Shown here piece by piece: positions 1-64,000 of a DNA stretch of 64,000 nucleotides. A model generated the notes under the pieces. The model saw nothing but the letters and a program-made list of their open reading frames with translations. It was not told the DNA's origin and made no database searches. Source of the DNA: a virus (lineage: Duplodnaviria; Heunggongvirae; Uroviricota; Caudoviricetes); the IMG/VR virus record IMGVR_UViG_2651869695_000003. The stretch is one strand, 5' to 3'. The translations under genes were made by a program, and so were the position numbers. How positions within the stretch are numbered: the first letter of the stretch is position 1; the number at the start of each line of letters is the position of its first letter.

Positions 1-566
1 GCTGGGTGTTGTCTGTTGTGCGTCGGGATCTCGGTTTTGATGATAGTCACGTTGTGACAATACCGGAACTGTGCTGGTGGCTGATTCGTAATGACCTGGC
101 GGATGCCTTACCGGAAAGTGCAGCCCGTAAGGCACTGAGATTACCGAAGCCTGTTGTGCAGGCGGTCACCCGGGAAAGTGACCTTGTGCCTTCGGTTCCT
201 GCCACCAGCATTATCCAGGATAAAGCGAAAAAGGTGCTGGCGCTGAAAGTGGATCCGGAGTCGCTGGAGTCTTTTATGTTACGCCCAAAACGCCGCCGCT
301 GGGTTAATGAAAAGTACACGCGCTGGGTTAAGACACAGCCGTGTGCATGTTGTGGAAAGCCTGCTGATGATCCCCACCACCTGATAGGTCACGGTCAGGG
401 TGGAATGGGTACAAAAGCGCATGACCTCTTTGTGTTGCCTTTGTGCAGAAAGCATCACGACGAGCTGCATGCGGATACCGTGGCATTTGAAGAGAAGTAT
501 GGCTCCCAACTGGAGCTGATATTTCGTTTTATCGATCGCGCGCTGGCGATTGGGGTGTTGGCCTGA
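1..566 (+). CDS. DUF968-like protein with Cys/His-rich HNH-like motif, 5'-truncated by window edge
   Basis: C-terminal 186 aa of the 331-aa protein encoded in full at 46150..47145; motif CACCGKPADDPHHLIGHG...CRKHHDELH; sits just upstream of Q. Confidence 0.5.
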   Translation, partial: WVLSVVRRDLGFDDSHVVTIPELCWWLIRNDLADALPESAARKALRLPKPVVQAVTRESDLVPSVPATSIIQDKAKKVLALKVDPESLESFMLRPKRRRWVNEKYTRWVKTQPCACCGKPADDPHHLIGHGQGGMGTKAHDLFVLPLCRKHHDELHADTVAFEEKYGSQLELIFRFIDRALAIGVLA

Positions 567-583
567 TTTGGTGGAGAAAGTTG

Positions 584-949
584 ATGCGTGATATTCAGAT
601 GGTTCTGGAGCGTTGGGGAGCATGGGCGGCGAGTGATAGTTCTGGAGTAGACTATTCGCCTATAGCTGCTGGGTTTAAGGGGCTTCTTCCCTACACAAGC
701 AAAACACGTCAGGCTTGTTCAGATAGTGATGCATTAATTATTGAAGGTTGTCTTGCTCGTCTAAAGCAAAAAAAGCCAGATGAGCACTCGCTGCTTGTGG
801 CACATTATTTATACAGAATATCCAAGCGTAAGATTGCAAAGGTGCGTGGAAAGGATGAAAAATTGGTACGCATAGAAATACAACTAGCCGAAGGATTTAT
901 TGATGGTTGCCTTTCAATGTTGGATTTTAACCTTGAAATGGACGCTTAG
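584..949 (+). CDS. Antitermination protein Q (lambdoid late-gene regulator)
   Basis: N-terminus MRDIQMVLERWGAWAA recalled as Q-family signature; position between nin-like genes and the lysis cassette; ATG at 584 preferred over track start 581. Confidence 0.6.
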   Translation: MRDIQMVLERWGAWAASDSSGVDYSPIAAGFKGLLPYTSKTRQACSDSDALIIEGCLARLKQKKPDEHSLLVAHYLYRISKRKIAKVRGKDEKLVRIEIQLAEGFIDGCLSMLDFNLEMDA

Positions 950-984
950 GGTTGCACAGGTTGGCCCCATATGAGGCCAACCTG

Positions 985-1446
985 TCACAAGTGGGGGAAG
1001 ATTTTTCGTAACACTAACCAACACCTTCCGAAGGTATATAGCGAAATTATAAGGGAGGATAAGCCTAACAGTATGAACAGGAAATCAATAGGTTTGCCCG
1101 CAACAATAACATCATCAGGTAGAAACATCGCTATCAATGGAAATATACATGCGACGATGAGAGTTAACCCTGTTGAAAGTAATCTATTTACCAGAGTTGG
1201 TAACACGTTGTTTTGCTTAAGGGCATTAATTGCTCCTTCCTTATCGCTGTTTGCACTACTAAATATAGATATTGCAGCCAGAACAAAACCAAACAGGATG
1301 CCTGATATAGTCGAGAGCACCCCCGCTGTTGTGAGTACGTCAGCATGCTTCATCGGTTTAAACAGTTTTGTCGCTGCATAGGTCAACAGAATCCAGAGGA
1401 CGCATTTCCAGAGAAAAGTGGCTAATTCTCTCATTGTGTCCTCCAT
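985..1446 (-). CDS. Small integral membrane protein (about 4 predicted TM helices), candidate RexB-like partner
   Basis: 153 aa with four hydrophobic stretches; low-GC; immediately downstream of the 313-aa ORF on the same strand, opposite to phage late genes. Confidence 0.45.
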   Translation of the reverse strand: MEDTMRELATFLWKCVLWILLTYAATKLFKPMKHADVLTTAGVLSTISGILFGFVLAAISIFSSANSDKEGAINALKQNNVLPTLVNRLLSTGLTLIVACIFPLIAMFLPDDVIVAGKPIDFLFILLGLSSLIISLYTFGRCWLVLRKIFPHL

Positions 1447-1455
1447 GCTTGGTTA

Positions 1456-2397
1456 TTAGTCTCTGCTAGCGAGCTCATACTGTGCAAGATAGTTCGCGTT
1501 ATCAATTTTAGCAGATATCATCGCCGTTCTGATATCAGAATCGGATGGATAACCGCTTTTGACAATGATTGTCTTTGTACTGACCAATACTTGGTCAAGT
1601 AGACTTTTGGGCGTTCTATTGGATGGCTCTGTTACATCAATTTTTTTAATTTTTAGACCTCCAGAACCTTTTGGAAAAAGTTCAAGTAGTTCCTTAATAG
1701 CATCGGTGACAGAAGTTTTTAGATAGTTAAACCCTTGTTTTTTCGGGCGAATCCGACCTCGCATATTTAATCTTAGATGCGACCCGCCCATACCAACAAC
1801 CATGTCAATAATTTCATTAGCTAAAGGGTTTTTAATCTTATAATTAGCTTTGTTAAAGTTTCTTGGAGCAGCAACTATAAGATCGAAACTACGTAGGATA
1901 TTTCCGTCCTCAAGCAGTTCCTTCATGCTCTCTTGTTTCCAAATGGCTTCAAAAGTGACGCTTTTTAAATCAGTTTTGTTATACAAAATGAATGCCAGAT
2001 CATTTACTTTGGGCCCTATATGGTTGAGGGTCATAGCTAATAAGTCCGTTTCGTAGTAATAGATAAAATATGTTCTTTCAACTACAGAATCTTTATCATT
2101 TAAAGGAATTGTTCTCTCACTACCTGTAGCATCCTCGATGAACGGTAGTAGGCATTCCCTTCTCCACGATACGTAACCAAAGTAACATTGCAGTGTGGTA
2201 TCTTTTTGAAGAATAACTAACTTTAACCCTCGACTTGGGGTGTCTGTTGTGTAAGTTATTGGAAAAGTTACAGTATCTGCTGTGGTCATTTGCTCAAAGG
2301 CTAGTTTTGCAGCAGATGTGCCATATTTTTTGCTTCCATTACCAGTGAAAAAACCAACTCTCACTCGCCTGGTTTTATTCTTATTTTCTGTACTCAT
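1456..2397 (-). CDS. Hypothetical 313-aa protein, candidate RexA-like abortive-infection component
   Basis: Low-GC ORF in moron position between Q and holin; soluble protein followed by 4-TM protein mimics rexA-rexB architecture; similarity to RexA is by eye only. Confidence 0.4.
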   Translation of the reverse strand: MSTENKNKTRRVRVGFFTGNGSKKYGTSAAKLAFEQMTTADTVTFPITYTTDTPSRGLKLVILQKDTTLQCYFGYVSWRRECLLPFIEDATGSERTIPLNDKDSVVERTYFIYYYETDLLAMTLNHIGPKVNDLAFILYNKTDLKSVTFEAIWKQESMKELLEDGNILRSFDLIVAAPRNFNKANYKIKNPLANEIIDMVVGMGGSHLRLNMRGRIRPKKQGFNYLKTSVTDAIKELLELFPKGSGGLKIKKIDVTEPSNRTPKSLLDQVLVSTKTIIVKSGYPSDSDIRTAMISAKIDNANYLAQYELASRD

Positions 2398-2520
2398 TAT
2401 CGATCCGAAATAATTTTAGCAACCGTGTGAAAAATACAACAAAAAAAAGAGGAAATCATTAGCGCGGTCCGCAAAAAACATTGTAATCTGTTAAGAGTGG
2501 TTACTTCGCCACACAGCTTA

Positions 2521-2550
2521 AACCCGCCGTCGAGCGGGTTTTGTCGTTTC
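2521..2550 (+). terminator. Rho-independent terminator-like hairpin, candidate tR' of the late leader
   Basis: AACCCGC-cgtcga-GCGGGTT followed by TTGTCGTTTC, about 145 bp upstream of the holin start. Confidence 0.35.
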
Positions 2551-2693
2551 TGTGGCTGGGGATTCGTTGGTCCTGGCCTATTCCGCAGTTCTCCATCGGT
2601 TCGGCTTCTTTGATGTTTCCGCTTCTGATTTGCGGTACATGATGTTCCCTCAATTTGCACCTGCTGTATCAGCGAGGTGAGAGATAACTACAA

Positions 2694-3020
2694 ATGCCTC
2701 ATAACCCAAATACCTGGCTGGAGTTGGTCCAGAGCTGGTGGCGTGGAGACACACCGCTGGGCGCAGTGATTATGTCGATCGTTATGGCTGGCTTGCGCAT
2801 TGCCTATTTTGGCGGTGGTGGTGGCTGGAAACGAAAAACGCTCGAGATTTTGCTCTGTGGTGCTCTGACGCTGACTTTTGCATCCGCTCTTGAGTATGTC
2901 GGATGGCCTAAATCTCTTTCTGTTGCCATTGGTGGCGGCGTTGGGCTGATCGGGGTCGATGCTATTCGTGGGGCTGCAATGAGAGTAATCGGTAATAAGT
3001 TTGGTGGCTCTAAGGAGTAA
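2694..3020 (+). CDS. Holin
   Basis: 108 aa, hydrophobic segments, first gene of lysis cassette directly before the R-like endolysin. Confidence 0.7.
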   Translation: MPHNPNTWLELVQSWWRGDTPLGAVIMSIVMAGLRIAYFGGGGGWKRKTLEILLCGALTLTFASALEYVGWPKSLSVAIGGGVGLIGVDAIRGAAMRVIGNKFGGSKE

Positions 3021-3023
3021 TTT

Positions 3024-3506
3024 ATGCAGGTACTAAATTCCCAGCGTAAAGCTTTCCTCGATATGGTGGCATGGTCAGAAGGAACGGATAACGGGCGACA
3101 ACCGACACGTAACCACGGTTATGACGTTATTGTCGGAGGTGAACTGTTCACTGATTACTCCGATCACCCTCGCAAACTTGTCACGCTAAACCCGAAACTT
3201 AAATCAACAGCCGCAGGACGTTATCAGCTTCTTTCACGCTGGTGGGATGCTTACCGTAAGCAGCTTGGGCTGAAAGACTTCTCTCCAAAAAGCCAGGATG
3301 CTGTGGCATTGCAGCAGATTAAAGAGCGTGGTGCTTTACCGATGATTGATCGCGGCGATATCCGTCAGGCTATTGATCGTTGCAGCAATATCTGGGCGTC
3401 ATTGCCGGGCGCTGGTTATGGTCAGTTCGAACATAAGGTTGACAGCCTGATTGAAAAATTCAAAGAATCGGGCGGAACGGTCAGAGAAATTCAGCTATAT
3501 GAGTAG
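3024..3506 (+). CDS. R: Endolysin, lambda R-like lytic transglycosylase
   Basis: Near-identical over long stretches to lambda R as recalled ([92 protein letters not shown]). Confidence 0.85.
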
Positions 3507-3963
3507 AGTAACTGCGATTCTGTCCTCTCTGGTTATCTGCACCATCGTCTGCCTATCATGGGCTGTTAATCATTATCGTGATAACGCCATCGCCTACAAA
3601 GAACAGCGCGATAAAGCGAAGGAAAAACTCAGCCAGGCGAACGCCACCATTACTGAGATGCAGCAGCGCCAGCGTGATGTTTCTGCGCTCGATGCGAAAT
3701 ACACCGGAGAACTTGCAAATGCTAAAGCAACTATTGAACAGCTTCAGCGTGATGTTGCTGTTGGCACTAAGCGGCTGTTCCTCGCCGCTAGTTGCCCGAG
3801 AGTGCAATCAACGACCATTACCACCAGCCTGGATGATGCTACCGCCCCCCGACTTACTGACACCGCTCAACGGGATTATTTCACCCTCAGAGAGAGAATT
3901 GAAATCAGTTATAAACAGATAAGAGCATTGCAGGACTATATCTCTAGTCAGTGTGAAAAATAA
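3499..3963 (+). CDS. Rz: Rz i-spanin
   Basis: [31 protein letters not shown] matches lambda Rz N-terminus; start moved to internal Met overlapping R stop. Confidence 0.85.
3719..3922 (+). CDS. Rz1: Rz1 o-spanin lipoprotein, embedded in +1 frame of Rz
   Basis: Signal/lipobox LLLALSGC followed by proline-rich [26 protein letters not shown] as in lambda Rz1. Confidence 0.7.
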
Positions 3964-4044
3964 AATTGCTTTCGATGTATGGATCTGGACATCTTTTTTT
4001 TCTACTATGCTGACTGAGAATTGAAACGTATATGGATATTCTAT

Positions 4045-4803
4045 ATGAAAAGAAAAAAATTAGAAGGTCCCGGGTGTGAATCATATGAAGGGTTAGATGT
4101 TGAATATTATATTGATTCCGAAACGGGGGAATTTAAAGCGGTTTATACATTCAATAATGAAATTGTAGATCGCATAAAATTGAGTGGGCGTATTGCCGAT
4201 AGAGCATCTTCACTGTCCCTAATTCATAGGGACTTAAAAAGTGCTAAAGAGTGGTACCAAATAGCTAATGAACTGGCAGGGAGAAACGAATTAAGGACAG
4301 ATGGCAAGTTATACGGGAATATACTTGATCTAGATTTATCAAGTGAAATTAGAGCGTTATTTGTGGCAAGCCTAACGTTTTATGGTAAAGCTTTCTCTGA
4401 AGCTAAAGGGAGAAAGTTAAAGATGGAGCGTGATTGGCTTGATTCTGAATATTTTGGGTTGCATGACTGTATTATTAACTACAGGCATAATTTTGCAGCA
4501 CATAGCGGCAACCAAGACTATGAGTCAGCAGAAACTTCATTGTTACTAATAAGGAAAAATGGGAAAACATTTTATCAAGCAGTGACAGATAGAAAACAAC
4601 TGAGCATGATTGGTGTCGAGGACGAGCATGTTGATATGATTAATTTATTTGAACATGCGATACAGGTTGTTGAGAAAAAATATAATGAAACATTAGAGAG
4701 AATTAGAACCTATGTCATGCAAAAGAGTTATTCTTTTTGGTGTTTAGCTGCCACAGGGAAAGATCCCGTCAATTTAGATAAGTTAAATAAGAAGAAAAAA
4801 TAA
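4045..4803 (+). CDS. Hypothetical protein, AT-rich moron (candidate abortive-infection or defence gene)
   Basis: Low GC compared with flanking phage genes; followed by a candidate terminator (4840..4869); lies between Rz and HNH/terS; contains YRHNFAAH (R-x5-H). Confidence 0.5.
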   Translation: MKRKKLEGPGCESYEGLDVEYYIDSETGEFKAVYTFNNEIVDRIKLSGRIADRASSLSLIHRDLKSAKEWYQIANELAGRNELRTDGKLYGNILDLDLSSEIRALFVASLTFYGKAFSEAKGRKLKMERDWLDSEYFGLHDCIINYRHNFAAHSGNQDYESAETSLLLIRKNGKTFYQAVTDRKQLSMIGVEDEHVDMINLFEHAIQVVEKKYNETLERIRTYVMQKSYSFWCLAATGKDPVNLDKLNKKKK

Positions 4804-4839
4804 ACCTACTCTTCACATTAGTAACATTAGTAGATGCTA

Positions 4840-4869
4840 AGCCACTAGCAATCGATGGTGGCTTTTTTA
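4840..4869 (+). terminator. Rho-independent terminator after moron gene
   Basis: AGCCAC-loop-GTGGCT followed by TTTTTTATT. Confidence 0.5.
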
Positions 4870-4882
4870 TTGGAGCTTACCA

Positions 4883-5233
4883 ATGCCACCACGAACCCCA
4901 AAAGCCTGCCGTGTTCGCGGCTGCCGCTCTACAACCACAGACCCGTCAGGCTACTGCGAAAGCCACAAAAGCGAAGGCTGGAAGCAATACAAGCCAGGTC
5001 AGTCCCGTCATCAGCGCGGTTATGGTTCGAAGTGGGACGCTATCCGCGCGCGTGTGCTGAAGCGTGACAAAGGTTTATGTCAGTTATGTCTGCGTGCCGG
5101 TGTGGTGCGTGAGGCGAAAACCGTTGACCACATCATCCCTAAAGCGCATGGCGGCACTGATGCCGACTGTAATCTGCAGAGTCTGTGTTGGCCGTGTCAT
5201 AAGGCGAAGACGGCCCGTGAACGGTTAAAGTGA
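4883..5233 (+). CDS. HNH endonuclease (terminase-associated)
   Basis: Cys/His motifs CRVRGC...C and DHIIPKAHGG...CWPCH; directly upstream of cos-like region and terS as in HK97-like phages. Confidence 0.8.
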   Translation: MPPRTPKACRVRGCRSTTTDPSGYCESHKSEGWKQYKPGQSRHQRGYGSKWDAIRARVLKRDKGLCQLCLRAGVVREAKTVDHIIPKAHGGTDADCNLQSLCWPCHKAKTARERLK

Positions 5234-5239
5234 TAATAA

Positions 5240-5340
5240 CTCTCAACTGTCTGAGGGGAGGGGCGGGTCACATCCCTGTGACCTGACGTCTTCCGGACTG
5301 CCCGCCCCATCGTTTTTTTATACCCGCGAAAAATGAAATT
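5240..5340. other. Candidate cos / packaging site region
   Basis: GC-rich dyad GGGGCGGG...CCCGCCCC enclosing palindrome GTCACAtcccTGTGAC between HNH and terS. Confidence 0.3.
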
Positions 5341-5358
5341 TAACCAGGAGTGCCGCAT

Positions 5359-5853
5359 ATGGCTGGAACGACGGGGCGTTCCGGGCGTCGCCCCAAGCCA
5401 ACGGCGCGCAAGGCGCTGGCCGGAAATCCCGGCAAGCGAGCCCTGAACAAAGATGAACCTGTTTTTACGCCCATCAAAGGTGTTGAGCCACCGGAGTGGT
5501 TCGCTGAAGAAGATCTCCCTCTCGCCACGATCATGTGGCAACTGACAACCAAAGAACTCTGCGGTCAGGGCCTGCTGTGCGTGACTGACCTCGCGGTGCT
5601 TGAGCGGTGGTGCGTGGCCTACGAGTTCTGGCGACGTGCCGTGAAAAATATTGCCAGACAGGGCAACACCATCACCGGTGCAATGGGCGGTATGGTCAAA
5701 AATCCGGAGCTGACCGCCAAAAAAGAACAGGAGTCCGAGATGAGCAGTACGGGGGCAATGCTCGGACTCGACCCCAGCAGCCGCCAGCGTCTGATTGGCC
5801 TGGCGGGGAAGAAGAAAGCCACTAACCCGTTTCTGAAAATCATCGAATCATGA
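5359..5853 (+). CDS. Terminase small subunit
   Basis: Basic N-terminus, immediately upstream of and overlapping terL; ATG at 5359 with GGAG upstream. Confidence 0.7.
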
Positions 5854-7583
5854 GCCGGAAATCTTACCCCAACGTAAATGCTGCCAATCAGTATGCCCGG
5901 GATGTCGTGCGCGGAAAGATTGTGGCCTGCCAGTTTGTGATTCAGGCCTGCCAGCGCCATCTTGATGACCTGATGGCGGAAAAAAGTAAGTCGTTTCGTT
6001 ACCGCTTCGACAAGGACCTGGCTGAACGGGCCGCCAAATTTATTCAGCTGTTGCCGCACACCAAGGGTGAGTGGGCATTCAAGAGGATGCCCATCACGCT
6101 GGAGCCGTGGCAGCTCTTTGTGATCTGCTGCGCGTTTGGCTGGGTCAATAAAGGCTCCCGGCTGCGCCGCTTCAGGGAGGTGTATACCGAAATCCCCCGT
6201 AAGAACGGCAAATCGGCAATCTCTGCCGGTGTCGCTCTGTATTGTTTTGCCTGTGATAACGAGTTCGGCGCGGAAGTGTATTCCGGTGCCACGACGGAGA
6301 AACAGGCATGGGAAGTCTTTCGCCCGGCGCGACTGATGTGTAAACGCACACCAATGCTGACGGAAGCGTTCGGGATTGAGGTTAACGCCTCAAACATGAA
6401 CCGTCCGGAGGATGGCGCGCGGTTTGAACCGCTGATCGGTAACCCCGGTGATGGTTCATCACCCCACTGTGCGGTGGTGGATGAATATCACGAGCACGCC
6501 ACCGATGCGCTTTACACCACGATGCTTACCGGGATGGGGGCGCGACGTCAGCCACTGATGTGGGCCATTACTACTGCCGGGTACAACATTGAGGGGCCGT
6601 GCTACGACAAGCGGCGGGAAGTTATCGAGATGCTCAACGGGTCGGTGCCTAACGATGAACTGTTCGGGATCATCTATACCGTTGATGAAGGTGACGACTG
6701 GACCGACCCGCAGGTGCTGGAAAAAGCCAATCCAAATATTGGCGTGTCGGTTTATCGCGAATTTTTGTTAAGTCAGCAACAGCGTGCGAAAAATAACGCC
6801 CGTCTGGCAAACGTCTTTAAAACAAAACACCTCAATATCTGGGTGTCGGCGCGTTCGGCGTATTTCAACCTGGTGAGCTGGCAGAGCTGCGAGGATAAAT
6901 CACTGACCCTTGAGCAGTTCGAGGGGCAGCCGTGCATTCTGGCCTTTGACTTGGCGCGTAAACTGGATATGAACAGCATGGCGCGACTTTATACCCGCGA
7001 GATTGACGGTAAAACGCATTACTACAGTGTGGCCCCGCGTTTCTGGGTACCGTATGACACGGTGTACAGCGTCGAGAAAAATGAAGATCGACGGACAGCC
7101 GAACGCTTTCAGAAATGGGTGGAAATGGGCGTTCTGACCGTTACCGATGGTGCGGAAGTGGATTATCGCTACATCCTCGAGGAGGCCAAAGCGGCGAACA
7201 AAATCAGCCCGGTCAGTGAGTCACCCATCGACCCCTTCGGGGCGACCGGGCTGTCACATGACCTTGCTGATGAAGACCTGAACCCCATCACTATCATTCA
7301 GAACTACACCAACATGTCCGATCCGATGAAAGAGCTGGAAGCGGCAATTGAATCGGGGCGCTTTCATCATGATGGCAATCCCATCATGACCTGGTGTATC
7401 GGCAACGTGGTCGGCAAAACCATTCCGGGTAACGATGATGTGGTGAAGCCCGTCAAAGAGCAGGCGGAAAACAAAATCGATGGTGCAGTTGCGCTGATTA
7501 TGGCGGTTGGCAGAGCCATGCTGTACGAGAAAGAAGACACGCTGTCTGACCACATTGAGTCCTATGGGATCCGCTCGCTTTAA
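5850..7583 (+). CDS. Terminase large subunit
   Basis: 577 aa; ATPase-like motifs (RKNGKS, VVDEYHE) and nuclease domain; canonical position. Confidence 0.9.
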
Positions 7584-7594
7584 CTGAGGTAATT

Positions 7595-7777
7595 ATGATC
7601 ATGCTGATTCTCGCGCCTCTGGTGGGCGTGCTGGGGGCGCTTTTGCTGGCGTATGGTGCCTGGCTGATTTATCCCCCGGCGGGGTTTGTTGTTGCCGGGG
7701 CGTTGTGTCTGTTCTGGTCGTGGCTGGTGGCGCGATATCTCGACCGTACACAGTCGTCTGTCGGCGGAGGTAAATAG
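7595..7777 (+). CDS. Small hydrophobic protein
   Basis: 60 aa, two hydrophobic segments, between terL and portal. Confidence 0.4.
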
Positions 7778-9018
7778 TGTTCTTTTCGGGATTATTTCAA
7801 CGAAAAAGTGACGCACCAGTGACCACGCCAGCAGAGCTGGCGGATGCTATCGGGTTGTCCTACGACACCTATATCGGAAAGCAGATCAGCAGCCAGCGGG
7901 CCATGCGACTGACGGCGGTTTTTTCCTGCGTCAGGGTGCTGGCAGAGTCGGTCGGGATGTTGCCCTGCAATCTGTATCACCTGAACGGCAGCCTGAAAAA
8001 GAGAGCCACCGGCGAGCGTCTGCATAAGCTGATCTCCACGCATCCCAATGGCTATATGACGCCGCAGGAGTTCTGGGAGCTGGTGGTCACCTGTCTGTGC
8101 TTGCGGGGAAACTTTTACGCCTACAAAGTGAAAGGATTTGGCGAAGTGGCTGAACTGCTGCCCGTCGATCCCGGCTGTGTGGTACCGAAGCTTAACAGTA
8201 GCTGGGAGCCGGTCTATCAGGTCACATTCCCGGACGGCTCCACGGATGTACTGAGCCAGGAAGATATCTGGCATGTGCGCACGCTGACGCTGGACGGTCT
8301 GGTGGGACTGAATCCCATCGCCTATGCCCGCGAGGCAATATCGCTGGCAGCTGCGACCGAAGAGCACGGGGCCAGACTGTTCAGCAATGGTGCGGTGACG
8401 TCCGGTGTGTTGCGTACAGAGCAGACGCTGTCGGATCAGGCTTATGAGCGCCTGAAGAAAGATTTTGAGGAGCGTCACACCGGGCTTGGCAATGCTCACC
8501 GCCCGATGATCCTTGAGATGGGGCTGGACTGGAAGTCGATGGCGCTGAACGCCGAGGACAGCCAGTTCCTGGAAACCCGCAAGTTTCAGCTTGAAGAAAT
8601 CTGTCGTCTGTTCCGGGTGCCATTGCACATGGTGCAGAACACCGATCGCGCCACCTTCAACAATATCGAAGAGCTGGGGCTGGGATTTATCAACTATTCA
8701 CTGGTGCCGTATCTGACCCGCATTGAGCAGCGGATCAACACCGGACTGGTACGAAAAAGTAAGCAGGGCGTTTATTACGCCAAATTTAACGCCGGGGCGT
8801 TACTGCGCGGGGATATGAAGTCCCGTTTTGAAGCCTACGCCACCGGTATCAACTGGGGAATTTACTCTCCCAATGACTGCCGCGACCTGGAAGATATGAA
8901 TCCGCGTCCCGGTGGGGATGTCTATCTCACGCCGATGAATATGACCACGAAACCCTCCGATGGCAGTAAAGCCGGTAAGCAGAAGGATAACGCCAATGCA
9001 GACGAAACAACGTCTTGA
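7777..9018 (+). CDS. Portal protein (HK97 family)
   Basis: 413 aa; follows terminase; GTG start overlapping previous stop. Confidence 0.85.
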   Translation: MFFSGLFQRKSDAPVTTPAELADAIGLSYDTYIGKQISSQRAMRLTAVFSCVRVLAESVGMLPCNLYHLNGSLKKRATGERLHKLISTHPNGYMTPQEFWELVVTCLCLRGNFYAYKVKGFGEVAELLPVDPGCVVPKLNSSWEPVYQVTFPDGSTDVLSQEDIWHVRTLTLDGLVGLNPIAYAREAISLAAATEEHGARLFSNGAVTSGVLRTEQTLSDQAYERLKKDFEERHTGLGNAHRPMILEMGLDWKSMALNAEDSQFLETRKFQLEEICRLFRVPLHMVQNTDRATFNNIEELGLGFINYSLVPYLTRIEQRINTGLVRKSKQGVYYAKFNAGALLRGDMKSRFEAYATGINWGIYSPNDCRDLEDMNPRPGGDVYLTPMNMTTKPSDGSKAGKQKDNANADETTS

Positions 9019-9646
9019 TGTACCGCTGAGTCTGAAATCTGTCAGTGACTCCGGTGAGTTTGAAGGGTATGGCTCCGTCTTTGGTGTAAAGGACAGCCAC
9101 GATGATGTGGTGATGTCCGGGGCATTTGCTGCTTCCCTGCGGGCGTGGAGTGACAGAAAAGCGTTACCTGCGCTGCTCTGGCAGCACCGCATGGATGAGC
9201 CCATCGGTGTTTACACCGAAATGAAGGAAGACGATGTCGGGCTTTACGTCAGGGGGCGATTGCTCATTGATGATGATCCCCTGGCAAAACGCGCACATGC
9301 ACACATGAAGGCCGGTTCGTTAACCGGCCTTTCTATTGGGTACGTCCTGAAGGACTGGGAATACGACCGGACGAAAGAAGCCTTTCTGCTGAAAGAAATC
9401 GACCTCTGGGAAGTCAGTCTGGTGACGTTCCCGTCTAACGACGAGGCACGGATCAGCGACGTCAAGAACGCGCTGGCTCGCGGGGAAATCCCCGAACAGA
9501 AAAAAATCGAAAGAGTCCTGCGTGATGTCGGACTCTCCCGTACCCAGGCCAAAGCATTCATGGCCGGGGGCTATAGCGCACTGTCCCTGCGCGACGCTGA
9601 GGATGTGAGCTCTGCACTGAATGCACTGAAAAATCTGAACTTCTAA
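8996..9646 (+). CDS. Prohead (head maturation) protease
   Basis: Between portal and major capsid protein; start set to internal Met with AAGGA upstream. Confidence 0.75.
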   Translation: MQTKQRLDVPLSLKSVSDSGEFEGYGSVFGVKDSHDDVVMSGAFAASLRAWSDRKALPALLWQHRMDEPIGVYTEMKEDDVGLYVRGRLLIDDDPLAKRAHAHMKAGSLTGLSIGYVLKDWEYDRTKEAFLLKEIDLWEVSLVTFPSNDEARISDVKNALARGEIPEQKKIERVLRDVGLSRTQAKAFMAGGYSALSLRDAEDVSSALNALKNLNF

Positions 9647-9660
9647 TCAGGAGAAATACG

Positions 9661-10866
9661 ATGGCGGTAGATATTAAAGATGTCGAACAGGTCGCGCAGG
9701 AGCTGCAGCAGAAGTTTGACGACTTCAAAGCAAAGAACGACAAGCGCGTGGATGCGATTGAGCAGGAAAAAGGCAAGCTTGCCGGACAGGTGGAAACCCT
9801 GAACGGGAAACTCAGCGAGCTGGAAAATCTCAAAAGCGACCTTGAAAAAGAGCTGCTTGAGCTGAAACGTCCGGCAGGTGGATCGCAAAATAAACTGGCC
9901 ACCGAGCATAAAGAGGCGTTTGTGGGCTTCCTGCGTAAAGGCCGTGAAGACGGTCTGCGCGATCTGGAGCGTAAGGCATTGCAGGTGGGCACCGATGAAG
10001 ACGGTGGCTACGCCGTGCCGGAAGAACTGGATCGCAACATTCTTAACCTGCTGAAAGATGAAGTGGTGATGCGTCAGGAAGCCACGGTGATCACCGTTGG
10101 CGGTTCCGACTACAAAAAACTGGTGAATCTGGGCGGTACGGCTTCCGGATGGGTGGGGGAAACGGATACGCGATCCCAGACTGCCACCTCCAGACTGGAG
10201 CTGATTGAACCTCTCATGGGGGAAATCTACGGCAACCCGCAGGCTACCCAGAAAATGCTGGACGATGCCTTCTTCAACGTGGAGGCCTGGATCAACAGCG
10301 AGCTGGCGACCGAATTTGCCGAACAGGAAGAAATTGCCTTTACCACCGGCGATGGTACCAAGAAGCCAAAAGGGTTCCTGGCGTATGAATCTACTGATGA
10401 AACCGATAAGATCCGGGCGTTCGGCAAACTTCAGCATATTGTATCCGGCGAAGCGACCGCGGTGACCGCAGACGCCATTATCAAACTGATTTACACGCTG
10501 CGTAAGGCACACCGCACTGGCGCGAAGTTCATGATGAACAACAACAGCCTGTTTGCCATCCGTCTGCTGAAAGACACCGAGGGTAACTATCTGTGGCGTC
10601 CGGGGCTGGAACTGGGGCAGCCGTCCTCTCTGGCGGGTTACGGTATCGCTGAAAACGAACAGATGCCGGATATCGCCGCTGATGCGAAAGCCATTGCATT
10701 TGGTAACTTCAAACGGGGTTACACCATCGTTGACCGTATCGGCACCCGCATTCTGCGTGACCCGTACACCAATAAACCGTTTGTCGGTTTTTATACCACC
10801 AAGCGCACCGGCGGGATGCTGGTCGATTCGCAGGCCATCAAACTGCTGAAGATTGCAGCGGCGTAA
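9661..10866 (+). CDS. Major capsid protein (HK97 fold) with N-terminal coiled-coil delta domain
   Basis: 401 aa; coiled-coil N-terminus then capsid core; follows protease. Confidence 0.85.
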   Translation: MAVDIKDVEQVAQELQQKFDDFKAKNDKRVDAIEQEKGKLAGQVETLNGKLSELENLKSDLEKELLELKRPAGGSQNKLATEHKEAFVGFLRKGREDGLRDLERKALQVGTDEDGGYAVPEELDRNILNLLKDEVVMRQEATVITVGGSDYKKLVNLGGTASGWVGETDTRSQTATSRLELIEPLMGEIYGNPQATQKMLDDAFFNVEAWINSELATEFAEQEEIAFTTGDGTKKPKGFLAYESTDETDKIRAFGKLQHIVSGEATAVTADAIIKLIYTLRKAHRTGAKFMMNNNSLFAIRLLKDTEGNYLWRPGLELGQPSSLAGYGIAENEQMPDIAADAKAIAFGNFKRGYTIVDRIGTRILRDPYTNKPFVGFYTTKRTGGMLVDSQAIKLLKIAAA

Positions 10867-10873
10867 TCACTCA

Positions 10874-10894
10874 GGGGCGCGGAACCGCGCCCCC
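10874..10894 (+). terminator. GC-rich hairpin after capsid gene
   Basis: GGGGCGCGG-aa-CCGCGCCCC; no strong T-tract, so likely a stabilising or partial terminator. Confidence 0.3.
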
Positions 10895-10915
10895 TGTTCT
10901 GACGGGTGAAGAATC

Positions 10916-11116
10916 ATGATCCTGAAACAAGATCTGAAATGGTCACCGGACGGTATGCGTGTTGAGGTCATTCGGGCCGGTGAGTATGACGACGGGGCGC
11001 TTCCTGCCCGGGTGCAGGAGATTGCACTTCAGGCCGGGTTAGCAGAGCGCGGAATCAGTGCAAAAAGCAGTAAAGCGGCAAAAGAGAAAAAAGCCACGAC
11101 CAGTAAAGAGGGCTGA
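10916..11116 (+). CDS. Hypothetical small protein
   Basis: 66-aa ORF between capsid and head-tail connector genes. Confidence 0.35.
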   Translation: MILKQDLKWSPDGMRVEVIRAGEYDDGALPARVQEIALQAGLAERGISAKSSKAAKEKKATTSKEG

Positions 11117-11118
11117 GT

Positions 11119-11442
11119 ATGCTTCTGACAATGGAAGAGATTAAAGCCCAACTCCGGCTGGATGAGGATTTCGATGCTGATGACCGCCATCTGCAACTGC
11201 TGGCCTGTGCGGCACAAAAGCGGACGGAAACGTATCTGAACCGGAAGCTCTATGCACCGGATGAAACCATTCCGGACAGCGATCCGGACGGGCTGCACCT
11301 GCCGGATGATATTCGTCTGGGGATGCTGATGCTTATCAGCCATTTTTACGAAAACCGCTCGTCGGTTACGGAAGTGGAGAAACTCGACATGCCGCAGAGT
11401 TTTGGCTGGCTTGTCGGCCCGTACAGGTACTTTCCGCAATGA
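11119..11442 (+). CDS. Head-tail connector (gp6-like)
   Basis: 107 aa, position after capsid, overlapping stop-start with next gene. Confidence 0.55.
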   Translation: MLLTMEEIKAQLRLDEDFDADDRHLQLLACAAQKRTETYLNRKLYAPDETIPDSDPDGLHLPDDIRLGMLMLISHFYENRSSVTEVEKLDMPQSFGWLVGPYRYFPQ

Positions 11443-11849
11443 AAATTCGTCAGGCGCAGACCAGCGCAACCTACATTCTGCCGGACCCCGGTGAACTGAA
11501 TAAACGCGTCCTGATCCGCCAGCGGGTGGATATGCCCGCGGATAACTTTGGCGTGGAGCCTCAATACCCGGTTACGTTCCGGACATGGGCGAAGGTTATC
11601 CAGACCAGTGCCACCACCTGGCAGGAAACCGCGCAGACCGGGGACGCCATCACCCATTACATCACCATTCGTTACCGCCGGGGGATCACCGCTGATTATG
11701 AGGTGGTCTGCGGTGACAGTGTGTACCGGGTGAAACGTCAGCGCGATCTGAACGGGGCGCGGCGCTTTCTGCTGCTGGAGTGTACGGAGCTGGGCGAATG
11801 TGGGCAGAGTCACGGAGGCAACAATGACGACTTCCTTTTTGCACGTTGA
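11439..11849 (+). CDS. Head closure / head-tail adaptor protein
   Basis: 136 aa, synteny. Confidence 0.5.
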   Translation: MKIRQAQTSATYILPDPGELNKRVLIRQRVDMPADNFGVEPQYPVTFRTWAKVIQTSATTWQETAQTGDAITHYITIRYRRGITADYEVVCGDSVYRVKRQRDLNGARRFLLLECTELGECGQSHGGNNDDFLFAR

Positions 11850-12330
11850 TTTTCAGCAGCCCGCGGAGATGCGCTTTAACCGCGCCCGTGTCCGGCGGGC
11901 GTTTGTCACGATTGGTCAGCGTCATATGCGTGATGCCCGTCGGCTGGTGATGCGCCGTGCGCGGTCGGCACCGGGTGAAAACCCCGGTTATCAGACCGGA
12001 CGCCTGGCTCGTTCGATTGGTTACATGGTACCCAGAGCCAGTAAACATCGCCCTGGTTTTATGGCACGTATAGCCCCTAACCAGCGTAATGGAGAGGGAA
12101 ACCGCCGTATCACCGGTGATTTTTATCCGGCTTTTTTGTTCTATGGCGTGAGGCGAGGGGCAAAGCGTCGTCGCAGCCATCATCGTGGTGCATCCGGTGG
12201 CAGCGGCTGGCGACTGGCTCCACGTAATAACTTCATGGTGGAAACGCTTGAAAAGAACCGCAGCTGGACACGCTATTTTCTGGCGCGGGAATTGCGTAAA
12301 TCACTGAAGCCGGAGCGACGACACAGATGA
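11824..12330 (+). CDS. HK97 gp10-like tail-component protein
   Basis: Synteny; ATG with GGAGG upstream. Confidence 0.5.
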   Translation: MTTSFLHVDFQQPAEMRFNRARVRRAFVTIGQRHMRDARRLVMRRARSAPGENPGYQTGRLARSIGYMVPRASKHRPGFMARIAPNQRNGEGNRRITGDFYPAFLFYGVRRGAKRRRSHHRGASGGSGWRLAPRNNFMVETLEKNRSWTRYFLARELRKSLKPERRHR

Positions 12331-12887
12331 AACTGACGCCTGTTATTGCTGCACTGCGTGCCCGCTGTCCATATTTTGAAAACCGGGTTGCAGGCGCGGC
12401 CCAGTTCAAAAATCTGCCGGAGGTCGGAAAGCTGAAACTCCCGGCGGCATATGTTGTACCGGGTGATGATTCTCCGGGAGAAAACAAAAGCCAGACCGAC
12501 TACTGGCAGGAGCTGAAAGAGGGCTTCTCCGTGGTTGTCATACTGAGTAACGGGCGTGATGAGCGCGGTCAGTTTGCTTCGTATGATGTGGTGGACGATG
12601 TCCGGCAGATGCTCTTTAAGGCCCTGCTGGGCTGGAACCCGGAAGCGTGCGGTAACCCGATTAACTATGACGGCGGCACGCTGCTGGATCTGAATCGTCA
12701 TGAGCTGATTTATCAGTTCGATTTTTCGATCATCAGCGAGCTGACCGAAGACGATACCCGCCAGCAGGATGACCTGAACAGTCTGGATGAACTGCGAACG
12801 CTGGCGATTGATGTTGATTATCTCGATCCCGGTAACGGGCCTGACGGCGATATCGAACATCACACCGAAATAACCCTTCCTTCCTGA
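12327..12887 (+). CDS. Tail protein (Mu gp37-like, possible tail terminator)
   Basis: 186 aa directly upstream of sheath gene. Confidence 0.4.
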   Translation: MKLTPVIAALRARCPYFENRVAGAAQFKNLPEVGKLKLPAAYVVPGDDSPGENKSQTDYWQELKEGFSVVVILSNGRDERGQFASYDVVDDVRQMLFKALLGWNPEACGNPINYDGGTLLDLNRHELIYQFDFSIISELTEDDTRQQDDLNSLDELRTLAIDVDYLDPGNGPDGDIEHHTEITLPS

Positions 12888-13049
12888 GAATCTTCATGTT
12901 TGTGAAACCTGTTAAAGGGCGGTCAGTGCCTGACCCTGCCCGCGGTGACCTTTTGCCCGCCGAAGGGCGAAATGTTGACGAGAACAACTACTGGCTGCGC
13001 CGTGAAGCAGCGGGTGATATCCGGCGCGTGAATAAAAAGGTGAACACCG

Positions 13050-14546
13050 ATGACGATAAGCTTTAACACCATTCCGTCGAATACGCTGGTTCCGCTGTTT
13101 TATGCGGAAATGGATAACCAGGCGGCGAATACTGCACAGGACAACGGAGCATCGCTGCTGATTGGTCATGCCAATAACGGTGCAGAGATTGTTGCCAACA
13201 GTCTGGTGCTGATGCCGTCGGCAGACTATGCACGCCAGATTTGTGGTGCGGGAAGTCAGCTGGCGCGTATGGTCGAGGCTTATCGCCAGACCGACCCGTT
13301 TGGTGAGCTGTATGTGATTGCCGTTCCGGAAGCCACAGGCGCGGCGGCAACGGTTACGCTGACGGTGACCGGGGAAGCAACCGAAAGCGGCACGGTGAAT
13401 GTCTATGTGGGACGTACCCGCGTGCAGGCTCCGGTGACCAACGGCGATAACGTCACGACGATTGCCAGCAGTATCAAAGATGCCATCAATGCCGTTCCGA
13501 CTCTGCCGTTTACAGCTTCATCTTCGGCTGGCGTGGTCACACTGACCGCGCGTCATAAGGGGCTTTGCGGGAATGAAATTCCTGTCAGCCTCAATTACTA
13601 CGGCTTCGGTGGGGGCGAAGTGCTGCCAGCGGGCGTACAGATTGCCGTGGCGACGGGGAACGCCGGAACGGGCGCTCCTGTTCTCACCGGCGCGGTGGCT
13701 GCAATGGCGGATGAGCCGTTTGATTATATCGGCCTGCCGTTCAACGACACGGCCTCCGTTAACACGCTGGTGACCGAGATGAACGATACCAGCGGTCGCT
13801 GGAGCTATGCGCGTCAGCTGTATGGTCATGTGTATACGGCAAAGATCGGCACGCTGTCAGAACTGGTGACCGCAGGTGACCAGTTTAACCAGCAGCACAT
13901 TACCCTAGCGGGGTACGAAAAAGACACCCAGACGCCTGCCGACGAGCTGGCGGCAAGCCGTACCGCCCGCGCAGCGGTGTTTATCCGCAACGATCCGGCA
14001 CGTCCCACGCAGACCGGTGAGCTGGTGGGTATGCTGCCTGCGCCGAAGGGGAAACGGTTCACGATGACCGAGCAGCAGACCCTGCTGTCTCATGGCGTGG
14101 CAACGGCGTATGTCGAAAGCGGGGTGCTGCGCATTCAGCGTGATGTCACCACGTACAGGAAAAATGCTTACGGGGTTGCGGATAACAGCTACCTCGACAG
14201 CGAGACGCTGCATACCAGTGCGTATGTACTGCGCAAACTGAAATCCGTCATTACCAGTAAGTACGGGCGTCACAAGCTTGCCAGCGACGGTACCCGCTTT
14301 GGTCCCGGTCAGGCGATTGTCACCCCGGCGGTAATCAAAGGGGAACTGCTGGCAACCTACCGTCAGCTTGAGCGTGCGGGGATCGTGGAAAACTACGAAC
14401 TGTTTAAGCAGTACCTGGTTGTGGAGCGTGATGCCAGCGATCCGAACCGCCTGAACACGCTGTTCCCGCCTGACTATGTTAACCAGTTGCGTGTTTTTGC
14501 CGTGGTTAACCAGTTCCGTCTTCAGTATTCAGAGGAGTCTGCATAA
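13050..14546 (+). CDS. Contractile tail sheath protein
   Basis: 498 aa, followed by tube, chaperone with frameshift, and tape measure. Confidence 0.75.
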   Translation: MTISFNTIPSNTLVPLFYAEMDNQAANTAQDNGASLLIGHANNGAEIVANSLVLMPSADYARQICGAGSQLARMVEAYRQTDPFGELYVIAVPEATGAAATVTLTVTGEATESGTVNVYVGRTRVQAPVTNGDNVTTIASSIKDAINAVPTLPFTASSSAGVVTLTARHKGLCGNEIPVSLNYYGFGGGEVLPAGVQIAVATGNAGTGAPVLTGAVAAMADEPFDYIGLPFNDTASVNTLVTEMNDTSGRWSYARQLYGHVYTAKIGTLSELVTAGDQFNQQHITLAGYEKDTQTPADELAASRTARAAVFIRNDPARPTQTGELVGMLPAPKGKRFTMTEQQTLLSHGVATAYVESGVLRIQRDVTTYRKNAYGVADNSYLDSETLHTSAYVLRKLKSVITSKYGRHKLASDGTRFGPGQAIVTPAVIKGELLATYRQLERAGIVENYELFKQYLVVERDASDPNRLNTLFPPDYVNQLRVFAVVNQFRLQYSEESA

Positions 14547-14902
14547 TGGCCCGTATCGGGGGAACCTGTTATTTCAAAATTGACGGTCAGCAGCTATCGC
14601 TGACCGGCGGCATTGAGGTGCCCATGAACAGGACGGTCAATGATGACATCATCGGCCTGGACGGTTCAGTGGACCGCAAGGAAACTCACCGTGCGCCTTA
14701 TGTCAAAGGGACCTTCAAGGTGCCGAAGAATTTTCCGGTGAGCAAAATCACCTCGTCTGATGAGATGACCATCACTGCCGAGCTGGCGAACGGTCAGGTC
14801 TATGTATTGTCGTCCGCCTGGCTGCACGGAGAAGCGAACCATAATGCCGAAGAAGGCACGGTTGATCTTGAGTTCCACGGTGAAGAAGGGGATTACCAGT
14901 AA
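14546..14902 (+). CDS. Tail tube protein
   Basis: 118 aa directly after sheath. Confidence 0.65.
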   Translation: MARIGGTCYFKIDGQQLSLTGGIEVPMNRTVNDDIIGLDGSVDRKETHRAPYVKGTFKVPKNFPVSKITSSDEMTITAELANGQVYVLSSAWLHGEANHNAEEGTVDLEFHGEEGDYQ

Positions 14903-15171
14903 TGAAAGAGCTTGAGTTAAAGAAACCGATTATCGCTCATGGTGAGACACTCTCCGTACTGGAGTTTGATGAACCCACCGGGAAGGATGTCCGCGAGCTG
15001 GGGTATCCCTACCAGATGAATCAGGATGAGTCCGTCAGACTTCTGGCGCATGTGGTGTCGAAATACATTGTGCGGCTGGCGAAAGTGCCGCAAAGCTCTG
15101 TCGACCAGATGTCTCCGGCAGACCTGAATGCAGCGGCGTGGCTTGTGGCTGGTTTTTTCCTCCAGGCCTGA
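14902..15171 (+). CDS. Tail assembly chaperone (extended to 15320 by -1 frameshift)
   Basis: 89-aa ORF overlapped by a -1 frame ORF (15138..15320) that runs into the tape measure start. Confidence 0.6.
   Translation: MKELELKKPIIAHGETLSVLEFDEPTGKDVRELGYPYQMNQDESVRLLAHVVSKYIVRLAKVPQSSVDQMSPADLNAAAWLVAGFFLQA
15153..15159 (+). other. Slippery heptamer T_TTT_TTC for -1 programmed frameshift
   Basis: Zero-frame codons GGT TTT TTC near end of chaperone ORF; -1 frame stays open to 15320. Confidence 0.5.
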
Positions 15172-15312
15172 CGGCTGAATACCTCACTGATCGCTTCTTT
15201 GACTGCGCCAGTTACTGGCGCATTAATCCCTTCGAATTGCTGAATATGCCGATCAGTGAAATTCCCTTGCTGGTCAGTCAGGCAAACAGGATAGAGCAGG
15301 AGAAACGCACAC

Positions 15313-17148
15313 ATGGCTGAATTTGAGCTTAAGGCGTTGATCACCGGTGTCGACAGGCTTTCTCCCGCGCTGTCGAAAATGCAAAAGAAAATCCGGGGAT
15401 TTAAACGCCAGGCGGAAGAAGCGTCACAGGGTGGGCTGGCGCTTGGTGGCGGACTGGCAGCGGGTCTGACGCTTTCCCTGAAATCTTATGCCGATCAGGA
15501 AAACGCCGCCACCGGGCTGAAAGTCGCCATGATGGATGCGAACGGCGAGGTTGGAAAGAGCTTTCAGGACATCAATAAACTGGCTATTGGCCTGGGTAAC
15601 CAGCTACCCGGTACAACGGCTGATTTCCAGAACATGATGCAGATGCTGGTGCGTCAGGGGATCCCGGCAGAAAACATTCTTGGTGGTGTGGGTAAAGCGA
15701 CAGCTTATCTTGCGGTACAACTGAAAAAAACACCGGAAGCGGCTGCTGAGTTTGCTGCAAAGATGCAGGATGCTACCGGAACGGCGTCAGAAGACATGAT
15801 GGGGCTGTTCGACACTATCCAGAAGGCGTTTTATCTGGGCGTTGATGATACCAACATGTTGTCCTTCTTCACTAAAACCAGTTCTGTTCTGAAAATGGTG
15901 AATAAGGACGGTCTTCAGGCTGCACAGAGTCTTGCCCCCATCAGTGTCATGATGGATCAGATGGGGATGAACGGGGAGTCGGCAGGTAATGCCCTGCGAA
16001 AAGTTATCCAGTCCGGATTAAGCGTTAAGAAAATCAGGGACGTCAATAAAATCATGGCCCGCCAGAAACTCGGGGTACAGCTCGATTTTACTGATGGCAA
16101 AGGGAGTTTTGGCGGTCTTGATAACATGTTCAGGCAACTGGCAAAGCTGCGAAAACTGACCGACGTTAAGCGAACCGGTGTACTTAAGGCAATATTTGGT
16201 GATGATGCCGAAACCCTTCAGGTGGTCAATGCGCTGATCGATAAAGGAAAGGATGGCTACGATCAGATCCAGCAGAAGATGAATAAACAGGCCAGCCTGA
16301 ATAAACGTGTTCAGGCTCAGCTTGGTACGCTGTCCAACCTGTGGGAGGCAATGACGGGGACCGCAACTAACGGCCTTGCGGCTATTGGCGGCGCATTTTC
16401 TGGTGACGCTAAAAATATCACGCAATGGCTGGGGGAGTTAGGGGAAAAATTCACGAAGTTTGCGGATGAAAATCCCCGGGTTATTCGCGGCGTCGTCGGG
16501 CTTGCTGCCGGTCTTGCGATTCTGAAACTGGGATTGATGGGCGTTGGCGGTGCCATCAGTATTGTCAGCAGGATCATGTCGATGACGCCGATTGGCATGA
16601 TTGCGACGGCGATAGCCCTGGCTGCGGGATTAATTATCACTAACTGGGATGTTGTCGGACCTTATTTTAAGAAACTCTGGGAAACCATTGGTCCTTATTT
16701 TGAGACTGGCTGGGAACTTCTTAAGAAGGTTTTTGCCTGGTCGCCGCTGGGGATGGTGATCAATAACTGGGGACCGGTTGTTAAGTGGTTTCAGGATATG
16801 TGGGACAAGCTGAAGCCAATTATTGAGTGGTTTACCGACAGTTCCGGTGACACGGTCGATGCCATTAACTCTGCGCAGTGGGGCGCGGGTGCTTATGATG
16901 CTTATGGGACGGGAATACCGGCGCGGGGATACACACCTTATCCGGCGGTAGATCCGGCTCAGTCAAACAACGCCTCCGATGCCACAGGCCTGAATCCCTT
17001 CATGATTAACAAAGCTTCTGCGCCAAAAGTTGATGGTGAGATCAAGGTCTCTTTTGTGAATTCGCCTCCGGGTATGCGGGTTATGGAAACGCGATCCAGC
17101 GGTTTTGATGTCAGCCATGATGTTGGCTATACGCGCTTTGGCAGGTAA
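15313..17148 (+). CDS. Tail tape measure protein
   Basis: 611 aa with Gly/Ala-rich and hydrophobic segments. Confidence 0.8.
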   Translation: MAEFELKALITGVDRLSPALSKMQKKIRGFKRQAEEASQGGLALGGGLAAGLTLSLKSYADQENAATGLKVAMMDANGEVGKSFQDINKLAIGLGNQLPGTTADFQNMMQMLVRQGIPAENILGGVGKATAYLAVQLKKTPEAAAEFAAKMQDATGTASEDMMGLFDTIQKAFYLGVDDTNMLSFFTKTSSVLKMVNKDGLQAAQSLAPISVMMDQMGMNGESAGNALRKVIQSGLSVKKIRDVNKIMARQKLGVQLDFTDGKGSFGGLDNMFRQLAKLRKLTDVKRTGVLKAIFGDDAETLQVVNALIDKGKDGYDQIQQKMNKQASLNKRVQAQLGTLSNLWEAMTGTATNGLAAIGGAFSGDAKNITQWLGELGEKFTKFADENPRVIRGVVGLAAGLAILKLGLMGVGGAISIVSRIMSMTPIGMIATAIALAAGLIITNWDVVGPYFKKLWETIGPYFETGWELLKKVFAWSPLGMVINNWGPVVKWFQDMWDKLKPIIEWFTDSSGDTVDAINSAQWGAGAYDAYGTGIPARGYTPYPAVDPAQSNNASDATGLNPFMINKASAPKVDGEIKVSFVNSPPGMRVMETRSSGFDVSHDVGYTRFGR

Positions 17149-17208
17149 TGAAAAATTAATCTGTTAATGAGTCCCACTCCGGTGGGATTTTTTATGTACG
17201 GAGTTTAT

Positions 17209-18537
17209 ATGACGTGGAAAGACAGACTTCAGGACGCGTCATTTCGCGGTGTGCCGTTTAAGGTTGAAGAAGAAAGTGCGGGAACCGGTCGTCGTGTGGA
17301 AACGCACGAATACCCGAACCGCGACAAACCCTATACCGAAGACCTGGGGAAAATCACTTTCCGCCCGTCCATCACGGCTTATGTGGTGGGAGATGACTGC
17401 TTTGACCAGCGCGATCGCCTGATTGACGCGCTGAATAAACCCGGTCCCGGCACGCTTGTCCATCCGACTTACGGTGAGCTGAAAGTCTGTGTTGACGGAG
17501 AGGTTCGGGTCAGCACATCGAAGAGTGAAGGGCGTATTGTCCGCTTTGACCTGAAGTTTGTCGAAGCGGGAGAACTCTCTTACCCCACATCAGGTGCGGC
17601 GACGGCGCAGACGCTGATGTCATCCTGTTCTGCACTGGATGACTGCATCAGTGACAGTTTCAGTAGTTTCAGTATCGATGGCGTGGCAGATTTTGTGCAG
17701 AACGACGTCGTCGGTAATGCCAGCACAATGCTTGGGTATGTTTCTGATGCGATGAAAGTGGTGGATTCTGCCGTATCGGATGCCGCCAGGCTGTTGCAGG
17801 GGGATATCTCGGTACTTCTGCCGCCGCCATCGTCAGGCAAAAATTTCGTTGAGCAGGTGCAGAAAATGTGGCGTACCGGGAAACGCCTTTATGGTAACGC
17901 CAGCGACCTGGTCACCATGATCAAAACGCTTTCCGGTGTCAGCCTCGGCAGCGATCTGCAACCGCGCGGCGTCTGGAAAACGGACAGTAAAACCACCGCC
18001 ACGGCTACGCAGCAGCGTAACGTGGTTGCCAGCACCCTTCGTACGACCGCAATCAGCGAAGCGGCGTATGCCGTCACCCGATTGCCTGCGCCAACAACTT
18101 CCGCGGTGATGCAGAATGCCGCAGTGGGGCAGGCAACAACACCTGCGCAGAGCACTGGCTGGCCTTCCGTCACGCATCCGGCACTGAACAATGCACCGGC
18201 GGTGAAAAACACAGTTGACCTGCCGACGTGGGAAGAACTGACTGACATTCGCGACACACTGAATACGGCAATTGATAAGGAGTTGTCCCGTACAACCAGT
18301 GATGCGCTGTTTCTGGCGCTGCGCCGGGTGAAAGCAGATCTGAATGCGGATATCAACACGCGCCTTGAACAGTCTGCACGGATCATTCAGCGCACGCCGG
18401 ATGAGGTTTTACCCGCGCTGGTGCTGGCGGCGACCTGGTTTGATAACGCGGCGCGTGACGCGGACATTATCCGGCGTAATGCCATTACGCATCCCGGCTT
18501 TGTGCCGGTGATCCCTCTGAAGGTGCCAGTGCAATGA
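17209..18537 (+). CDS. DNA circularisation-like tail protein (Mu N-like)
   Basis: Follows tape measure in Mu-like order; start set to internal Met with GGAG upstream. Confidence 0.55.
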   Translation: MTWKDRLQDASFRGVPFKVEEESAGTGRRVETHEYPNRDKPYTEDLGKITFRPSITAYVVGDDCFDQRDRLIDALNKPGPGTLVHPTYGELKVCVDGEVRVSTSKSEGRIVRFDLKFVEAGELSYPTSGAATAQTLMSSCSALDDCISDSFSSFSIDGVADFVQNDVVGNASTMLGYVSDAMKVVDSAVSDAARLLQGDISVLLPPPSSGKNFVEQVQKMWRTGKRLYGNASDLVTMIKTLSGVSLGSDLQPRGVWKTDSKTTATATQQRNVVASTLRTTAISEAAYAVTRLPAPTTSAVMQNAAVGQATTPAQSTGWPSVTHPALNNAPAVKNTVDLPTWEELTDIRDTLNTAIDKELSRTTSDALFLALRRVKADLNADINTRLEQSARIIQRTPDEVLPALVLAATWFDNAARDADIIRRNAITHPGFVPVIPLKVPVQ

Positions 18538-19613
18538 ACGATAACGTCACGCTACGGGTAAATGGCCGGGAGTGGAATGGCTGGACATCGGTGCGCATCG
18601 GTGCCGGTATTGAACGGCTGGCGCGGGATTTCAGTGTGGAGATCACTCGCCAGTGGCCGGGAGATGAGGGTATCACCACGCTTCAGCCGCGCATTAAAAA
18701 CGGTTCAAAAGTGGAAGTGCTGATTGGTGATGAGCTGGTGATCACCGGCTGGGTGGAGGCGACGCCCGTTCGGTACGATGCCCGTTCGGTCAGCACCGGT
18801 ATTGCCGGACGTAGTCTGACGGCTGACCTGATTGACTGTGCAGCCGAACCGACACAGTTTAACGGACGCTCGCTGGTGCAGATTGCGCAGGCGCTTGCTG
18901 CGCCTTTCGGCATTGAGGTGGTGAACAGCGGTGCGCCGTCGGGTGTTATTCCTGATGTTCAGCCTGATCACGGTGAAACGGTGATTGAGGTAATCAACAA
19001 AATACTCGGTCAGCAGCAGGCGCTGGCTTACGACGACCCGCACGGCAGGCTGGTGATTGGCGGTATTGGCTCAACGCGGGCACATACCGCGCTGGTACTT
19101 GGGGAAAACATCCTTTCCTGTGATACGGAGAAGAGTATCCGGGACCGGTTTTCTGTTTACCAGGTGGCGGGGCAGCGTGCCGGAAACGACGATGATTTCG
19201 GTGAGGCCACCACCACCGCGCTGCGGGCCCGCACAGAGGACGCATTTATTGCCCGTTACCGTCCGATGTATATCAGGCAGACAGGGCAGGCTACGGGGGC
19301 AGGCTGTATTGCGCGTGCTGACTTTGAAGCCCGGCAACGGGCGGCGCGGACGGATGAAACCACCTATGTGGTGCAGGGCTGGCGACAGGGTAACGGTACG
19401 CTGTGGCAACCCAACCAGCGGGTGATTGTCTTTGATCCGGTCTGTGGTTTTGACAATACCGAACTGCTTGTTTCGGAAGTCACGTTTACTCAGGACCAGA
19501 ACGGCACCCTGACGGAAATCCGTGTCGGCCCGCCTGATGCTTATCTGCCTGAACCTGAAGCCCCCGGCGCGCGGAAAAAGAAAAAAGCCAGAGTACAGGA
19601 GGACCCGTTCTGA
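18534..19613 (+). CDS. Baseplate hub protein (Mu P-like)
   Basis: 359 aa, Mu-like synteny. Confidence 0.55.
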   Translation: MNDNVTLRVNGREWNGWTSVRIGAGIERLARDFSVEITRQWPGDEGITTLQPRIKNGSKVEVLIGDELVITGWVEATPVRYDARSVSTGIAGRSLTADLIDCAAEPTQFNGRSLVQIAQALAAPFGIEVVNSGAPSGVIPDVQPDHGETVIEVINKILGQQQALAYDDPHGRLVIGGIGSTRAHTALVLGENILSCDTEKSIRDRFSVYQVAGQRAGNDDDFGEATTTALRARTEDAFIARYRPMYIRQTGQATGAGCIARADFEARQRAARTDETTYVVQGWRQGNGTLWQPNQRVIVFDPVCGFDNTELLVSEVTFTQDQNGTLTEIRVGPPDAYLPEPEAPGARKKKKARVQEDPF

Positions 19614-20161
19614 TGAGGACGATTGAAGCCATGCAGCGACAACTTCTCGGCCTGATTGGGCGGGCAGTGGTGAAAAGCATCAGTGCCGCCACGAAATGTC
19701 AGACCGTGGATGTGTCCCTGATTGCCGGTGAACCCAAAGCCGGGGTTGAACATCTTGAACCCTACGGTTTTACCGCAAGGGCAAACAGCGGTGCGGAAGC
19801 GGTGGTGTTGTTTCCGGATGGCGACCGTTCTCATGCGGTGGTTGTTACGGTGTCGGACCGGCGCTACCGCCTGAAAGGGCTGCAGACGGGTGAGGTGGCT
19901 GTCTATGACGATCAGGGGCAGTCTGTGACGCTGACCCGGGAGGGGATCGTGGTGGACGGTGCAGGTAAAACGATCACGTTTCGCAATGCGCCCAGAGCAC
20001 GTTTTGAAATGGACCTGGAAGTGACCGGACAGGTGAAAGACCTGTGCGACTCCGGCGGCACCACCATGTCAGCGATGCGGCTTGCCTATAACGGCCATTG
20101 TCACAGAGAGAACGGTCAGGGCAGTAACACCGACAAACCGGATAAAGCGATGGAGGCATGA
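19613..20161 (+). CDS. Baseplate spike / assembly protein V-like
   Basis: 182 aa, synteny. Confidence 0.55.
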   Translation: MRTIEAMQRQLLGLIGRAVVKSISAATKCQTVDVSLIAGEPKAGVEHLEPYGFTARANSGAEAVVLFPDGDRSHAVVVTVSDRRYRLKGLQTGEVAVYDDQGQSVTLTREGIVVDGAGKTITFRNAPRARFEMDLEVTGQVKDLCDSGGTTMSAMRLAYNGHCHRENGQGSNTDKPDKAMEA

Positions 20162-20586
20162 TGGAACTGTGGCTGACGGTGAACGGTAAACGCACCTGCG
20201 CCAGCGCACCGCTGGATCCGCTGACCCGCGCCGTGGTGATTTCCCTGTTTACCTGGCGGCGGGCGGAGCCTGATGACAATGCCGACGTCCCGATGGGATG
20301 GTGGGGGGATACCTGGCCTGCGGTACAGAATGACCGTTACGGCTCCCGGCTGTGGCTGCTTCAGCGCGGCAAACTGACCAATCAGCTGGTGCAGACGGTA
20401 AGGGGGTATATCCGCGAATGCCTGCAATGGATGATTGATGACGGTGTGGTGTCCCGTATTGATCTGGATATCCGCCGCACCGGGATTAATGAACTGGGTA
20501 ACAGTATCACTCTCTGGCGTCGTGACGGACCGGTAATGATTTCTTTTGATGATCTGTGGAGTGCGATAACGCATGGCGGACAGTGA
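20158..20586 (+). CDS. Baseplate protein (gpW/gp25-like)
   Basis: 142 aa, synteny. Confidence 0.5.
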   Translation: MMELWLTVNGKRTCASAPLDPLTRAVVISLFTWRRAEPDDNADVPMGWWGDTWPAVQNDRYGSRLWLLQRGKLTNQLVQTVRGYIRECLQWMIDDGVVSRIDLDIRRTGINELGNSITLWRRDGPVMISFDDLWSAITHGGQ

Positions 20587-21631
20587 ATTTCAGCGCCCGA
20601 CGCTGGCAGAAAATATCAGTATGCTCCGTAACGATTTATTCGCCAGGCTGGACGTCAGCGACACGCTCCGGCGCATGGATGAAGACGTGCGGGCAAAGGT
20701 GTATGCGGCGGCGCTGCATACGGTTTACGGTTACATCGATTATCTGGCAATGAACATGCTGCCTGACCTGTGCGATGAGTCCTGGCTGGCGAGACATGCT
20801 GCGATGAAACGGTGTCCGCGCAAGGGGGCCACGTCTGCCAGCGGGTATATGCGCTGGGAAGGTGTCAGCGATGGCCTGAAGGTGACCGCCGGGAGTGTTA
20901 TTCAGCGCGATGATCTGGTTCAGTACACGGCAACTTCTGATGCAACCAGCTCAGGTGGAGTCCTGCGCGTGCCGATCGCCTGCTCAACTGCAGGCGCGGT
21001 CGGTAACGCTGACGACGGTACGGCATTAATCCTGGTCACGCCGGTGAATGGTCTGCCGTCTTCCGGTGTGGCAGATACCCTGACTGGCGGATTCGATACT
21101 GAAGATCTGGAAACGTGGCGCGCCCGCGTCATTGAGCGGTATTACTGGACGCCGCAGGGCGGGGCTGACGGGGACTATGTCGTCTGGGCTAAAGAAGTGC
21201 CCGGCATTACCCGCGCATGGACATACCGTCACTGGATGGGAACGGGGACTGTCGGTGTGATGATTGCCGGCAGTGACCTGATTAATCCCATTCCGGAAGA
21301 ATCAACGGAAACGGCGGCAAGACAACATATCGGGCCACTGGCCCCGGTGGCAGGCTCTGATTTGTATGTGTTCAGGCCGGCGGCGCATACGGTGGATTTT
21401 CATATCCGCGTGACGCCGGACACACCAGAAATACGGGCTGCCATTACCGCGGAGTTGCGTTCGTTCCTGCTGCGTGATGGTTATCCGCAGGGAGAACTGA
21501 AGGTATCGCGTATCAGTGAGGCGATTTCCGGTGCGAACGGGGAATACAGCCATCAATTGCTTGCACCGGCGGACAATATCTCCATTGCAAAAAATGAACT
21601 GGCGGTTCTGGGGACGATTTCATGGACGTGA
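20573..21631 (+). CDS. Baseplate J-like protein
   Basis: 352 aa, synteny before tail fibre genes. Confidence 0.65.
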
Positions 21632-22206
21632 CAAACGATGATTACATCCGTCTGTTGTCGGCACTGCTGCCGCCCGGTCCGGCGTGGTCAGCCAGCGATC
21701 CGGCGATTGCCGGTACGGCACCGTCATTAACCCGTGTTCATCAGCGTGCGGATGCCCTGATGCGGGAGCTGGATCCGCGCACCACCACCGAACTGATAAA
21801 CCGCTGGGAGCGTCTGTGCGGCCTGCCGGATGAATGTATTCCTACAGGGACACAGACCCTTCGCCAGCGCCAGCAACGGCTGGATGCGAAGGTTAACCTG
21901 TCGGGTGGCATCAACGAGGATTTTTATCTTGCACAGCTTGCTGCCCTGGGCAGACCAGATGCTACCATCACGCGATACGACAAAAGCACGTTCACCTGCT
22001 CATCGGCCTGTACTGACGCGGTGAATGCGCCGGAATGGCGGTATTACTGGCAGATCAACATGCCAGCCGCCACCAACACCACCTGGATGACATGTGGCGA
22101 TCCCTGTGATTCCGCACTGCGTATCTGGGGCGACACCGTTGTCGAATGTGTGCTTAACAAACTCTGCCCGTCGCATACCTACGTAATTTTTAAATATCCG
22201 GAGTAA
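21622..22206 (+). CDS. Tail protein (Mu gp48-like)
   Basis: 194 aa immediately upstream of tail fibre. Confidence 0.5.
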
Positions 22207-22209
22207 TCC

Positions 22210-23193
22210 ATGCATCGTATAGACACGAAAACCGCGCAGAAGGATAAGTTCGGCGCGGGTAAGAACGGTTTTACCCGTGGTAACCCCCAGACCGGCACAC
22301 CTGCCACCGATCTTGATGATGACTACTTTGATATGTTGCAGGAAGAACTCTGCAGCGTGGTGGAGGCATCCGGTGCCAGCCTGGAGAAGGGGCGGCATGA
22401 CCAGCTGCTTACCGCGCTTCGTGCGCTGCTGTTAAGCCGCAAGAATCCGTTTAGCGATATCAAATCGGATGGCACGGTGAAAACGGCTCTCGAAAACCTT
22501 GGTTTGGGAGAAGCCAGATTCTCTGGTCGTTTGTTAAACACGAATATTTTTAAAAGCTCTGGAAAATATATCCCAACACTAGGGACAAAAAAGATAAGGG
22601 TCATTGCCTCTGGTGGCGGTGGCGGCGGCGGTGGGGTTCCTGAAACAACAGAAAATCAGCAGGCAACAGCCGGAGCTGGATTGAGCGGTGCATTTATTGA
22701 AGCATTTTTCGAGGTTGATAATGATTTCGAAGTCAACGTTATTATCGGTGCTGCAGGTAAAGGGGGGGGAGCCGGAAGAAATTCAGGTAGTGAAGGTGGC
22801 ACAACTTATTTCGGTTCCCTGATAACTGCACCGGGTGGTACAGGCGGTGGCGCGGGGGGAGCATCTGCAAACACATCATATATTCAGGGTATTTCATGGG
22901 GTGCCAGTCCGACATCGTCCGGTACTGTACTAAGAGCATTTCGCTGTAGTGCAAAAACACCAGGAGCAATGGTTATCTCTGTTAAAGCTGTTGCAGGTGG
23001 TACCGGGGGGGATACACCACTAGGTTCAGGCGGTATAGGTGGTGCAAGTTCTTCATCATTCAGCGGACGTGGTGGTGGTAAAGCTGAGGGCTTTGGTGCT
23101 GGCGGAGGCGGAGCCTGCGCACCTGCCGGAAGTGAGGCTCAATCGGGAGGTGACGGTGCCCCGGGAATAGTTATTGTTGAGGAGTATGCCTGA
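22210..23193 (+). CDS. Tail fibre protein, variant A (shared N-terminal 102 aa + Gly-rich C-terminal domain)
   Basis: N-terminus identical to 23844..24506 through ...LGLGEA, then unique Gly-rich C-terminus. Confidence 0.7.
22487..22512. other. gix/hix-like 26-bp recombination site (left)
   Basis: CTCTCGAAAACC-TT-GGTTTGGGAGAA: imperfect 12-bp dyad half-sites around a 2-bp core; ends 2 bp before the arms diverge. Confidence 0.45.
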
Positions 23194-23456
23194 TGAGTAA
23201 TTTTGCTCTGATTGAACATGGCGTGGTGAAAAATATTATTATCTGGGATGGAGAGGGTGATTTATTCTCTAACTGCGAAATTATAAATATTGATCATATA
23301 GATGCAGGCGTCGGTTGGTTCTATTCTGACGGAGAGTTTATAGCACCACCGGAACCGGAAATGACTGAATATGATGTTGGTAATATCGACGCGGTGATGG
23401 AATCAGATACCAGCACCGCGCCGGACGTCATCTGGCCTGAACTGCCGGAGGCGTAG
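23193..23456 (+). CDS. Tail fibre assembly chaperone A
   Basis: 87-aa acidic ORF directly after fibre A, ending ...WPELPEA. Confidence 0.5.
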   Translation: MSNFALIEHGVVKNIIIWDGEGDLFSNCEIINIDHIDAGVGWFYSDGEFIAPPEPEMTEYDVGNIDAVMESDTSTAPDVIWPELPEA

Positions 23457-23847
23457 GCCATTCAATATCTGGCGCACCGGAAGTATCGACCAGTTCCAGT
23501 GCGTCCAGGTAATCCAGCCACAAATTATATTGCGCCAGTTCCTCACCTTTCAGACGACCAATAGCGGCTTTACCAGGCCATTGCTTACTGTTCATGTATT
23601 CGTTGGCCTGTTCAATAAGTATACTTTTCATTCCCTCCGCTTCAGCTATTTCCTGTTCCTGTGTCTTCGCTGGATATTCAGTAAGTACAGGGTAGTTATC
23701 CGGATTATTGATAATAATTTTCCCCGTACTCTGACCATTCATAAGTTCATAATAAAGAGCATCTTCAATATCGAAAGCATCATCGGGAATATCGCTGTTA
23801 TTTTCAGAGAAAAATCCCTGAACAGATGGGGACCATTTCATTTTCAT
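23428..23847 (-). CDS. Tail fibre assembly protein B (Tfa family)
   Basis: 139 aa; C-terminal region typical of Tfa chaperones; convergent with and overlapping chaperone A by ~29 bp. Confidence 0.7.
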
Positions 23848-24506
23848 AATTTCCCAATTCCTAAAATGTGGACATCATCAGCCTTACGGGCATTCCAGGT
23901 GACAATTACATCGGTAGAGTGACGATTAACTGAGATTGCATATGCTTCGTTAGTCGAGCCAGAAACTTTTGTAGCAAACACAGCAAACAGGACACCAAAT
24001 GACTGGGGCCATTTATAGCCTGACAGCTGATAATTACCATTATTCAGTGTTACAGCTTTGGCTGCTGCACTTGATGGAATCGTCAGCCACTGAAGTATCA
24101 ACCCTCCTGGCAAAAGTTGTTTTCCGTAATAATCCCTCACCCCACTAAATGAAGCCATGTCCGGTATCTGATTTTCCCCTGTTCCCACATTTCGTTTTGC
24201 CGCTTCTCCCAAACCAAGGTTTTCGAGAGCCGTTTTCACCGTGCCATCCGATTTGATATCGCTAAACGGATTCTTGCGGCTTAACAGCAGCGCACGAAGC
24301 GCGGTAAGCAGCTGGTCATGCCGCCCCTTCTCCAGGCTGGCACCGGATGCCTCCACCACGCTGCAGAGTTCTTCCTGCAACATATCAAAGTAGTCATCAT
24401 CAAGATCGGTGGCAGGTGTGCCGGTCTGGGGGTTACCACGGGTAAAACCGTTCTTACCCGCGCCGAACTTATCCTTCTGCGCGGTTTTCGTGTCTATACG
24501 ATGCAT
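23844..24506 (-). CDS. Tail fibre protein, variant B (shared N-terminal 102 aa + alternative 118-aa C-terminal domain)
   Basis: Same N-terminus as fibre A, diverging exactly at the gix-like site. Confidence 0.7.
24204..24229. other. gix/hix-like 26-bp recombination site (right, inverted)
   Basis: TTCTCCCAAACC-AA-GGTTTTCGAGAG, reverse complement of the left site. Confidence 0.45.
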
Positions 24507-24509
24507 GGA

Positions 24510-25094
24510 TTACTCCGGATATTTAAAAATTACGTAGGTATGCGACGGGCAGAGTTTGTTAAGCACACATTCGACAACGGTGTCGCCCCAGATACGCAGT
24601 GCGGAATCACAGGGATCGCCACATGTCATCCAGGTGGTGTTGGTGGCGGCTGGCATGTTGATCTGCCAGTAATACCGCCATTCCGGCGCATTCACCGCGT
24701 CAGTACAGGCCGATGAGCAGGTGAACGTGCTTTTGTCGTATCGCGTGATGGTAGCATCTGGTCTGCCCAGGGCAGCAAGCTGTGCAAGATAAAAATCCTC
24801 GTTGATGCCACCCGACAGGTTAACCTTCGCATCCAGCCGTTGCTGGCGCTGGCGAAGGGTCTGTGTCCCTGTAGGAATACATTCATCCGGCAGGCCGCAC
24901 AGACGCTCCCAGCGGTTTATCAGTTCGGTGGTGGTGCGCGGATCCAGCTCCCGCATCAGGGCATCCGCACGCTGATGAACACGGGTTAATGACGGTGCCG
25001 TACCGGCAATCGCCGGATCGCTGGCTGACCACGCCGGACCGGGCGGCAGCAGTGCCGACAACAGACGGATGTAATCATCGTTTGTCACGTCCAT
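24510..25094 (-). CDS. Tail protein (Mu gp48-like), right-arm copy
   Basis: Translation identical to 21622..22206. Confidence 0.5.
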
Positions 25095-26143
25095 GAAATC
25101 GTCCCCAGAACCGCCAGTTCATTTTTTGCAATGGAGATATTGTCCGCCGGTGCAAGCAATTGATGGCTGTATTCCCCGTTCGCACCGGAAATCGCCTCAC
25201 TGATACGCGATACCTTCAGTTCTCCCTGCGGATAACCATCACGCAGCAGGAACGAACGCAACTCCGCGGTAATGGCAGCCCGTATTTCTGGTGTGTCCGG
25301 CGTCACGCGGATATGAAAATCCACCGTATGCGCCGCCGGCCTGAACACATACAAATCAGAGCCTGCCACCGGGGCCAGTGGCCCGATATGTTGTCTTGCC
25401 GCCGTTTCCGTTGATTCTTCCGGAATGGGATTAATCAGGTCACTGCCGGCAATCATCACACCGACAGTCCCCGTTCCCATCCAGTGACGGTATGTCCATG
25501 CGCGGGTAATGCCGGGCACTTCTTTAGCCCAGACGACATAGTCCCCGTCAGCCCCGCCCTGCGGCGTCCAGTAATACCGCTCAATGACGCGGGCGCGCCA
25601 CGTTTCCAGATCTTCAGTATCGAATCCGCCAGTCAGGGTATCTGCCACACCGGAAGACGGCAGACCATTCACCGGCGTGACCAGGATTAATGCCGTACCG
25701 TCGTCAGCGTTACCGACCGCGCCTGCAGTTGAGCAGGCGATCGGCACGCGCAGGACTCCACCTGAGCTGGTTGCATCAGAAGTTGCCGTGTACTGAACCA
25801 GATCATCGCGCTGAATAACACTCCCGGCGGTCACCTTCAGGCCATCGCTGACACCTTCCCAGCGCATATACCCGCTGGCAGACGTGGCCCCCTTGCGCGG
25901 ACACCGTTTCATCGCAGCATGTCTCGCCAGCCAGGACTCATCGCACAGGTCAGGCAGCATGTTCATTGCCAGATAATCGATGTAACCGTAAACCGTATGC
26001 AGCGCCGCCGCATACACCTTTGCCCGCACGTCTTCATCCATGCGCCGGAGCGTGTCGCTGACGTCCAGCCTGGCGAATAAATCGTTACGGAGCATACTGA
26101 TATTTTCTGCCAGCGTCGGGCGCTGAAATTCACTGTCCGCCAT
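25085..26143 (-). CDS. Baseplate J-like protein, right-arm copy
   Basis: Translation identical to 20573..21631. Confidence 0.65.
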
Positions 26144-26558
26144 GCGTTATCGCACTCCACAGATCATCAAAAGAAATCATTACCGGTCCGTCACGACGCC
26201 AGAGAGTGATACTGTTACCCAGTTCATTAATCCCGGTGCGGCGGATATCCAGATCAATACGGGACACCACACCGTCATCAATCATCCATTGCAGGCATTC
26301 GCGGATATACCCCCTTACCGTCTGCACCAGCTGATTGGTCAGTTTGCCGCGCTGAAGCAGCCACAGCCGGGAGCCGTAACGGTCATTCTGTACCGCAGGC
26401 CAGGTATCCCCCCACCATCCCATCGGGACGTCGGCATTGTCATCAGGCTCCGCCCGCCGCCAGGTAAACAGGGAAATCACCACGGCGCGGGTCAGCGGAT
26501 CCAGCGGTGCGCTGGCGCAGGTGCGTTTACCGTTCACCGTCAGCCACAGTTCCATCAT
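26130..26558 (-). CDS. Baseplate protein (gpW/gp25-like), right-arm copy
   Basis: Translation identical to 20158..20586. Confidence 0.5.
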   Translation of the reverse strand: MMELWLTVNGKRTCASAPLDPLTRAVVISLFTWRRAEPDDNADVPMGWWGDTWPAVQNDRYGSRLWLLQRGKLTNQLVQTVRGYIRECLQWMIDDGVVSRIDLDIRRTGINELGNSITLWRRDGPVMISFDDLWSAITHGGQ

Positions 26559-27103
26559 GCCTCCATCGCTTTATCCGGTTTGTCGGTGTTACTGCCCTGA
26601 CCGTTCTCTCTGTGACAATGGCCGTTATAGGCAAGCCGCATCGCTGACATGGTGGTGCCGCCGGAGTCGCACAGGTCTTTCACCTGTCCGGTCACTTCCA
26701 GGTCCATTTCAAAACGTGCTCTGGGCGCATTGCGAAACGTGATCGTTTTACCTGCACCGTCCACCACGATCCCCTCCCGGGTCAGCGTCACAGACTGCCC
26801 CTGATCGTCATAGACAGCCACCTCACCCGTCTGCAGCCCTTTCAGGCGGTAGCGCCGGTCCGACACCGTAACAACCACCGCATGAGAACGGTCGCCATCC
26901 GGAAACAACACCACCGCTTCCGCACCGCTGTTTGCCCTTGCGGTAAAACCGTAGGGTTCAAGATGTTCAACCCCGGCTTTGGGTTCACCGGCAATCAGGG
27001 ACACATCCACGGTCTGACATTTCGTGGCGGCACTGATGCTTTTCACCACTGCCCGCCCAATCAGGCCGAGAAGTTGTCGCTGCATGGCTTCAATCGTCCT
27101 CAT
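26555..27103 (-). CDS. Baseplate spike / V-like protein, right-arm copy
   Basis: Translation identical to 19613..20161. Confidence 0.55.
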   Translation of the reverse strand: MRTIEAMQRQLLGLIGRAVVKSISAATKCQTVDVSLIAGEPKAGVEHLEPYGFTARANSGAEAVVLFPDGDRSHAVVVTVSDRRYRLKGLQTGEVAVYDDQGQSVTLTREGIVVDGAGKTITFRNAPRARFEMDLEVTGQVKDLCDSGGTTMSAMRLAYNGHCHRENGQGSNTDKPDKAMEA

Positions 27104-28182
27104 CAGAACGGGTCCTCCTGTACTCTGGCTTTTTTCTTTTTCCGCGCGCCGGGGGCTTCAGGTTCAGGCAGATAAGCATCAGGCGGGCCGACACGGATTT
27201 CCGTCAGGGTGCCGTTCTGGTCCTGAGTAAACGTGACTTCCGAAACAAGCAGTTCGGTATTGTCAAAACCACAGACCGGATCAAAGACAATCACCCGCTG
27301 GTTGGGTTGCCACAGCGTACCGTTACCCTGTCGCCAGCCCTGCACCACATAGGTGGTTTCATCCGTCCGCGCCGCCCGTTGCCGGGCTTCAAAGTCAGCA
27401 CGCGCAATACAGCCTGCCCCCGTAGCCTGCCCTGTCTGCCTGATATACATCGGACGGTAACGGGCAATAAATGCGTCCTCTGTGCGGGCCCGCAGCGCGG
27501 TGGTGGTGGCCTCACCGAAATCATCGTCGTTTCCGGCACGCTGCCCCGCCACCTGGTAAACAGAAAACCGGTCCCGGATACTCTTCTCCGTATCACAGGA
27601 AAGGATGTTTTCCCCAAGTACCAGCGCGGTATGTGCCCGCGTTGAGCCAATACCGCCAATCACCAGCCTGCCGTGCGGGTCGTCGTAAGCCAGCGCCTGC
27701 TGCTGACCGAGTATTTTGTTGATTACCTCAATCACCGTTTCACCGTGATCAGGCTGAACATCAGGAATAACACCCGACGGCGCACCGCTGTTCACCACCT
27801 CAATGCCGAAAGGCGCAGCAAGCGCCTGCGCAATCTGCACCAGCGAGCGTCCGTTAAACTGTGTCGGTTCGGCTGCACAGTCAATCAGGTCAGCCGTCAG
27901 ACTACGTCCGGCAATACCGGTGCTGACCGAACGGGCATCGTACCGAACGGGCGTCGCCTCCACCCAGCCGGTGATCACCAGCTCATCACCAATCAGCACT
28001 TCCACTTTTGAACCGTTTTTAATGCGCGGCTGAAGCGTGGTGATACCCTCATCTCCCGGCCACTGGCGAGTGATCTCCACACTGAAATCCCGCGCCAGCC
28101 GTTCAATACCGGCACCGATGCGCACCGATGTCCAGCCATTCCACTCCCGGCCATTTACCCGTAGCGTGACGTTATCGTTCAT
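27103..28182 (-). CDS. Baseplate hub protein, right-arm copy
   Basis: Translation identical to 18534..19613. Confidence 0.55.
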   Translation of the reverse strand: MNDNVTLRVNGREWNGWTSVRIGAGIERLARDFSVEITRQWPGDEGITTLQPRIKNGSKVEVLIGDELVITGWVEATPVRYDARSVSTGIAGRSLTADLIDCAAEPTQFNGRSLVQIAQALAAPFGIEVVNSGAPSGVIPDVQPDHGETVIEVINKILGQQQALAYDDPHGRLVIGGIGSTRAHTALVLGENILSCDTEKSIRDRFSVYQVAGQRAGNDDDFGEATTTALRARTEDAFIARYRPMYIRQTGQATGAGCIARADFEARQRAARTDETTYVVQGWRQGNGTLWQPNQRVIVFDPVCGFDNTELLVSEVTFTQDQNGTLTEIRVGPPDAYLPEPEAPGARKKKKARVQEDPF

Positions 28183-29507
28183 TGCACTGGCACCTTCAGA
28201 GGGATCACCGGCACAAAGCCGGGATGCGTAATGGCATTACGCCGGATAATGTCCGCGTCACGCGCCGCGTTATCAAACCAGGTCGCCGCCAGCACCAGCG
28301 CGGGTAAAACCTCATCCGGCGTGCGCTGAATGATCCGTGCAGACTGTTCAAGGCGCGTGTTGATATCCGCATTCAGATCTGCTTTCACCCGGCGCAGCGC
28401 CAGAAACAGCGCATCACTGGTTGTACGGGACAACTCCTTATCAATTGCCGTATTCAGTGTGTCGCGAATGTCAGTCAGTTCTTCCCACGTCGGCAGGTCA
28501 ACTGTGTTTTTCACCGCCGGTGCATTGTTCAGTGCCGGATGCGTGACGGAAGGCCAGCCAGTGCTCTGCGCAGGTGTTGTTGCCTGCCCCACTGCGGCAT
28601 TCTGCATCACCGCGGAAGTTGTTGGCGCAGGCAATCGGGTGACGGCATACGCCGCTTCGCTGATTGCGGTCGTACGAAGGGTGCTGGCAACCACGTTACG
28701 CTGCTGCGTAGCCGTGGCGGTGGTTTTACTGTCCGTTTTCCAGACGCCGCGCGGTTGCAGATCGCTGCCGAGGCTGACACCGGAAAGCGTTTTGATCATG
28801 GTGACCAGGTCGCTGGCGTTACCATAAAGGCGTTTCCCGGTACGCCACATTTTCTGCACCTGCTCAACGAAATTTTTGCCTGACGATGGCGGCGGCAGAA
28901 GTACCGAGATATCCCCCTGCAACAGCCTGGCGGCATCCGATACGGCAGAATCCACCACTTTCATCGCATCAGAAACATACCCAAGCATTGTGCTGGCATT
29001 ACCGACGACGTCGTTCTGCACAAAATCTGCCACGCCATCGATACTGAAACTACTGAAACTGTCACTGATGCAGTCATCCAGTGCAGAACAGGATGACATC
29101 AGCGTCTGCGCCGTCGCCGCACCTGATGTGGGGTAAGAGAGTTCTCCCGCTTCGACAAACTTCAGGTCAAAGCGGACAATACGCCCTTCACTCTTCGATG
29201 TGCTGACCCGAACCTCTCCGTCAACACAGACTTTCAGCTCACCGTAAGTCGGATGGACAAGCGTGCCGGGACCGGGTTTATTCAGCGCGTCAATCAGGCG
29301 ATCGCGCTGGTCAAAGCAGTCATCTCCCACCACATAAGCCGTGATGGACGGGCGGAAAGTGATTTTCCCCAGGTCTTCGGTATAGGGTTTGTCGCGGTTC
29401 GGGTATTCGTGCGTTTCCACACGACGACCGGTTCCCGCACTTTCTTCTTCAACCTTAAACGGCACACCGCGAAATGACGCGTCCTGAAGTCTGTCTTTCC
29501 ACGTCAT
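28179..29507 (-). CDS. DNA circularisation-like tail protein, right-arm copy
   Basis: Translation identical to 17209..18537. Confidence 0.55.
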   Translation of the reverse strand: MTWKDRLQDASFRGVPFKVEEESAGTGRRVETHEYPNRDKPYTEDLGKITFRPSITAYVVGDDCFDQRDRLIDALNKPGPGTLVHPTYGELKVCVDGEVRVSTSKSEGRIVRFDLKFVEAGELSYPTSGAATAQTLMSSCSALDDCISDSFSSFSIDGVADFVQNDVVGNASTMLGYVSDAMKVVDSAVSDAARLLQGDISVLLPPPSSGKNFVEQVQKMWRTGKRLYGNASDLVTMIKTLSGVSLGSDLQPRGVWKTDSKTTATATQQRNVVASTLRTTAISEAAYAVTRLPAPTTSAVMQNAAVGQATTPAQSTGWPSVTHPALNNAPAVKNTVDLPTWEELTDIRDTLNTAIDKELSRTTSDALFLALRRVKADLNADINTRLEQSARIIQRTPDEVLPALVLAATWFDNAARDADIIRRNAITHPGFVPVIPLKVPVQ

Positions 29508-29567
29508 ATAAACTCCGTACATAAAAAATCCCACCGGAGTGGGACTCATTAACAGATTAATTTTTCA

Positions 29568-31403
29568 TTACCTGCCAAAGCGCGTATAGCCAACATCATG
29601 GCTGACATCAAAACCGCTGGATCGCGTTTCCATAACCCGCATACCCGGAGGCGAATTCACAAAAGAGACCTTGATCTCACCATCAACTTTTGGCGCAGAA
29701 GCTTTGTTAATCATGAAGGGATTCAGGCCTGTGGCATCGGAGGCGTTGTTTGACTGAGCCGGATCTACCGCCGGATAAGGTGTGTATCCCCGCGCCGGTA
29801 TTCCCGTCCCATAAGCATCATAAGCACCCGCGCCCCACTGCGCAGAGTTAATGGCATCGACCGTGTCACCGGAACTGTCGGTAAACCACTCAATAATTGG
29901 CTTCAGCTTGTCCCACATATCCTGAAACCACTTAACAACCGGTCCCCAGTTATTGATCACCATCCCCAGCGGCGACCAGGCAAAAACCTTCTTAAGAAGT
30001 TCCCAGCCAGTCTCAAAATAAGGACCAATGGTTTCCCAGAGTTTCTTAAAATAAGGTCCGACAACATCCCAGTTAGTGATAATTAATCCCGCAGCCAGGG
30101 CTATCGCCGTCGCAATCATGCCAATCGGCGTCATCGACATGATCCTGCTGACAATACTGATGGCACCGCCAACGCCCATCAATCCCAGTTTCAGAATCGC
30201 AAGACCGGCAGCAAGCCCGACGACGCCGCGAATAACCCGGGGATTTTCATCCGCAAACTTCGTGAATTTTTCCCCTAACTCCCCCAGCCATTGCGTGATA
30301 TTTTTAGCGTCACCAGAAAATGCGCCGCCAATAGCCGCAAGGCCGTTAGTTGCGGTCCCCGTCATTGCCTCCCACAGGTTGGACAGCGTACCAAGCTGAG
30401 CCTGAACACGTTTATTCAGGCTGGCCTGTTTATTCATCTTCTGCTGGATCTGATCGTAGCCATCCTTTCCTTTATCGATCAGCGCATTGACCACCTGAAG
30501 GGTTTCGGCATCATCACCAAATATTGCCTTAAGTACACCGGTTCGCTTAACGTCGGTCAGTTTTCGCAGCTTTGCCAGTTGCCTGAACATGTTATCAAGA
30601 CCGCCAAAACTCCCTTTGCCATCAGTAAAATCGAGCTGTACCCCGAGTTTCTGGCGGGCCATGATTTTATTGACGTCCCTGATTTTCTTAACGCTTAATC
30701 CGGACTGGATAACTTTTCGCAGGGCATTACCTGCCGACTCCCCGTTCATCCCCATCTGATCCATCATGACACTGATGGGGGCAAGACTCTGTGCAGCCTG
30801 AAGACCGTCCTTATTCACCATTTTCAGAACAGAACTGGTTTTAGTGAAGAAGGACAACATGTTGGTATCATCAACGCCCAGATAAAACGCCTTCTGGATA
30901 GTGTCGAACAGCCCCATCATGTCTTCTGACGCCGTTCCGGTAGCATCCTGCATCTTTGCAGCAAACTCAGCAGCCGCTTCCGGTGTTTTTTTCAGTTGTA
31001 CCGCAAGATAAGCTGTCGCTTTACCCACACCACCAAGAATGTTTTCTGCCGGGATCCCCTGACGCACCAGCATCTGCATCATGTTCTGGAAATCAGCCGT
31101 TGTACCGGGTAGCTGGTTACCCAGGCCAATAGCCAGTTTATTGATGTCCTGAAAGCTCTTTCCAACCTCGCCGTTCGCATCCATCATGGCGACTTTCAGC
31201 CCGGTGGCGGCGTTTTCCTGATCGGCATAAGATTTCAGGGAAAGCGTCAGACCCGCTGCCAGTCCGCCACCAAGCGCCAGCCCACCCTGTGACGCTTCTT
31301 CCGCCTGGCGTTTAAATCCCCGGATTTTCTTTTGCATTTTCGACAGCGCGGGAGAAAGCCTGTCGACACCGGTGATCAACGCCTTAAGCTCAAATTCAGC
31401 CAT
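29568..31403 (-). CDS. Tail tape measure protein, right-arm copy
   Basis: Translation identical to 15313..17148. Confidence 0.8.
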   Translation of the reverse strand: MAEFELKALITGVDRLSPALSKMQKKIRGFKRQAEEASQGGLALGGGLAAGLTLSLKSYADQENAATGLKVAMMDANGEVGKSFQDINKLAIGLGNQLPGTTADFQNMMQMLVRQGIPAENILGGVGKATAYLAVQLKKTPEAAAEFAAKMQDATGTASEDMMGLFDTIQKAFYLGVDDTNMLSFFTKTSSVLKMVNKDGLQAAQSLAPISVMMDQMGMNGESAGNALRKVIQSGLSVKKIRDVNKIMARQKLGVQLDFTDGKGSFGGLDNMFRQLAKLRKLTDVKRTGVLKAIFGDDAETLQVVNALIDKGKDGYDQIQQKMNKQASLNKRVQAQLGTLSNLWEAMTGTATNGLAAIGGAFSGDAKNITQWLGELGEKFTKFADENPRVIRGVVGLAAGLAILKLGLMGVGGAISIVSRIMSMTPIGMIATAIALAAGLIITNWDVVGPYFKKLWETIGPYFETGWELLKKVFAWSPLGMVINNWGPVVKWFQDMWDKLKPIIEWFTDSSGDTVDAINSAQWGAGAYDAYGTGIPARGYTPYPAVDPAQSNNASDATGLNPFMINKASAPKVDGEIKVSFVNSPPGMRVMETRSSGFDVSHDVGYTRFGR

Positions 31404-31544
31404 GTGTGCGTTTCTCCTGCTCTATCCTGTTTGCCTGACTGACCAGCAAGGGAATTTCACTGATCGGCATATTCAGCAATTCGAAGGGATTAATGCGCCA
31501 GTAACTGGCGCAGTCAAAGAAGCGATCAGTGAGGTATTCAGCCG

Positions 31545-31814
31545 TCAGGCCTGGAGGAAAAAACCAGCCACAAGCCACGCCGCTGCATTCAGGTCTGCCG
31601 GAGACATCTGGTCGACAGAGCTTTGCGGCACTTTCGCCAGCCGCACAATGTATTTCGACACCACATGCGCCAGAAGTCTGACGGACTCATCCTGATTCAT
31701 CTGGTAGGGATACCCCAGCTCGCGGACATCCTTCCCGGTGGGTTCATCAAACTCCAGTACGGAGAGTGTCTCACCATGAGCGATAATCGGTTTCTTTAAC
31801 TCAAGCTCTTTCAT
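31545..31814 (-). CDS. Tail assembly chaperone, right-arm copy (frameshift extension to 31396)
   Basis: Translation identical to 14902..15171; slippery site mirrored at ~31557..31563. Confidence 0.6.
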   Translation of the reverse strand: MKELELKKPIIAHGETLSVLEFDEPTGKDVRELGYPYQMNQDESVRLLAHVVSKYIVRLAKVPQSSVDQMSPADLNAAAWLVAGFFLQA

Positions 31815-32170
31815 TACTGGTAATCCCCTTCTTCACCGTGGAACTCAAGATCAACCGTGCCTTCTTCGGCATTATGGTTCGCTTCTCCGTGCAGCCAGGC
31901 GGACGACAATACATAGACCTGACCGTTCGCCAGCTCGGCAGTGATGGTCATCTCATCAGACGAGGTGATTTTGCTCACCGGAAAATTCTTCGGCACCTTG
32001 AAGGTCCCTTTGACATAAGGCGCACGGTGAGTTTCCTTGCGGTCCACTGAACCGTCCAGGCCGATGATGTCATCATTGACCGTCCTGTTCATGGGCACCT
32101 CAATGCCGCCGGTCAGCGATAGCTGCTGACCGTCAATTTTGAAATAACAGGTTCCCCCGATACGGGCCAT
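31814..32170 (-). CDS. Tail tube protein, right-arm copy
   Basis: Translation identical to 14546..14902. Confidence 0.65.
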   Translation of the reverse strand: MARIGGTCYFKIDGQQLSLTGGIEVPMNRTVNDDIIGLDGSVDRKETHRAPYVKGTFKVPKNFPVSKITSSDEMTITAELANGQVYVLSSAWLHGEANHNAEEGTVDLEFHGEEGDYQ

Positions 32171-33666
32171 TATGCAGACTCCTCTGAATACTGAAGACGG
32201 AACTGGTTAACCACGGCAAAAACACGCAACTGGTTAACATAGTCAGGCGGGAACAGCGTGTTCAGGCGGTTCGGATCGCTGGCATCACGCTCCACAACCA
32301 GGTACTGCTTAAACAGTTCGTAGTTTTCCACGATCCCCGCACGCTCAAGCTGACGGTAGGTTGCCAGCAGTTCCCCTTTGATTACCGCCGGGGTGACAAT
32401 CGCCTGACCGGGACCAAAGCGGGTACCGTCGCTGGCAAGCTTGTGACGCCCGTACTTACTGGTAATGACGGATTTCAGTTTGCGCAGTACATACGCACTG
32501 GTATGCAGCGTCTCGCTGTCGAGGTAGCTGTTATCCGCAACCCCGTAAGCATTTTTCCTGTACGTGGTGACATCACGCTGAATGCGCAGCACCCCGCTTT
32601 CGACATACGCCGTTGCCACGCCATGAGACAGCAGGGTCTGCTGCTCGGTCATCGTGAACCGTTTCCCCTTCGGCGCAGGCAGCATACCCACCAGCTCACC
32701 GGTCTGCGTGGGACGTGCCGGATCGTTGCGGATAAACACCGCTGCGCGGGCGGTACGGCTTGCCGCCAGCTCGTCGGCAGGCGTCTGGGTGTCTTTTTCG
32801 TACCCCGCTAGGGTAATGTGCTGCTGGTTAAACTGGTCACCTGCGGTCACCAGTTCTGACAGCGTGCCGATCTTTGCCGTATACACATGACCATACAGCT
32901 GACGCGCATAGCTCCAGCGACCGCTGGTATCGTTCATCTCGGTCACCAGCGTGTTAACGGAGGCCGTGTCGTTGAACGGCAGGCCGATATAATCAAACGG
33001 CTCATCCGCCATTGCAGCCACCGCGCCGGTGAGAACAGGAGCGCCCGTTCCGGCGTTCCCCGTCGCCACGGCAATCTGTACGCCCGCTGGCAGCACTTCG
33101 CCCCCACCGAAGCCGTAGTAATTGAGGCTGACAGGAATTTCATTCCCGCAAAGCCCCTTATGACGCGCGGTCAGTGTGACCACGCCAGCCGAAGATGAAG
33201 CTGTAAACGGCAGAGTCGGAACGGCATTGATGGCATCTTTGATACTGCTGGCAATCGTCGTGACGTTATCGCCGTTGGTCACCGGAGCCTGCACGCGGGT
33301 ACGTCCCACATAGACATTCACCGTGCCGCTTTCGGTTGCTTCCCCGGTCACCGTCAGCGTAACCGTTGCCGCCGCGCCTGTGGCTTCCGGAACGGCAATC
33401 ACATACAGCTCACCAAACGGGTCGGTCTGGCGATAAGCCTCGACCATACGCGCCAGCTGACTTCCCGCACCACAAATCTGGCGTGCATAGTCTGCCGACG
33501 GCATCAGCACCAGACTGTTGGCAACAATCTCTGCACCGTTATTGGCATGACCAATCAGCAGCGATGCTCCGTTGTCCTGTGCAGTATTCGCCGCCTGGTT
33601 ATCCATTTCCGCATAAAACAGCGGAACCAGCGTATTCGACGGAATGGTGTTAAAGCTTATCGTCAT
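32170..33666 (-). CDS. Tail sheath protein, right-arm copy
   Basis: Translation identical to 13050..14546. Confidence 0.75.
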   Translation of the reverse strand: MTISFNTIPSNTLVPLFYAEMDNQAANTAQDNGASLLIGHANNGAEIVANSLVLMPSADYARQICGAGSQLARMVEAYRQTDPFGELYVIAVPEATGAAATVTLTVTGEATESGTVNVYVGRTRVQAPVTNGDNVTTIASSIKDAINAVPTLPFTASSSAGVVTLTARHKGLCGNEIPVSLNYYGFGGGEVLPAGVQIAVATGNAGTGAPVLTGAVAAMADEPFDYIGLPFNDTASVNTLVTEMNDTSGRWSYARQLYGHVYTAKIGTLSELVTAGDQFNQQHITLAGYEKDTQTPADELAASRTARAAVFIRNDPARPTQTGELVGMLPAPKGKRFTMTEQQTLLSHGVATAYVESGVLRIQRDVTTYRKNAYGVADNSYLDSETLHTSAYVLRKLKSVITSKYGRHKLASDGTRFGPGQAIVTPAVIKGELLATYRQLERAGIVENYELFKQYLVVERDASDPNRLNTLFPPDYVNQLRVFAVVNQFRLQYSEESA

Positions 33667-33828
33667 CGGTGTTCACCTTTTTATTCACGCGCCGGATATC
33701 ACCCGCTGCTTCACGGCGCAGCCAGTAGTTGTTCTCGTCAACATTTCGCCCTTCGGCGGGCAAAAGGTCACCGCGGGCAGGGTCAGGCACTGACCGCCCT
33801 TTAACAGGTTTCACAAACATGAAGATTC

Positions 33829-34389
33829 TCAGGAAGGAAGGGTTATTTCGGTGTGATGTTCGATATCGCCGTCAGGCCCGTTACCGGGATCGAGATAATC
33901 AACATCAATCGCCAGCGTTCGCAGTTCATCCAGACTGTTCAGGTCATCCTGCTGGCGGGTATCGTCTTCGGTCAGCTCGCTGATGATCGAAAAATCGAAC
34001 TGATAAATCAGCTCATGACGATTCAGATCCAGCAGCGTGCCGCCGTCATAGTTAATCGGGTTACCGCACGCTTCCGGGTTCCAGCCCAGCAGGGCCTTAA
34101 AGAGCATCTGCCGGACATCGTCCACCACATCATACGAAGCAAACTGACCGCGCTCATCACGCCCGTTACTCAGTATGACAACCACGGAGAAGCCCTCTTT
34201 CAGCTCCTGCCAGTAGTCGGTCTGGCTTTTGTTTTCTCCCGGAGAATCATCACCCGGTACAACATATGCCGCCGGGAGTTTCAGCTTTCCGACCTCCGGC
34301 AGATTTTTGAACTGGGCCGCGCCTGCAACCCGGTTTTCAAAATATGGACAGCGGGCACGCAGTGCAGCAATAACAGGCGTCAGTTTCAT
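33829..34389 (-). CDS. Tail protein (Mu gp37-like), right-arm copy
   Basis: Translation identical to 12327..12887. Confidence 0.4.
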   Translation of the reverse strand: MKLTPVIAALRARCPYFENRVAGAAQFKNLPEVGKLKLPAAYVVPGDDSPGENKSQTDYWQELKEGFSVVVILSNGRDERGQFASYDVVDDVRQMLFKALLGWNPEACGNPINYDGGTLLDLNRHELIYQFDFSIISELTEDDTRQQDDLNSLDELRTLAIDVDYLDPGNGPDGDIEHHTEITLPS

Positions 34390-34892
34390 CTGTGTCGTCG
34401 CTCCGGCTTCAGTGATTTACGCAATTCCCGCGCCAGAAAATAGCGTGTCCAGCTGCGGTTCTTTTCAAGCGTTTCCACCATGAAGTTATTACGTGGAGCC
34501 AGTCGCCAGCCGCTGCCACCGGATGCACCACGATGATGGCTGCGACGACGCTTTGCCCCTCGCCTCACGCCATAGAACAAAAAAGCCGGATAAAAATCAC
34601 CGGTGATACGGCGGTTTCCCTCTCCATTACGCTGGTTAGGGGCTATACGTGCCATAAAACCAGGGCGATGTTTACTGGCTCTGGGTACCATGTAACCAAT
34701 CGAACGAGCCAGGCGTCCGGTCTGATAACCGGGGTTTTCACCCGGTGCCGACCGCGCACGGCGCATCACCAGCCGACGGGCATCACGCATATGACGCTGA
34801 CCAATCGTGACAAACGCCCGCCGGACACGGGCGCGGTTAAAGCGCATCTCCGCGGGCTGCTGAAAATCAACGTGCAAAAAGGAAGTCGTCAT
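34386..34892 (-). CDS. HK97 gp10-like protein, right-arm copy
   Basis: Translation identical to 11824..12330. Confidence 0.5.
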   Translation of the reverse strand: MTTSFLHVDFQQPAEMRFNRARVRRAFVTIGQRHMRDARRLVMRRARSAPGENPGYQTGRLARSIGYMVPRASKHRPGFMARIAPNQRNGEGNRRITGDFYPAFLFYGVRRGAKRRRSHHRGASGGSGWRLAPRNNFMVETLEKNRSWTRYFLARELRKSLKPERRHR

Positions 34893-35277
34893 TGTTGCCT
34901 CCGTGACTCTGCCCACATTCGCCCAGCTCCGTACACTCCAGCAGCAGAAAGCGCCGCGCCCCGTTCAGATCGCGCTGACGTTTCACCCGGTACACACTGT
35001 CACCGCAGACCACCTCATAATCAGCGGTGATCCCCCGGCGGTAACGAATGGTGATGTAATGGGTGATGGCGTCCCCGGTCTGCGCGGTTTCCTGCCAGGT
35101 GGTGGCACTGGTCTGGATAACCTTCGCCCATGTCCGGAACGTAACCGGGTATTGAGGCTCCACGCCAAAGTTATCCGCGGGCATATCCACCCGCTGGCGG
35201 ATCAGGACGCGTTTATTCAGTTCACCGGGGTCCGGCAGAATGTAGGTTGCGCTGGTCTGCGCCTGACGAATTTTCAT
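34867..35277 (-). CDS. Head closure protein, right-arm copy
   Basis: Translation identical to 11439..11849. Confidence 0.5.
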   Translation of the reverse strand: MKIRQAQTSATYILPDPGELNKRVLIRQRVDMPADNFGVEPQYPVTFRTWAKVIQTSATTWQETAQTGDAITHYITIRYRRGITADYEVVCGDSVYRVKRQRDLNGARRFLLLECTELGECGQSHGGNNDDFLFAR

Positions 35278-35597
35278 TGCGGAAAGTACCTGTACGGGCC
35301 GACAAGCCAGCCAAAACTCTGCGGCATGTCGAGTTTCTCCACTTCCGTAACCGACGAGCGGTTTTCGTAAAAATGGCTGATAAGCATCAGCATCCCCAGA
35401 CGAATATCATCCGGCAGGTGCAGCCCGTCCGGATCGCTGTCCGGAATGGTTTCATCCGGTGCATAGAGCTTCCGGTTCAGATACGTTTCCGTCCGCTTTT
35501 GTGCCGCACAGGCCAGCAGTTGCAGATGGCGGTCATCAGCATCGAAATCCTCATCCAGCCGGAGTTGGGCTTTAATCTCTTCCATTGTCAGAAGCAT
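35274..35597 (-). CDS. Head-tail connector (gp6-like), right-arm copy
   Basis: Translation identical to 11119..11442. Confidence 0.55.
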   Translation of the reverse strand: MLLTMEEIKAQLRLDEDFDADDRHLQLLACAAQKRTETYLNRKLYAPDETIPDSDPDGLHLPDDIRLGMLMLISHFYENRSSVTEVEKLDMPQSFGWLVGPYRYFPQ

Positions 35598-35599
35598 AC

Positions 35600-35800
35600 T
35601 CAGCCCTCTTTACTGGTCGTGGCTTTTTTCTCTTTTGCCGCTTTACTGCTTTTTGCACTGATTCCGCGCTCTGCTAACCCGGCCTGAAGTGCAATCTCCT
35701 GCACCCGGGCAGGAAGCGCCCCGTCGTCATACTCACCGGCCCGAATGACCTCAACACGCATACCGTCCGGTGACCATTTCAGATCTTGTTTCAGGATCAT
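35600..35800 (-). CDS. Hypothetical small protein, right-arm copy
   Basis: Translation identical to 10916..11116. Confidence 0.35.
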   Translation of the reverse strand: MILKQDLKWSPDGMRVEVIRAGEYDDGALPARVQEIALQAGLAERGISAKSSKAAKEKKATTSKEG

Positions 35801-35849
35801 GATTCTTCACCCGTCAGAACAGGGGGCGCGGTTCCGCGCCCCTGAGTGA

Positions 35850-37055
35850 TTACGCCGCTGCAATCTTCAGCAGTTTGATGGCCTGCGAATCGACCAGCAT
35901 CCCGCCGGTGCGCTTGGTGGTATAAAAACCGACAAACGGTTTATTGGTGTACGGGTCACGCAGAATGCGGGTGCCGATACGGTCAACGATGGTGTAACCC
36001 CGTTTGAAGTTACCAAATGCAATGGCTTTCGCATCAGCGGCGATATCCGGCATCTGTTCGTTTTCAGCGATACCGTAACCCGCCAGAGAGGACGGCTGCC
36101 CCAGTTCCAGCCCCGGACGCCACAGATAGTTACCCTCGGTGTCTTTCAGCAGACGGATGGCAAACAGGCTGTTGTTGTTCATCATGAACTTCGCGCCAGT
36201 GCGGTGTGCCTTACGCAGCGTGTAAATCAGTTTGATAATGGCGTCTGCGGTCACCGCGGTCGCTTCGCCGGATACAATATGCTGAAGTTTGCCGAACGCC
36301 CGGATCTTATCGGTTTCATCAGTAGATTCATACGCCAGGAACCCTTTTGGCTTCTTGGTACCATCGCCGGTGGTAAAGGCAATTTCTTCCTGTTCGGCAA
36401 ATTCGGTCGCCAGCTCGCTGTTGATCCAGGCCTCCACGTTGAAGAAGGCATCGTCCAGCATTTTCTGGGTAGCCTGCGGGTTGCCGTAGATTTCCCCCAT
36501 GAGAGGTTCAATCAGCTCCAGTCTGGAGGTGGCAGTCTGGGATCGCGTATCCGTTTCCCCCACCCATCCGGAAGCCGTACCGCCCAGATTCACCAGTTTT
36601 TTGTAGTCGGAACCGCCAACGGTGATCACCGTGGCTTCCTGACGCATCACCACTTCATCTTTCAGCAGGTTAAGAATGTTGCGATCCAGTTCTTCCGGCA
36701 CGGCGTAGCCACCGTCTTCATCGGTGCCCACCTGCAATGCCTTACGCTCCAGATCGCGCAGACCGTCTTCACGGCCTTTACGCAGGAAGCCCACAAACGC
36801 CTCTTTATGCTCGGTGGCCAGTTTATTTTGCGATCCACCTGCCGGACGTTTCAGCTCAAGCAGCTCTTTTTCAAGGTCGCTTTTGAGATTTTCCAGCTCG
36901 CTGAGTTTCCCGTTCAGGGTTTCCACCTGTCCGGCAAGCTTGCCTTTTTCCTGCTCAATCGCATCCACGCGCTTGTCGTTCTTTGCTTTGAAGTCGTCAA
37001 ACTTCTGCTGCAGCTCCTGCGCGACCTGTTCGACATCTTTAATATCTACCGCCAT
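35850..37055 (-). CDS. Major capsid protein, right-arm copy
   Basis: Translation identical to 9661..10866. Confidence 0.85.
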   Translation of the reverse strand: MAVDIKDVEQVAQELQQKFDDFKAKNDKRVDAIEQEKGKLAGQVETLNGKLSELENLKSDLEKELLELKRPAGGSQNKLATEHKEAFVGFLRKGREDGLRDLERKALQVGTDEDGGYAVPEELDRNILNLLKDEVVMRQEATVITVGGSDYKKLVNLGGTASGWVGETDTRSQTATSRLELIEPLMGEIYGNPQATQKMLDDAFFNVEAWINSELATEFAEQEEIAFTTGDGTKKPKGFLAYESTDETDKIRAFGKLQHIVSGEATAVTADAIIKLIYTLRKAHRTGAKFMMNNNSLFAIRLLKDTEGNYLWRPGLELGQPSSLAGYGIAENEQMPDIAADAKAIAFGNFKRGYTIVDRIGTRILRDPYTNKPFVGFYTTKRTGGMLVDSQAIKLLKIAAA

Positions 37056-37069
37056 CGTATTTCTCCTGA

Positions 37070-37720
37070 TTAGAAGTTCAGATTTTTCAGTGCATTCAGT
37101 GCAGAGCTCACATCCTCAGCGTCGCGCAGGGACAGTGCGCTATAGCCCCCGGCCATGAATGCTTTGGCCTGGGTACGGGAGAGTCCGACATCACGCAGGA
37201 CTCTTTCGATTTTTTTCTGTTCGGGGATTTCCCCGCGAGCCAGCGCGTTCTTGACGTCGCTGATCCGTGCCTCGTCGTTAGACGGGAACGTCACCAGACT
37301 GACTTCCCAGAGGTCGATTTCTTTCAGCAGAAAGGCTTCTTTCGTCCGGTCGTATTCCCAGTCCTTCAGGACGTACCCAATAGAAAGGCCGGTTAACGAA
37401 CCGGCCTTCATGTGTGCATGTGCGCGTTTTGCCAGGGGATCATCATCAATGAGCAATCGCCCCCTGACGTAAAGCCCGACATCGTCTTCCTTCATTTCGG
37501 TGTAAACACCGATGGGCTCATCCATGCGGTGCTGCCAGAGCAGCGCAGGTAACGCTTTTCTGTCACTCCACGCCCGCAGGGAAGCAGCAAATGCCCCGGA
37601 CATCACCACATCATCGTGGCTGTCCTTTACACCAAAGACGGAGCCATACCCTTCAAACTCACCGGAGTCACTGACAGATTTCAGACTCAGCGGTACATCA
37701 AGACGTTGTTTCGTCTGCAT
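37070..37720 (-). CDS. Prohead protease, right-arm copy
   Basis: Translation identical to 8996..9646. Confidence 0.75.
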   Translation of the reverse strand: MQTKQRLDVPLSLKSVSDSGEFEGYGSVFGVKDSHDDVVMSGAFAASLRAWSDRKALPALLWQHRMDEPIGVYTEMKEDDVGLYVRGRLLIDDDPLAKRAHAHMKAGSLTGLSIGYVLKDWEYDRTKEAFLLKEIDLWEVSLVTFPSNDEARISDVKNALARGEIPEQKKIERVLRDVGLSRTQAKAFMAGGYSALSLRDAEDVSSALNALKNLNF

Positions 37721-38939
37721 TGGCGTTATCCTTCTGCTTACCGGCTTTACTGCCATCGGAGGGTTTCGTGGTCATATTCATCGGCGTGAGATAGACATCC
37801 CCACCGGGACGCGGATTCATATCTTCCAGGTCGCGGCAGTCATTGGGAGAGTAAATTCCCCAGTTGATACCGGTGGCGTAGGCTTCAAAACGGGACTTCA
37901 TATCCCCGCGCAGTAACGCCCCGGCGTTAAATTTGGCGTAATAAACGCCCTGCTTACTTTTTCGTACCAGTCCGGTGTTGATCCGCTGCTCAATGCGGGT
38001 CAGATACGGCACCAGTGAATAGTTGATAAATCCCAGCCCCAGCTCTTCGATATTGTTGAAGGTGGCGCGATCGGTGTTCTGCACCATGTGCAATGGCACC
38101 CGGAACAGACGACAGATTTCTTCAAGCTGAAACTTGCGGGTTTCCAGGAACTGGCTGTCCTCGGCGTTCAGCGCCATCGACTTCCAGTCCAGCCCCATCT
38201 CAAGGATCATCGGGCGGTGAGCATTGCCAAGCCCGGTGTGACGCTCCTCAAAATCTTTCTTCAGGCGCTCATAAGCCTGATCCGACAGCGTCTGCTCTGT
38301 ACGCAACACACCGGACGTCACCGCACCATTGCTGAACAGTCTGGCCCCGTGCTCTTCGGTCGCAGCTGCCAGCGATATTGCCTCGCGGGCATAGGCGATG
38401 GGATTCAGTCCCACCAGACCGTCCAGCGTCAGCGTGCGCACATGCCAGATATCTTCCTGGCTCAGTACATCCGTGGAGCCGTCCGGGAATGTGACCTGAT
38501 AGACCGGCTCCCAGCTACTGTTAAGCTTCGGTACCACACAGCCGGGATCGACGGGCAGCAGTTCAGCCACTTCGCCAAATCCTTTCACTTTGTAGGCGTA
38601 AAAGTTTCCCCGCAAGCACAGACAGGTGACCACCAGCTCCCAGAACTCCTGCGGCGTCATATAGCCATTGGGATGCGTGGAGATCAGCTTATGCAGACGC
38701 TCGCCGGTGGCTCTCTTTTTCAGGCTGCCGTTCAGGTGATACAGATTGCAGGGCAACATCCCGACCGACTCTGCCAGCACCCTGACGCAGGAAAAAACCG
38801 CCGTCAGTCGCATGGCCCGCTGGCTGCTGATCTGCTTTCCGATATAGGTGTCGTAGGACAACCCGATAGCATCCGCCAGCTCTGCTGGCGTGGTCACTGG
38901 TGCGTCACTTTTTCGTTGAAATAATCCCGAAAAGAACAC
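37698..38939 (-). CDS. Portal protein, right-arm copy
   Basis: Translation identical to 7777..9018. Confidence 0.85.
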   Translation of the reverse strand: MFFSGLFQRKSDAPVTTPAELADAIGLSYDTYIGKQISSQRAMRLTAVFSCVRVLAESVGMLPCNLYHLNGSLKKRATGERLHKLISTHPNGYMTPQEFWELVVTCLCLRGNFYAYKVKGFGEVAELLPVDPGCVVPKLNSSWEPVYQVTFPDGSTDVLSQEDIWHVRTLTLDGLVGLNPIAYAREAISLAAATEEHGARLFSNGAVTSGVLRTEQTLSDQAYERLKKDFEERHTGLGNAHRPMILEMGLDWKSMALNAEDSQFLETRKFQLEEICRLFRVPLHMVQNTDRATFNNIEELGLGFINYSLVPYLTRIEQRINTGLVRKSKQGVYYAKFNAGALLRGDMKSRFEAYATGINWGIYSPNDCRDLEDMNPRPGGDVYLTPMNMTTKPSDGSKAGKQKDNANADETTS

Positions 38940-39121
38940 TATTTACCTCCGCCGACAGACGACTGTGTACGGTCGAGATATCGCGCCACCAGCCACGACC
39001 AGAACAGACACAACGCCCCGGCAACAACAAACCCCGCCGGGGGATAAATCAGCCAGGCACCATACGCCAGCAAAAGCGCCCCCAGCACGCCCACCAGAGG
39101 CGCGAGAATCAGCATGATCAT
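38939..39121 (-). CDS. Small hydrophobic protein, right-arm copy
   Basis: Translation identical to 7595..7777. Confidence 0.4.
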
Positions 39122-39132
39122 AATTACCTCAG

Positions 39133-40866
39133 TTAAAGCGAGCGGATCCCATAGGACTCAATGTGGTCAGACAGCGTGTCTTCTTTCTCGTACAGCATGG
39201 CTCTGCCAACCGCCATAATCAGCGCAACTGCACCATCGATTTTGTTTTCCGCCTGCTCTTTGACGGGCTTCACCACATCATCGTTACCCGGAATGGTTTT
39301 GCCGACCACGTTGCCGATACACCAGGTCATGATGGGATTGCCATCATGATGAAAGCGCCCCGATTCAATTGCCGCTTCCAGCTCTTTCATCGGATCGGAC
39401 ATGTTGGTGTAGTTCTGAATGATAGTGATGGGGTTCAGGTCTTCATCAGCAAGGTCATGTGACAGCCCGGTCGCCCCGAAGGGGTCGATGGGTGACTCAC
39501 TGACCGGGCTGATTTTGTTCGCCGCTTTGGCCTCCTCGAGGATGTAGCGATAATCCACTTCCGCACCATCGGTAACGGTCAGAACGCCCATTTCCACCCA
39601 TTTCTGAAAGCGTTCGGCTGTCCGTCGATCTTCATTTTTCTCGACGCTGTACACCGTGTCATACGGTACCCAGAAACGCGGGGCCACACTGTAGTAATGC
39701 GTTTTACCGTCAATCTCGCGGGTATAAAGTCGCGCCATGCTGTTCATATCCAGTTTACGCGCCAAGTCAAAGGCCAGAATGCACGGCTGCCCCTCGAACT
39801 GCTCAAGGGTCAGTGATTTATCCTCGCAGCTCTGCCAGCTCACCAGGTTGAAATACGCCGAACGCGCCGACACCCAGATATTGAGGTGTTTTGTTTTAAA
39901 GACGTTTGCCAGACGGGCGTTATTTTTCGCACGCTGTTGCTGACTTAACAAAAATTCGCGATAAACCGACACGCCAATATTTGGATTGGCTTTTTCCAGC
40001 ACCTGCGGGTCGGTCCAGTCGTCACCTTCATCAACGGTATAGATGATCCCGAACAGTTCATCGTTAGGCACCGACCCGTTGAGCATCTCGATAACTTCCC
40101 GCCGCTTGTCGTAGCACGGCCCCTCAATGTTGTACCCGGCAGTAGTAATGGCCCACATCAGTGGCTGACGTCGCGCCCCCATCCCGGTAAGCATCGTGGT
40201 GTAAAGCGCATCGGTGGCGTGCTCGTGATATTCATCCACCACCGCACAGTGGGGTGATGAACCATCACCGGGGTTACCGATCAGCGGTTCAAACCGCGCG
40301 CCATCCTCCGGACGGTTCATGTTTGAGGCGTTAACCTCAATCCCGAACGCTTCCGTCAGCATTGGTGTGCGTTTACACATCAGTCGCGCCGGGCGAAAGA
40401 CTTCCCATGCCTGTTTCTCCGTCGTGGCACCGGAATACACTTCCGCGCCGAACTCGTTATCACAGGCAAAACAATACAGAGCGACACCGGCAGAGATTGC
40501 CGATTTGCCGTTCTTACGGGGGATTTCGGTATACACCTCCCTGAAGCGGCGCAGCCGGGAGCCTTTATTGACCCAGCCAAACGCGCAGCAGATCACAAAG
40601 AGCTGCCACGGCTCCAGCGTGATGGGCATCCTCTTGAATGCCCACTCACCCTTGGTGTGCGGCAACAGCTGAATAAATTTGGCGGCCCGTTCAGCCAGGT
40701 CCTTGTCGAAGCGGTAACGAAACGACTTACTTTTTTCCGCCATCAGGTCATCAAGATGGCGCTGGCAGGCCTGAATCACAAACTGGCAGGCCACAATCTT
40801 TCCGCGCACGACATCCCGGGCATACTGATTGGCAGCATTTACGTTGGGGTAAGATTTCCGGCTCAT
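39133..40866 (-). CDS. Terminase large subunit, right-arm copy
   Basis: Translation identical to 5850..7583. Confidence 0.9.
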
Positions 40867-41357
40867 GATTCGATGATTTTCAGAAACGGGTTAGTGGCTT
40901 TCTTCTTCCCCGCCAGGCCAATCAGACGCTGGCGGCTGCTGGGGTCGAGTCCGAGCATTGCCCCCGTACTGCTCATCTCGGACTCCTGTTCTTTTTTGGC
41001 GGTCAGCTCCGGATTTTTGACCATACCGCCCATTGCACCGGTGATGGTGTTGCCCTGTCTGGCAATATTTTTCACGGCACGTCGCCAGAACTCGTAGGCC
41101 ACGCACCACCGCTCAAGCACCGCGAGGTCAGTCACGCACAGCAGGCCCTGACCGCAGAGTTCTTTGGTTGTCAGTTGCCACATGATCGTGGCGAGAGGGA
41201 GATCTTCTTCAGCGAACCACTCCGGTGGCTCAACACCTTTGATGGGCGTAAAAACAGGTTCATCTTTGTTCAGGGCTCGCTTGCCGGGATTTCCGGCCAG
41301 CGCCTTGCGCGCCGTTGGCTTGGGGCGACGCCCGGAACGCCCCGTCGTTCCAGCCAT
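40863..41357 (-). CDS. Terminase small subunit, right-arm copy
   Basis: Translation identical to 5359..5853. Confidence 0.7.
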
Positions 41358-41482
41358 ATGCGGCACTCCTGGTTAAATTTCATTTTTCGCGGGTATAAAA
41401 AAACGATGGGGCGGGCAGTCCGGAAGACGTCAGGTCACAGGGATGTGACCCGCCCCTCCCCTCAGACAGTTGAGAGTTATTA

Positions 41483-41833
41483 TCACTTTAACCGTTCACG
41501 GGCCGTCTTCGCCTTATGACACGGCCAACACAGACTCTGCAGATTACAGTCGGCATCAGTGCCGCCATGCGCTTTAGGGATGATGTGGTCAACGGTTTTC
41601 GCCTCACGCACCACACCGGCACGCAGACATAACTGACATAAACCTTTGTCACGCTTCAGCACACGCGCGCGGATAGCGTCCCACTTCGAACCATAACCGC
41701 GCTGATGACGGGACTGACCTGGCTTGTATTGCTTCCAGCCTTCGCTTTTGTGGCTTTCGCAGTAGCCTGACGGGTCTGTGGTTGTAGAGCGGCAGCCGCG
41801 AACACGGCAGGCTTTTGGGGTTCGTGGTGGCAT
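41483..41833 (-). CDS. HNH endonuclease, right-arm copy
   Basis: Translation identical to 4883..5233. Confidence 0.8.
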   Translation of the reverse strand: MPPRTPKACRVRGCRSTTTDPSGYCESHKSEGWKQYKPGQSRHQRGYGSKWDAIRARVLKRDKGLCQLCLRAGVVREAKTVDHIIPKAHGGTDADCNLQSLCWPCHKAKTARERLK

Positions 41834-41912
41834 TGGTAAGCTCCAATAAAAAAGCCACCATCGATTGCTAGTGGCTTAGCATCTACTAATGTTACTAATG
41901 TGAAGAGTAGGT

Positions 41913-42671
41913 TTATTTTTTCTTCTTATTTAACTTATCTAAATTGACGGGATCTTTCCCTGTGGCAGCTAAACACCAAAAAGAATAACTCTTTTGCATG
42001 ACATAGGTTCTAATTCTCTCTAATGTTTCATTATATTTTTTCTCAACAACCTGTATCGCATGTTCAAATAAATTAATCATATCAACATGCTCGTCCTCGA
42101 CACCAATCATGCTCAGTTGTTTTCTATCTGTCACTGCTTGATAAAATGTTTTCCCATTTTTCCTTATTAGTAACAATGAAGTTTCTGCTGACTCATAGTC
42201 TTGGTTGCCGCTATGTGCTGCAAAATTATGCCTGTAGTTAATAATACAGTCATGCAACCCAAAATATTCAGAATCAAGCCAATCACGCTCCATCTTTAAC
42301 TTTCTCCCTTTAGCTTCAGAGAAAGCTTTACCATAAAACGTTAGGCTTGCCACAAATAACGCTCTAATTTCACTTGATAAATCTAGATCAAGTATATTCC
42401 CGTATAACTTGCCATCTGTCCTTAATTCGTTTCTCCCTGCCAGTTCATTAGCTATTTGGTACCACTCTTTAGCACTTTTTAAGTCCCTATGAATTAGGGA
42501 CAGTGAAGATGCTCTATCGGCAATACGCCCACTCAATTTTATGCGATCTACAATTTCATTATTGAATGTATAAACCGCTTTAAATTCCCCCGTTTCGGAA
42601 TCAATATAATATTCAACATCTAACCCTTCATATGATTCACACCCGGGACCTTCTAATTTTTTTCTTTTCAT
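41913..42671 (-). CDS. Hypothetical AT-rich moron protein, right-arm copy
   Basis: Translation identical to 4045..4803. Confidence 0.5.
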   Translation of the reverse strand: MKRKKLEGPGCESYEGLDVEYYIDSETGEFKAVYTFNNEIVDRIKLSGRIADRASSLSLIHRDLKSAKEWYQIANELAGRNELRTDGKLYGNILDLDLSSEIRALFVASLTFYGKAFSEAKGRKLKMERDWLDSEYFGLHDCIINYRHNFAAHSGNQDYESAETSLLLIRKNGKTFYQAVTDRKQLSMIGVEDEHVDMINLFEHAIQVVEKKYNETLERIRTYVMQKSYSFWCLAATGKDPVNLDKLNKKKK

Positions 42672-42752
42672 ATAGAATATCCATATACGTTTCAATTCTC
42701 AGTCAGCATAGTAGAAAAAAAAGATGTCCAGATCCATACATCGAAAGCAATT

Positions 42753-43217
42753 TTATTTTTCACACTGACTAGAGATATAGTCCTGCAATGCTCTTATCTG
42801 TTTATAACTGATTTCAATTCTCTCTCTGAGGGTGAAATAATCCCGTTGAGCGGTGTCAGTAAGTCGGGGGGCGGTAGCATCATCCAGGCTGGTGGTAATG
42901 GTCGTTGATTGCACTCTCGGGCAACTAGCGGCGAGGAACAGCCGCTTAGTGCCAACAGCAACATCACGCTGAAGCTGTTCAATAGTTGCTTTAGCATTTG
43001 CAAGTTCTCCGGTGTATTTCGCATCGAGCGCAGAAACATCACGCTGGCGCTGCTGCATCTCAGTAATGGTGGCGTTCGCCTGGCTGAGTTTTTCCTTCGC
43101 TTTATCGCGCTGTTCTTTGTAGGCGATGGCGTTATCACGATAATGATTAACAGCCCATGATAGGCAGACGATGGTGCAGATAACCAGAGAGGACAGAATC
43201 GCAGTTACTCTACTCAT
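42753..43217 (-). CDS. Rz: Rz i-spanin, right-arm copy
   Basis: Translation identical to 3499..3963. Confidence 0.85.
42794..42997 (-). CDS. Rz1: Rz1 o-spanin, right-arm copy
   Basis: Translation identical to 3719..3922. Confidence 0.7.
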
Positions 43218-43692
43218 ATAGCTGAATTTCTCTGACCGTTCCGCCCGATTCTTTGAATTTTTCAATCAGGCTGTCAACCTTATGTTCGAACTGACCATAA
43301 CCAGCGCCCGGCAATGACGCCCAGATATTGCTGCAACGATCAATAGCCTGACGGATATCGCCGCGATCAATCATCGGTAAAGCACCACGCTCTTTAATCT
43401 GCTGCAATGCCACAGCATCCTGGCTTTTTGGAGAGAAGTCTTTCAGCCCAAGCTGCTTACGGTAAGCATCCCACCAGCGTGAAAGAAGCTGATAACGTCC
43501 TGCGGCTGTTGATTTAAGTTTCGGGTTTAGCGTGACAAGTTTGCGAGGGTGATCGGAGTAATCAGTGAACAGTTCACCTCCGACAATAACGTCATAACCG
43601 TGGTTACGTGTCGGTTGTCGCCCGTTATCCGTTCCTTCTGACCATGCCACCATATCGAGGAAAGCTTTACGCTGGGAATTTAGTACCTGCAT
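43210..43692 (-). CDS. R: Endolysin R-like, right-arm copy
   Basis: Translation identical to 3024..3506. Confidence 0.85.
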
Positions 43693-43695
43693 AAA

Positions 43696-44022
43696 TTACT
43701 CCTTAGAGCCACCAAACTTATTACCGATTACTCTCATTGCAGCCCCACGAATAGCATCGACCCCGATCAGCCCAACGCCGCCACCAATGGCAACAGAAAG
43801 AGATTTAGGCCATCCGACATACTCAAGAGCGGATGCAAAAGTCAGCGTCAGAGCACCACAGAGCAAAATCTCGAGCGTTTTTCGTTTCCAGCCACCACCA
43901 CCGCCAAAATAGGCAATGCGCAAGCCAGCCATAACGATCGACATAATCACTGCGCCCAGCGGTGTGTCTCCACGCCACCAGCTCTGGACCAACTCCAGCC
44001 AGGTATTTGGGTTATGAGGCAT
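43696..44022 (-). CDS. Holin, right-arm copy
   Basis: Translation identical to 2694..3020. Confidence 0.7.
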   Translation of the reverse strand: MPHNPNTWLELVQSWWRGDTPLGAVIMSIVMAGLRIAYFGGGGGWKRKTLEILLCGALTLTFASALEYVGWPKSLSVAIGGGVGLIGVDAIRGAAMRVIGNKFGGSKE

Positions 44023-44318
44023 TTGTAGTTATCTCTCACCTCGCTGATACAGCAGGTGCAAATTGAGGGAACATCATGTACCGCAAATCAGAAGCGGAAA
44101 CATCAAAGAAGCCGAACCGATGGAGAACTGCGGAATAGGCCAGGACCAACGAATCCCCAGCCACAGAAACGACAAAACCCGCTCGACGGCGGGTTTAAGC
44201 TGTGTGGCGAAGTAACCACTCTTAACAGATTACAATGTTTTTTGCGGACCGCGCTAATGATTTCCTCTTTTTTTTGTTGTATTTTTCACACGGTTGCTAA
44301 AATTATTTCGGATCGATA

Positions 44319-45260
44319 ATGAGTACAGAAAATAAGAATAAAACCAGGCGAGTGAGAGTTGGTTTTTTCACTGGTAATGGAAGCAAAAAATATGGCACAT
44401 CTGCTGCAAAACTAGCCTTTGAGCAAATGACCACAGCAGATACTGTAACTTTTCCAATAACTTACACAACAGACACCCCAAGTCGAGGGTTAAAGTTAGT
44501 TATTCTTCAAAAAGATACCACACTGCAATGTTACTTTGGTTACGTATCGTGGAGAAGGGAATGCCTACTACCGTTCATCGAGGATGCTACAGGTAGTGAG
44601 AGAACAATTCCTTTAAATGATAAAGATTCTGTAGTTGAAAGAACATATTTTATCTATTACTACGAAACGGACTTATTAGCTATGACCCTCAACCATATAG
44701 GGCCCAAAGTAAATGATCTGGCATTCATTTTGTATAACAAAACTGATTTAAAAAGCGTCACTTTTGAAGCCATTTGGAAACAAGAGAGCATGAAGGAACT
44801 GCTTGAGGACGGAAATATCCTACGTAGTTTCGATCTTATAGTTGCTGCTCCAAGAAACTTTAACAAAGCTAATTATAAGATTAAAAACCCTTTAGCTAAT
44901 GAAATTATTGACATGGTTGTTGGTATGGGCGGGTCGCATCTAAGATTAAATATGCGAGGTCGGATTCGCCCGAAAAAACAAGGGTTTAACTATCTAAAAA
45001 CTTCTGTCACCGATGCTATTAAGGAACTACTTGAACTTTTTCCAAAAGGTTCTGGAGGTCTAAAAATTAAAAAAATTGATGTAACAGAGCCATCCAATAG
45101 AACGCCCAAAAGTCTACTTGACCAAGTATTGGTCAGTACAAAGACAATCATTGTCAAAAGCGGTTATCCATCCGATTCTGATATCAGAACGGCGATGATA
45201 TCTGCTAAAATTGATAACGCGAACTATCTTGCACAGTATGAGCTCGCTAGCAGAGACTAA
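44319..45260 (+). CDS. Hypothetical 313-aa protein, candidate RexA-like, right-arm copy
   Basis: Translation identical to 1456..2397. Confidence 0.4.
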   Translation: MSTENKNKTRRVRVGFFTGNGSKKYGTSAAKLAFEQMTTADTVTFPITYTTDTPSRGLKLVILQKDTTLQCYFGYVSWRRECLLPFIEDATGSERTIPLNDKDSVVERTYFIYYYETDLLAMTLNHIGPKVNDLAFILYNKTDLKSVTFEAIWKQESMKELLEDGNILRSFDLIVAAPRNFNKANYKIKNPLANEIIDMVVGMGGSHLRLNMRGRIRPKKQGFNYLKTSVTDAIKELLELFPKGSGGLKIKKIDVTEPSNRTPKSLLDQVLVSTKTIIVKSGYPSDSDIRTAMISAKIDNANYLAQYELASRD

Positions 45261-45269
45261 TAACCAAGC

Positions 45270-45731
45270 ATGGAGGACACAATGAGAGAATTAGCCACTT
45301 TTCTCTGGAAATGCGTCCTCTGGATTCTGTTGACCTATGCAGCGACAAAACTGTTTAAACCGATGAAGCATGCTGACGTACTCACAACAGCGGGGGTGCT
45401 CTCGACTATATCAGGCATCCTGTTTGGTTTTGTTCTGGCTGCAATATCTATATTTAGTAGTGCAAACAGCGATAAGGAAGGAGCAATTAATGCCCTTAAG
45501 CAAAACAACGTGTTACCAACTCTGGTAAATAGATTACTTTCAACAGGGTTAACTCTCATCGTCGCATGTATATTTCCATTGATAGCGATGTTTCTACCTG
45601 ATGATGTTATTGTTGCGGGCAAACCTATTGATTTCCTGTTCATACTGTTAGGCTTATCCTCCCTTATAATTTCGCTATATACCTTCGGAAGGTGTTGGTT
45701 AGTGTTACGAAAAATCTTCCCCCACTTGTGA
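45270..45731 (+). CDS. 4-TM membrane protein, candidate RexB-like, right-arm copy
   Basis: Translation identical to 985..1446. Confidence 0.45.
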   Translation: MEDTMRELATFLWKCVLWILLTYAATKLFKPMKHADVLTTAGVLSTISGILFGFVLAAISIFSSANSDKEGAINALKQNNVLPTLVNRLLSTGLTLIVACIFPLIAMFLPDDVIVAGKPIDFLFILLGLSSLIISLYTFGRCWLVLRKIFPHL

Positions 45732-45766
45732 CAGGTTGGCCTCATATGGGGCCAACCTGTGCAACC

Positions 45767-46132
45767 CTAAGCGTCCATTTCAAGGTTAAAATCCAACATT
45801 GAAAGGCAACCATCAATAAATCCTTCGGCTAGTTGTATTTCTATGCGTACCAATTTTTCATCCTTTCCACGCACCTTTGCAATCTTACGCTTGGATATTC
45901 TGTATAAATAATGTGCCACAAGCAGCGAGTGCTCATCTGGCTTTTTTTGCTTTAGACGAGCAAGACAACCTTCAATAATTAATGCATCACTATCTGAACA
46001 AGCCTGACGTGTTTTGCTTGTGTAGGGAAGAAGCCCCTTAAACCCAGCAGCTATAGGCGAATAGTCTACTCCAGAACTATCACTCGCCGCCCATGCTCCC
46101 CAACGCTCCAGAACCATCTGAATATCACGCAT
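45767..46132 (-). CDS. Antitermination protein Q, right-arm copy
   Basis: Translation identical to 584..949. Confidence 0.6.
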   Translation of the reverse strand: MRDIQMVLERWGAWAASDSSGVDYSPIAAGFKGLLPYTSKTRQACSDSDALIIEGCLARLKQKKPDEHSLLVAHYLYRISKRKIAKVRGKDEKLVRIEIQLAEGFIDGCLSMLDFNLEMDA

Positions 46133-46149
46133 CAACTTTCTCCACCAAA

Positions 46150-47145
46150 TCAGGCCAACACCCCAATCGCCAGCGCGCGATCGATAAAACGAAATATCAG
46201 CTCCAGTTGGGAGCCATACTTCTCTTCAAATGCCACGGTATCCGCATGCAGCTCGTCGTGATGCTTTCTGCACAAAGGCAACACAAAGAGGTCATGCGCT
46301 TTTGTACCCATTCCACCCTGACCGTGACCTATCAGGTGGTGGGGATCATCAGCAGGCTTTCCACAACATGCACACGGCTGTGTCTTAACCCAGCGCGTGT
46401 ACTTTTCATTAACCCAGCGGCGGCGTTTTGGGCGTAACATAAAAGACTCCAGCGACTCCGGATCCACTTTCAGCGCCAGCACCTTTTTCGCTTTATCCTG
46501 GATAATGCTGGTGGCAGGAACCGAAGGCACAAGGTCACTTTCCCGGGTGACCGCCTGCACAACAGGCTTCGGTAATCTCAGTGCCTTACGGGCTGCACTT
46601 TCCGGTAAGGCATCCGCCAGGTCATTACGAATCAGCCACCAGCACAGTTCCGGTATTGTCACAACGTGACTATCATCAAAACCGAGATCCCGACGCACAA
46701 CAGACAACACCCAGCGGGCACAGTTATCCGTTGCCATTGATTCCAGCCGTTCCGTGAACTGATCGCGCAGCTGGTTATCGCAGTGCCAGCACAAACGGAT
46801 TGCGCCCGGAGCGTGTCGCATTGTTGTCATGTTCTCGCTGTGCCAGTCGGAATGAGGCCACTGGCAGCCTTTTTCACGAAGTAACCAGCTTTCAAGACAT
46901 TCCACGCCACCAGCACGACGGATCACTGCCTCATTGCGGAATACGGCCCGAACGGCAGGATCATCCGCCAGCGGTTGTGATGCCGCCGGAACGGCACCAC
47001 TGGCGAAAGATGAATAACGTTCCGGCTCAGGCTCCAGCAGGACACGCCCCTGCATAAACAGGGGCATCAACTCTGAACCTGGCCTGAACAATACGATCCC
47101 CATACGCGGGGCAATTTCAGGGGTCAGTAGTGCTCTCACGGTCAC
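46150..47145 (-). CDS. DUF968-like protein with Cys/His-rich HNH-like C-terminus (full length)
   Basis: 331 aa; C-terminal 186 aa identical to left-arm partial ORF; the N-terminal part lies beyond the mirror boundary. Confidence 0.5.
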   Translation of the reverse strand: MTVRALLTPEIAPRMGIVLFRPGSELMPLFMQGRVLLEPEPERYSSFASGAVPAASQPLADDPAVRAVFRNEAVIRRAGGVECLESWLLREKGCQWPHSDWHSENMTTMRHAPGAIRLCWHCDNQLRDQFTERLESMATDNCARWVLSVVRRDLGFDDSHVVTIPELCWWLIRNDLADALPESAARKALRLPKPVVQAVTRESDLVPSVPATSIIQDKAKKVLALKVDPESLESFMLRPKRRRWVNEKYTRWVKTQPCACCGKPADDPHHLIGHGQGGMGTKAHDLFVLPLCRKHHDELHADTVAFEEKYGSQLELIFRFIDRALAIGVLA

Positions 47146-47146
47146 C

Positions 47147-47944
47147 TCAATGAACGGTATCGAGCAGCTTTAACAGCTCAGAGAATCGGGATTCGAAGAA
47201 ATGCGGCTGCGTCTCGCGCGGATTTGCGGGACTGGTGATGTTCTTGCCGAACATGCAGCCTTTCGCTGTCAGCGACCAGAATTTTTTGATGTTGTTAATC
47301 GCGGTACGGCTGTATCGTTCGCGCTGCTCGACGATCCCCAGCTTCACCATCTGGTGATATGCCTGATTAGCCGTCAGGCGGATACCATACTGTTTCAGCA
47401 GTGCACTCAGTGACAGCGTAGGGCGACTTGAGCCATCGTGTGCATCAGCAGGAGCATCAATGGCATAGCGCGGTGCCAGATTCGGTAAGCCAACAGCCTC
47501 CTGAAGTTTCTGACAGGCTCCAAGCACTGAAGAGTTAGACAGATTTAACTCCCGGCGCATAAAGTCCAGCAGAATCACGCCAGCCTGCATCTTGTCAGCA
47601 GCCTGTCCGGATAATTTTTCAGGTGCGCTGGTTACCATGTCGAAAGTACGGATCACCTTCAGATGGAATGACGGGCTGATCCACATTGCATAGGCATACA
47701 CCAGTTCTTTGCAGACATACGTCCCCTGGTTATTTCCGCCACGAATAACGTTAACTGGCGCTATATTGACCGAGTTGCAAATCTGCAACTCGCTTATTAA
47801 ACGTTCGGTTTGCTCATTGCGGAGCCAGAATGCAGGCTTATGTTTATCCAGAGAACCGGCAGCCCTGTGCAAATCGTTCAGGCTGTAACGCCCATAAGCA
47901 TCACGACGAACTTCAATACCATCAATAACCATCAGATTATTCAT
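47147..47944 (-). CDS. KilA-N domain protein (antirepressor-like)
   Basis: N-terminus MNNLMVIDGIEVRRDAYGRYSLNDLHRAAG typical of KilA-N DNA-binding domain. Confidence 0.55.
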   Translation of the reverse strand: MNNLMVIDGIEVRRDAYGRYSLNDLHRAAGSLDKHKPAFWLRNEQTERLISELQICNSVNIAPVNVIRGGNNQGTYVCKELVYAYAMWISPSFHLKVIRTFDMVTSAPEKLSGQAADKMQAGVILLDFMRRELNLSNSSVLGACQKLQEAVGLPNLAPRYAIDAPADAHDGSSRPTLSLSALLKQYGIRLTANQAYHQMVKLGIVEQRERYSRTAINNIKKFWSLTAKGCMFGKNITSPANPRETQPHFFESRFSELLKLLDTVH

Positions 47945-47963
47945 ACTTCGTTTCTCCTCTTAA

Positions 47964-48353
47964 TCAGGCGGCTGCACCCGCCGGTTTCTCGTACTTACTG
48001 ATAGTGATCTCGACCTTCCCTTCCGGGATAACCGGTCCCCACTCCACCAGCATTCTTTTCACCTGACTGTCGTCTTCCCACACACCCGCGTGGGTCAGGG
48101 CGTCAAACAGCGCCTTGTTATAGTTGTCCAGATCGCGGATCCGGTTATCCGGAGGAAACAACACGATCTCCACTGAAGCAGGTGCCGACGTTGGTTTTGG
48201 CAGACGACGTAACTGCTCAAATATTGCTGCACACGCCGCGCTCTGGAATTTGCGCCCCGCCGCGCTTATCAGGCTCTTACCAGCAAACGCCCCTTTGTTG
48301 GGGTGTCGCCAGTACGTGTTCACGCTGGGCGGAAAAGGCAGGATCAGCTTCAT
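47964..48353 (-). CDS. rusA: Holliday junction resolvase RusA
   Basis: 129 aa with RDLDNYNKALFDALTHAGVWEDDSQV matching RusA catalytic region. Confidence 0.8.
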   Translation of the reverse strand: MKLILPFPPSVNTYWRHPNKGAFAGKSLISAAGRKFQSAACAAIFEQLRRLPKPTSAPASVEIVLFPPDNRIRDLDNYNKALFDALTHAGVWEDDSQVKRMLVEWGPVIPEGKVEITISKYEKPAGAAA

Positions 48354-48676
48354 ACTTTCAGGCCCCTCTCATGTAACCAGTGGGCTGCACGCAGCCTGGC
48401 GTTTTCCTCACCGGCAAGCAGTGAGCGGATAATCCCGACCGCCTCGCTGTCGTCGTCCTTCACCGCGGTATGAAGCGTTATCCCCCGTGCCACGCCACGC
48501 TTTATCGTGATGACGCCTTTTTTCTCCAGTGCGCGAAGATGCTCCACCGCTGCATTCACTGAACGGTATCCCAGCATGGTAGCCACCTCCTGATTGGTTG
48601 GTGGGAAGCCACGTTCTTTCTGGTAAGAAATCAGCATATCCAGCACCTGCTGCTGGCATTGAGTTAACGTCGTCAT
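48350..48676 (-). CDS. LexA-like winged-helix DNA-binding protein (no peptidase domain)
   Basis: LTQCQQQVLDMLISYQKERGFPPTNQEVATMLGYRSVNAAVEHLRALEKKGVI resembles LexA N-terminal domain. Confidence 0.5.
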   Translation of the reverse strand: MTTLTQCQQQVLDMLISYQKERGFPPTNQEVATMLGYRSVNAAVEHLRALEKKGVITIKRGVARGITLHTAVKDDDSEAVGIIRSLLAGEENARLRAAHWLHERGLKV

Positions 48677-49170
48677 TAAGCCCCCACGTAATTCCCTGAC
48701 AGATACCACTCTTCACCTGATGCAGCCCGCTTACTGCTTTTCCGTAAACACCGTTCACGACGCGCCAGAAAATTGTTTCGTTCTGGCTGGGAGTGGCTTT
48801 CACGGAATGCCGCCATCCACACCGTTGCAGCACGACGGTATAAGCCCCTGGACTCCAGTTCTTCCGCCTGGCGGGTCAGGCACAAAATCACCCGCGGGTC
48901 GTTAGTGCCGACATAGAAATTGCGCACAGGTCTGGTTTCACGAACTGGTTGTGGTTCCGGATCCTGCGCTCTCTCAGTCAGGCGCGGGAAATGTCTGTGT
49001 GTATCTCCTTCACAACGGTGAGCCACACGCCCACTCTGACGTAACTTGCTTGCTGACTGCAGAACGCGCTGCCGTGAGTAACCTGCAAAAGCATCCGCAA
49101 TGTCTCCGGAAGTACAGCCCGGATGGGCTTCAATGAATTTCTGAACGTCATTCAAAAGACTCATGCTCAC
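48676..49170 (-). CDS. Hypothetical protein (replication/nin region)
   Basis: 164-aa ORF translationally coupled between O-like gene and LexA-like gene. Confidence 0.4.
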   Translation of the reverse strand: MSMSLLNDVQKFIEAHPGCTSGDIADAFAGYSRQRVLQSASKLRQSGRVAHRCEGDTHRHFPRLTERAQDPEPQPVRETRPVRNFYVGTNDPRVILCLTRQAEELESRGLYRRAATVWMAAFRESHSQPERNNFLARRERCLRKSSKRAASGEEWYLSGNYVGA

Positions 49171-50108
49171 CCCCTGAATCCTGCCGGGATCTGGCTGTAG
49201 TCCACATTGTCGTAACTGGCTTTGAAGTACGGGTCTTCGCGTTTTTCTGTGTACGTGCTGACGGACGGCGATAAGCGCAGGGAAAGCTCATCCCATTTTT
49301 CCCGCAGCTTCGACGGGCTGAGCACGTTACGGCACCAGAACGGATCGCGGCTGACGCGGCTGTACATCTCGCAGATTTGTTTGTGAGTACGACCATCCTG
49401 CACACACATCAGGCGAATTTCGTTTGCCCAGGCTGTCCAGTTCGGTTCTTTGGGACGAACCACCTCGCCGTCACATTCGGCAGCCTGCTCGTACAGGGCG
49501 ATGATTTTTTTCCAGAGCCACTGTGCGCAGGTCAAATCATCCTGCGTCCCCCACTGGCGCTTTTTAGGGCTGAATACAACCGCATCAGGATGGCGAGTTA
49601 AAAAATCCTGTTCAGCCGTCTGCGTGTCCGGTTGCGAAGCGTCCGGACGAGAAGGTTTTTTATCTGACGGATCATGTTTTGATTTTACTGACGGATCCCC
49701 GCCAGATTCTGACGGGTGAAAACCCGCTTTTTTGCCAGATTTCGACGCATCAAATTTTGACGGGTCAGATTTTGATGCGTCAGATTTTGACGGGTCAGAA
49801 TCTGACAGTTGAGAAAATGCCGCTGCCTGAAGCTTCGCAACGTTAAGCTGATAAACATTCGACGCATTGCGGTTACCCTGGCGACGCGCCTTACGCGTTA
49901 ACCAGCCTTCTGCTTCCAGCCGTGCGATAGCCGTTCTGACGGTACTCATCCCCGCGCCAATCTGACGGGCAATGGTTTCAATTGATGGCCAGCACACACC
50001 TTCGTCATTACTGAAATCAGCCAGGCGGGCCATAATTGCCACGCTGGATAACTTCATGCCTGATGCAGCGCAACCATCCCATACATAGCCGGTTAATTTA
50101 GTGCTCAT
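49167..50108 (-). CDS. Replication initiation protein (O-like, winged-helix N-terminus) with internal iterons
   Basis: N-terminal HTH-like segment; central Ser/Asp/Lys-rich linker (DPSKSDASKSDPSKFDASKS) encoded by 15-bp tandem repeats; position after cII-like gene. Confidence 0.55.
   Translation of the reverse strand: MSTKLTGYVWDGCAASGMKLSSVAIMARLADFSNDEGVCWPSIETIARQIGAGMSTVRTAIARLEAEGWLTRKARRQGNRNASNVYQLNVAKLQAAAFSQLSDSDPSKSDASKSDPSKFDASKSGKKAGFHPSESGGDPSVKSKHDPSDKKPSRPDASQPDTQTAEQDFLTRHPDAVVFSPKKRQWGTQDDLTCAQWLWKKIIALYEQAAECDGEVVRPKEPNWTAWANEIRLMCVQDGRTHKQICEMYSRVSRDPFWCRNVLSPSKLREKWDELSLRLSPSVSTYTEKREDPYFKASYDNVDYSQIPAGFRG
49690..49805. repeat. Iteron-like direct repeats (~7 copies, 15-bp period), candidate origin
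   Basis: Tandem units of the form AGATTTTGACGGGTC / AGATTTTGATGCGTC inside the O-like gene. Confidence 0.5.
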
Positions 50109-50117
50109 GACCGACCT

Positions 50118-50456
50118 CTATTTCCCTGAATTTACGACGAAACTGTTCGAGCGGACTGAAGCATTCATGCTCATAACCTTCGCGGAGGTAGATAACCCGT
50201 TGTGTTTCCGGCTCCCAACGAATGACTCTGACGGGTACTCCGTAGTGATCTTTGAACCAGCGGTTAACTTGTCGCAAAGGACTGTCTCCTTCTGCCGGTT
50301 GAAATCACCCACAGCCCACTCTGCAAAGCTGTGGGTTACAATTTCCCTGTCACCTGGTACATTCACTGCATAGCAATATTCCACCTTCGCTTTTCCACCC
50401 GGAACAGGAAGCGCAATCAGTTGCGAGCGACGGTAGTGTGTTGTTAAACTGTTCAT
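50118..50456 (-). CDS. Hypothetical protein
   Basis: 112-aa ORF between cII-like and O-like genes; C-terminal half looks less protein-like, possible frameshift. Confidence 0.3.
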
Positions 50457-51022
50457 GCGTTAGTTTCTCCACAACCAGAAGCAATCGACGCCACGACGCC
50501 CGGAGCTGCACACTCGCGGGCGTCATTACTTTCTGAAATGCAAAAAATTTTGTAGACCAGTGCTGCATGCTCCTGCAGCTTCGAAATTGAGAGATACAGC
50601 TCGTCGTTAATTGCTGTCTTCTCATGCGGTTCCACTACACCGTCTTCGATTGCTGAACGAATCTGTTTTGAATAACTGCCGATCTGTTCAATGACTTCCA
50701 GCAGACGCTGGTTAATATCGGCGTTGTCCACATCCTCGACGTCAGGAAGAGACACAAAGACGCCATTTGCAGACTGCGCCACAGCATCAGCAATGAAGTG
50801 AGTGCCACCAGCACGCTGTAAAACCATTGCCCATCCCAGCGGGAAAATCTGATCGCCATCTGCACGAAGGCGGTTGAATAAAGCGTTTTCTGTTACATCG
50901 AGCCAGTCAGCCGCTTCAGCGTAACCACCCGGCAACGCCGCGATAGTTTTTCTGACAGCTTTCACGTACCACTCAGGCTGTTTTTCTATTTTCCAGTGAT
51001 GCTTACCCACAATTAGCCTCAT
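50453..51022 (-). CDS. CII-like regulatory protein
   Basis: 189 aa directly downstream of cro-like gene; family assignment from memory. Confidence 0.4.
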
Positions 51023-51053
51023 CGTTCTGTGGTTAAAAATTGAAAGTGTTCTG

Positions 51054-51254
51054 CTAATCTTTCGGATAGATATCCGGTCTTAAGTCAGATTTCGTAATTG
51101 CACCTGACGTGCATTGCTCAAGTTTTTTAGCCAGCACAAAACTGGCTTTTTTATAGCCATTGAAAACCAGCCGTAAGTAGCCAGGTGTTGAGCCAACTTT
51201 TCCGGCCAACTCGCCCTGCTGTTCTTTGGTTAAAGAGTCCCAATACGCTTTCAT
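51054..51254 (-). CDS. cro: Cro-like HTH repressor
   Basis: 66 aa (MKAYWDSLTKEQQGELAGKVGSTPGYLRLVFNGYKKASF...), divergent from cI across a 90-bp operator region. Confidence 0.65.
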   Translation of the reverse strand: MKAYWDSLTKEQQGELAGKVGSTPGYLRLVFNGYKKASFVLAKKLEQCTSGAITKSDLRPDIYPKD

Positions 51255-51344
51255 ACAATATGTACCTCCGATGTACATATTACATGATTGAAATGAACCT
51301 TCAAGATACTTGTACCTTAACGGTACAAGGGTTTTAATTTCGTT
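51255..51344. promoter_or_regulatory. cI-cro divergent promoter/operator region
   Basis: Palindromes ATGTACAT and CTTGTACC-ttaa-CGGTACAAG with repeated TGTAC half-sites. Confidence 0.5.
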
Positions 51345-52019
51345 ATGAAAACAATCCATGACATCCGGCGGTCTAACGCCAGAAAACTGAGAGATGGTGT
51401 TGGCGGGAATTCTTCCTTTGCCACTATGATTGATCGCGAGCCAACCCAGACCAGCAGGTTTATGGGAGATGGTGCTACTAAAAATATCGGTGACAGCATG
51501 GCACGACACATCGAAAAATGTTTCGACCTGCCTGTCGGATGGCTCGATCAAGAACACCAGACAACGAACATCACAAAAAAACCTGATGTTTCAATCACTA
51601 ATAAACAAATCACATTAGTCCCTGTCATATCATGGGTACAGGCCGGAGCATGGAAAGAAGTTGGATATTCTGAGGTTGATTTGAGCACAGCAGAAACGTA
51701 TCCCTGCCCTGTACCCTGTGGGGAAATGACTTATATCTTGCGGGTGATAGGTGATTCAATGATTGATGAGTACCGCCCGGGAGACATGATTTTTGTCGAT
51801 CCTGAAGTACCTGCCTGCCACGGTGACGACGTTATTGCATTGATGCACGATACAGGTGAAACCACCTTCAAAAGGTTGATAGAAGATGGGACACAGCGTT
51901 ATCTCAAAGCGTTAAACCCAAACTGGCCTGAGCCTTACATTAAGATCAACGGTAATTGCTCTATAATTGGTACAGTGATTTTCTCAGGAAAACCAAGAAG
52001 ATACAAAATCAAAGCCTAA
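51345..52019 (+). CDS. cI: CI-like repressor (HTH + S24 LexA-like peptidase domain)
   Basis: 224 aa; C-terminal GDSM ... KRL Ser/Lys dyad context typical of autocleaving repressors. Confidence 0.8.
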   Translation: MKTIHDIRRSNARKLRDGVGGNSSFATMIDREPTQTSRFMGDGATKNIGDSMARHIEKCFDLPVGWLDQEHQTTNITKKPDVSITNKQITLVPVISWVQAGAWKEVGYSEVDLSTAETYPCPVPCGEMTYILRVIGDSMIDEYRPGDMIFVDPEVPACHGDDVIALMHDTGETTFKRLIEDGTQRYLKALNPNWPEPYIKINGNCSIIGTVIFSGKPRRYKIKA

Positions 52020-52191
52020 TCAATGTTTATGAACCTGCTTCGGCAGGTTTTTTTATACTTGACAATGTACCTTTGAGATACATAATGTACCCAAGCGAAA
52101 CAACGAACAGGCAGGACGCCCACGAAGTAGCCGCCTGGGGCATATGAAGTCCAGGATGATTCGTTGAGTCATGTTGTGCCACTAGGCACTC

Positions 52192-52488
52192 ATGTTAAAG
52201 CAGGTGTATGAAATGAAAGTCCAGATTTTAAACAATAACTGTGAAGTCGTTTGGTCATACGACATAGCCGCCCCTGTAGATCAGAGCGGCGATAGCTGGA
52301 CCAATGGGAAACATCAGATTATGGCTGGAGTTGTGTTCTCTTTACGCCGTGCTTTGGAACAGGCTGAAGTATTTCCATCAGACCCTGAATGGAAATGGCC
52401 TTTTTCTATTTGTCCAAATTCGGAGAGCACATTTCAGAAAATTGGTCAGAAAGTCGCACTCGAAGAGCATCAGCCAACTGTTTCCTGA
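52192..52488 (+). CDS. Hypothetical protein
   Basis: 98-aa ORF downstream of cI; overlaps convergent ORF 52406..52651. Confidence 0.3.
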   Translation: MLKQVYEMKVQILNNNCEVVWSYDIAAPVDQSGDSWTNGKHQIMAGVVFSLRRALEQAEVFPSDPEWKWPFSICPNSESTFQKIGQKVALEEHQPTVS

Positions 52489-52651
52489 TTTTTTCAGGTA
52501 ACTCGTCGGCATCGCAGAAACAACAACGCTCGATCATGTTGAAAGCCGATTCGTAGAACTGTTTTTGCTGAGTGTCGCTGAGACAGGAAAAGAGCGACGT
52601 TACGATGATTTTATTAATTGCATTATCAAGTTCTTTTTCATCAAAAGTCAT
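52406..52651 (-). CDS. Hypothetical protein
   Basis: 81-aa ORF, convergent with 52192..52488. Confidence 0.3.
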   Translation of the reverse strand: MTFDEKELDNAINKIIVTSLFSCLSDTQQKQFYESAFNMIERCCFCDADELPEKIRKQLADALRVRLSDQFSEMCSPNLDK

Positions 52652-53088
52652 TTGATTTTCCTTTTATGTATACGGGCTTAAAAGGATACCACCGAGCCTG
52701 AAGTGGTGAAAAGACAGGCACATAACAGCTAAGTATTTTCAACCAGAGAGAATCCTTAGCGTTGTGGTGAATGCGGCTCAGCGCACGCGGGTTAAGGTTG
52801 AGGCTGACAGTCGACCTTCTGTGGATACCCACCCGTCTGGTGTGCAACCTTCGCCAGGCACCGGGAGGCACCCGGCACCACAACTTTATGCTGTGTGTAG
52901 TCCTGGCGGTACCAGTTTGTACCCTTGCTTCCGGCTGGTACCGTCCTTTTTACAAAACAGAGAAGAGCATCACCGGACGACGGGCTCATAACCCAATCCA
53001 TCCGGGCGGCTGCCACCGCAGGTGTTCTTCTCTGTTTTGTGGAGAAACTAATCGGCCTTGCAGGGTCGATATGATGAGGAGCAGCAAA

Positions 53089-53451
53089 ATGGCTAGCGAA
53101 CGCAGTACTGATGTGCAGGCATTTATCGGGGAGCTGGACGGCGGCGTATTTGAAACCAAAATCGGCGCAGTTCTCAGTGAAGTCGCTTCCGGTGTGATGA
53201 ACACGAAAACCAAAGGTAAGGTCTCACTCAACCTGGAAATCGAACCATTTGATGAGAACCGTGTGAAAATCAAACACAAACTCTCATATGTTCGCCCGAC
53301 TAACCGCGGGAAAATTTCTGAAGAAGACACCACCGAAACGCCGATGTATGTCAATCGCGGTGGTCGCCTGACTATTCTGCAGGAAGACCAGGGACAATTA
53401 CTGACTCTTGCCGGTGAACCTGACGGAAAACTCCGCGCAGCAGGTCATTAA
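53089..53451 (+). CDS. Hypothetical protein (YfdP-like position)
   Basis: 120 aa; GAGGAG RBS 8 bp upstream of ATG at 53089; N-terminal extension of track ORF rejected. Confidence 0.4.
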   Translation: MASERSTDVQAFIGELDGGVFETKIGAVLSEVASGVMNTKTKGKVSLNLEIEPFDENRVKIKHKLSYVRPTNRGKISEEDTTETPMYVNRGGRLTILQEDQGQLLTLAGEPDGKLRAAGH

Positions 53452-53516
53452 TATCGTTTTTAATTAACTGATTATTTATCTCATCACTGAATATTTTTAT
53501 ATAGTGAGGACTTATT

Positions 53517-54341
53517 ATGTCTCAGAACTTAGACGCAACCGCAATTAATCAAATCCATGCCCTTATTTCTGCTCAGGGTGTTAATGAAATTATCAGTAAG
53601 ATTGGTGCCGACGCAGTGGCATTACCTGAAAATTTCCGCATTCATGATCTGGAAAAATTTAATTTAAATCGCTTCCGTTTCCGTGGTGCGCTTTCCACTG
53701 CCAGCATCGATGACTTTACCCGTTATTCTAAAGATCTTGCAGATGAAGGCACCCGCTGCTTTATCGATGCCGATAATATGCGAGCCGTCAGTGTGCTTAA
53801 CCTGGGTACTATTGATGAACCAGGTCACGCAGATAACACTGCCAATCTCAAACTGAAAAAGACAGCACCGTTCTCTGCCCTGTTGTCTGTTAACGGCGAG
53901 CGTAACTCCCAGAAGTCACTGGCAGAATGGATTGAAGACTGGGCCGACTACCTTGTGGGCTTTGATGCTAATGGTGACGCCATTCAGGCAACCAAAGCGG
54001 CTGCGGCGATCCGTAAAATCACAATTGAAGCGAACCAGACCGCTGATTTTGAAGATAATGACTTCAGCAGCAAACGCTCCCTGATGGAGTCTGTCGAAGC
54101 GAAGACCAAAGACATTATGCCAGTGGCATTTGAATTTAAATGCGTTCCGTTTGAAGGTCTGAAAGAACGTCCGTTTAAATTACGCCTCAGCATTATCACT
54201 GGCGATCGTCCTGTACTGGTTCTGCGCATTATTCAGCTGGAAGCGGTACAGGAAGAAATGACTAACGAATTTCGTGATCTGCTTGTTGAGAAATTCAAGG
54301 ACAGCAAAGTAGAAACCTTTATTGGTACTTTCACCGCCTGA
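53517..54341 (+). CDS. YfdQ-like protein (DUF2303-type prophage protein)
   Basis: 274 aa; length and gene order match E. coli CPS-53 yfdQ as recalled. Confidence 0.4.
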
Positions 54342-54468
54342 TTTCATTACTGCAAATGCCCCTGCGGGGGCATTTATGGAAACGTAATTAACTCAATAAT
54401 CACCGGATGGTGAGGGCTTCCTTTTACCAGAATTCAGCGCGGTGCAGTGCATATACGTGGAGAACAAA

Positions 54469-54993
54469 ATGTCATTTATTAGAACTTTTTCCGGGAAGCA
54501 TTTTTATTATGAAAGGATAAATAAAGACGACATCGATATTAACGATATCGCGGTTTCCCTTTCAAATATCTGTCGCTTTGCCGGTCATCTTTCGCACTTC
54601 TACAGCGTCGCCCAACATGCGGTTCTTTGCAGCCAGCTGGTGCCGCAGGAATTTGCTTTTGAAGCGTTAATGCATGATGCAACAGAAGCGTATTGCCAGG
54701 ACATTCCCGCACCACTGAAACGCCTTCTTCCTGACTATAAACGAATGGAAGAAAAAATAGACGCCGTAATCCGTGAGAAATACGGGTTACCCCCGGTTAT
54801 GAGTACGCCCGTGAAATATGCCGATCTCATCATGCTGGCAACCGAACGCCGCGATCTCGGGCTTGATGATGGCTCTTTCTGGCCCGTACTGGAAGGTATC
54901 CCGGCAACAGAGATGTTCAAAGTTATTCCACTGTCGCCAGGCCATACCTATGGGATGTTTATGGAACGCTTTAAAGAGTTAACTGAGTCGTAA
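54469..54993 (+). CDS. HD-domain 5'-deoxynucleotidase (YfdR-like)
   Basis: His/Asp motifs (HAVLCSQ, MHDATEAY) typical of HD hydrolases. Confidence 0.55.
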   Translation: MSFIRTFSGKHFYYERINKDDIDINDIAVSLSNICRFAGHLSHFYSVAQHAVLCSQLVPQEFAFEALMHDATEAYCQDIPAPLKRLLPDYKRMEEKIDAVIREKYGLPPVMSTPVKYADLIMLATERRDLGLDDGSFWPVLEGIPATEMFKVIPLSPGHTYGMFMERFKELTES

Positions 54994-55101
54994 AAATCAG
55001 CACGTACGAATTCAAACTCTGCCATAAAAGAACATATAAGTAATTTATTAACATATAGATATAGGTTATATTACAAATTGAAAAATTATTGGAGAGCAAC
55101 A

Positions 55102-55968
55102 ATGAATCAAAATCCATTCTCATTCTATGACTTTCTTGGATATTTAATACCAGGTGGTTTTTTTATCCTATTAATGTATTTCTGTGGTTTGACATTCGAT
55201 CTAGATATTGTTATTGACTTAAGTGAATTGCTCAGAGGTCAAAGTCAAATCTTTGGCATTTTGAACTACGCTTCAATAGTTATTATATCTTATATAGCTG
55301 GACATTTTATTTCTATCACGTCAGCATTTTTTATCGAAAAATACATGAATAAAGAATTAGGATATCCTTCCAAATATCTATTTAAAAAATTGATAGATAC
55401 CTCAGAAAGCATTTGTAGCCCATCATGCGATGAGAGAAGCGCTGATAAAAAAACAAAAATAAAGAATCGCATAATCAAATGCGTATTATGTCCAATAATA
55501 CTATGGGATTTTATAACACAAAAACTATGTTATTCTCAATCTCTACCATTTCATTTAGCTAATACAACATGGTTAATGATCAAAGAAGGTTATGAGAAAA
55601 AGTTCATAACAAATCGCCAATTATTACAAGATAAAAACGGACTTGATGATGATCTCTTCAGATTGGCATATCATTATGTTTATGAGTTTTCAAAACAACA
55701 TCAAACAAAAATTCAAAACTATGTTGCATTATATGGTTTTTGCAGAAACATATGTTTAATCTTTATAATTTCATTTTGGGTATCAGTTCCAACCTTTATT
55801 TATCGATTATGTACTCATAGTGATTATCTTTATAGTTTACTTTCAATAATGCTTAGCTTTTTCTTCGTCTATGTCTTCTATGTTGGTTTTGTTAAATTTT
55901 ATAGAAGATATACTTTAGAAGTATTAATGGCATTTGCTGTACTTCAAAGTAACGACACTATTCGTTAA
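55102..55968 (+). CDS. AT-rich integral membrane protein (moron, unknown function)
   Basis: Very low GC; hydrophobic helices at both termini; between yfdR-like gene and xis. Confidence 0.45.
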   Translation: MNQNPFSFYDFLGYLIPGGFFILLMYFCGLTFDLDIVIDLSELLRGQSQIFGILNYASIVIISYIAGHFISITSAFFIEKYMNKELGYPSKYLFKKLIDTSESICSPSCDERSADKKTKIKNRIIKCVLCPIILWDFITQKLCYSQSLPFHLANTTWLMIKEGYEKKFITNRQLLQDKNGLDDDLFRLAYHYVYEFSKQHQTKIQNYVALYGFCRNICLIFIISFWVSVPTFIYRLCTHSDYLYSLLSIMLSFFFVYVFYVGFVKFYRRYTLEVLMAFAVLQSNDTIR

Positions 55969-56009
55969 TAATGTTGCTCCCGTGTGCAGACGGGATAATG
56001 GAGAAACGT

Positions 56010-56216
56010 ATGCTGAACCTCGATTGTGTTCCTATCTCAACTTATTGCAAAGAAACTGGCGAAACTCCTGAAGCAATAAACAAACGTGTACAGCGCGGTG
56101 TTTGGCGTGAAGGTGTTCAGGTTTTAAAGGTTGAAGGCGTTAAGGAGAGGTGGATTGATCTTAGTGAGGTTGCAAAATGGGCCAGACAAAACTGCTCAAA
56201 CTACCGCGCGGCGTAA
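56010..56216 (+). CDS. xis: Excisionase-like protein
   Basis: Small basic protein overlapping int start. Confidence 0.5.
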   Translation: MLNLDCVPISTYCKETGETPEAINKRVQRGVWREGVQVLKVEGVKERWIDLSEVAKWARQNCSNYRAA

Positions 56217-57352
56217 CAATCAGGAAACACCGCCAGGGAGAAACGATCAATATAACTTTCACCTACAAAGGAGTTAGATGTCGTGAGCCACTTTCCAATC
56301 TGGAAGTAACACCAAAGAACATTAAATACGCCGAGCGTACACTCGGCGAAATCCATAATAAGATCGAAAGGGGAACATTCATTTATGCAGAATATTTTCC
56401 CCGTTCTGCTCGTTTGAAAATTTTTGGTAATGCTGCCACTGGCAAAACGGTAAAAATGTACCTGGACGAATATCTTGAAATCTGCGAAACGAGGAAACTA
56501 TCACCATCCACGATTGGTGGTTATAAAAAATGCCGGAGTGCGTTAGCCTCGCTTCACATTTGCCCTGCAAGTGAATTAACACCAGCAACCCTGAAAGCGT
56601 GGATTCAAAGCCAAAAAACGACCTTAAAAACCATTCGCAACCAGTTATCTTTCCTGCGGTCAGCACTTGATGAAGCCGTAACCGATGGGGTACTTCAAAT
56701 TAATCCCGTATCGTTAGTAACTGCTTCGCGCTACCAAAGTGATAAGTCAGAAGCAGAAAGCAGCTACGTGGTTGATCCGCTATCACCAGCAGAAGTTGAT
56801 GCATTACTAGCAGCAGCCGGAAACAAACAATGGGAGAATCTGTTCCGGTTCGCTATACATACAGGTCTGCGTAGTTCTGAATTATGTGCCCTTCGATGGC
56901 GTGATATTGACTTTGTAGGGATGACTGCCCACGTCCAGAGCGCCAGTGTTGTTGGTGTAATCAAAGGTACCAAAACAAAAGCAGGTACTCGAAAAGTTGA
57001 ACTGACAGATGAAGCAATGTCTGCACTAATAAATCAGAAACCGTTCACTTTCATGAAGGACGCGACTGTCTTTGAAGATCCAAAAACCAATAAACCTTGG
57101 GCCAGCGCAGACGCCATAAGAAAGAAGGCATGGGTGCCAACTTTACGTAAAGCCGGAGTCCGTTACCGTAATCCTTATCAAACTAGACATACATTTGCTA
57201 CAAAACACATTAGTCAAGGTGTTAATTTGTTTTGGTTAGCCGCTCAAATGGGGCATAAAGGACCAGAAATGCTATTTAGGCATTACGGCCGTTATCTTAA
57301 AGATTATGATAACAATAGCACACACAATCATTTGATAAATTGTACTAATTAA
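56177..57352 (+). CDS. int: Tyrosine integrase (phage integrase family)
   Basis: 391 aa; C-terminal catalytic region (RHTFAT, HYGRYL); adjacent to att site. Confidence 0.85.
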   Translation: MGQTKLLKLPRGVTIRKHRQGETINITFTYKGVRCREPLSNLEVTPKNIKYAERTLGEIHNKIERGTFIYAEYFPRSARLKIFGNAATGKTVKMYLDEYLEICETRKLSPSTIGGYKKCRSALASLHICPASELTPATLKAWIQSQKTTLKTIRNQLSFLRSALDEAVTDGVLQINPVSLVTASRYQSDKSEAESSYVVDPLSPAEVDALLAAAGNKQWENLFRFAIHTGLRSSELCALRWRDIDFVGMTAHVQSASVVGVIKGTKTKAGTRKVELTDEAMSALINQKPFTFMKDATVFEDPKTNKPWASADAIRKKAWVPTLRKAGVRYRNPYQTRHTFATKHISQGVNLFWLAAQMGHKGPEMLFRHYGRYLKDYDNNSTHNHLINCTN

Positions 57353-57391
57353 ATGATAATCTCTACTTCTGATTGGAAGTAGAGATTTCAC

Positions 57392-58210
57392 ATGAATAAC
57401 ACAGATTTAATAAAAATGTTAGGTTACTCAATTACCACTACCGACTTCATAGCCATAATAAGTGTCATAATTGCATTTTTTGCAATGTACCAAACATGGC
57501 AGCAAAGAATAATTTCAAACAAACCTCAAATCTTACCTAAGAATATAAAATTCACATGGATGCACAGAGATAACTTGAAATTATTTAAGAACATAGAAAT
57601 ATCACCAACCACTTTGAATATAGAGCTTCTCAACATAGGTCTTGGCCCAGCTATAAAAATAAACCACTACTGGTCTGAAGAGTATGAGAAATATATTAAG
57701 ATAAACAAATTCAAAATAGATAATAACAACACACAAAAATCACATGAGATATTTTTGCAAAATGAAGAGTTTTTTACAATCAAAGACAACAATAACTTCT
57801 TGAATGTTGATATTTTTGGTAGAGGTCCGCAAAAACATAATAGCTTTCAAAAAAAAGGAACTTTGATAGAATTTATAACTCCGAATATTAAAGACAAAGA
57901 GAAAACAACCATACCATTTCCCCCATTGGTGCCGGAATTAATTGGTAATTATCTTGTAACCACCTCCATCTCATCGTTTATAGGGCCGGACCTTATCCTT
58001 GAATATAGAGATGTAAACAATAAGAAAAGAAAGAAAATTTTCACAACAGAATTTAAGAGCGTATCTTTTTACGGAAATGGCTTAGATCTAATTTTAGACA
58101 TAGATATTCTTTTCACATCCAAACAGTGTTGGACACAGGTTGTCCTAGAAAGGATACGCAAAAGCTACGCAGATTTTATGGATGAGCATGATTTTAATAA
58201 AAACAGATAG
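57392..58210 (+). CDS. AT-rich hypothetical protein with N-terminal TM helix (moron between int and attR)
   Basis: 272 aa, Asn/Lys/Ile-rich, very low GC. Confidence 0.45.
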   Translation: MNNTDLIKMLGYSITTTDFIAIISVIIAFFAMYQTWQQRIISNKPQILPKNIKFTWMHRDNLKLFKNIEISPTTLNIELLNIGLGPAIKINHYWSEEYEKYIKINKFKIDNNNTQKSHEIFLQNEEFFTIKDNNNFLNVDIFGRGPQKHNSFQKKGTLIEFITPNIKDKEKTTIPFPPLVPELIGNYLVTTSISSFIGPDLILEYRDVNNKKRKKIFTTEFKSVSFYGNGLDLILDIDILFTSKQCWTQVVLERIRKSYADFMDEHDFNKNR

Positions 58211-58223
58211 TTAAAAAAATTCG

Positions 58224-58263
58224 GACTCGGGTTCAACTCCCGCCAGCTCCACCAAAATTCTCC
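58224..58263 (+). other. ssrA: Partial 3' end of ssrA (tmRNA): prophage attachment site core (attR)
   Basis: TCGGACTCGGGTTCAACTCCCGCCAGCTCCACCA matches the E. coli tmRNA 3' end with one mismatch; upstream sequence is AT-rich phage ORF. Confidence 0.7.
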
Positions 58264-58302
58264 ATCGGTGATTACCAGAGTCATCCGATGAAGTCCTAAG
58301 AG

Positions 58303-58335
58303 CCCGCACGGCGCAAGCCCTGCGGGCTTTTTTGT
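58303..58335 (+). terminator. Rho-independent terminator downstream of ssrA 3' fragment
   Basis: GCCCGCA-loop-TGCGGGC followed by TTTTTTG. Confidence 0.6.
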
Positions 58336-58515
58336 GCCTTGAATTTGTCCCGCGAAGTCTGATGCCAACTAATTAAATCCGAACCTTTTAGGCACCTTGT
58401 TAGGCACCTCATAAAGCTTTATTGTTTTTGAGGTGCCTAAAACTATGGAAACCCGGCAATGGCAAGACAAACCAAACCTCTATCCGTTAAAGAAATCGAA
58501 TCTGCTAAACCCAAG

Positions 58516-60460
<1,945 letters not shown>

Positions 60461-61696
60461 AGTGACACCAAGGAAGCGGACTACGTTCTCTATGATGGCG
60501 ATGGCCTTGAGCTACTTATCAAATCCAGCGGGAGTAAAATCTGGCAGTTTCGCTACATTCGCCCTGTCACCAAGAAACGTGCGAAGAAGAGCATAGGCCC
60601 CTACCCGTCAGTTACGCTTGCCGATGCCAGAAACTACCGGGCAGAGTCACGCTCTCTCCTGGCGAAACAAATCGATCCACAGGAACATCAGCAAGAACAA
60701 CTTCGCAGTTCGCTTGAAGCTAAAACCAATACTTTCCAACTCGTGGCTGAACGATGATGGAATGTGAAGAAAGCCAGCGTGACAGAGGACTATGCCGACG
60801 ATATCTGGCGCTCTATTGAAGAGATGTCTTTCCTGCAATTGGCGACGTTAGCGTTACAGATATTAAAGCTCACACACTGGTTCAGGCCGTCCAACCGGTT
60901 CAGGCCAGAGGAGCAAAACCGTTTGTCGCCTGTGCCAGCGCATTAATGAGGTCATGACCTATGCCCAAAACACATGGCTGATTGATGCTGTTCCCAGCGT
61001 TAATATTGGTAAAGCCTTCGAGAAGCCTCAGTAAAAGAACATGCCCAGCATTCGACCGGATCAGCTACCTCAACTGATGCAGACAATGCGAACAGCCAGC
61101 ATTAGCCTTTCCACACGCTGCCTGTTCATGTGGCAACTTCTTACTATTACCCGCCCTGCCGAAGCGGCTGAAGCTCGCTGGGAAGAGATAGACATAGAAG
61201 CACAAGAGTGGAAGATTCCTGCAGCACGCATGAAAACGAACCGCGACCATACTGTTCCATTGTCAGATGAAGCAATTGCGATACTGGAGATGATGAAGCC
61301 GTTAAGTGGAAATCGAGAATTTATCTTTCCCAGCCGCATCAAGCCAAACCAGCCGATGAACAGTCAGACCGTAAACGCATAGCTAAAACGCGCAGGTTTT
61401 GGTGGGGTGCTCGTTTCACACGGCCTGCGATCTATCGCCAGTACAGCCCTTAATGAACAAGGCTTTCCGCCTGATGCCATTGAGGCAGCACTTGCCCATG
61501 TAGACAAGAATGAAGTTCGTCGCTCTTATAACCGCAGCGATTACCTGGAGCAGCGTCGTCCAATGATGCAGTGGTGGACGAATTTTGTTCAAGCGGCAGA
61601 TCGTGGAAGTATTATTGAAGGTGGGATGAAAGGAATGCGATTGGTTGGATAACGATTCACTCTGCCTACGTTATTACAAATAGCGTCCGATTAGAG

Positions 61697-62617
61697 GTGT
61701 GATTCATAGACATCGTTTCAATTTTCTCAGTTCAAGTTCAAGCTTGTAATTCTGTTCCTGTATATGCTCTTCATTGGGCTGATACTTTGCATGAACGGCA
61801 TCGGAGTATGGTGTTTTCTCAGCAAGTTCAAAGTAGCGCTCCATCGGAGTTTTACCGTTGTGAGCGCTATGAGGACGTTCCCAGTTATAGTAATGCTGCC
61901 ATTCTGCCTGCAGTTCCTTCAGGTCATCAGCAGAAAGATCTACGGTAGCGTAAGACTCTGCTTTGTCTGTCTTTTGGGAACGTTCAACCTTTCCGTTAAG
62001 ATGAGGTGACGCTGGCTTATTTGGACGAAACTTGATGCCGTATTATTTTAATCTTTCCTGCACTTTAACGGCAAAAAATTCTCTTCTCCGGTCTGTCTGA
62101 GAGCGCTATATCGGGAAAGGCATTTCTTCAATAACACAATCAATAAAATCCAGTGAGTTTACCGCCGTGCGACGAGAGTAGAGCCTCAGGACTCTGTAGC
62201 GAGTGCAATCATCAACAGATGTGTACTGATATAAGCCGGGGCCAATTTTACAGGTATCCATCTGAACCCGATCACCGGGAACAGGGCGTTCGTAGCGAAT
62301 GAAATCAACTTCACGCCGAAATTTAACAACAGGTTTAACCTGATTCTGGCAAAGGACTTTGTGGATTGTTGCTATTGCCAGTGAGTCGTTTTAACTCGCT
62401 TTGAATACGTCTTGCACCCAGATTTCGCTGAGAACGTAACTCCAGAATCAGAGCGACTTCGCAAGTACCGGTTTTCGTTGATGGTGAACGCTTGAGGCGA
62501 CGGCATATAAATCCCGCATCACCGGACGTTTCATAGAATTTTACCCACTGTAGCCGCTGCTGAATTTCCCTGTACATAGTGAGGTATTATAGTGAAACGA
62601 TGTCTATGAATCACACA
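61697..62617 (-). mobile_element. Degenerate IS remnant with 24-bp terminal inverted repeats
   Basis: GTGTGATTCATAGACATCGTTTCA at 61697..61720 and its reverse complement at ~62593..62617; transposase N- and C-terminal fragments inside. Confidence 0.55.
62335..62577 (-). pseudogene. Transposase N-terminal fragment (IS3/IS481-like)
   Basis: MYREIQQRLQWVKFYETSG...; C-terminal rve-like fragment (GIKFRPNKPASPHLNGKVERSQ...) near 61708..62040 in another frame. Confidence 0.5.
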
Positions 62618-62631
62618 ATTCAAAAATGACG

Positions 62632-62978
62632 ATCAAACAATTCTGTGAACAGGAACATATTCTGGTGTCCACAGAAGGTCATTTTACTGGTGTAACGGAT
62701 GAGGTACTGGCTGAGTTAAATCTCAAGCGACGTGTCGGTATTCTGTTAACAGCTTTTTGGTGATACCAGACATATTACGATTAACTGACATGATTGCTGT
62801 TGTACCCAGCCGTATGGTCCCGAACAACAGTGACCTTACTATCATTCCCTTACCGATTAAAATTCCAGGCTTCACTAAAAGCATGGCGTGGCACGAGCGT
62901 ACTCATCATGATCCAGCCCATCAATGGATTCGCGCTTTGTGCTTTGAGATAAACCAGCACTCCACAACGGTGATATAA
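62632..62978 (+). pseudogene. LysR-family regulator C-terminal fragment (frameshifted)
   Basis: Two frames joining near 62757; C-terminal AVVPSRMV...PLPIKIPG...WIRALCFEI pattern. Confidence 0.4.
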
Positions 62979-63113
62979 GTTTTCTTATTCAGATCATAAA
63001 GAATAACGATTGGCATTATAACACAATAATCTCAATAATTGTTGCTGCCACATTGAATACGGCTTCTGAAGCAACATGCTCAGCACAATTAATTACCGTA
63101 ACTGGAGAAATTT

Positions 63114-63610
63114 ATGAACGAGATTAACTGGCCTGAAGGTTTTGTTCCTGGTTTTACTGATAACTTTGTTTCCAATGAAATGATTATCTCTGGTCTTAAT
63201 GTTAAAGATATCTGGCCGCTTCTGAGTCAGCCATTCCTGTGGCCAAAAATTGTGCTGATATTCGCTTTTACGATAACAAAAAGCCAGAACTGGAAAATGG
63301 GGTGCGTTTCTATTTCAAAACCTTTGGTTTTCCTGTTGAAGCTCAGGTTGTGGAGTTTGTCCCACCGATGGAAGGCAAACCTGCTCGTCTGGCCTGGCAC
63401 GGATGGTCCGGTGAAGAAAATACTACTCAACGTCTCGATGTACATCATGCATGGTTACTGGAGGATCTTTCCAGTAACCGGGTACGTATCCTGACGCAGG
63501 AAACACAGAACGGAGTTCCGGCAAAAGAACTGGCAAATACTCGCCCGAACCCAATGCTGAATGGTCACCAGGCATGGCTTGATGGCCTAGTTGAAGCAGC
63601 AACGAAATAA
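63114..63610 (+). pseudogene. Hypothetical protein gene disrupted by frameshift
   Basis: ORFs 63114..63494 and 63239..63610 overlap in different frames and read as one protein. Confidence 0.4.
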
Positions 63611-63638
63611 TGACTGACTTTCTACTGTCATATCACTA

Positions 63639-63672
63639 AGGTTGCGCTTAATCGCAACCTCAAAAATTTTTA
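63639..63672 (+). terminator. Rho-independent terminator-like hairpin
   Basis: AGGTTGCG-cttaat-CGCAACCT followed by A/T-rich tract. Confidence 0.4.
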
Positions 63673-63903
63673 TCACTTTTTTACTCTTACTATTAGCCAC
63701 GGGTAAAAAGTGGCGTTTTCGCAACCAGTGAACGGTCACCTAAAAAATCACCGAAATTCTTATCAGTAGCTGAAGTAATGGTATTGCCGAGGACCATGTA
63801 AATCGTCTGAAAATGATGAAACTACAGATGTATGGTTGTTCTGGATTCGAATTACTGAGGCGAAGGGAAATGAGTCCACTGGCATGAAAATCTCCCCTAA
63901 GTT

Positions 63904-64000
63904 CTGTCTCTTGATCAGATCTCCTGATCAAGAGACTTCATCACCAGGTAACCCTCAACCATATCCTGAAGTCTGAACCAGCCATCCCACATGACGACCC
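63904..64000 (-). mobile_element. End of an IS50-like (IS4-family) element with transposase C-terminus; extends beyond window
   Basis: CTGTCTCTTGATCAGATCT at 63904..63922 matches the IS50 inside end as recalled; minus-strand translation ...WDGWFRLQDMVEGYLVMKSLDQEI* resembles Tn5 transposase C-terminus. Confidence 0.5.

Follow-up and report, generated by a model that had tools for sequence, protein, structure and literature searches.

The 64,000-bp stretch of DNA analysed here (the window) carries an invertible tail-fibre segment of the Din family, and this segment is of the type of the P segment of e14 in E. coli K-12. The crossover sites, the logic of the reading frames, the convergent modules and both orientations are all found, and only the adjacent invertase is missing from the window. 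The sequence-only reading had described this as an orphan switch. We consider it very likely that what is really present is an SfV/e14-like prophage of E. coli with an ordinary P segment of the e14 type, and that the missing invertase is an assembly artefact. The contig is palindromic, and a second left arm is found where the invertase belongs, which is why the gene is missing. This mirrored arm makes the whole arrangement suspect.

Crossover sites and fibre modules

The sequence-only reading had proposed a 26-bp crossover site at the end of the constant fibre region, with the same site inverted on the far side of the cassette. The proposed sequence, CTCTCGAAAACCTTGGTTTGGGAGAA, is indeed present at 22487-22512, and its reverse complement is present at 24204-24229. 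The site is composed of an outer half (CTCTCGAAAACC), a TT core (22499-22500) and an inner half (GGTTTGGGAGAA). Its assignment to the Din family (as gix/hix-like) was correct and can be made more exact: by sequence identity, this is the pix site of e14 itself. The left-hand site is base-for-base the pixL of K-12 e14 (L010 3279-3304, inside stfP). The two sites of the window are inverted relative to each other, each has two 12-bp half-sites around a 2-bp core, and the cores match (TT/AA). The positions of all features are listed in Table 1.

Table 1. Features of the palindromic contig and of its central fibre cassette (window coordinates).
Feature	Position	Strand	Remarks
Short arm, mirror copy of the prophage late region	1..22514	+	starts at the contig end
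Fibre gene, P(+) state, 327 aa	22210..23193	+	constant aa 1-102 and Gly-rich tip aa 103-327
pixL crossover site	22487..22512	+	identical to the site inside K-12 e14 stfP; on the fibre side in natural loci
Unique centre, interior of the invertible P-type segment	22515..24201		1,687 bp; only non-mirrored DNA between the arms
87-aa ORF	23193..23456	+	follows the Gly-rich tip; putative assembly factor for it
Tail fibre assembly protein (Tfa), cognate to the alternative tip, 139 aa	23428..23847	-	Pfam Caudo_TAP, phrog_188
Fibre gene, P(-) state, 220 aa	23844..24506	-	mirror-copy constant N-terminus and 118-aa alternative tip
Long arm, late region reversed	24202..46715	-	continuous with the early region
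Second pixL copy, with fibre-side outer half	24204..24229	-	in the place expected for the native pixR
Rest of the same prophage	46716..57349	-	unmirrored within the contig

The right-hand site requires a closer look. In K-12 e14, the native pixR is found beside pinE and reads, from the outside inward, TTTTCATAAACG-TT-GGTTTGGGAGAA (in full, TTTTCATAAACGTTGGTTTGGG; the pixR junction sequence is ATTTGCTCGTTATTTCTGCATTTTCATAAACGTTGGTTTGGGAGAA). Natural relatives of the cassette also have the K-12 pixR sequence. The exact repeat that exists in nature is only 16 bp long (TTGGTTTGGGAGAAGC in this cassette) and comprises the core, the inner half-site and two bases. The length agrees with a published description of the e14 P segment, in which the inverted repeats have 16 bp (PMC12529663). 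The right-hand copy in the window has the sequence that had been claimed for it, but it does not constitute an independent site. The two 26-bp sites form the inner ends of a perfect inverted repeat (see below), and the right-hand site is, judged by this sequence, the duplicated left site and not the native right site. Further pix-like sites were sought in the window, and none were found beyond these two; a multi-segment shufflon was rejected on the result of this search.

The constant N-terminus of the fibre (aa 1-102) ends in the site, and two convergent modules, each with a tip and a chaperone, are encoded between the sites; in both respects, the description in the earlier reading was accurate, and the ORFs were recovered where it had placed them. 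Identity between the 327-aa and 220-aa ORFs extends over aa 1-102 and is lost immediately past the site. The crossover takes place within the fibre reading frame, so that each orientation results in a full-length fibre with its own C-terminus, followed by its own small ORF or Tfa. The unique centre holds both variable tips and both small ORFs, and it is seen in either orientation in natural loci.

The 327-aa fibre matches PHROG tail-fibre families and carries the NCBI name "phage tail protein". Its Gly-rich tip matches the Pfam family Gly_rich_2 (E 4.3e-7, above the curated cut-off). For the 87-aa ORF, there are only weak matches, one to Caudo_TAP (confined to the C-terminal 19 aa, E 0.0055, below the cut-off) and one to phrog_3792 (4.8e-4). 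It is its position that makes this ORF the presumed cognate assembly factor of the Gly-rich tip. The 139-aa Tfa matches Caudo_TAP (Pfam, E 2.6e-23) and phrog_188 (E 2.3e-51) and is named "tail fiber assembly protein" in RefSeq relatives. The 118-aa alternative tip has a weak match to Gp53-like_C (Pfam). The same 220-aa protein is encoded in two draft contigs, L008 and L009 (see below), where it is the expressed fusion. When both fibres were used in a sequence search against the PDB, the constant part had a weak match to the Mu tail fibre S (E about 0.01), and no match was obtained for either tip. As a side observation, the exact 327-aa fusion is also encoded on one other NCBI contig, which is 20-50 kb long.

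In the Gin, Hin, Cin and Pin systems, invertase dimers are bound at two 26-bp sites, which are brought together with a Fis-bound enhancer. Both strands are cut at the 2-bp core, and this is followed by rotation and religation. A Fis-dependent recombinational enhancer in the 5' part of the invertase gene is known for hin, gin and cin; the window, with no invertase gene, cannot contain one of this kind. By analogy, PinE would bind the two 26-bp pix sites, cut at the 2-bp core and flip about 1.7 kb. The constant 102-aa N-terminus would then be joined either to the Gly-rich tip (with the 87-aa ORF) or to the 118-aa tip (with the 139-aa Tfa). Such a flip would exchange the receptor-binding tip together with its assembly factor.

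Mirror-image arms and the place of the invertase

Positions 1-22514 of the window are the exact reverse complement of positions 24202-46715, with 0 mismatches in 22,514 bp. Nothing but the left edge of the window limits this inverted repeat. The window corresponds to bases 26-64025 of the draft WGS contig JHST01000046.1 (64,025 bp) from assembly GCA_001266115.1. Contig bases 1-25 also mirror the window (46716-46740), and the repeat reaches 22,539 bp, up to contig base 1. The first 12,422 contig bases were compared with the mirrored stretch of the long arm, and all of them match (12,422/12,422). The duplicated arm stops at the contig boundary, and no junction with unique DNA is present. A switch in the sign of the GC skew at the centre is a trivial result of the mirror structure.

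The short arm codes for a DUF968 fragment, Q, lysis, terminase, head, tail and baseplate proteins, YmfQ and the constant part of the fibre; tail sheath and tube and the tape measure are among the products of the duplicated late region. The arms belong to the SfV/e14-like prophage family, as found from annotated E. coli genomes and phages (with ymfQ, stfP, tfaE and pinE annotations). Beyond the long arm, the region 46716-57349 contains the rest of the DUF968 gene, KilA-N, RusA, replication and regulatory genes, the S24 repressor and yfdPQR. It includes the integrase gene (56177-57349).

The earlier statement that no serine recombinase is encoded in the window was confirmed by tblastn with PinE, for which the best match had an E-value of 4.6. 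With E-values up to 10 allowed, the search of the 64-kb window returned a single spurious match of 20 aa. A gene with Resolvase and HTH_7 domains beside the segment is thus absent from the window, and it is present in L008, a contig of a different assembly with essentially the same prophage (arm 100.000% identical over 10,305 bp). The arm and the flipped cassette of L008 match window positions 34506-22494 over 12,013 bp, with 1 mismatch, which is inside the site. Within the right-hand site, L008 parts from the window, and 55 bp past the cassette it reaches pinE. Where L008 departs, the window itself continues with the constant fibre region in reverse complement. The invertase encoded by L008 has 184 aa, is 95% identical to PinE of K-12 e14 and matches the Mu Gin structures 3uj3 and 4m6f (E about 1e-93). 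Its gene is followed by a LEM-3-like GIY-YIG gene, dcm, an EcoRII-like gene and smpB.

The comparison was extended to 15 natural loci. These are from RefSeq chromosomes (L001-L003), draft contigs (L008 and L009) and ten long contigs (L016-L025), each of the latter ten with the identical 87-aa ORF. In all 15, one outer half-site is of the fibre type and the other of the invertase type, the latter being TTTTCATAAACG or a variant of it; the window alone has two fibre-type outer halves. Correspondingly, the window has both of the alternative fibre-side junctions and neither of the invertase-side junctions. The end on the fibre side is the Gly-rich one in 6 of the 15 natural loci and the other one in the remaining 9, so both states of the switch are common. 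On long contigs, the identical cassette was examined in ten independent contexts, and an adjacent invertase was found in each of them (10/10), as well as in the RefSeq records L001-L004 and in K-12. Wherever gene calls or annotation exist for a natural locus, the invertase adjoins the invertase-type half-site and has 184-197 aa, except that in L023 it is a 124-aa fragment. The suggested orphan switch, with a distant invertase or as a fossil, is not borne out, given pinE in the isogenic L008 and an invertase in each of the ten contexts. The other suggestion of the sequence-only reading, that the invertase had been replaced by the mirrored arm, fits the sequence; the replacement, however, most likely happened in the assembly and not in the cell.

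Three kinds of backbone carry the cassette (SfV/e14-like, P2-like, and a Wedge1/sheath-initiator type). In the collection, 1,040 indexed blocks contain the 87-aa ORF, and a cluster of 57 members has been recorded for the cargo. The palindromic arrangement was sought in 5,426 complete E. coli genomes with the arm and the cassette as queries, and it was seen at none of the best places listed. With the arm as query, a single forward arm was found at every best place listed; this collection is without the source of the window, and its best relatives are about 98% identical. The normal arrangement is found in L008, L009 and 13 other loci, all from independent assemblies. Three features of a folded-back contig are seen together: the arms are base-identical, the duplication ends at the contig boundary, and the arrangement is not found in the independent assemblies examined.

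Probable origin of the fold-back and alternative explanations

The second junction of the window is exact and gap-free, and L008 and L009 have the identical sequence at their natural P(-) junction. Normal k-mer or overlap graphs do not collapse a repeat as short as 16 bp, so the second fibre-side junction should have been present in the reads. From this we infer that the sequenced culture probably contained both orientations. Active flipping of the switch in that culture is suggested by the presence of both fibre-side junctions in a single contig. The assembler would have passed from the arm through the cassette and then, instead of taking the pinE branch, back along the same arm in reverse complement. 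Cells with the segment flipped do contain the junction that the fold-back would have used. The flank with pinE and attR would be expected on another contig of GCA_001266115.1.

There are precedents for both parts of this explanation. The two orientations of e14 coexist in clonal cultures, as was found by read mapping and PCR (PMC4272514). In E. coli EC958, inversion of a tail-fibre segment gave spurious contigs, and the authors warned of "artefactual duplications in phage regions" (PMC4134206). The PacBio assembly of that strain is similar to the present case in that inversion, which was frequent in the sequenced culture, gave reads of both orientations, by which the assembler was confused (PMC4134206). 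It differs in that the alternative allele was obtained as separate contigs of 8.7-12.7 kb (PMC4134206), whereas here it is found within one contig, as a 22.5-kb fold-back. A fold-back is an unusual outcome; many assemblers break at such a cassette. This is seen from the index, where the cassette is held solely on contigs under 2 kb in 554 of the 1,040 blocks. A random fold-back chimera, as arises from amplification or long-read adapters, was rejected, because the turn-around is exactly at two pix sites and encloses a complete cassette.

A variant of the artefact explanation does without a mixed culture. A scaffolder, a gap-closer or a reference-guided procedure would have made the misjoin from cells with one orientation. 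One documented case of reference-guided misordering of E. coli prophage regions is NA114 (PMC4134206). We regard this variant as improbable. The gap-free junction is the natural P(-) junction and extends over the 16-bp repeat, which is hard to obtain without real reads.

Taken by itself, the contig is also compatible with a physical inverted duplication. It would have arisen by an intermolecular, Pin-catalysed exchange of pixL on one chromosome copy with pixR on a sister copy or on a replicating phage genome, with loss of pinE. An exchange of pixL with the pixR of a second, antiparallel copy predicts two fibre-type outer halves and no pinE, and this is what is found; the contig has no Ns, and its junctions are clean. 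If this were correct, pinE would have been deleted, a giant inverted duplication, with the switch at its centre, would be locked in, and the molecule would have been abundant in the sequenced DNA. We consider this very unlikely on several grounds. Din invertases such as Hin and Gin need the enhancer and the two sites to be on the same supercoiled molecule, so that intermolecular reactions are strongly disfavoured. A chromosomal product would be dicentric or acentric and thus not heritable. The outer junction of the duplication is absent; the arm just ends at the contig end. Two identical arms of 22.5 kb are beyond what a short-read draft can resolve independently. Finally, the structure was seen in no natural locus examined.

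A genuine orphan or fossil switch has about as little to recommend it and is scarcely probable. The invertase in cis would have been lost, and a Pin-family invertase from elsewhere would act on the segment, or switching would have ceased. This would explain why the 64-kb window encodes no invertase, and inversion in trans has been documented. PinQ and PinR invert the e14 P segment in trans (PMC12529663), and prophage Phi4 of EC958, in which the invertase is truncated, has a segment that is inverted in trans (PMC4134206). However, loss of pinE should have left pixR and the downstream DNA, or a deletion scar. Instead, the outer half of the right-hand site is the wrong one for a native pixR. Loss of pinE also leaves unexplained the base-perfect 22.5-kb mirror of the upstream arm, which ends at the contig boundary, and the isogenic prophage in L008 does have pinE. 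From the structure of the contig and the comparison with relatives, it is thus highly probable that the "orphan" status is an artefact of the draft assembly.

Comparison with known switches and implications

The closest system is the P segment of e14 in K-12 (stfP-tfaP / tfaE-stfE), which is inverted by PinE. It shares the 26-bp site on the fibre side, and its invertase-side site is identical in the natural relatives of the cassette. As in K-12 e14, YmfQ and the constant N-terminus of the fibre are encoded upstream, and there are two convergent modules of a tip and a chaperone, in which the 3' ends of the chaperone genes overlap. The segments differ somewhat in size, with about 1.7 kb here versus 1,797 bp in K-12 e14 (PMC12529663). 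They also differ in cargo, which here consists of the Gly_rich_2 tip with the 87-aa ORF and the 118-aa tip with the 139-aa Tfa, whereas K-12 e14 has StfP/TfaP and StfE/TfaE. The host prophage is a complete SfV-like myovirus genome in the present case and a remnant in K-12. K-12 e14 has pinE and pixR, whereas the window is devoid of both, owing to the mirrored assembly.

The G segment of Mu (Gin) and the C segment of P1 (Cin) have the same general layout. The invertase is encoded beside the segment, the crossover is within the fibre gene, and tips are swapped together with their chaperones (Sv-U / Sv'-U'). Both use 26-bp sites with a 2-bp core. They differ from the segment described here in having other fibre proteins and other site sequences. 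The G segment has 3 kb, compared to about 1.7 kb for the cassette in the window, and the C segment has 0.6-kb repeats.

The biology of this switch is already known, and nothing about it is new. Even the cargo variant is already widespread and annotated. The analysis thus adds little to biology, and its value is practical. Invertible segments can fold draft contigs back on themselves, and switches then wrongly appear as orphans, duplications are simulated and invertases go missing. When genomes are scanned for such elements, inverted repeats need to be checked for their true extent and for whether they reach the contig end.

Backbones that carry the cassette

The identical invertible cassette, recognized by the same 87-aa ORF, occurs on three unrelated prophage backbones among ten long contigs (L016-L025) and the chromosomal locus L003. 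An invertase adjoins the cassette every time, whichever the backbone. This suggests that cassette and invertase travel together as one module. In one SfV-like locus (L018), the outer half-site on the invertase side is strongly divergent (ATATTTGAAAGG), and the invertase beside the cassette has 187 aa rather than 184 aa. Here, the same cassette may be served by another Din-family invertase.

Features and their coordinates
Feature	Location	Strand	Remark
Cassette	~5300-7040 in each of L016-L025		backbone varies
Backbone type 1			SfV/e14-like
Backbone type 2			P2-like; fibre-side outer half-site TTCTCGCATACC
Backbone type 3			Phage_Wedge1/Sheath_initiator
Site with divergent invertase-side outer half	L018 5295-5320		
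Fused fibre gene	L001 5210-6190 (NZ_LR882050.1)		
87-aa ORF	window 23193-23456		
Overlap of 87-aa and 139-aa ORFs	window 23428-23456		
Low-GC stretch	window 54000-58300		GC 0.37-0.39
Prophage integrase	window 56177-57349		
IS100 (IS21-family) istA/istB pair	window 58582-60381	-	directly outside prophage

Fibre gene and small ORFs

The 87-aa and 139-aa ORFs are convergent, and their 3' ends overlap by 29 bp. In e14 of K-12, tfaP and tfaE are likewise convergent with overlapping 3' ends. The likeness of the 87-aa ORF to Tfa proteins is confined to the last ~20 residues. The fusion of the constant fibre part to the Gly-rich tip can escape automated annotation, as illustrated by a RefSeq chromosome (L001), where the fused gene is called a pseudogene, a truncated stfP that stops at the pix site, and the tip is devoid of annotation.

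Integrase end of the prophage

A low-GC stretch, which includes a YfbR/HD-like gene, adjoins the integrase and may be accessory or defence cargo. A Pfam search with two ORFs from this stretch (296 aa and 272 aa) gave no match. The IS100 pair lies just outside the prophage, and the flanking 6.6 kb show 99.4-99.7% identity to mobile-element regions of E2348/69-like genomes.

Cassette on short contigs

According to the index statistics for the 87-aa ORF, 554 of the 1,040 collection blocks (index units holding this ORF) have the cassette solely on contigs of less than 2 kb. Such a distribution suggests that the two pix sites are break points in most short-read assemblies, which leave the 1.7-kb segment as a lone contig. 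It is indirect evidence that cultures taken for sequencing commonly contain both orientations.

Follow-up and report, generated by a model that had tools for sequence, protein, structure and literature searches.

How does a lambdoid prophage begin replication when repeats resembling an origin lie inside its initiator gene and no gene for a helicase loader follows? The question was raised by a 64-kb window (the whole stretch of viral DNA analysed, 64,000 nucleotides), in which an earlier sequence-only reading had placed an O-like initiator at 49167-50108, with iteron-like repeats inside it. The coordinates of the gene proved exact, on the minus strand, and its product matched phrog_391 ('replication initiation O-like') over its full length (E 7.9e-136; residues 1-313 against profile positions 1-298 of 298). 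The gene is placed after cro and cII in the early-right operon, shares 98-100% DNA identity with phages SfII, SfIV, Kati and E. coli D6, and is named by PGAP only as a 'helix-turn-helix domain-containing protein'. The module matched, at some level, 3357 of 5426 complete E. coli genomes, with up to six matching places in each, and was also found in Shigella serotype-converting phages. The features of the locus are collected in Table 1.

Table 1. Features of the initiator locus, in coordinates of the 64-kb window
Feature	Position	Strand	Basis or remark
Replication initiator gene, YfdO / SfII-SfIV 'O protein' type	49167..50108	minus	ORF, 313 aa, ATG start; phrog_391
N-terminal winged-helix DNA-binding domain (aa 1-98), presumed iteron reader	49815..50108	minus	Pfam, AlphaFold2, Foldseek
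C-terminal helical domain (aa 163-280), homologue of the lambda O C-terminal domain	49269..49622	minus	tblastn, AlphaFold2
Disordered tail REDPYFKASYDNVDYSQIPAGFRG	49170..49241	minus	last 9 aa match the host DnaT C terminus
Five tandem 15-bp iterons R0-R4, coding strand nnGTCAAAATCTGAC, dyad GTCA-N5-TGAC	49734..49808		TRF, motif scan, in-frame reading
Iteron R0	49794..49808		
Iteron R1	49779..49793		
Iteron R2	49764..49778		
Iteron R3	49749..49763		
Iteron R4	49734..49748		
Sixth iteron R5 (49701-49715), after an 18-bp spacer with half-site GGTTTTCAC	49701..49733		
Box 1, GATCCGTCAGTAA (coding strand)	49685..49697		contains a Dam site
Box 2, GATCCGTCAGATA	49661..49673		carries the second Dam site; spacing from box 1, 24 bp
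Candidate unwinding element: AT-rich (30% GC), lowest DNA stability in the gene	49650..49689		nearest-neighbour stability
yfdN-like gene, 164 aa, winged helix and PerC domain	48676..49170	minus	start overlaps the initiator stop codon
DUF4222 gene, 59 aa, immediately upstream	50098..50277	minus	end overlaps the initiator start; phrog_1343 full length; PGAP in E. coli genomes

The protein was found to consist, in order, of a winged-helix N-domain of the HTH_36 family, a disordered linker, a C-domain homologous to that of lambda O and a disordered tail. The N-domain scored 42.9 bits against Pfam HTH_36 (PF13730; cut-off 25), was modelled by AlphaFold2 as a helix-turn-helix with a beta wing, and resembled MarR/ArsR-type winged helices in Foldseek. 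The Pfam scan returned HTH_36 and related winged-helix families only, Phage_rep_O (PF04492) being absent from the N-domain, and the RP-C plasmid Rep family reached 17 bits, below its cut-off; by these profile matches the N-domain is of a family other than that of lambda O. The C-domain, modelled with pLDDT values of 70-90, aligned by tblastn with lambda O at 39196-39495 of the lambda genome (39% identity over 112 aa, E 2e-19), and it also matched phi80, phage 21 and Gram-positive 'replisome organizer/DnaD-like' proteins, as well as the PHROG profiles 'DnaD-like helicase loader' and 'replisome organizer'. In a sequence search of solved structures the N-domain retrieved only MarR-type winged helices, and the C-domain had no match. 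Between the two folded domains, residues 102-162 were predicted by AlphaFold2 to be disordered, and this stretch coincides exactly with the DNA of the repeats and boxes. The tandem units code SDPSK SDASK SDPSK FDASK, which bears out the earlier proposal that the repeats encode a Ser/Asp/Lys-rich linker between the domains.

That proposal had counted about seven tandem 15-bp units at 49690..49805. The repeats are real and the place is right, but the layout resolves into five tandem units, one separate unit and two boxes. Tandem Repeats Finder reported a period of 15 with 4.3 copies and 81% matches at 49736-49799. The motif TCARAWTYTGR had nine matches in the 64-kb window, all of them within 49702-49805, against an expectation of 0.78, and none of 100 shuffles reached nine. 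Four of these sites match on both strands, and the repeat units are therefore dyad-symmetric. The two boxes are related to the repeats and follow R5 at spacings of 21 and 24 bp. A search near the repeats for a DnaA-box or IHF consensus found none. Two further elements were considered and set aside: an antisense terminator-like hairpin at 49713-49726, which in a by-eye sequence comparison seemed not to be kept as a hairpin in relatives, and a palindrome after box 2 (GTCCGG-N11-CCGGAC, 49626-49648), which was not counted among the features because its conservation in relatives is only partial.

Selection on the linker DNA was assessed in 48 non-redundant species-level relatives from a scan of one genome per species, in which DNA identity across the N-domain averaged 0.70. 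This set replaced a scan of viral contigs, whose 80 loci were useless for covariation because they were near-identical. In the N-domain columns of the 48 loci the commonest synonymous codon had a mean share of 0.52, and a share of at least 0.9 was reached in 0 of 66 columns. From nine codons before box 1 to 11 codons after it, most synonymous columns lay at 0.9-1.0 and a few at 0.57-0.81. Within this span the codons of R5 and the spacer (offsets -9 to -3) were 81-100% fixed at synonymous sites, and box 1 was read as GAT in 48/48, TCA in 42/42 and, for valine, GTA in 47/47. The frozen span takes in R5, the last repeat unit, together with both boxes, while the DNA-level evidence for the tandem array is its codon bias. 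Across 65 relatives from different species, lysine in the linker was encoded by AAA in 98% of cases versus 63% elsewhere in the gene, serine by TCA or TCT in 81% versus 27%, and phenylalanine by TTT in 82% versus 31%; amino-acid changes in the linker are single-base DNA changes (Ser TCA to Leu TTA; Lys AAA to Asn AAT). Judged from these alignments, the frozen synonymous sites prove selection at the level of DNA or RNA, rather than origin function specifically.

The repeat sequence was also found to follow the N-domain variant. The motifs of N-domain groups A, B and C are mutually exclusive, the group B repeat unit being TCAAATATTGA, and unrelated N-domains joined to the same C-domain have arrays of their own, of 15, 22, 23 or 24 bp, at the same position. 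Many relatives match residues 1-168 of the initiator only, which indicates that N-domain and repeats are transferred together as a single module. Among close relatives the copy number of the repeats varies by multiples of 5 aa. The boxes behave differently: they are identical across variants A, B and C, so that the specificity-determining part of the N-domain is probably not their reader. Box 1 was present in 71 distinct sequences across those three variants and was absent from all seven loci with unrelated N-domains.

An adjacent AT-rich unwinding element had been named as something to look for. A nearest-neighbour scan placed the least stable DNA of the gene at 49650-49689. Read along the transcript, this segment comes immediately after the repeats, with the same polarity as in lambda, and it is bracketed by the two GATC boxes. 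It ranks top in the gene at 20, 30 and 40 bp and at the 95th-97th percentile of the 64-kb window. Note that 30% GC over 40 bp is modest AT-richness compared with that of lambda. With the repeats within the gene and between the domains, an AT-rich segment next to them and a homologous C-domain, the likeness to the lambda origin inside O that had been claimed was upheld.

One interpretation of these data, and probably the correct one, is that the origin of this SfII/SfIV/CPS-53-type lambdoid prophage lies inside the initiator gene, in the DNA of the disordered linker, and is served by a loader-less initiator. At the level of sequence the support is demonstrable: it comes from domain architecture, homology, DNA-level selection, codon bias, covariation, the absence of a loader, the identity of the tail and the association between tail and loader. 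Dimers of the N-terminal winged helix would bind the dyad-symmetric 15-bp iterons at 49701-49808, and the resulting nucleoprotein complex would destabilise the adjoining AT-rich DNA at 49650-49689, between the conserved GATC boxes. Host DnaB-DnaC would then be brought in directly, most likely via the DnaT-like C-terminal tail; recruitment is taken to be direct since genes for P, DnaC and DnaB are all missing from the phage. The putative binding of the protein to the iterons is held to be likely, and the chances of an unwinding role for the AT-rich/GATC segment are put at about even.

It could be that the repeats are no more than a slippage-prone, low-complexity Ser/Asp/Lys linker that has no function as DNA, with the origin elsewhere or the element not self-replicating. 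The repeats do encode a disordered linker, close relatives do differ in copy number by steps of 5 aa, a pattern expected from slippage, and the PGAP name claims nothing beyond a helix-turn-helix. However, the last unit and the boxes are fixed synonymously across genera whose N-domains have about 70% DNA identity, codon choice in the array is that of the DNA motif and not that usual for the gene, the amino-acid changes cost single bases, and the units are dyad-symmetric on both strands with a motif that covaries with the DNA-binding domain. The earlier reading had itself allowed for simple coding low complexity; what was found is frozen synonymous sites, a codon bias towards the motif and covariation of repeat with N-domain, and this explanation is considered very improbable. 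Less remote, and still improbable, is that the linker DNA is a cis element with a role other than initiation: it might be an operator through which the gene regulates itself or copy number is controlled, the target of some other protein of phage or host, or a signal read as RNA in the early transcript. Frozen synonymous sites are silent on the process that selects them, the constancy of the GATC boxes over variants A, B and C leaves room for a reader other than the variable part of the initiator, and the dyads could fold in RNA, where a hairpin-like Rfam match was seen far below threshold. Against such a role, the position of the array is precisely that of the origin in lambda, Stx phages and other O-like genes, each N-domain type has its own array there and the least stable DNA of the gene follows; no Rfam family reached threshold (30.7 versus 97 bits), and no promoter-like site was found in 48500-51400. 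Since the sites of autoregulation in iteron replicons usually serve initiation as well, this alternative partly overlaps the reading of the linker DNA as an origin.

The second half of the question concerns the loader. The earlier statement that no P- or DnaC-like loader follows the initiator agreed with the Pfam results, with a PHROG scan of the 64-kb window, which found no phage helicase or loader, and with the PGAP annotation of a prophage carrying a 100% identical initiator gene, which lists no helicase or loader. No homologue of P, DnaC or DnaB was found in the prophage, and neither the window nor identical prophages showed a gene of the PF06992 or lambda-P-like kind. A 'DnaC-like' PHROG match at 58582-59316 was rejected as a phage loader, as it is the IstB of an IS21-type element beyond the integrase gene. 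The 164-aa protein, previously called unknown and suggested for a loader search, is YfdN, of the PerC family (Pfam PF06069, E 8e-9; phrog_1324 'transcriptional activator', E 1e-78). Pfam, PHROGs and NCBIfam gave only PerC, ANR and MarR-like matches for it and no match to a loader family; relatives of YfdN occur in only 19 of 51 comparable loci with DnaT-like tails, and with these profiles and this patchy presence YfdN was ruled out as a helicase loader. The 112-aa protein that had been placed after the gene is an ORF at 50118-50456, upstream of the initiator instead, where it overlaps the 59-aa DUF4222 gene called by PGAP.

The initiator itself offers a candidate. Its last nine residues, SQIPAGFRG, were matched by BLASTP to SQIPPGFRG of E. 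coli DnaT (8/9 identity), both at the very C terminus, and the tails of relatives reach 13/17 identities with DnaT (VNHISEPDTEIPPGFRG). In DnaT the residues I173, P174, G176, F177, R178 and G179 are invariant in 16 orthologues. The likeness is confined to the tail: the initiator has no Pfam match to the DnaT family (PF17948), with its N-terminal oligomerisation domain and three-helix ssDNA-binding C-domain, the alignments made by phmmer and hhalign are limited to the last 20-34 residues, and homology of the C-domain to that of DnaT was rejected because hhalign aligns the tail alone (probability 27%, E 6.6e-4).

The type of tail was found to go with the presence or absence of a P-like gene, which was present in 0/51 loci with DnaT-like tails versus 8/8 with lambda-type or WENTL tails (Fisher p = 4.5e-10, over 59 related loci that are not phylogenetically independent). 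Moreover, the tail-coding end of the gene adjoins the position of P, and so linkage and shared ancestry could inflate the association. Once the rule had been formulated, five further look-ups followed, and each agreed with it. At one locus (L152) a DnaC-like gene lies downstream, yet the tail is different. DnaT-like tails were also present on the unrelated initiator of an Stx2k phage, which is without P, and on YdaU of the K-12 Rac prophage, another unrelated initiator. After YdaU comes YdaV, a paralogue of DnaC, in an arrangement that mirrors the host dnaT-dnaC operon. In all, a DnaT-like peptide of 9-20 residues was seen on at least four unrelated initiator architectures; among the loci surveyed P was absent and a DnaC paralogue was sometimes adjacent.

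DnaT is thought to bring in DnaB-DnaC, by means that reviews and a 2026 cryo-EM study state to be unknown (PMC5778457, PMC13377028). Two papers on DnaT structure ascribe to residues 154-179 a twofold effect on ssDNA binding and describe no further role, which leaves PriA, PriB, DnaB, DnaC or ssDNA as possible partners of the tail. A literature search on the string 'PGFRG' found no relevant paper. That the tail recruits host DnaC-DnaB is regarded as plausible, at slightly less than an even chance. A broader proposal is given a similar chance: the C-terminal sequence ..[VI]N..S.PD..IPxGFRG-COOH of DnaT, YdaU and P-less initiators may be a portable docking motif for DnaC or DnaB-DnaC, and lambdoid initiators may choose their loading route by tail swap.

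Loading of the helicase without the tail is rather unlikely, although less so than either alternative to the origin. It could proceed through a YfdN-like adaptor, through transcription-dependent opening with host PriA-PriB-DnaT restart, or with P supplied by a co-resident prophage. The yfdN gene occupies the position of P in lambda, its start overlaps the initiator stop codon, and YfdN-like genes follow many initiators with DnaT-like tails; E. coli strains, moreover, often harbour several lambdoid prophages, with the multiple matching places per genome noted above. Speaking against these routes, YfdN matches only PerC/winged-helix transcription-factor profiles and its relatives were detected at a minority of the loci, SfII and SfIV were isolated from Shigella as phages with the same module, and the tail common to DnaT and YdaU, the latter paired with a DnaC paralogue, would be left unexplained. 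Recruitment through the DnaT-like tail thus remains the favoured last step of the proposed mechanism.

Several known systems resemble parts of this one. In lambda O/ori-lambda, Stx phages 933W and P27, phi80 gp15 and phage 21 O the origin lies in the middle of the gene, as in this initiator, and in such lambda-type origins dyad-symmetric iterons likewise code the inter-domain stretch and are followed along transcription by an AT-rich segment. The place of the initiator gene in the early-right operon is also that of O in lambda. The iterons of lambda are 18-19 bp long at a spacing of 20-24 bp, whereas here they measure 15 bp and run head-to-tail; the AT-rich part does not extend as far here and has a pair of conserved GATC boxes bracketing it, a P gene is absent, and the tail ends in ..IPAGFRG rather than lambda's ..TDWIYGVDL. 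The iteron plasmids offer another parallel. The initiators pSC101 RepA, R6K pi and RK2 TrfA are winged-helix Rep proteins that act with directly repeated iterons beside an AT-rich region and use host DnaB-DnaC, with no loader of their own. In those plasmids, however, the origin is usually outside rep and DnaA boxes, none of which were found here, are used, and the sequence similarity of the plasmid Rep families to the initiator is weak. DnaT (primosomal protein i) has the C-terminal peptide in common, with no domain-level homology detected, and works with PriA and PriB at abandoned forks, not at an origin. YdaU of Rac has the DnaT-like tail QVNTVSLPDSAIPPGFRG and an initiator position after ydaS and ydaT; it differs in its DUF1376 N-domain, in having no clear iteron array and in the phage-encoded DnaC paralogue, YdaV, that follows it. 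Variation in iteron copy number is of the same kind as that between lambda and Stx phages, with four versus six copies adding 13 aa (PMC7466680).

The closest relatives, SfII, SfIV, SfV and YfdO of CPS-53 (KpLE1), have the same gene at 98-99.7% DNA identity and an identical gene order (O, yfdN, (dam), lexA-like, rusA), and the window is without a methylase gene, like SfIV (PMC3851460). In its accessible text the SfIV paper mentions just a 'replication module' (PMC3851460), while that of the SfI paper, on a phage with lambda-like replication genes, does not mention iterons; the same portions of the two papers do not discuss iterons, an origin, the missing loader or a DnaT-like tail. A lambda-style origin within the gene is ordinary in kind and apparently undescribed for the YfdO/SfII-SfIV family.

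The layout of an origin within the initiator gene is textbook lambda biology, and so by itself it adds only a well-supported and widely applicable origin annotation. The missing loader is the more interesting part. If the docking proposal is true, a lambda-type tail would pair with phage P, and a DnaT-type tail with DnaC, either that of the host or a paralogue from the phage. This would account for the replication of phages of the SfII/SfIV/CPS-53 type from the initiator alone, and for a whole class of initiator-only phage replicons. It would also identify the element of DnaT that recruits DnaB-DnaC in replication restart, a prediction that is testable with peptides and tail deletions.

The minus strand of the window was found to carry a lambdoid prophage early-right operon with the initiator gene inside it, and beyond the yfdN-like gene there follow, in order, genes for a LexA-DNA-binding-domain protein, RusA, a KilA-N protein, DUF968 and a Q-like antiterminator. 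At the DNA level, identity to Shigella phages SfII and SfIV, and to several Escherichia phages, was 98-99.7%. The initiator gene, the intact counterpart of K-12 CPS-53 yfdO, has a 100% identical copy in E. coli D6, and whole or partial matches to it were found among 3357 of 5426 complete E. coli genomes. The 112-aa ORF matches phrog_1170 over its full length (residues 1-63 correspond to phrog_20047) and overlaps the DUF4222 ORF on the same strand. PGAP calls the DUF4222 gene only, leaving ~175 bp upstream without annotation, and the overlap may be genuine, or else the result of a frameshifted pair or a fused call. No tRNA gene was found in the whole window; the D6 prophage adjoins tRNA-Arg.

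Coordinates of the features discussed
Feature	Position	Strand	Remark
cI-like repressor	51345-52019	plus	
cro-like gene	51054-51263	minus	
CII/CP76-like gene	50453-51022	minus	
112-aa ORF	50118-50456	minus	phrog_1170
DUF4222 gene, 59 aa	50098-50277	minus	phrog_1343
Initiator gene, 313 aa	49167-50108	minus	phrog_391
Five in-frame 15-mers	49734-49808	coding strand	CTGTCAGATTCTGAC, CCGTCAAAATCTGAC, GCATCAAAATCTGAC, CCGTCAAAATTTGAT, GCGTCGAAATCTGGC
Sixth unit	49701-49715	coding strand	CCGTCAGAATCTGGC
Box 1	49685-49697	coding strand	GATCCGTCAGTAA
Box 2	49661-49673	coding strand	GATCCGTCAGATA
AT-rich segment	49650-49689		30% GC
yfdN-like gene, PerC-family, 164 aa	48676-49170	minus	
Integrase gene	56177-57352		then a 272-aa ORF, then the IS21-type element (56177-60381 in all)
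IstB-like ATPase	58582-59316	minus	IS21-type element
IstA-like transposase	59317-60381	minus	IS21-type element

The sequence-only reading of an O-like replication initiator was borne out by a full-length fit to phrog_391, 'replication initiation O-like' (E 8e-136), and by homology of residues ~166-277 to the lambda O C-terminal domain (39% identity, E 2e-19; tblastn, query 146-313). The same region matched phi80, phage 21 and Gram-positive 'replisome organizer/DnaD-like' proteins by tblastn. Pfam recognized an HTH_36 winged helix alone (residues 23-70), and Foldseek likened the N-domain to MarR/ArsR-type winged helices. An AlphaFold2 model built on a 28-sequence alignment comprised a winged helix (1-98), a disordered stretch (102-162), a helical domain (163-280) and a disordered tail (~280-313). 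Given the C-domain homology and the HTH_36/MarR-like N-domain, the protein shares its C-domain and architecture with lambda O, but its DNA-binding domain belongs to another family. Two E. coli chromosomal copies (loci L082 and L083), apparently CPS-53-like as in K-12, match residues 79-313 alone; the DNA-binding domain is gone while the iterons, boxes, C-domain and tail are kept, and each thus looks like a dead replicon still holding origin DNA.

About seven tandem 15-bp units had been described. Repeats do lie there, but the layout is five head-to-tail units, an 18-bp spacer with a half-site, a spaced sixth unit and two boxes; Tandem Repeats Finder returned 49736-49799 (period 15, 4.3 copies). 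Each 15-bp unit holds a dyad, GTCA-N5-TGAC, and the core TCARAWTYTGR was matched nine times in the window, all inside 49702-49805, against a chance expectation of 0.78, with four sites matching on both strands.

That the repeats are simple coding low complexity was not upheld by four comparisons (codon choice, synonymous sites, covariation and modular exchange), using one locus per species drawn from 185,579 genomes. Across 65 relatives, linker codons track the DNA motif and not the gene's own usage: Lys is AAA in 98% of cases in the linker and 63% in the rest of the gene, Ser is TCA or TCT in 81% and 27%, and Phe is TTT in 82% and 31%. In 48 non-redundant loci with a mean DNA identity of 70% over the N-domain, the commonest synonymous codon had a mean share of 0.52 in the N-domain, with 0 of 66 columns at 0.9 or above, while from 9 codons before to 11 after box 1 most columns stood at 0.9-1.0 and a few at 0.57-0.81. 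Fixed codons near box 1 included GAT (48/48), TCA (42/42) and GTA in all 47 sequences having Val there, and amino-acid differences correspond to one-base DNA differences. The stretch around box 1 takes in both boxes and the last repeat unit; the tandem array varies in copy number, and its DNA-level evidence is the codon bias.

The repeat also covaries with the N-domain variant. The motifs of group A (TCAAAATCTGAC), group B (MSSKLHGLVWEGCA..., with the motifs TCAAATATTGA / CCAACGGTTGA) and group C (GTTCAGATTCTGAAC), three related N-domain variants, are each limited to their own group and to the linker. Where unrelated N-domains are joined to this C-domain, each has an array of its own in the corresponding place (15 bp; 22 bp x 4.8; 23 bp x 5.3; 24 bp x 6.8). 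Because many relatives match residues 1-168 alone, N-domain and repeats are exchanged as one unit apart from the C-domain. Copy number varies among near-identical initiators by multiples of 5 aa, and a like difference separates lambda from Stx phages (4 and 6 iterons; PMC7466680).

A stability scan located a candidate for the adjacent AT-rich unwinding element: 49650-49689 is the least stable DNA of the initiator gene at 20-, 30- and 40-bp scales and lies at the 95th-97th percentile of the window for instability. It sits between and around the boxes, directly downstream of the iterons as the gene is transcribed, the same order as in lambda. The boxes are present in 71 distinct sequences spanning variants A, B and C and absent from seven loci with unrelated N-domains; being common to the three variants, they are probably not read by the variable part of the N-domain. 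Each contains GATC, so that two strongly conserved Dam sites flank an AT-rich 20-mer, and we infer a role for the boxes in unwinding or Dam/SeqA control. No DnaA-box or IHF consensus was seen near the repeats, and Rfam and promoter scans found nothing. DNA methyltransferase genes, dam among others, lie at the first or second place behind the initiator in many relatives (SfII, E. coli D6, the Stx2k phage, Pantoea, Rahnella); the window has none, as is true of SfIV. Taken as a whole, a predicted lambda-style origin inside the initiator gene is the best-supported explanation and very probable; the chance that the AT-rich segment after it serves as an unwinding element is judged about even.

The absence of a following P- or DnaC-like loader held on inspection: no P, DnaC or DnaB homologue was found after the gene or elsewhere in the D6 prophage (PGAP annotation), or in the left arm of the window as far as the integrase. 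A 'DnaC-like' match beyond the integrase gene was rejected as a phage loader, being IstB of the IS21-type element. The downstream 164-aa protein, proposed for a profile search as a possible loader, was winged-helix/PerC-family by Pfam, PHROGs and NCBIfam. Its relatives were detected in just 19 of the 51 comparable loci, and it hardly qualifies as an obligatory loader. It consists of a MarR-like winged helix (aa 1-95) and a PerC domain (aa 100-151), and the overlap of its start with the initiator stop codon points to translational coupling. PerC/Pch proteins are activators of virulence loci in EPEC and EHEC. In three Pantoea loci (L084, L085, L144) the initiator is followed by a ~440-aa protein whose ..IIDGHHRYY.. 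motif is ParB/sulfiredoxin-like by eye.

The initiator C-terminus, ..DYSQIPAGFRG, is identical to that of E. coli DnaT at 8 of 9 residues, both at the very end. Relatives, compared with the last 20 residues of DnaT, end in VNHISEPDTEIPPGFRG or RERDINAISRPDTSIPPGFRG, and 16 DnaT orthologues all keep I173, P174, G176, F177, R178 and G179. Since the profile alignment of initiator and DnaT was confined to the tail, what the two proteins share is a motif rather than a homologous domain. Tail type predicted the loader in the 78 complete loci: of 51 with a DnaT-like tail (..P..GFRG), none had a lambda-P-like gene downstream and one had a DnaC-like gene, while all 8 with a lambda-type (TDWIxG) or ..WENTL tail had a lambda-P-like gene and none a DnaC-like one (tail type against P gene, Fisher's exact p = 4.5e-10, the loci being phylogenetically non-independent). 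Among proteins sharing the lambda-O-like C-domain, P was lacking for all 14 with a DnaT-like tail and present for all 7 whose tail was lambda-type or WENTL. The association may be inflated by linkage, because the tail-coding end of the gene adjoins the P position. Five look-ups made after the rule was formed all fitted: three proteins with lambda or WENTL tails (P0042, P0065, P0107) each had a PF06992 Phage_lambda_P gene next, and of two with DnaT-like tails, P0094 had no loader at its locus and P0102 had a DnaC-like AAA+ gene next and no P. The same tail occurs on the K-12 Rac initiator YdaU, whose N-domain is DUF1376; the DnaC paralogue YdaV comes next, and the pair mirrors the host dnaT-dnaC operon. 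It is also found in the Stx2k phage, on an initiator whose N-domain and C-domain both differ and whose 21/24-bp array is its own; P was again absent from that phage.

The favoured reading, held tentatively, is that host DnaC-DnaB would be recruited via the DnaT-like tail. The tail's partner could instead be PriA, PriB or DnaB; in reviews and 2026 preprimosome structures, how DnaT recruits DnaB-DnaC is stated as unknown and a DnaT-DnaC interaction is undocumented (PMC5778457, PMC13377028), and the only reported effect of removing DnaT residues 154-179 is a halving of ssDNA affinity (PMC4132743). In a fourth class of tail, seen in 18 loci (handles L091, L094-L100, L116, L132, L134, L141-L142, L149, L153-L160), an added stretch of ~50 aa ends in ..W(N/A)xIWK(E/Q)..QR..., and at none of these loci does a P-like or DnaC-like gene lie downstream. 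The group A initiator of an uncultured Serratia MAG (L152), with a DnaC-like gene next, ends in ..NQGGTDDDFI; this resembles the acidic SSB tip (..DDDIPF) and is possibly another host-protein tail copied onto an initiator, in a single example.

An origin within the initiator gene is already known from lambda, Stx phages, phi80 and P22. In the literature examined (the SfV genome paper and the Weigel and Seitz review lie outside it), no description was found of the YfdO/SfII-SfIV-type iterons and boxes, or of a DnaT-like tail linked to an initiator-only module. The main interest lies in the hypothesis that the tail would recruit the host helicase machinery, more than in the layout of the origin.

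Follow-up and report, generated by a model that had tools for sequence, protein, structure and literature searches.

Between a yfdR-like gene and the excisionase gene of the prophage studied here lies a strikingly AT-rich gene for a membrane protein. Its place next to xis and int had led to the suggestion, in an initial annotation made from the sequence alone, of a lysogenic-conversion role such as O-antigen modification or exclusion. Is this a genuine gene, to which protein family does its product belong, and what might the protein do for the phage or the lysogen? We addressed these questions in a 64,000-nt stretch of caudoviricete DNA (IMG/VR record IMGVR_UViG_2651869695_000003), here called the window, and in the relatives of the protein across public sequence collections.

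Results

An intact, low-GC gene between yfdR and xis-int

Both the ORF list and the sequence itself show an intact 288-aa open reading frame on the plus strand, from an ATG at 55102 to a TAA ending at 55968; start, stop and length agree with the initial annotation. A Shine-Dalgarno sequence (GGAG, 55091-55094) lies 7 nt 5' of the start codon and makes a good ribosome-binding site. Given this spacing, and given that almost all aligned homologues begin with MNQNPFS, the alternative upstream TTG start at 55078 is unlikely. The gene is indeed very poor in GC (28.6%; GC3, 21.9%), compared with 43-46% in the flanking genes (yfdR, 46.2%; xis, 45.9%; int, 43.2%) and 51.0% in the whole window.

Pfam, PHROG and RefSeq agree on the place of the gene between the yfdR-like gene and xis (Table 1). 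The excisionase gene (56010-56216; phrog_2917, E = 8e-45) overlaps that of the tyrosine integrase (56177-57352), in which Pfam recognizes the Arm-DNA-bind_2 and Phage_integrase domains. On one strand, the prophage genes follow the order cI-like repressor, yfdP, yfdQ, yfdR, membrane gene, xis, int. Within the spacer upstream of the membrane gene (54994-55101), a possible weak sigma-70 promoter (TTATTA, 16 nt, TATATT) was picked out by eye; a consensus promoter scan of the same interval returned nothing above threshold. Downstream, 41 bp separate the membrane gene from xis, in the orientation of the early leftward operon, and a site scan of this interval detected no terminator-like site.

Table 1 Features of the membrane gene and its flanks (positions are those of the window).
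Feature	Coordinates	Strand	Basis
yfdR, HD-domain 5'-deoxynucleotidase, conserved phage early gene; left edge of the slot	54469..54993	+	Pfam, PHROG, RefSeq
AT-rich spacer of 108 bp, yfdR stop to start codon	54994..55101	+	Sequence read
CDS of the 288-aa membrane protein, very probably of the Csx27 superfamily; stop codon included	55102..55968	+	WP_001075212.1
N-terminal membrane hairpin (predicted)	55135..55335	+	Hydropathy, conservation, charge distribution, model helices 8-27 and 45-86
Basic central region (aa 79-206), predicted to be helical throughout and cytoplasmic	55336..55719	+	Charge, conservation, model
C-terminal membrane hairpin (predicted)	55720..55965	+	Hydropathy, conservation, charge distribution, model
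Excisionase and tyrosine integrase; right edge of the slot	56010..57352	+	PHROG, Pfam, RefSeq

The gene is widespread and under purifying selection

RefSeq labels the product (WP_001075212.1) 'hypothetical protein', as do the annotations of all gene copies in the E. coli genomes described below. Together with the very low GC content and the lack of a Pfam family, this label could suggest a spurious or decaying ORF within AT-rich junk DNA. The conservation data have already refuted that reading, to which we assign virtually no probability. Compared with alleles of 12-19% nucleotide divergence, the membrane gene has a dN/dS of 0.16-0.22 and is thus under purifying selection; homologues of the same length, aligning over their full extent down to ~30% identity and with sharply conserved motifs, occur in many bacterial phyla; and AlphaFold models the protein with a pLDDT of 89.5.

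The gene is also common. An index of public assemblies lists a protein identical to that of the window in 11,172 blocks, and 181 of 5,426 complete E. coli genomes cover the query stretch 54900-56300, inside which the gene lies, to 80% or more, placing this allele in ~3% of complete E. coli genomes.

A swappable cassette in an integrase-proximal slot

Comparison with related prophages showed the interval between yfdR and xis to be variable. In sibling prophages whose yfdR and xis-int are nearly identical, the slot is filled not by the membrane gene but by two small ones of 363 and 216 bp; where the membrane gene is missing, yfdR overlaps the next small gene and the 108-bp spacer is absent. Thousands of E. 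coli genomes have a yfdR of 93-98% identity; copies of the membrane gene are found in a much smaller number. Its alleles and its flanks have been shuffled independently: a 78% allele is found with yfdQ and yfdR that are 96-98% identical, and an 85% allele with a yfdR of 68% and a xis of 96% identity.

The association with integrases extends beyond this prophage. In 47 of 61 phage or prophage loci, an integrase—of at least three types across these loci—starts 211-1283 bp downstream of the homologue, and in most of the remaining loci the sequence ends within ~2 kb. Klebsiella phage P7641 has the same gene order as the window. The membrane gene is, then, a horizontally acquired, swappable accessory cassette (moron) of a lambdoid E. 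coli prophage. The earlier view of this position as a spot for conversion genes holds as far as cargo is concerned, since the slot varies in siblings, homologues lie beside different integrases and one sits in a hotspot of P2-like phages (see below), but it gains no support for O-antigen modification.

Predicted topology and conserved motifs

Kyte-Doolittle hydropathy reveals four hydrophobic stretches, at approximately aa 12-32, 50-78, 207-235 and 243-265. The AlphaFold model, built from a deep alignment (pTM 0.88), is all-helical and has membrane-region helices at residues 8-27, 45-86, 198-237 and 243-287, with TM2, TM3 and TM4 extending into the cytoplasm as long helices. Hydropathy and model thus bear out the hydrophobic helices that had been noticed at both termini, two at either end.

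In the N-terminal hairpin, TM1 (aa 12-32) and TM2 (aa 50-78) are joined by a short acidic loop (aa 33-49), predicted to be periplasmic. The family-wide motif NPFSxYDFLGYxxPG (aa 4-18) starts before TM1 and reaches into its beginning, and a second motif, GHxxSxxSxxxxE (aa 67-79), lies at the cytoplasmic end of TM2 and is followed by GYPS. The central region contains a hydrophobic helix pair (aa 116-139) with conserved residues P131 and D136, which could dip back into the inner leaflet. A third conserved motif, DLFRxAYHY...H..K.QN (DxFRxxYHY...H..K.QNYVALYGFxR at the level of the family), leads from this region into TM3. In the C-terminal hairpin, a loop of ~7 aa connects TM3 (aa 207-235) to TM4 (aa 243-265); after TM4 comes a conserved helix, predicted to be cytoplasmic, with the motif GFxKFYRRxxLExxMA (aa 262-277).

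Charge was tallied over 131 diverse members of the family. Between TM2 and TM3 lie 125 aa in the median, with a mean of 18.4 K+R against 12.7 D+E; the C-terminal tail averages 4.0 K+R, and the two short loops, with median lengths of 15 and 5 aa, only 1.2 and 0.4 K+R. By the positive-inside rule, these means would place both termini and the large middle part in the cytoplasm and leave almost nothing periplasmic. The predicted architecture is therefore that of an inner-membrane protein in which a basic, helical segment of ~125 aa on the cytoplasmic side separates two pairs of TM helices, in an N-in/C-in arrangement. All four conserved motifs map to the cytoplasmic face or close to it, so that the constrained portion of the protein appears to be a juxtamembrane site facing the cytoplasm. 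This site, with its many His, Asp, Glu, Lys and Arg residues, points to partner or ligand binding, or to gating, at the inner side of the membrane, as opposed to periplasmic chemistry.

Structural databases offered no close comparison. A sequence-profile search of the PDB returned only chance matches to growth hormone (E = 0.015 or worse), and fold searches with medium- and high-confidence models found generic helical bundles only, with no relative among solved structures. The MotA/PomA/ExbB stator chains, which we take to be loosely similar in layout, appeared in the Foldseek list with TM-scores of only ~0.2 and were dismissed as relatives. A CPBP/Abi-type intramembrane protease was likewise set aside: by eye, the conserved His, Asp and Glu residues do not fit the motifs of such enzymes, and Pfam lends the idea no support.

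Probable membership in the Csx27 superfamily

For the window protein, Pfam returned no family at E ≤ 1, and the sole PHROG, matched over the full length (phrog_12528, E = 8e-174), is of unknown function. The family itself is large: a profile search over 1.84 billion representatives collected 973 clusters (50% identity) at E ≤ 1e-3, 219 of them at E ≤ 1e-30.

A link to a described family came from models of CRISPR-associated proteins. The PADLOC model of Csx27 matches the window protein at E = 1.4e-5 over residues 6-268, and tm_4, a second type VI-B-associated PADLOC model, does so at E = 1.3e-3. The NCBIfam model of Csx27 (NF040557), an equivalog model with a curated cut-off of 65 bits, matches residues 5-43 only (E = 0.02, 14.9 bits). 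The PADLOC model is matched by 95 of the 131 diverse members, with a best E of 2.2e-10, and the NCBIfam model by 23, with a best E of 2e-6. For the homologues from Klebsiella and P2-like phages, the Csx27 match covers almost the full length. As a control, the residues of the window protein were permuted within each TM and loop segment, and when all 5,027 PADLOC models were searched, not one of ten such shuffles gave a match at E ≤ 1. From these profile comparisons we conclude that the similarity, weak as it is, appears specific and goes beyond composition, and that the family probably forms a distant branch of the Csx27 superfamily. The gene can thus be identified with considerable assurance as a Csx27-superfamily moron. 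It is not Csx27 itself, given a score far under the cut-off, the larger middle region and the lack of cas13b; the largest ORF in the window, of 611 aa, is too small to encode Cas13b.

Acyltransferase and exclusion families had been proposed as targets of a profile search. Neither was matched, and the sole similarity at family level is to the defense-associated Csx27; as no homology to a non-defense function was found, the suggestion of a defense-related protein stands.

Type VI-B1 CRISPR-Cas13b loci encode Csx27 as an accessory membrane protein. A wide family of 4-TM proteins around it has been outlined (Makarova, Gao, Zhang, Koonin 2019, FEMS Microbiol Lett 366:fnz088) and, according to papers citing that study, was predicted to form ssDNA membrane channels. 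Smargon et al. reported that Csx27 represses, rather than enhances, Cas13b interference, that it cuts interference by a heterologous Cas13b ~10^5-fold, that its RFP fusions show no membrane localization in E. coli, and that copies of Csx27 outside type VI-B loci were not found.

A homologue in the old/tin hotspot of P2-like phages

P2-like phages carry a homologue of 44% identity in the interval that separates the portal gene gpQ from the replication gene gpA. This interval is the old/tin anti-phage hotspot (Rousset et al. 2022, Cell Host Microbe 30:740, PMC9122126). Table S5B of that study lists as 'system 3' the pair DUF4760 + 4TM, third in the ranking with 1,102 occurrences; DUF4760 features in the catalog table only and is absent from the table of tested systems. 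RexAB-like 4-TM cassettes are found in the tables of the same study. Apart from one residue, the second protein of system 3 is P0121, a full-length homologue of the window protein (44% identity). Our literature search retrieved no experiment on the window protein or its P2 homologue.

The first gene of the pair sets the two cassettes apart. Phage vB_EcoM-705R2 carries the DUF4760 gene 43 bp upstream of the 4-TM gene, unannotated in its record. By tblastn, DUF4760 was found at positions 4464-4958 of one P2-like locus (L002) and in none of the 60 other phage loci, and its best match in the window reached an E of only 0.24. With the DUF4760 gene missing from the window, the membrane gene there represents a solitary form of the cassette. 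A 272-aa ORF located downstream was considered as a DUF4760 relative and proved unrelated.

Distant homologues have variable neighbors

Many relatives are chromosomal and lie outside prophages. To survey their surroundings, 80 loci from many phyla, one per species, were compared by clustering their neighbors and by searching the first and second neighbors with Pfam and PADLOC. No conserved partner gene emerged from the 80 loci, the biggest neighbor cluster being present in nine, and no small upstream ORF was shared across the sampled loci. Distant members have as neighbors integrases, type I restriction-modification subunits and MADS components; an HsdM methylase; an MmeI-like enzyme with a SIR2-STAND protein; Abi_2, a DUF1156 methylase and an SNF2 helicase; a patatin and an ABC-3C domain; and also the housekeeping genes nrdAB. 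A minority of the distant chromosomal homologues, several from Bacteroidales and Acholeplasmataceae, are situated among genes for glycosyltransferases, an epimerase and WecG. As recognizable defense genes account for only a few percent of direct neighbors, enrichment in defense islands is at best modest. The picture is one of a mobile singleton of variable regions, with some defense flavor and no strong uniform signal.

Candidate functions

How might such a protein serve its phage? Membrane proteins of prophages that block DNA entry or depolarize the cell are well known, among them RexB of lambda (4 TM), SieA of P22, Imm of T4 and gp15 of HK97. With these precedents, two kinds of cargo site and a CRISPR-associated relative, the best-supported reading is that the Csx27-superfamily protein of the window acts from the inner membrane in phage-phage conflict, by exclusion or by abortive infection; we give it close to an even chance. 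The gene would be expressed in the lysogen and its product inserted into the inner membrane, where it might either hinder genome entry of a superinfecting phage or act as a membrane effector that aborts the infection. In both cases, the lysogen and its resident prophage would be protected. Counting against this reading, no conserved partner and few recognizable defense genes were seen in the 80 chromosomal loci, and the Csx27 score falls far under the NCBIfam cut-off. Sequence and fold searches gave no similarity to characterized membrane proteins of exclusion or Abi systems, SieB, RexB and Imm among them. SNIPE, a membrane-bound nuclease unrelated in sequence and architecture, serves as a precedent only. 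The repressive effect of Csx27 on Cas13b and the off-membrane location of its RFP fusions (Smargon et al.) are observations on the CRISPR-associated relative that likewise speak against a role in phage-phage conflict. A bolder proposal, which we regard as possible but rather doubtful, is that solitary Csx27-like proteins confer immunity on their own at the inner membrane. Temperate phages would house them in integrase-proximal slots and P2 hotspots, and their conserved cytoplasm-facing bundle would act on incoming phage DNA or on membrane integrity.

In the main rival reading, the phage itself benefits: the gene would be transcribed with the leftward early operon ending in xis-int, and its product would be a membrane protein of the early lytic cycle. 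Possible roles would include a change of the host envelope, a block of cell division or closing the cell behind the incoming genome. The gene shares its strand and order with yfdP-yfdQ-yfdR-xis-int downstream of the cI-like repressor, a layout like that of the lambda PL operon, and the slot between yfdR and xis is the counterpart of the lambda ea/orf region of non-essential early genes. Given the operon orientation, the lack of a terminator before xis and the lack of a clear promoter of its own, the gene may be expressed in the early lytic phase rather than in the lysogen. We nevertheless consider this explanation unlikely: sibling prophages do without the membrane gene in the same slot, which argues that it is dispensable for the phage cycle, a homologue resides in the P2 old/tin hotspot, whose known genes work in the lysogen, and many relatives are chromosomal and lie outside prophages altogether. 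Improbable, too, is a modulator of immunity, that is, a phage-borne Csx27 relative that damps a host immune effector as Csx27 does Cas13b. Carriage by temperate phages and the strong loss of Cas13b interference described by Smargon et al. would fit such an activity; set against them are the absence of cas13b from the window, the lack of an effector conserved beside family members and the reputation of the P2 hotspot for defense cargo.

The conversion of a surface polysaccharide, be it O-antigen or capsule, has the location in its favor, in that gtr and oac conversion genes typically lie next to int, and the distant homologues among polysaccharide genes could be read the same way. Polysaccharide loci are, on the other hand, variable and low in GC and probably collect unrelated insertions. 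The protein itself fits poorly: Pfam matches it to no acyltransferase, glycosyltransferase, flippase or polymerase, it has only four TM helices with tiny periplasmic loops (the medians of 15 and 5 aa given above), the conserved polar residues that could be located are all on the predicted cytoplasmic side, and the window contains no gtrA- or gtrB-like partners. Oac, with its Acyl_transf_3 domain, and GtrABC are characterized by a match to the acyltransferase_3, GtrA or glycosyltransferase families, at least nine TM helices and periplasmic loops, a combination that the window protein lacks. O-antigen modification and an acyltransferase, as originally suggested, thus found no backing, and we think a conversion factor of this kind improbable.

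Discussion

The literature already describes both the family link to Csx27 and the P2 cassette; the lambdoid form from E. coli lacks an annotation. Common as the protein is, it carries nothing beyond the label "hypothetical", with neither a Pfam family nor a solved structural relative, and its gene offers a tractable E. coli entry to a large cross-phylum family of membrane proteins. Csx27, with its repressive effect on Cas13b, is the only studied member. Should the window protein turn out to act in exclusion or abortive infection, a new single-gene membrane defense would be added, and the cargo next to prophage integrases would become easier to interpret. If solitary family members confer immunity by themselves, work on the E. 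coli version would also explain the role of Csx27 in type VI-B CRISPR.

Among known systems, Csx27 is a close counterpart. Both proteins have four predicted TM helices; two independent Csx27 models are the top match, or among the sole matches, for the window protein and most family members; and the match begins at the shared N-terminal motif, from which the PADLOC model continues to the last TM helix. A DNA-modification-linked subfamily is said to exist within the Csx27 family, and some relatives of the window protein adjoin DNA-modification or restriction genes. In contrast to Csx27, the window protein is ~70-80 aa longer than the models, owing to a larger segment between TM2 and TM3, scores 14.9 bits where the cut-off is 65, and is encoded by a solitary prophage gene whose neighbors are yfdR, xis and int and not cas13b. 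The competence, ubiquitin-like and WYL neighbors reported for the Csx27 family are absent from the most frequent neighbor families in our 80 loci.

A second counterpart is system 3 of the P2-like phages. Its 4-TM protein P0121 shares the motifs of the window protein and the match to Csx27, and both are phage-borne in a variable accessory locus. They differ in their site—gpA-gpQ of P2-like phages versus the yfdR-xis slot of a lambdoid prophage—and in the single-TM DUF4760 protein encoded 43 bp upstream of the P2 4-TM gene. PDC-M48A, a PADLOC phage defense candidate, is another small 4-TM protein from the same P2 hotspot, in a different cassette. It matches the first membrane hairpin weakly (hhalign probability 38%), and its model is matched by six of the 131 family members at E ~1e-3. 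With 162 aa it is much shorter, its marginal likeness is confined to TM1-TM2, and it has neither the central region nor the C-terminal motifs.

RexB, SieA, Imm and gp15, finally, differ from the window protein in that no sequence or fold similarity to them is detectable, and RexB further in that no RexA-like partner lies beside the window gene. What they have in common with it is their setting: like the window protein as predicted here, they are prophage-encoded, inner-membrane, accessory and dispensable.

Accessory genes and variable slots of the prophage

Besides the 4-TM gene, encoding the 288-aa Csx27-superfamily membrane protein, the window carries a second AT-rich accessory gene, whose 272-aa product combines a single N-terminal TM helix with a soluble domain and matches phrog_7259 (function unknown). 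A promoter-like site (57332-57360) and a terminator-like hairpin (58315-58329) lie near this gene. Other prophages harbor relatives of the 272-aa protein in the same post-integrase slot (25-30% identity), and further siblings carry different cargo there, namely a three-gene set of DUF4325/STAS-like type or a SecB-like one. We also considered the 272-aa protein as a relative of DUF4760, the upstream partner of the 4-TM homologue in P2-hotspot 'system 3' (Rousset 2022), and rejected this on comparison, which showed the two to be unrelated.

The interval between the repressor gene and yfdP (52100-53100) is unlike that of the sibling prophages, where a minus-strand gene of 170 aa is found. Aside from a GC-rich patch (54-56%), this interval of the window holds just short ORFs that overlap one another, and it may represent a further variable slot or a remnant. 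Past the post-integrase cargo gene, two adjoining ORFs are read, from the sequence of the first alone, as a putative IS21-type pair, with one member an ATPase of IstB-like type and the other a transposase of IstA-like type. Should this assignment hold, an insertion sequence would have struck the prophage end.

Features of the prophage region (window positions)
Feature	Position	Strand	Remark
ORF	22210-23193	+	at mirror centre of inverted repeat; tail-fibre gene by position only
ORF	23844-24506	-	at mirror centre of inverted repeat; tail-fibre gene by position only
cI-like repressor gene	51345-52019		left neighbour of possible variable slot before yfdP
AT-rich accessory gene, second in window	57392-58210	+	directly downstream of int; 31% GC
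Two adjoining ORFs	58582-59316, 59317-60381	-	immediately past post-integrase cargo gene

An inverted repeat spanning the late genes

Positions 1-22514 and 24202-46715 of the window form an inverted repeat of 22,514 nt at 100% identity, with a spacer of 1,687 nt, such that the late (structural and tail) genes are mirrored. As the left arm reaches the window edge, the repeat may be longer still. Either the assembly folded back on itself and the repeat is an artefact, or it is a genuine inverted duplication with the segment in tail-fibre position at its centre.

Genes accompanying 4-TM homologues elsewhere

Distant 4-TM family members form the last gene of operon-like, defence-type strings at two further loci. 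In one string (L143, 413-8828), genes for a DUF1156 methylase, an SNF2 helicase and a 136-aa protein precede that for the 4-TM protein, and an Abi_2 gene lies upstream. In the other (L081, 293-8834), the 4-TM protein gene follows those for an MmeI-like restriction-modification enzyme, a SIR2-STAND NTPase and a coiled-coil protein of 151 aa. The 136-aa and 151-aa proteins showed no detectable relation to each other.

In the P2-like Escherichia phage vB_EcoM-705R2 (L002; ON470623.1), the GenBank record lacks a DUF4760 annotation and instead lists two small minus-strand ORFs over the stretch concerned. Nevertheless, tblastn located the DUF4760 gene of 'system 3' there at 100% identity (4464-4958, plus strand), with the 4-TM gene following 43 bp downstream.

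Follow-up and report, generated by a model that had tools for sequence, protein, structure and literature searches.

What does a very AT-rich gene do in the narrow interval between a prophage integrase gene and its attachment site? The 64,000-nucleotide stretch of DNA analysed here (the window) holds a 272-aa open reading frame (ORF), which a preliminary description had placed between int and the right-hand att junction. It is present there and has a GC content of 31% (A 40.7%, T 28.1%, G 14.7%, and C 16.6%), as against 43% in int and 45–50% in the surroundings; the same GC contrast between the ORF and its neighbours was found in seven other loci. The elements that frame the gene are the following.

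57392..58210, + strand: the 272-aa ORF, ATG to TAG, a member of PHROG 7259 and of a large orphan family
56177..57352, + strand: tyrosine integrase (Int), 391 aa, the conserved left flank (Pfam Arm-DNA-bind_2, E 1e-23; Phage_integrase, E 6e-16)
58219..58256, + strand: att core, the 3' end of ssrA (tmRNA), reading AATTCGGACTCGGGTTCAACTCCCGCCAGCTCCACCA; every related locus has this block after the stop codon
58315..58339, + strand: terminator-like site, the intrinsic terminator of the host ssrA, AAGCCCTGCGGGCTT then TTTTGTGCCT

Judged by sequence comparison, the ORF is a real gene under purifying selection. This follows from the chance of finding 272 stop-free codons at its base composition (1.5e-10), from an omega of 0.08–0.25 in comparisons with related loci (Nei-Gojobori method, NG86), and from the size of its family. 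The remaining five frames over the same DNA contain 7–32 stops each. The opposite reading, namely that the frame is spurious or decaying and is open only because it runs through an AT-rich spacer and attP DNA, could appeal to its AT-richness, its lack of annotation, and two disrupted alleles (see below). Against it stand the same chance and omega values, saturated dS, a family of more than 1,500 clusters that spans several phyla, and an AlphaFold2 (AF2) fold that is confident in the core, which together make it so improbable that we regard it as excluded.

The gene is tightly packed into the integration module, with 39 nt between the int stop codon and its start and 8 nt between its own stop codon and the ssrA 3' fragment. 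The gene order is an xis-like small ORF, a 391-aa integrase, a gap of ~40 nt, the family gene, and the ssrA 3' end, and this order is conserved in every enterobacterial member examined, including the plaque-forming phage LLS and 17 IMG/VR contigs. An alignment-based search of genome contigs for related loci confirmed none. Only the int-proximal junction lies in the window; the junction with the intact ssrA is absent from it, and a tRNA/tmRNA scan and an Rfam scan of the window gave no match, only the ssrA 3' fragment being present. In E. coli NZ_CM142663 (L016), which carries the same int-ORF module, the prophage has the intact ssrA at its opposite end. Near the ORF, no terminator was found inside the phage part, and the attP form of L016 has a terminator-like hairpin in the other arm (~23866-23895). 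In a lysogen, the ssrA terminator would end the transcript of the ORF.

Two further features of the window concern its overall structure. Positions 1-22514 and 24202-46715 form a perfect (100%) inverted repeat of 22,514 nt with a 1,687-nt spacer. The arms encompass the complete structural module of the phage (terminase to tail), and the spacer sits where relatives carry an invertible tail-fibre segment with a Pin/Fin invertase. The repeat is either an assembly fold-back at the invertible segment, which is probably the case, or a real inverted duplication; it replaces the ssrA-proximal prophage end, and attL is therefore missing from the window. At that ssrA-proximal end, L016 (NZ_CM142663, 23978-27831) encodes a type II restriction endonuclease, a cytosine methyltransferase, and a GIY-YIG protein beside pinE, so both ends of this prophage type carry cargo. 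On the 3' side of ssrA, a P4/CP4-57-type integrase gene is split by an IS21-family element that lies within 58440-60760 (istB 58582-59316 and istA 59317-60381, minus strand; IstB_IS21, E 7e-109; rve). The N-terminal codons of the split gene are at ~58446-58513, and its Arm-DNA-bind_3 domain resumes at 60434.

Comparison of the related loci revealed a divergent gene body between conserved flanks. Nucleotide identity to the window is 70–90% across xis and int, 20–50% across the ORF body, and 85–93% across the last ~60 nt of the ORF and the att core. Pairwise comparison of 16 related loci gave a median identity of 88% in Int and of 28% in the ORF body, and some pairs of loci are 98% identical in Int yet 25% identical in the ORF. 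Fast positive selection in place was rejected as the cause, given the low omega and a dS that is far above that of int: the ORF values are 1.3–2.8 or saturated, those of int in the same comparisons are 0.1–0.9, and the ratio within the same pairs is ~3–13 wherever dS is estimable. The low omega together with the high dS relative to int indicates, as far as the sequences can be read, that these are old, very divergent alleles, each under purifying selection, which have been moved by recombination between conserved flanks.

Two IMG/VR contigs carry disrupted alleles (L026, ~2560-3381, and L031, ~2270-3096) in which the tail and att DNA are intact and only C-terminal reading frames of 128 aa and 65 aa, respectively, are left. 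We considered whether these are deletions that kept the tail and rejected this, as both loci are full-length and have disrupted frames, with the promoter at its usual distance (~480-680 nt upstream).

The conservation at the end of the gene coincides with elements of the attachment site.

58130..58207, + strand, codons 247-272: C-terminal tail ...RIRKSYADFMDEHDFNKNR, delimited by alignments; nucleotide identity 85-93%
58149..58173, + strand, inside the coding sequence: putative Int arm-type sites, AAAGGATACGCAAA (58149-58162) and a second TACGCA 11 nt on

The tail is near-invariant in enterobacterial alleles that are otherwise 25–30% identical, and it is absent from most of the wider family. 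A search of E. coli genomes with the tail, which is a short query, returned only the three identical alleles. The other attP arm contains the 14-mer AAAGGATACGCAAA again, with its orientation unchanged, at 23833-23846 of L016, ~95 nt past the intact ssrA; a word of this length shared between the arms arose in none of 500 shuffles. Phage LLS likewise has the arm motif in both arms. In one locus (L011) the gene lacks the tail, and the non-coding DNA after its stop codon reads ACGCAGA-N30-CAGTTAGTTA-N6-TTCGGAC, the 46-nt spacing matching that of the window. In another (L036) the ORF ends earlier and the first arm-type site is retained. Since the motif occurs in both arms and an arm-binding integrase is encoded next door, the simplest reading of these sequences is that the repeated motifs are Int arm-type sites, as in a lambda-type attP, and that the last ~20 codons of the ORF are written over them. 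Such overprinting would explain the near-invariant C-terminal tail. The arm sites of attP would then constrain a coding sequence, and a peptide tail would be conserved for reasons that lie at the DNA level, which calls for caution when function is assigned from conservation.

The spacer between int and the ORF contains two overlapping elements.

57332..57360, + strand: sigma-70 promoter-like element, TTGATA-17 nt-GATAAT, with 10/12 consensus matches, the best in the region
57358..57387, + strand: hairpin with a 12-bp stem (57358-57369 / 57376-57387) and a 6-nt loop; MFE -18.4 kcal/mol

The promoter-like element overlaps the last codons and the stop codon of int. Its pattern (TTGxxx, exactly 17 nt, RATAAT) is kept in 19 loci, namely an 18-locus set and L036, and the sequence of the 17-nt spacer varies. 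Six codons before the int stop, the window and 18 other loci all use TTG for Leu, and the surrounding C-terminal residues of Int vary; selection on the -35 hexamer, rather than on the amino acid, would fit this invariant codon. At the sequence level, a conserved promoter of its own is consistent with expression of the gene in the lysogen. H-NS may silence an AT-rich gene.

The -10 element runs into the hairpin, the 3' arm of which carries a Shine-Dalgarno-like GAGA, 4-8 nt before the start codon. In a stem alignment of 15 loci, 93% of the cells are paired, with compensatory changes in nine of the 12 pairs; the covariation score was reached by none of 500 shuffles, and pairing was 42–54% in a control in which the partners were slid by 1–3 columns. 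A role as a classical intrinsic terminator was rejected, as a U-tract follows the hairpin in no locus. The mean probability that the ribosome-binding-site window is unpaired is 0.58 in the transcript from the gene's own promoter, which was assumed to start 7 nt after the -10 element and lacks most of the 5' arm of the hairpin, versus 0.10 in read-through RNA from int. We infer from this folding model a hairpin gate by which the gene would be translated from its own promoter and not from int transcripts. In the lysogen, the promoter would fire and the transcript would start within the 5' arm, leaving the ribosome-binding site open, whereas int read-through RNA would fold the hairpin and the ORF would stay untranslated from it. 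This promoter-plus-hairpin layout could separate the expression of lysogenic cargo from the transcription of int.

Which protein does the gene encode? Its sole named match is PHROG 7259 (function unknown; E 1.3e-35), and the match is full-length (residues 17-272 versus profile positions 13-277 of 277). No match was found among the Pfam (none above cut-off), NCBIfam, and PADLOC models (the defence-family scan used PADLOC-DB v2) or by a sequence-profile search of the PDB, and nine distant family members likewise matched no Pfam, PADLOC, or NCBIfam model. Foldseek found no match to the ORF model in the PDB, and the structure library BFVD returned uncharacterised membrane proteins only. The preliminary description had seen no resemblance to phage core functions; the profile searches (Pfam, PHROG, NCBIfam, and PDB) and Foldseek agree, and they revealed no housekeeping resemblance either. 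No account of the family turned up in literature searches on the protein accession, the PHROG id, and exclusion genes of the int-attP interval.

The family is nevertheless large. A word-indexed search recovered 14 enterobacterial clusters at 23–33% identity and one at 92%, and a profile search of 1.84 billion representatives retrieved 1,538 proteins at E<=1e-3 (737 of them at E<=1e-10), mostly of ~240 aa; the family size of ~1,500 counts clusters at 50% identity. In species-representative genomes, members occur in Alpha-, Beta-, and Gammaproteobacteria, Desulfovibrio, and Bacteroidota. Conserved features are the N-terminal hydrophobic helix, a juxtamembrane QR..S.KPQ/RPEL, NIGLGxA, a Trp, a Pro, and YxDIxG, and the family alignments contain no invariant residue set typical of enzymes. 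AF2 modelling with 42 sequences (pLDDT 77.5) predicted one long helix, a beta-rich domain at residues 47-243 that looks like a generic sandwich, possibly of the Ig-like / CARDB-like type, and a C-terminal helix.

57437..57517, + strand, codons 16-42: single transmembrane helix, then invariant juxtamembrane Q38-R39 (AF2, hydropathy, charge bias, and invariant columns)
57530..58120, + strand, codons 47-243: beta-rich (sandwich) domain with NIGLGxA, the hypervariable part

The N-terminal transmembrane helix of the preliminary description thus reappears as a hydrophobic helix at residues ~16-42 that is also a helix in the AF2 model. In 175 family proteins, the tail before this helix is short, with a median length of 6 residues and roughly one acidic residue; a mean of 3.6 K/R falls within the 15 positions that follow the helix, and 95% of the proteins have more K/R on this side than on the N-terminal one. 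Based on this charge bias and the positive-inside rule, the product is predicted to be a single-pass inner-membrane protein with N-out/C-in topology and a cytoplasmic beta domain. As no catalytic-type residues are conserved, the domain is probably non-enzymatic. A predicted cytoplasmic bulk argues against the type of exclusion that masks receptors in the periplasm.

The suggestion that the int-att interval is a cargo hotspot proved right. Among 5,426 complete E. coli genomes, 407 have the integrase and three have this allele of the ORF, and the same slot is occupied elsewhere by unrelated cassettes and, in prophage e14, by lit together with ymfE and ymfD. The slot of UTI89 (L035, 3665-5535) contains three minus-strand genes, which encode a HATPase_c_2-like protein, a DUF4325 STAS-like protein, and a 199-aa protein; that of HN68 contains a gene for a ParA-like ATPase (a weak match to the PADLOC candidate PDC-M28B) and two other genes; and that of G749 contains two minus-strand genes, one of them with a weak TPR match. 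None of the unrelated cassettes is a known defence system according to PADLOC v2. The slot of TB06052 carries another allele of the family (hhalign E 1e-42). YmfE of e14 was tried as a homologue of the family and rejected (hhalign probability 0.1%). The unrelated cassettes outside UTI89 are located at L037 3927-5849 and L038 3687-4875.

The window contains a second AT-rich ORF (55078-55968, + strand; ~29% GC, 296 aa, probable start 55102), located between a yfdR-like HD phosphatase gene and xis. It shows several hydrophobic segments by eye, occurs in 205/5426 E. coli genomes, and matches PHROG 12528 (E 9e-174) and no Pfam model; a weak PADLOC match is to Csx27, an accessory membrane protein of type VI-B CRISPR systems (E 1.4e-5). 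It is possibly another moron.

No constant partner accompanies the distant family members, which occur as single genes. One follows an AAA_13 ATPase gene among NmeDI, GmrSD, and EcoRI-methylase genes, one comes after IetS, one precedes a PD-T4-6-like kinase gene, and one lies in the accessory block of an Aliarcobacter prophage; many others lie among housekeeping genes without a defence neighbour. The PADLOC neighbour counts are partly false, since the housekeeping PolA matches a DRT model, and the association of distant relatives with defence islands is thus no more than suggestive. Elsewhere, L013 carries two 242-aa ORFs ~1 kb apart (5334-6062 and 7001-7729) beside a Fic gene; they have no Pfam matches and may be tandem paralogues of the family.

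The best explanation for these observations is that the ORF is a moron-type accessory gene in the integration module of an ssrA-integrating, e14/LLS-like lambdoid prophage. Its GC content is unlike that of its neighbours, it has, at the sequence level, a promoter of its own, and it is an add-on that is absent from related phages. The moron concept (Juhala/Hendrix, as given in PMC3594210) is matched by the odd GC content, the own promoter, and the predicted expression apart from the phage operons.

For such a gene, the most likely function, at slightly below an even chance, is the exclusion of phages by a protein that acts at the inner membrane through binding rather than as an enzyme. The cytoplasmic domain would bind a component of the infecting phage at the inner membrane face and thereby block infection, whether at genome entry or through abortive infection, and the allelic diversity would set which phages are excluded. 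The earlier proposal of a superinfection-exclusion or defence gene holds as far as context goes, in that the slot is shared with lit and some relatives lie beside defence genes; it gained nothing from homology, as no known defence or exclusion family matches the product. The overlap with attP, the promoter and covarying hairpin in the spacer, and the large family are absent from the preliminary description. With PADLOC, Pfam, and NCBIfam models all lacking a match, context is the whole source of the defence reading, and an omega below 1, with no signature of positive selection, speaks against exclusion. So do the many distant relatives among housekeeping genes, the disrupted alleles, and the possible silencing of an AT-rich gene by H-NS.

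The same anatomy of promoter, membrane anchor, and accessory status would also suit a lysogenic-conversion factor unrelated to phages, i.e., a membrane-tethered binding protein that alters envelope physiology, stress tolerance, or colonisation and whose allele diversity would reflect adaptation to host or niche. The many distant relatives that are lone chromosomal genes among metabolic genes, as well as the defence models without a match, point in this direction. Yet phage-phage conflict is the more typical setting for extreme allelic diversity beside a conserved integrase and for a slot shared with exclusion- or defence-like cargo, and some relatives do have defence genes as neighbours, so that we consider a conversion factor rather unlikely. 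A sub-case of defence, distinct from entry blocking, would be a lone toxin-like effector of abortive infection, the anchor of which oligomerises and depolarises the membrane once the cytoplasmic domain has detected a phage protein. Known membrane-disrupting effectors are likewise built from a membrane anchor and a small beta domain; the predicted C-in topology and the relative that directly follows an AAA_13 ATPase in a defence island agree with it. A single transmembrane helix with no pore-forming signature, the lack of a conserved partner across loci, and the lack of similarity to any solved effector make such an effector unlikely.

A role in the phage's own cycle that links the gene functionally to int and attP (in integration/excision, lysis, or membrane DNA traffic) would account for the fixed position, the ~40-nt spacing after int, and the overlap with the attP arm in every enterobacterial locus. 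It is quite improbable: phages with the same integrase carry unrelated genes in the slot, prophages retain disrupted alleles, the wider family does without both an integrase and the tail, and a separate promoter argues for expression apart from int. Going beyond phage exclusion by this one protein, the ORF could be the founding example of a widespread family of single-gene, membrane-tethered anti-phage proteins whose hypervariable cytoplasmic beta-sandwich recognises incoming phage components, a broader proposal that we put forward as doubtful. On that proposal, ssrA phages would have hard-wired the gene into their integration module by way of a promoter in the int stop region, the hairpin gate, and the overprinted C-terminus, and transcription of the defence gene would cross the attR arm, where it could couple to Int/Xis binding and excision.

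If the gene does exclude phages, a large unannotated family would join the catalogue of prophage-encoded defences, and its alleles, with the same flanks and bodies that are 25–30% identical, would provide a natural series for mapping specificity. The attP-constrained coding sequence and the promoter-plus-hairpin layout stand independently of the function.

Set against known systems, a prophage moron in an int-att hotspot is familiar; the apparent overprinting of the coding sequence on attP arm sites and the proposed gating of translation by a promoter-embedded hairpin are new, and the family is uncharacterised. In e14, the same int-att junction slot in a related prophage type holds lit (with ymfD and ymfE), whose product excludes T4. 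Lit is a peptidase (its record reads cell death peptidase), and e14 integrates in icd, whereas the prophage of the ORF integrates in ssrA. A true homologue is gene 31 of the Escherichia phage LLS (PQ299149; 26% identity, tblastn E 2e-14), which occupies the same int-gene-attP(ssrA) position in a plaque-forming phage. It differs from the ORF in having another C-terminal tail and a gap to the core that is 20 nt longer. The LLS record annotates the att block as attP / tmRNA pseudogene, and the paper describing the phage gives gene 31 no function.

P22 SieA and lactococcal Sie2009 are prophage-expressed membrane proteins that are encoded near the lysogeny module and block DNA entry (in part after PMC3594210); the ORF product has no detectable homology to them, and its domain is predicted to be cytoplasmic. 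By analogy, the closest functional precedent is gp15 of HK97, a moron product of the inner membrane that prevents genome entry and leaves the surface receptor unmasked (Cumby et al. 2012, summarised in PMC3594210). A sequence link between the two was looked for through the Pfam, PHROG, and PADLOC scans, and none emerged. HK97 gp15 is small and is encoded in the tail operon, whereas the ORF encodes a 272-aa product with a beta-sandwich domain and lies between int and attP. The gp15 moron has its own terminator; the ORF is followed, in the lysogen, by that of the host ssrA. What the two have in common is that each is a prophage add-on with odd GC content, and that each has its own promoter and yields a single-gene inner-membrane product, both of which are predictions in the case of the ORF.
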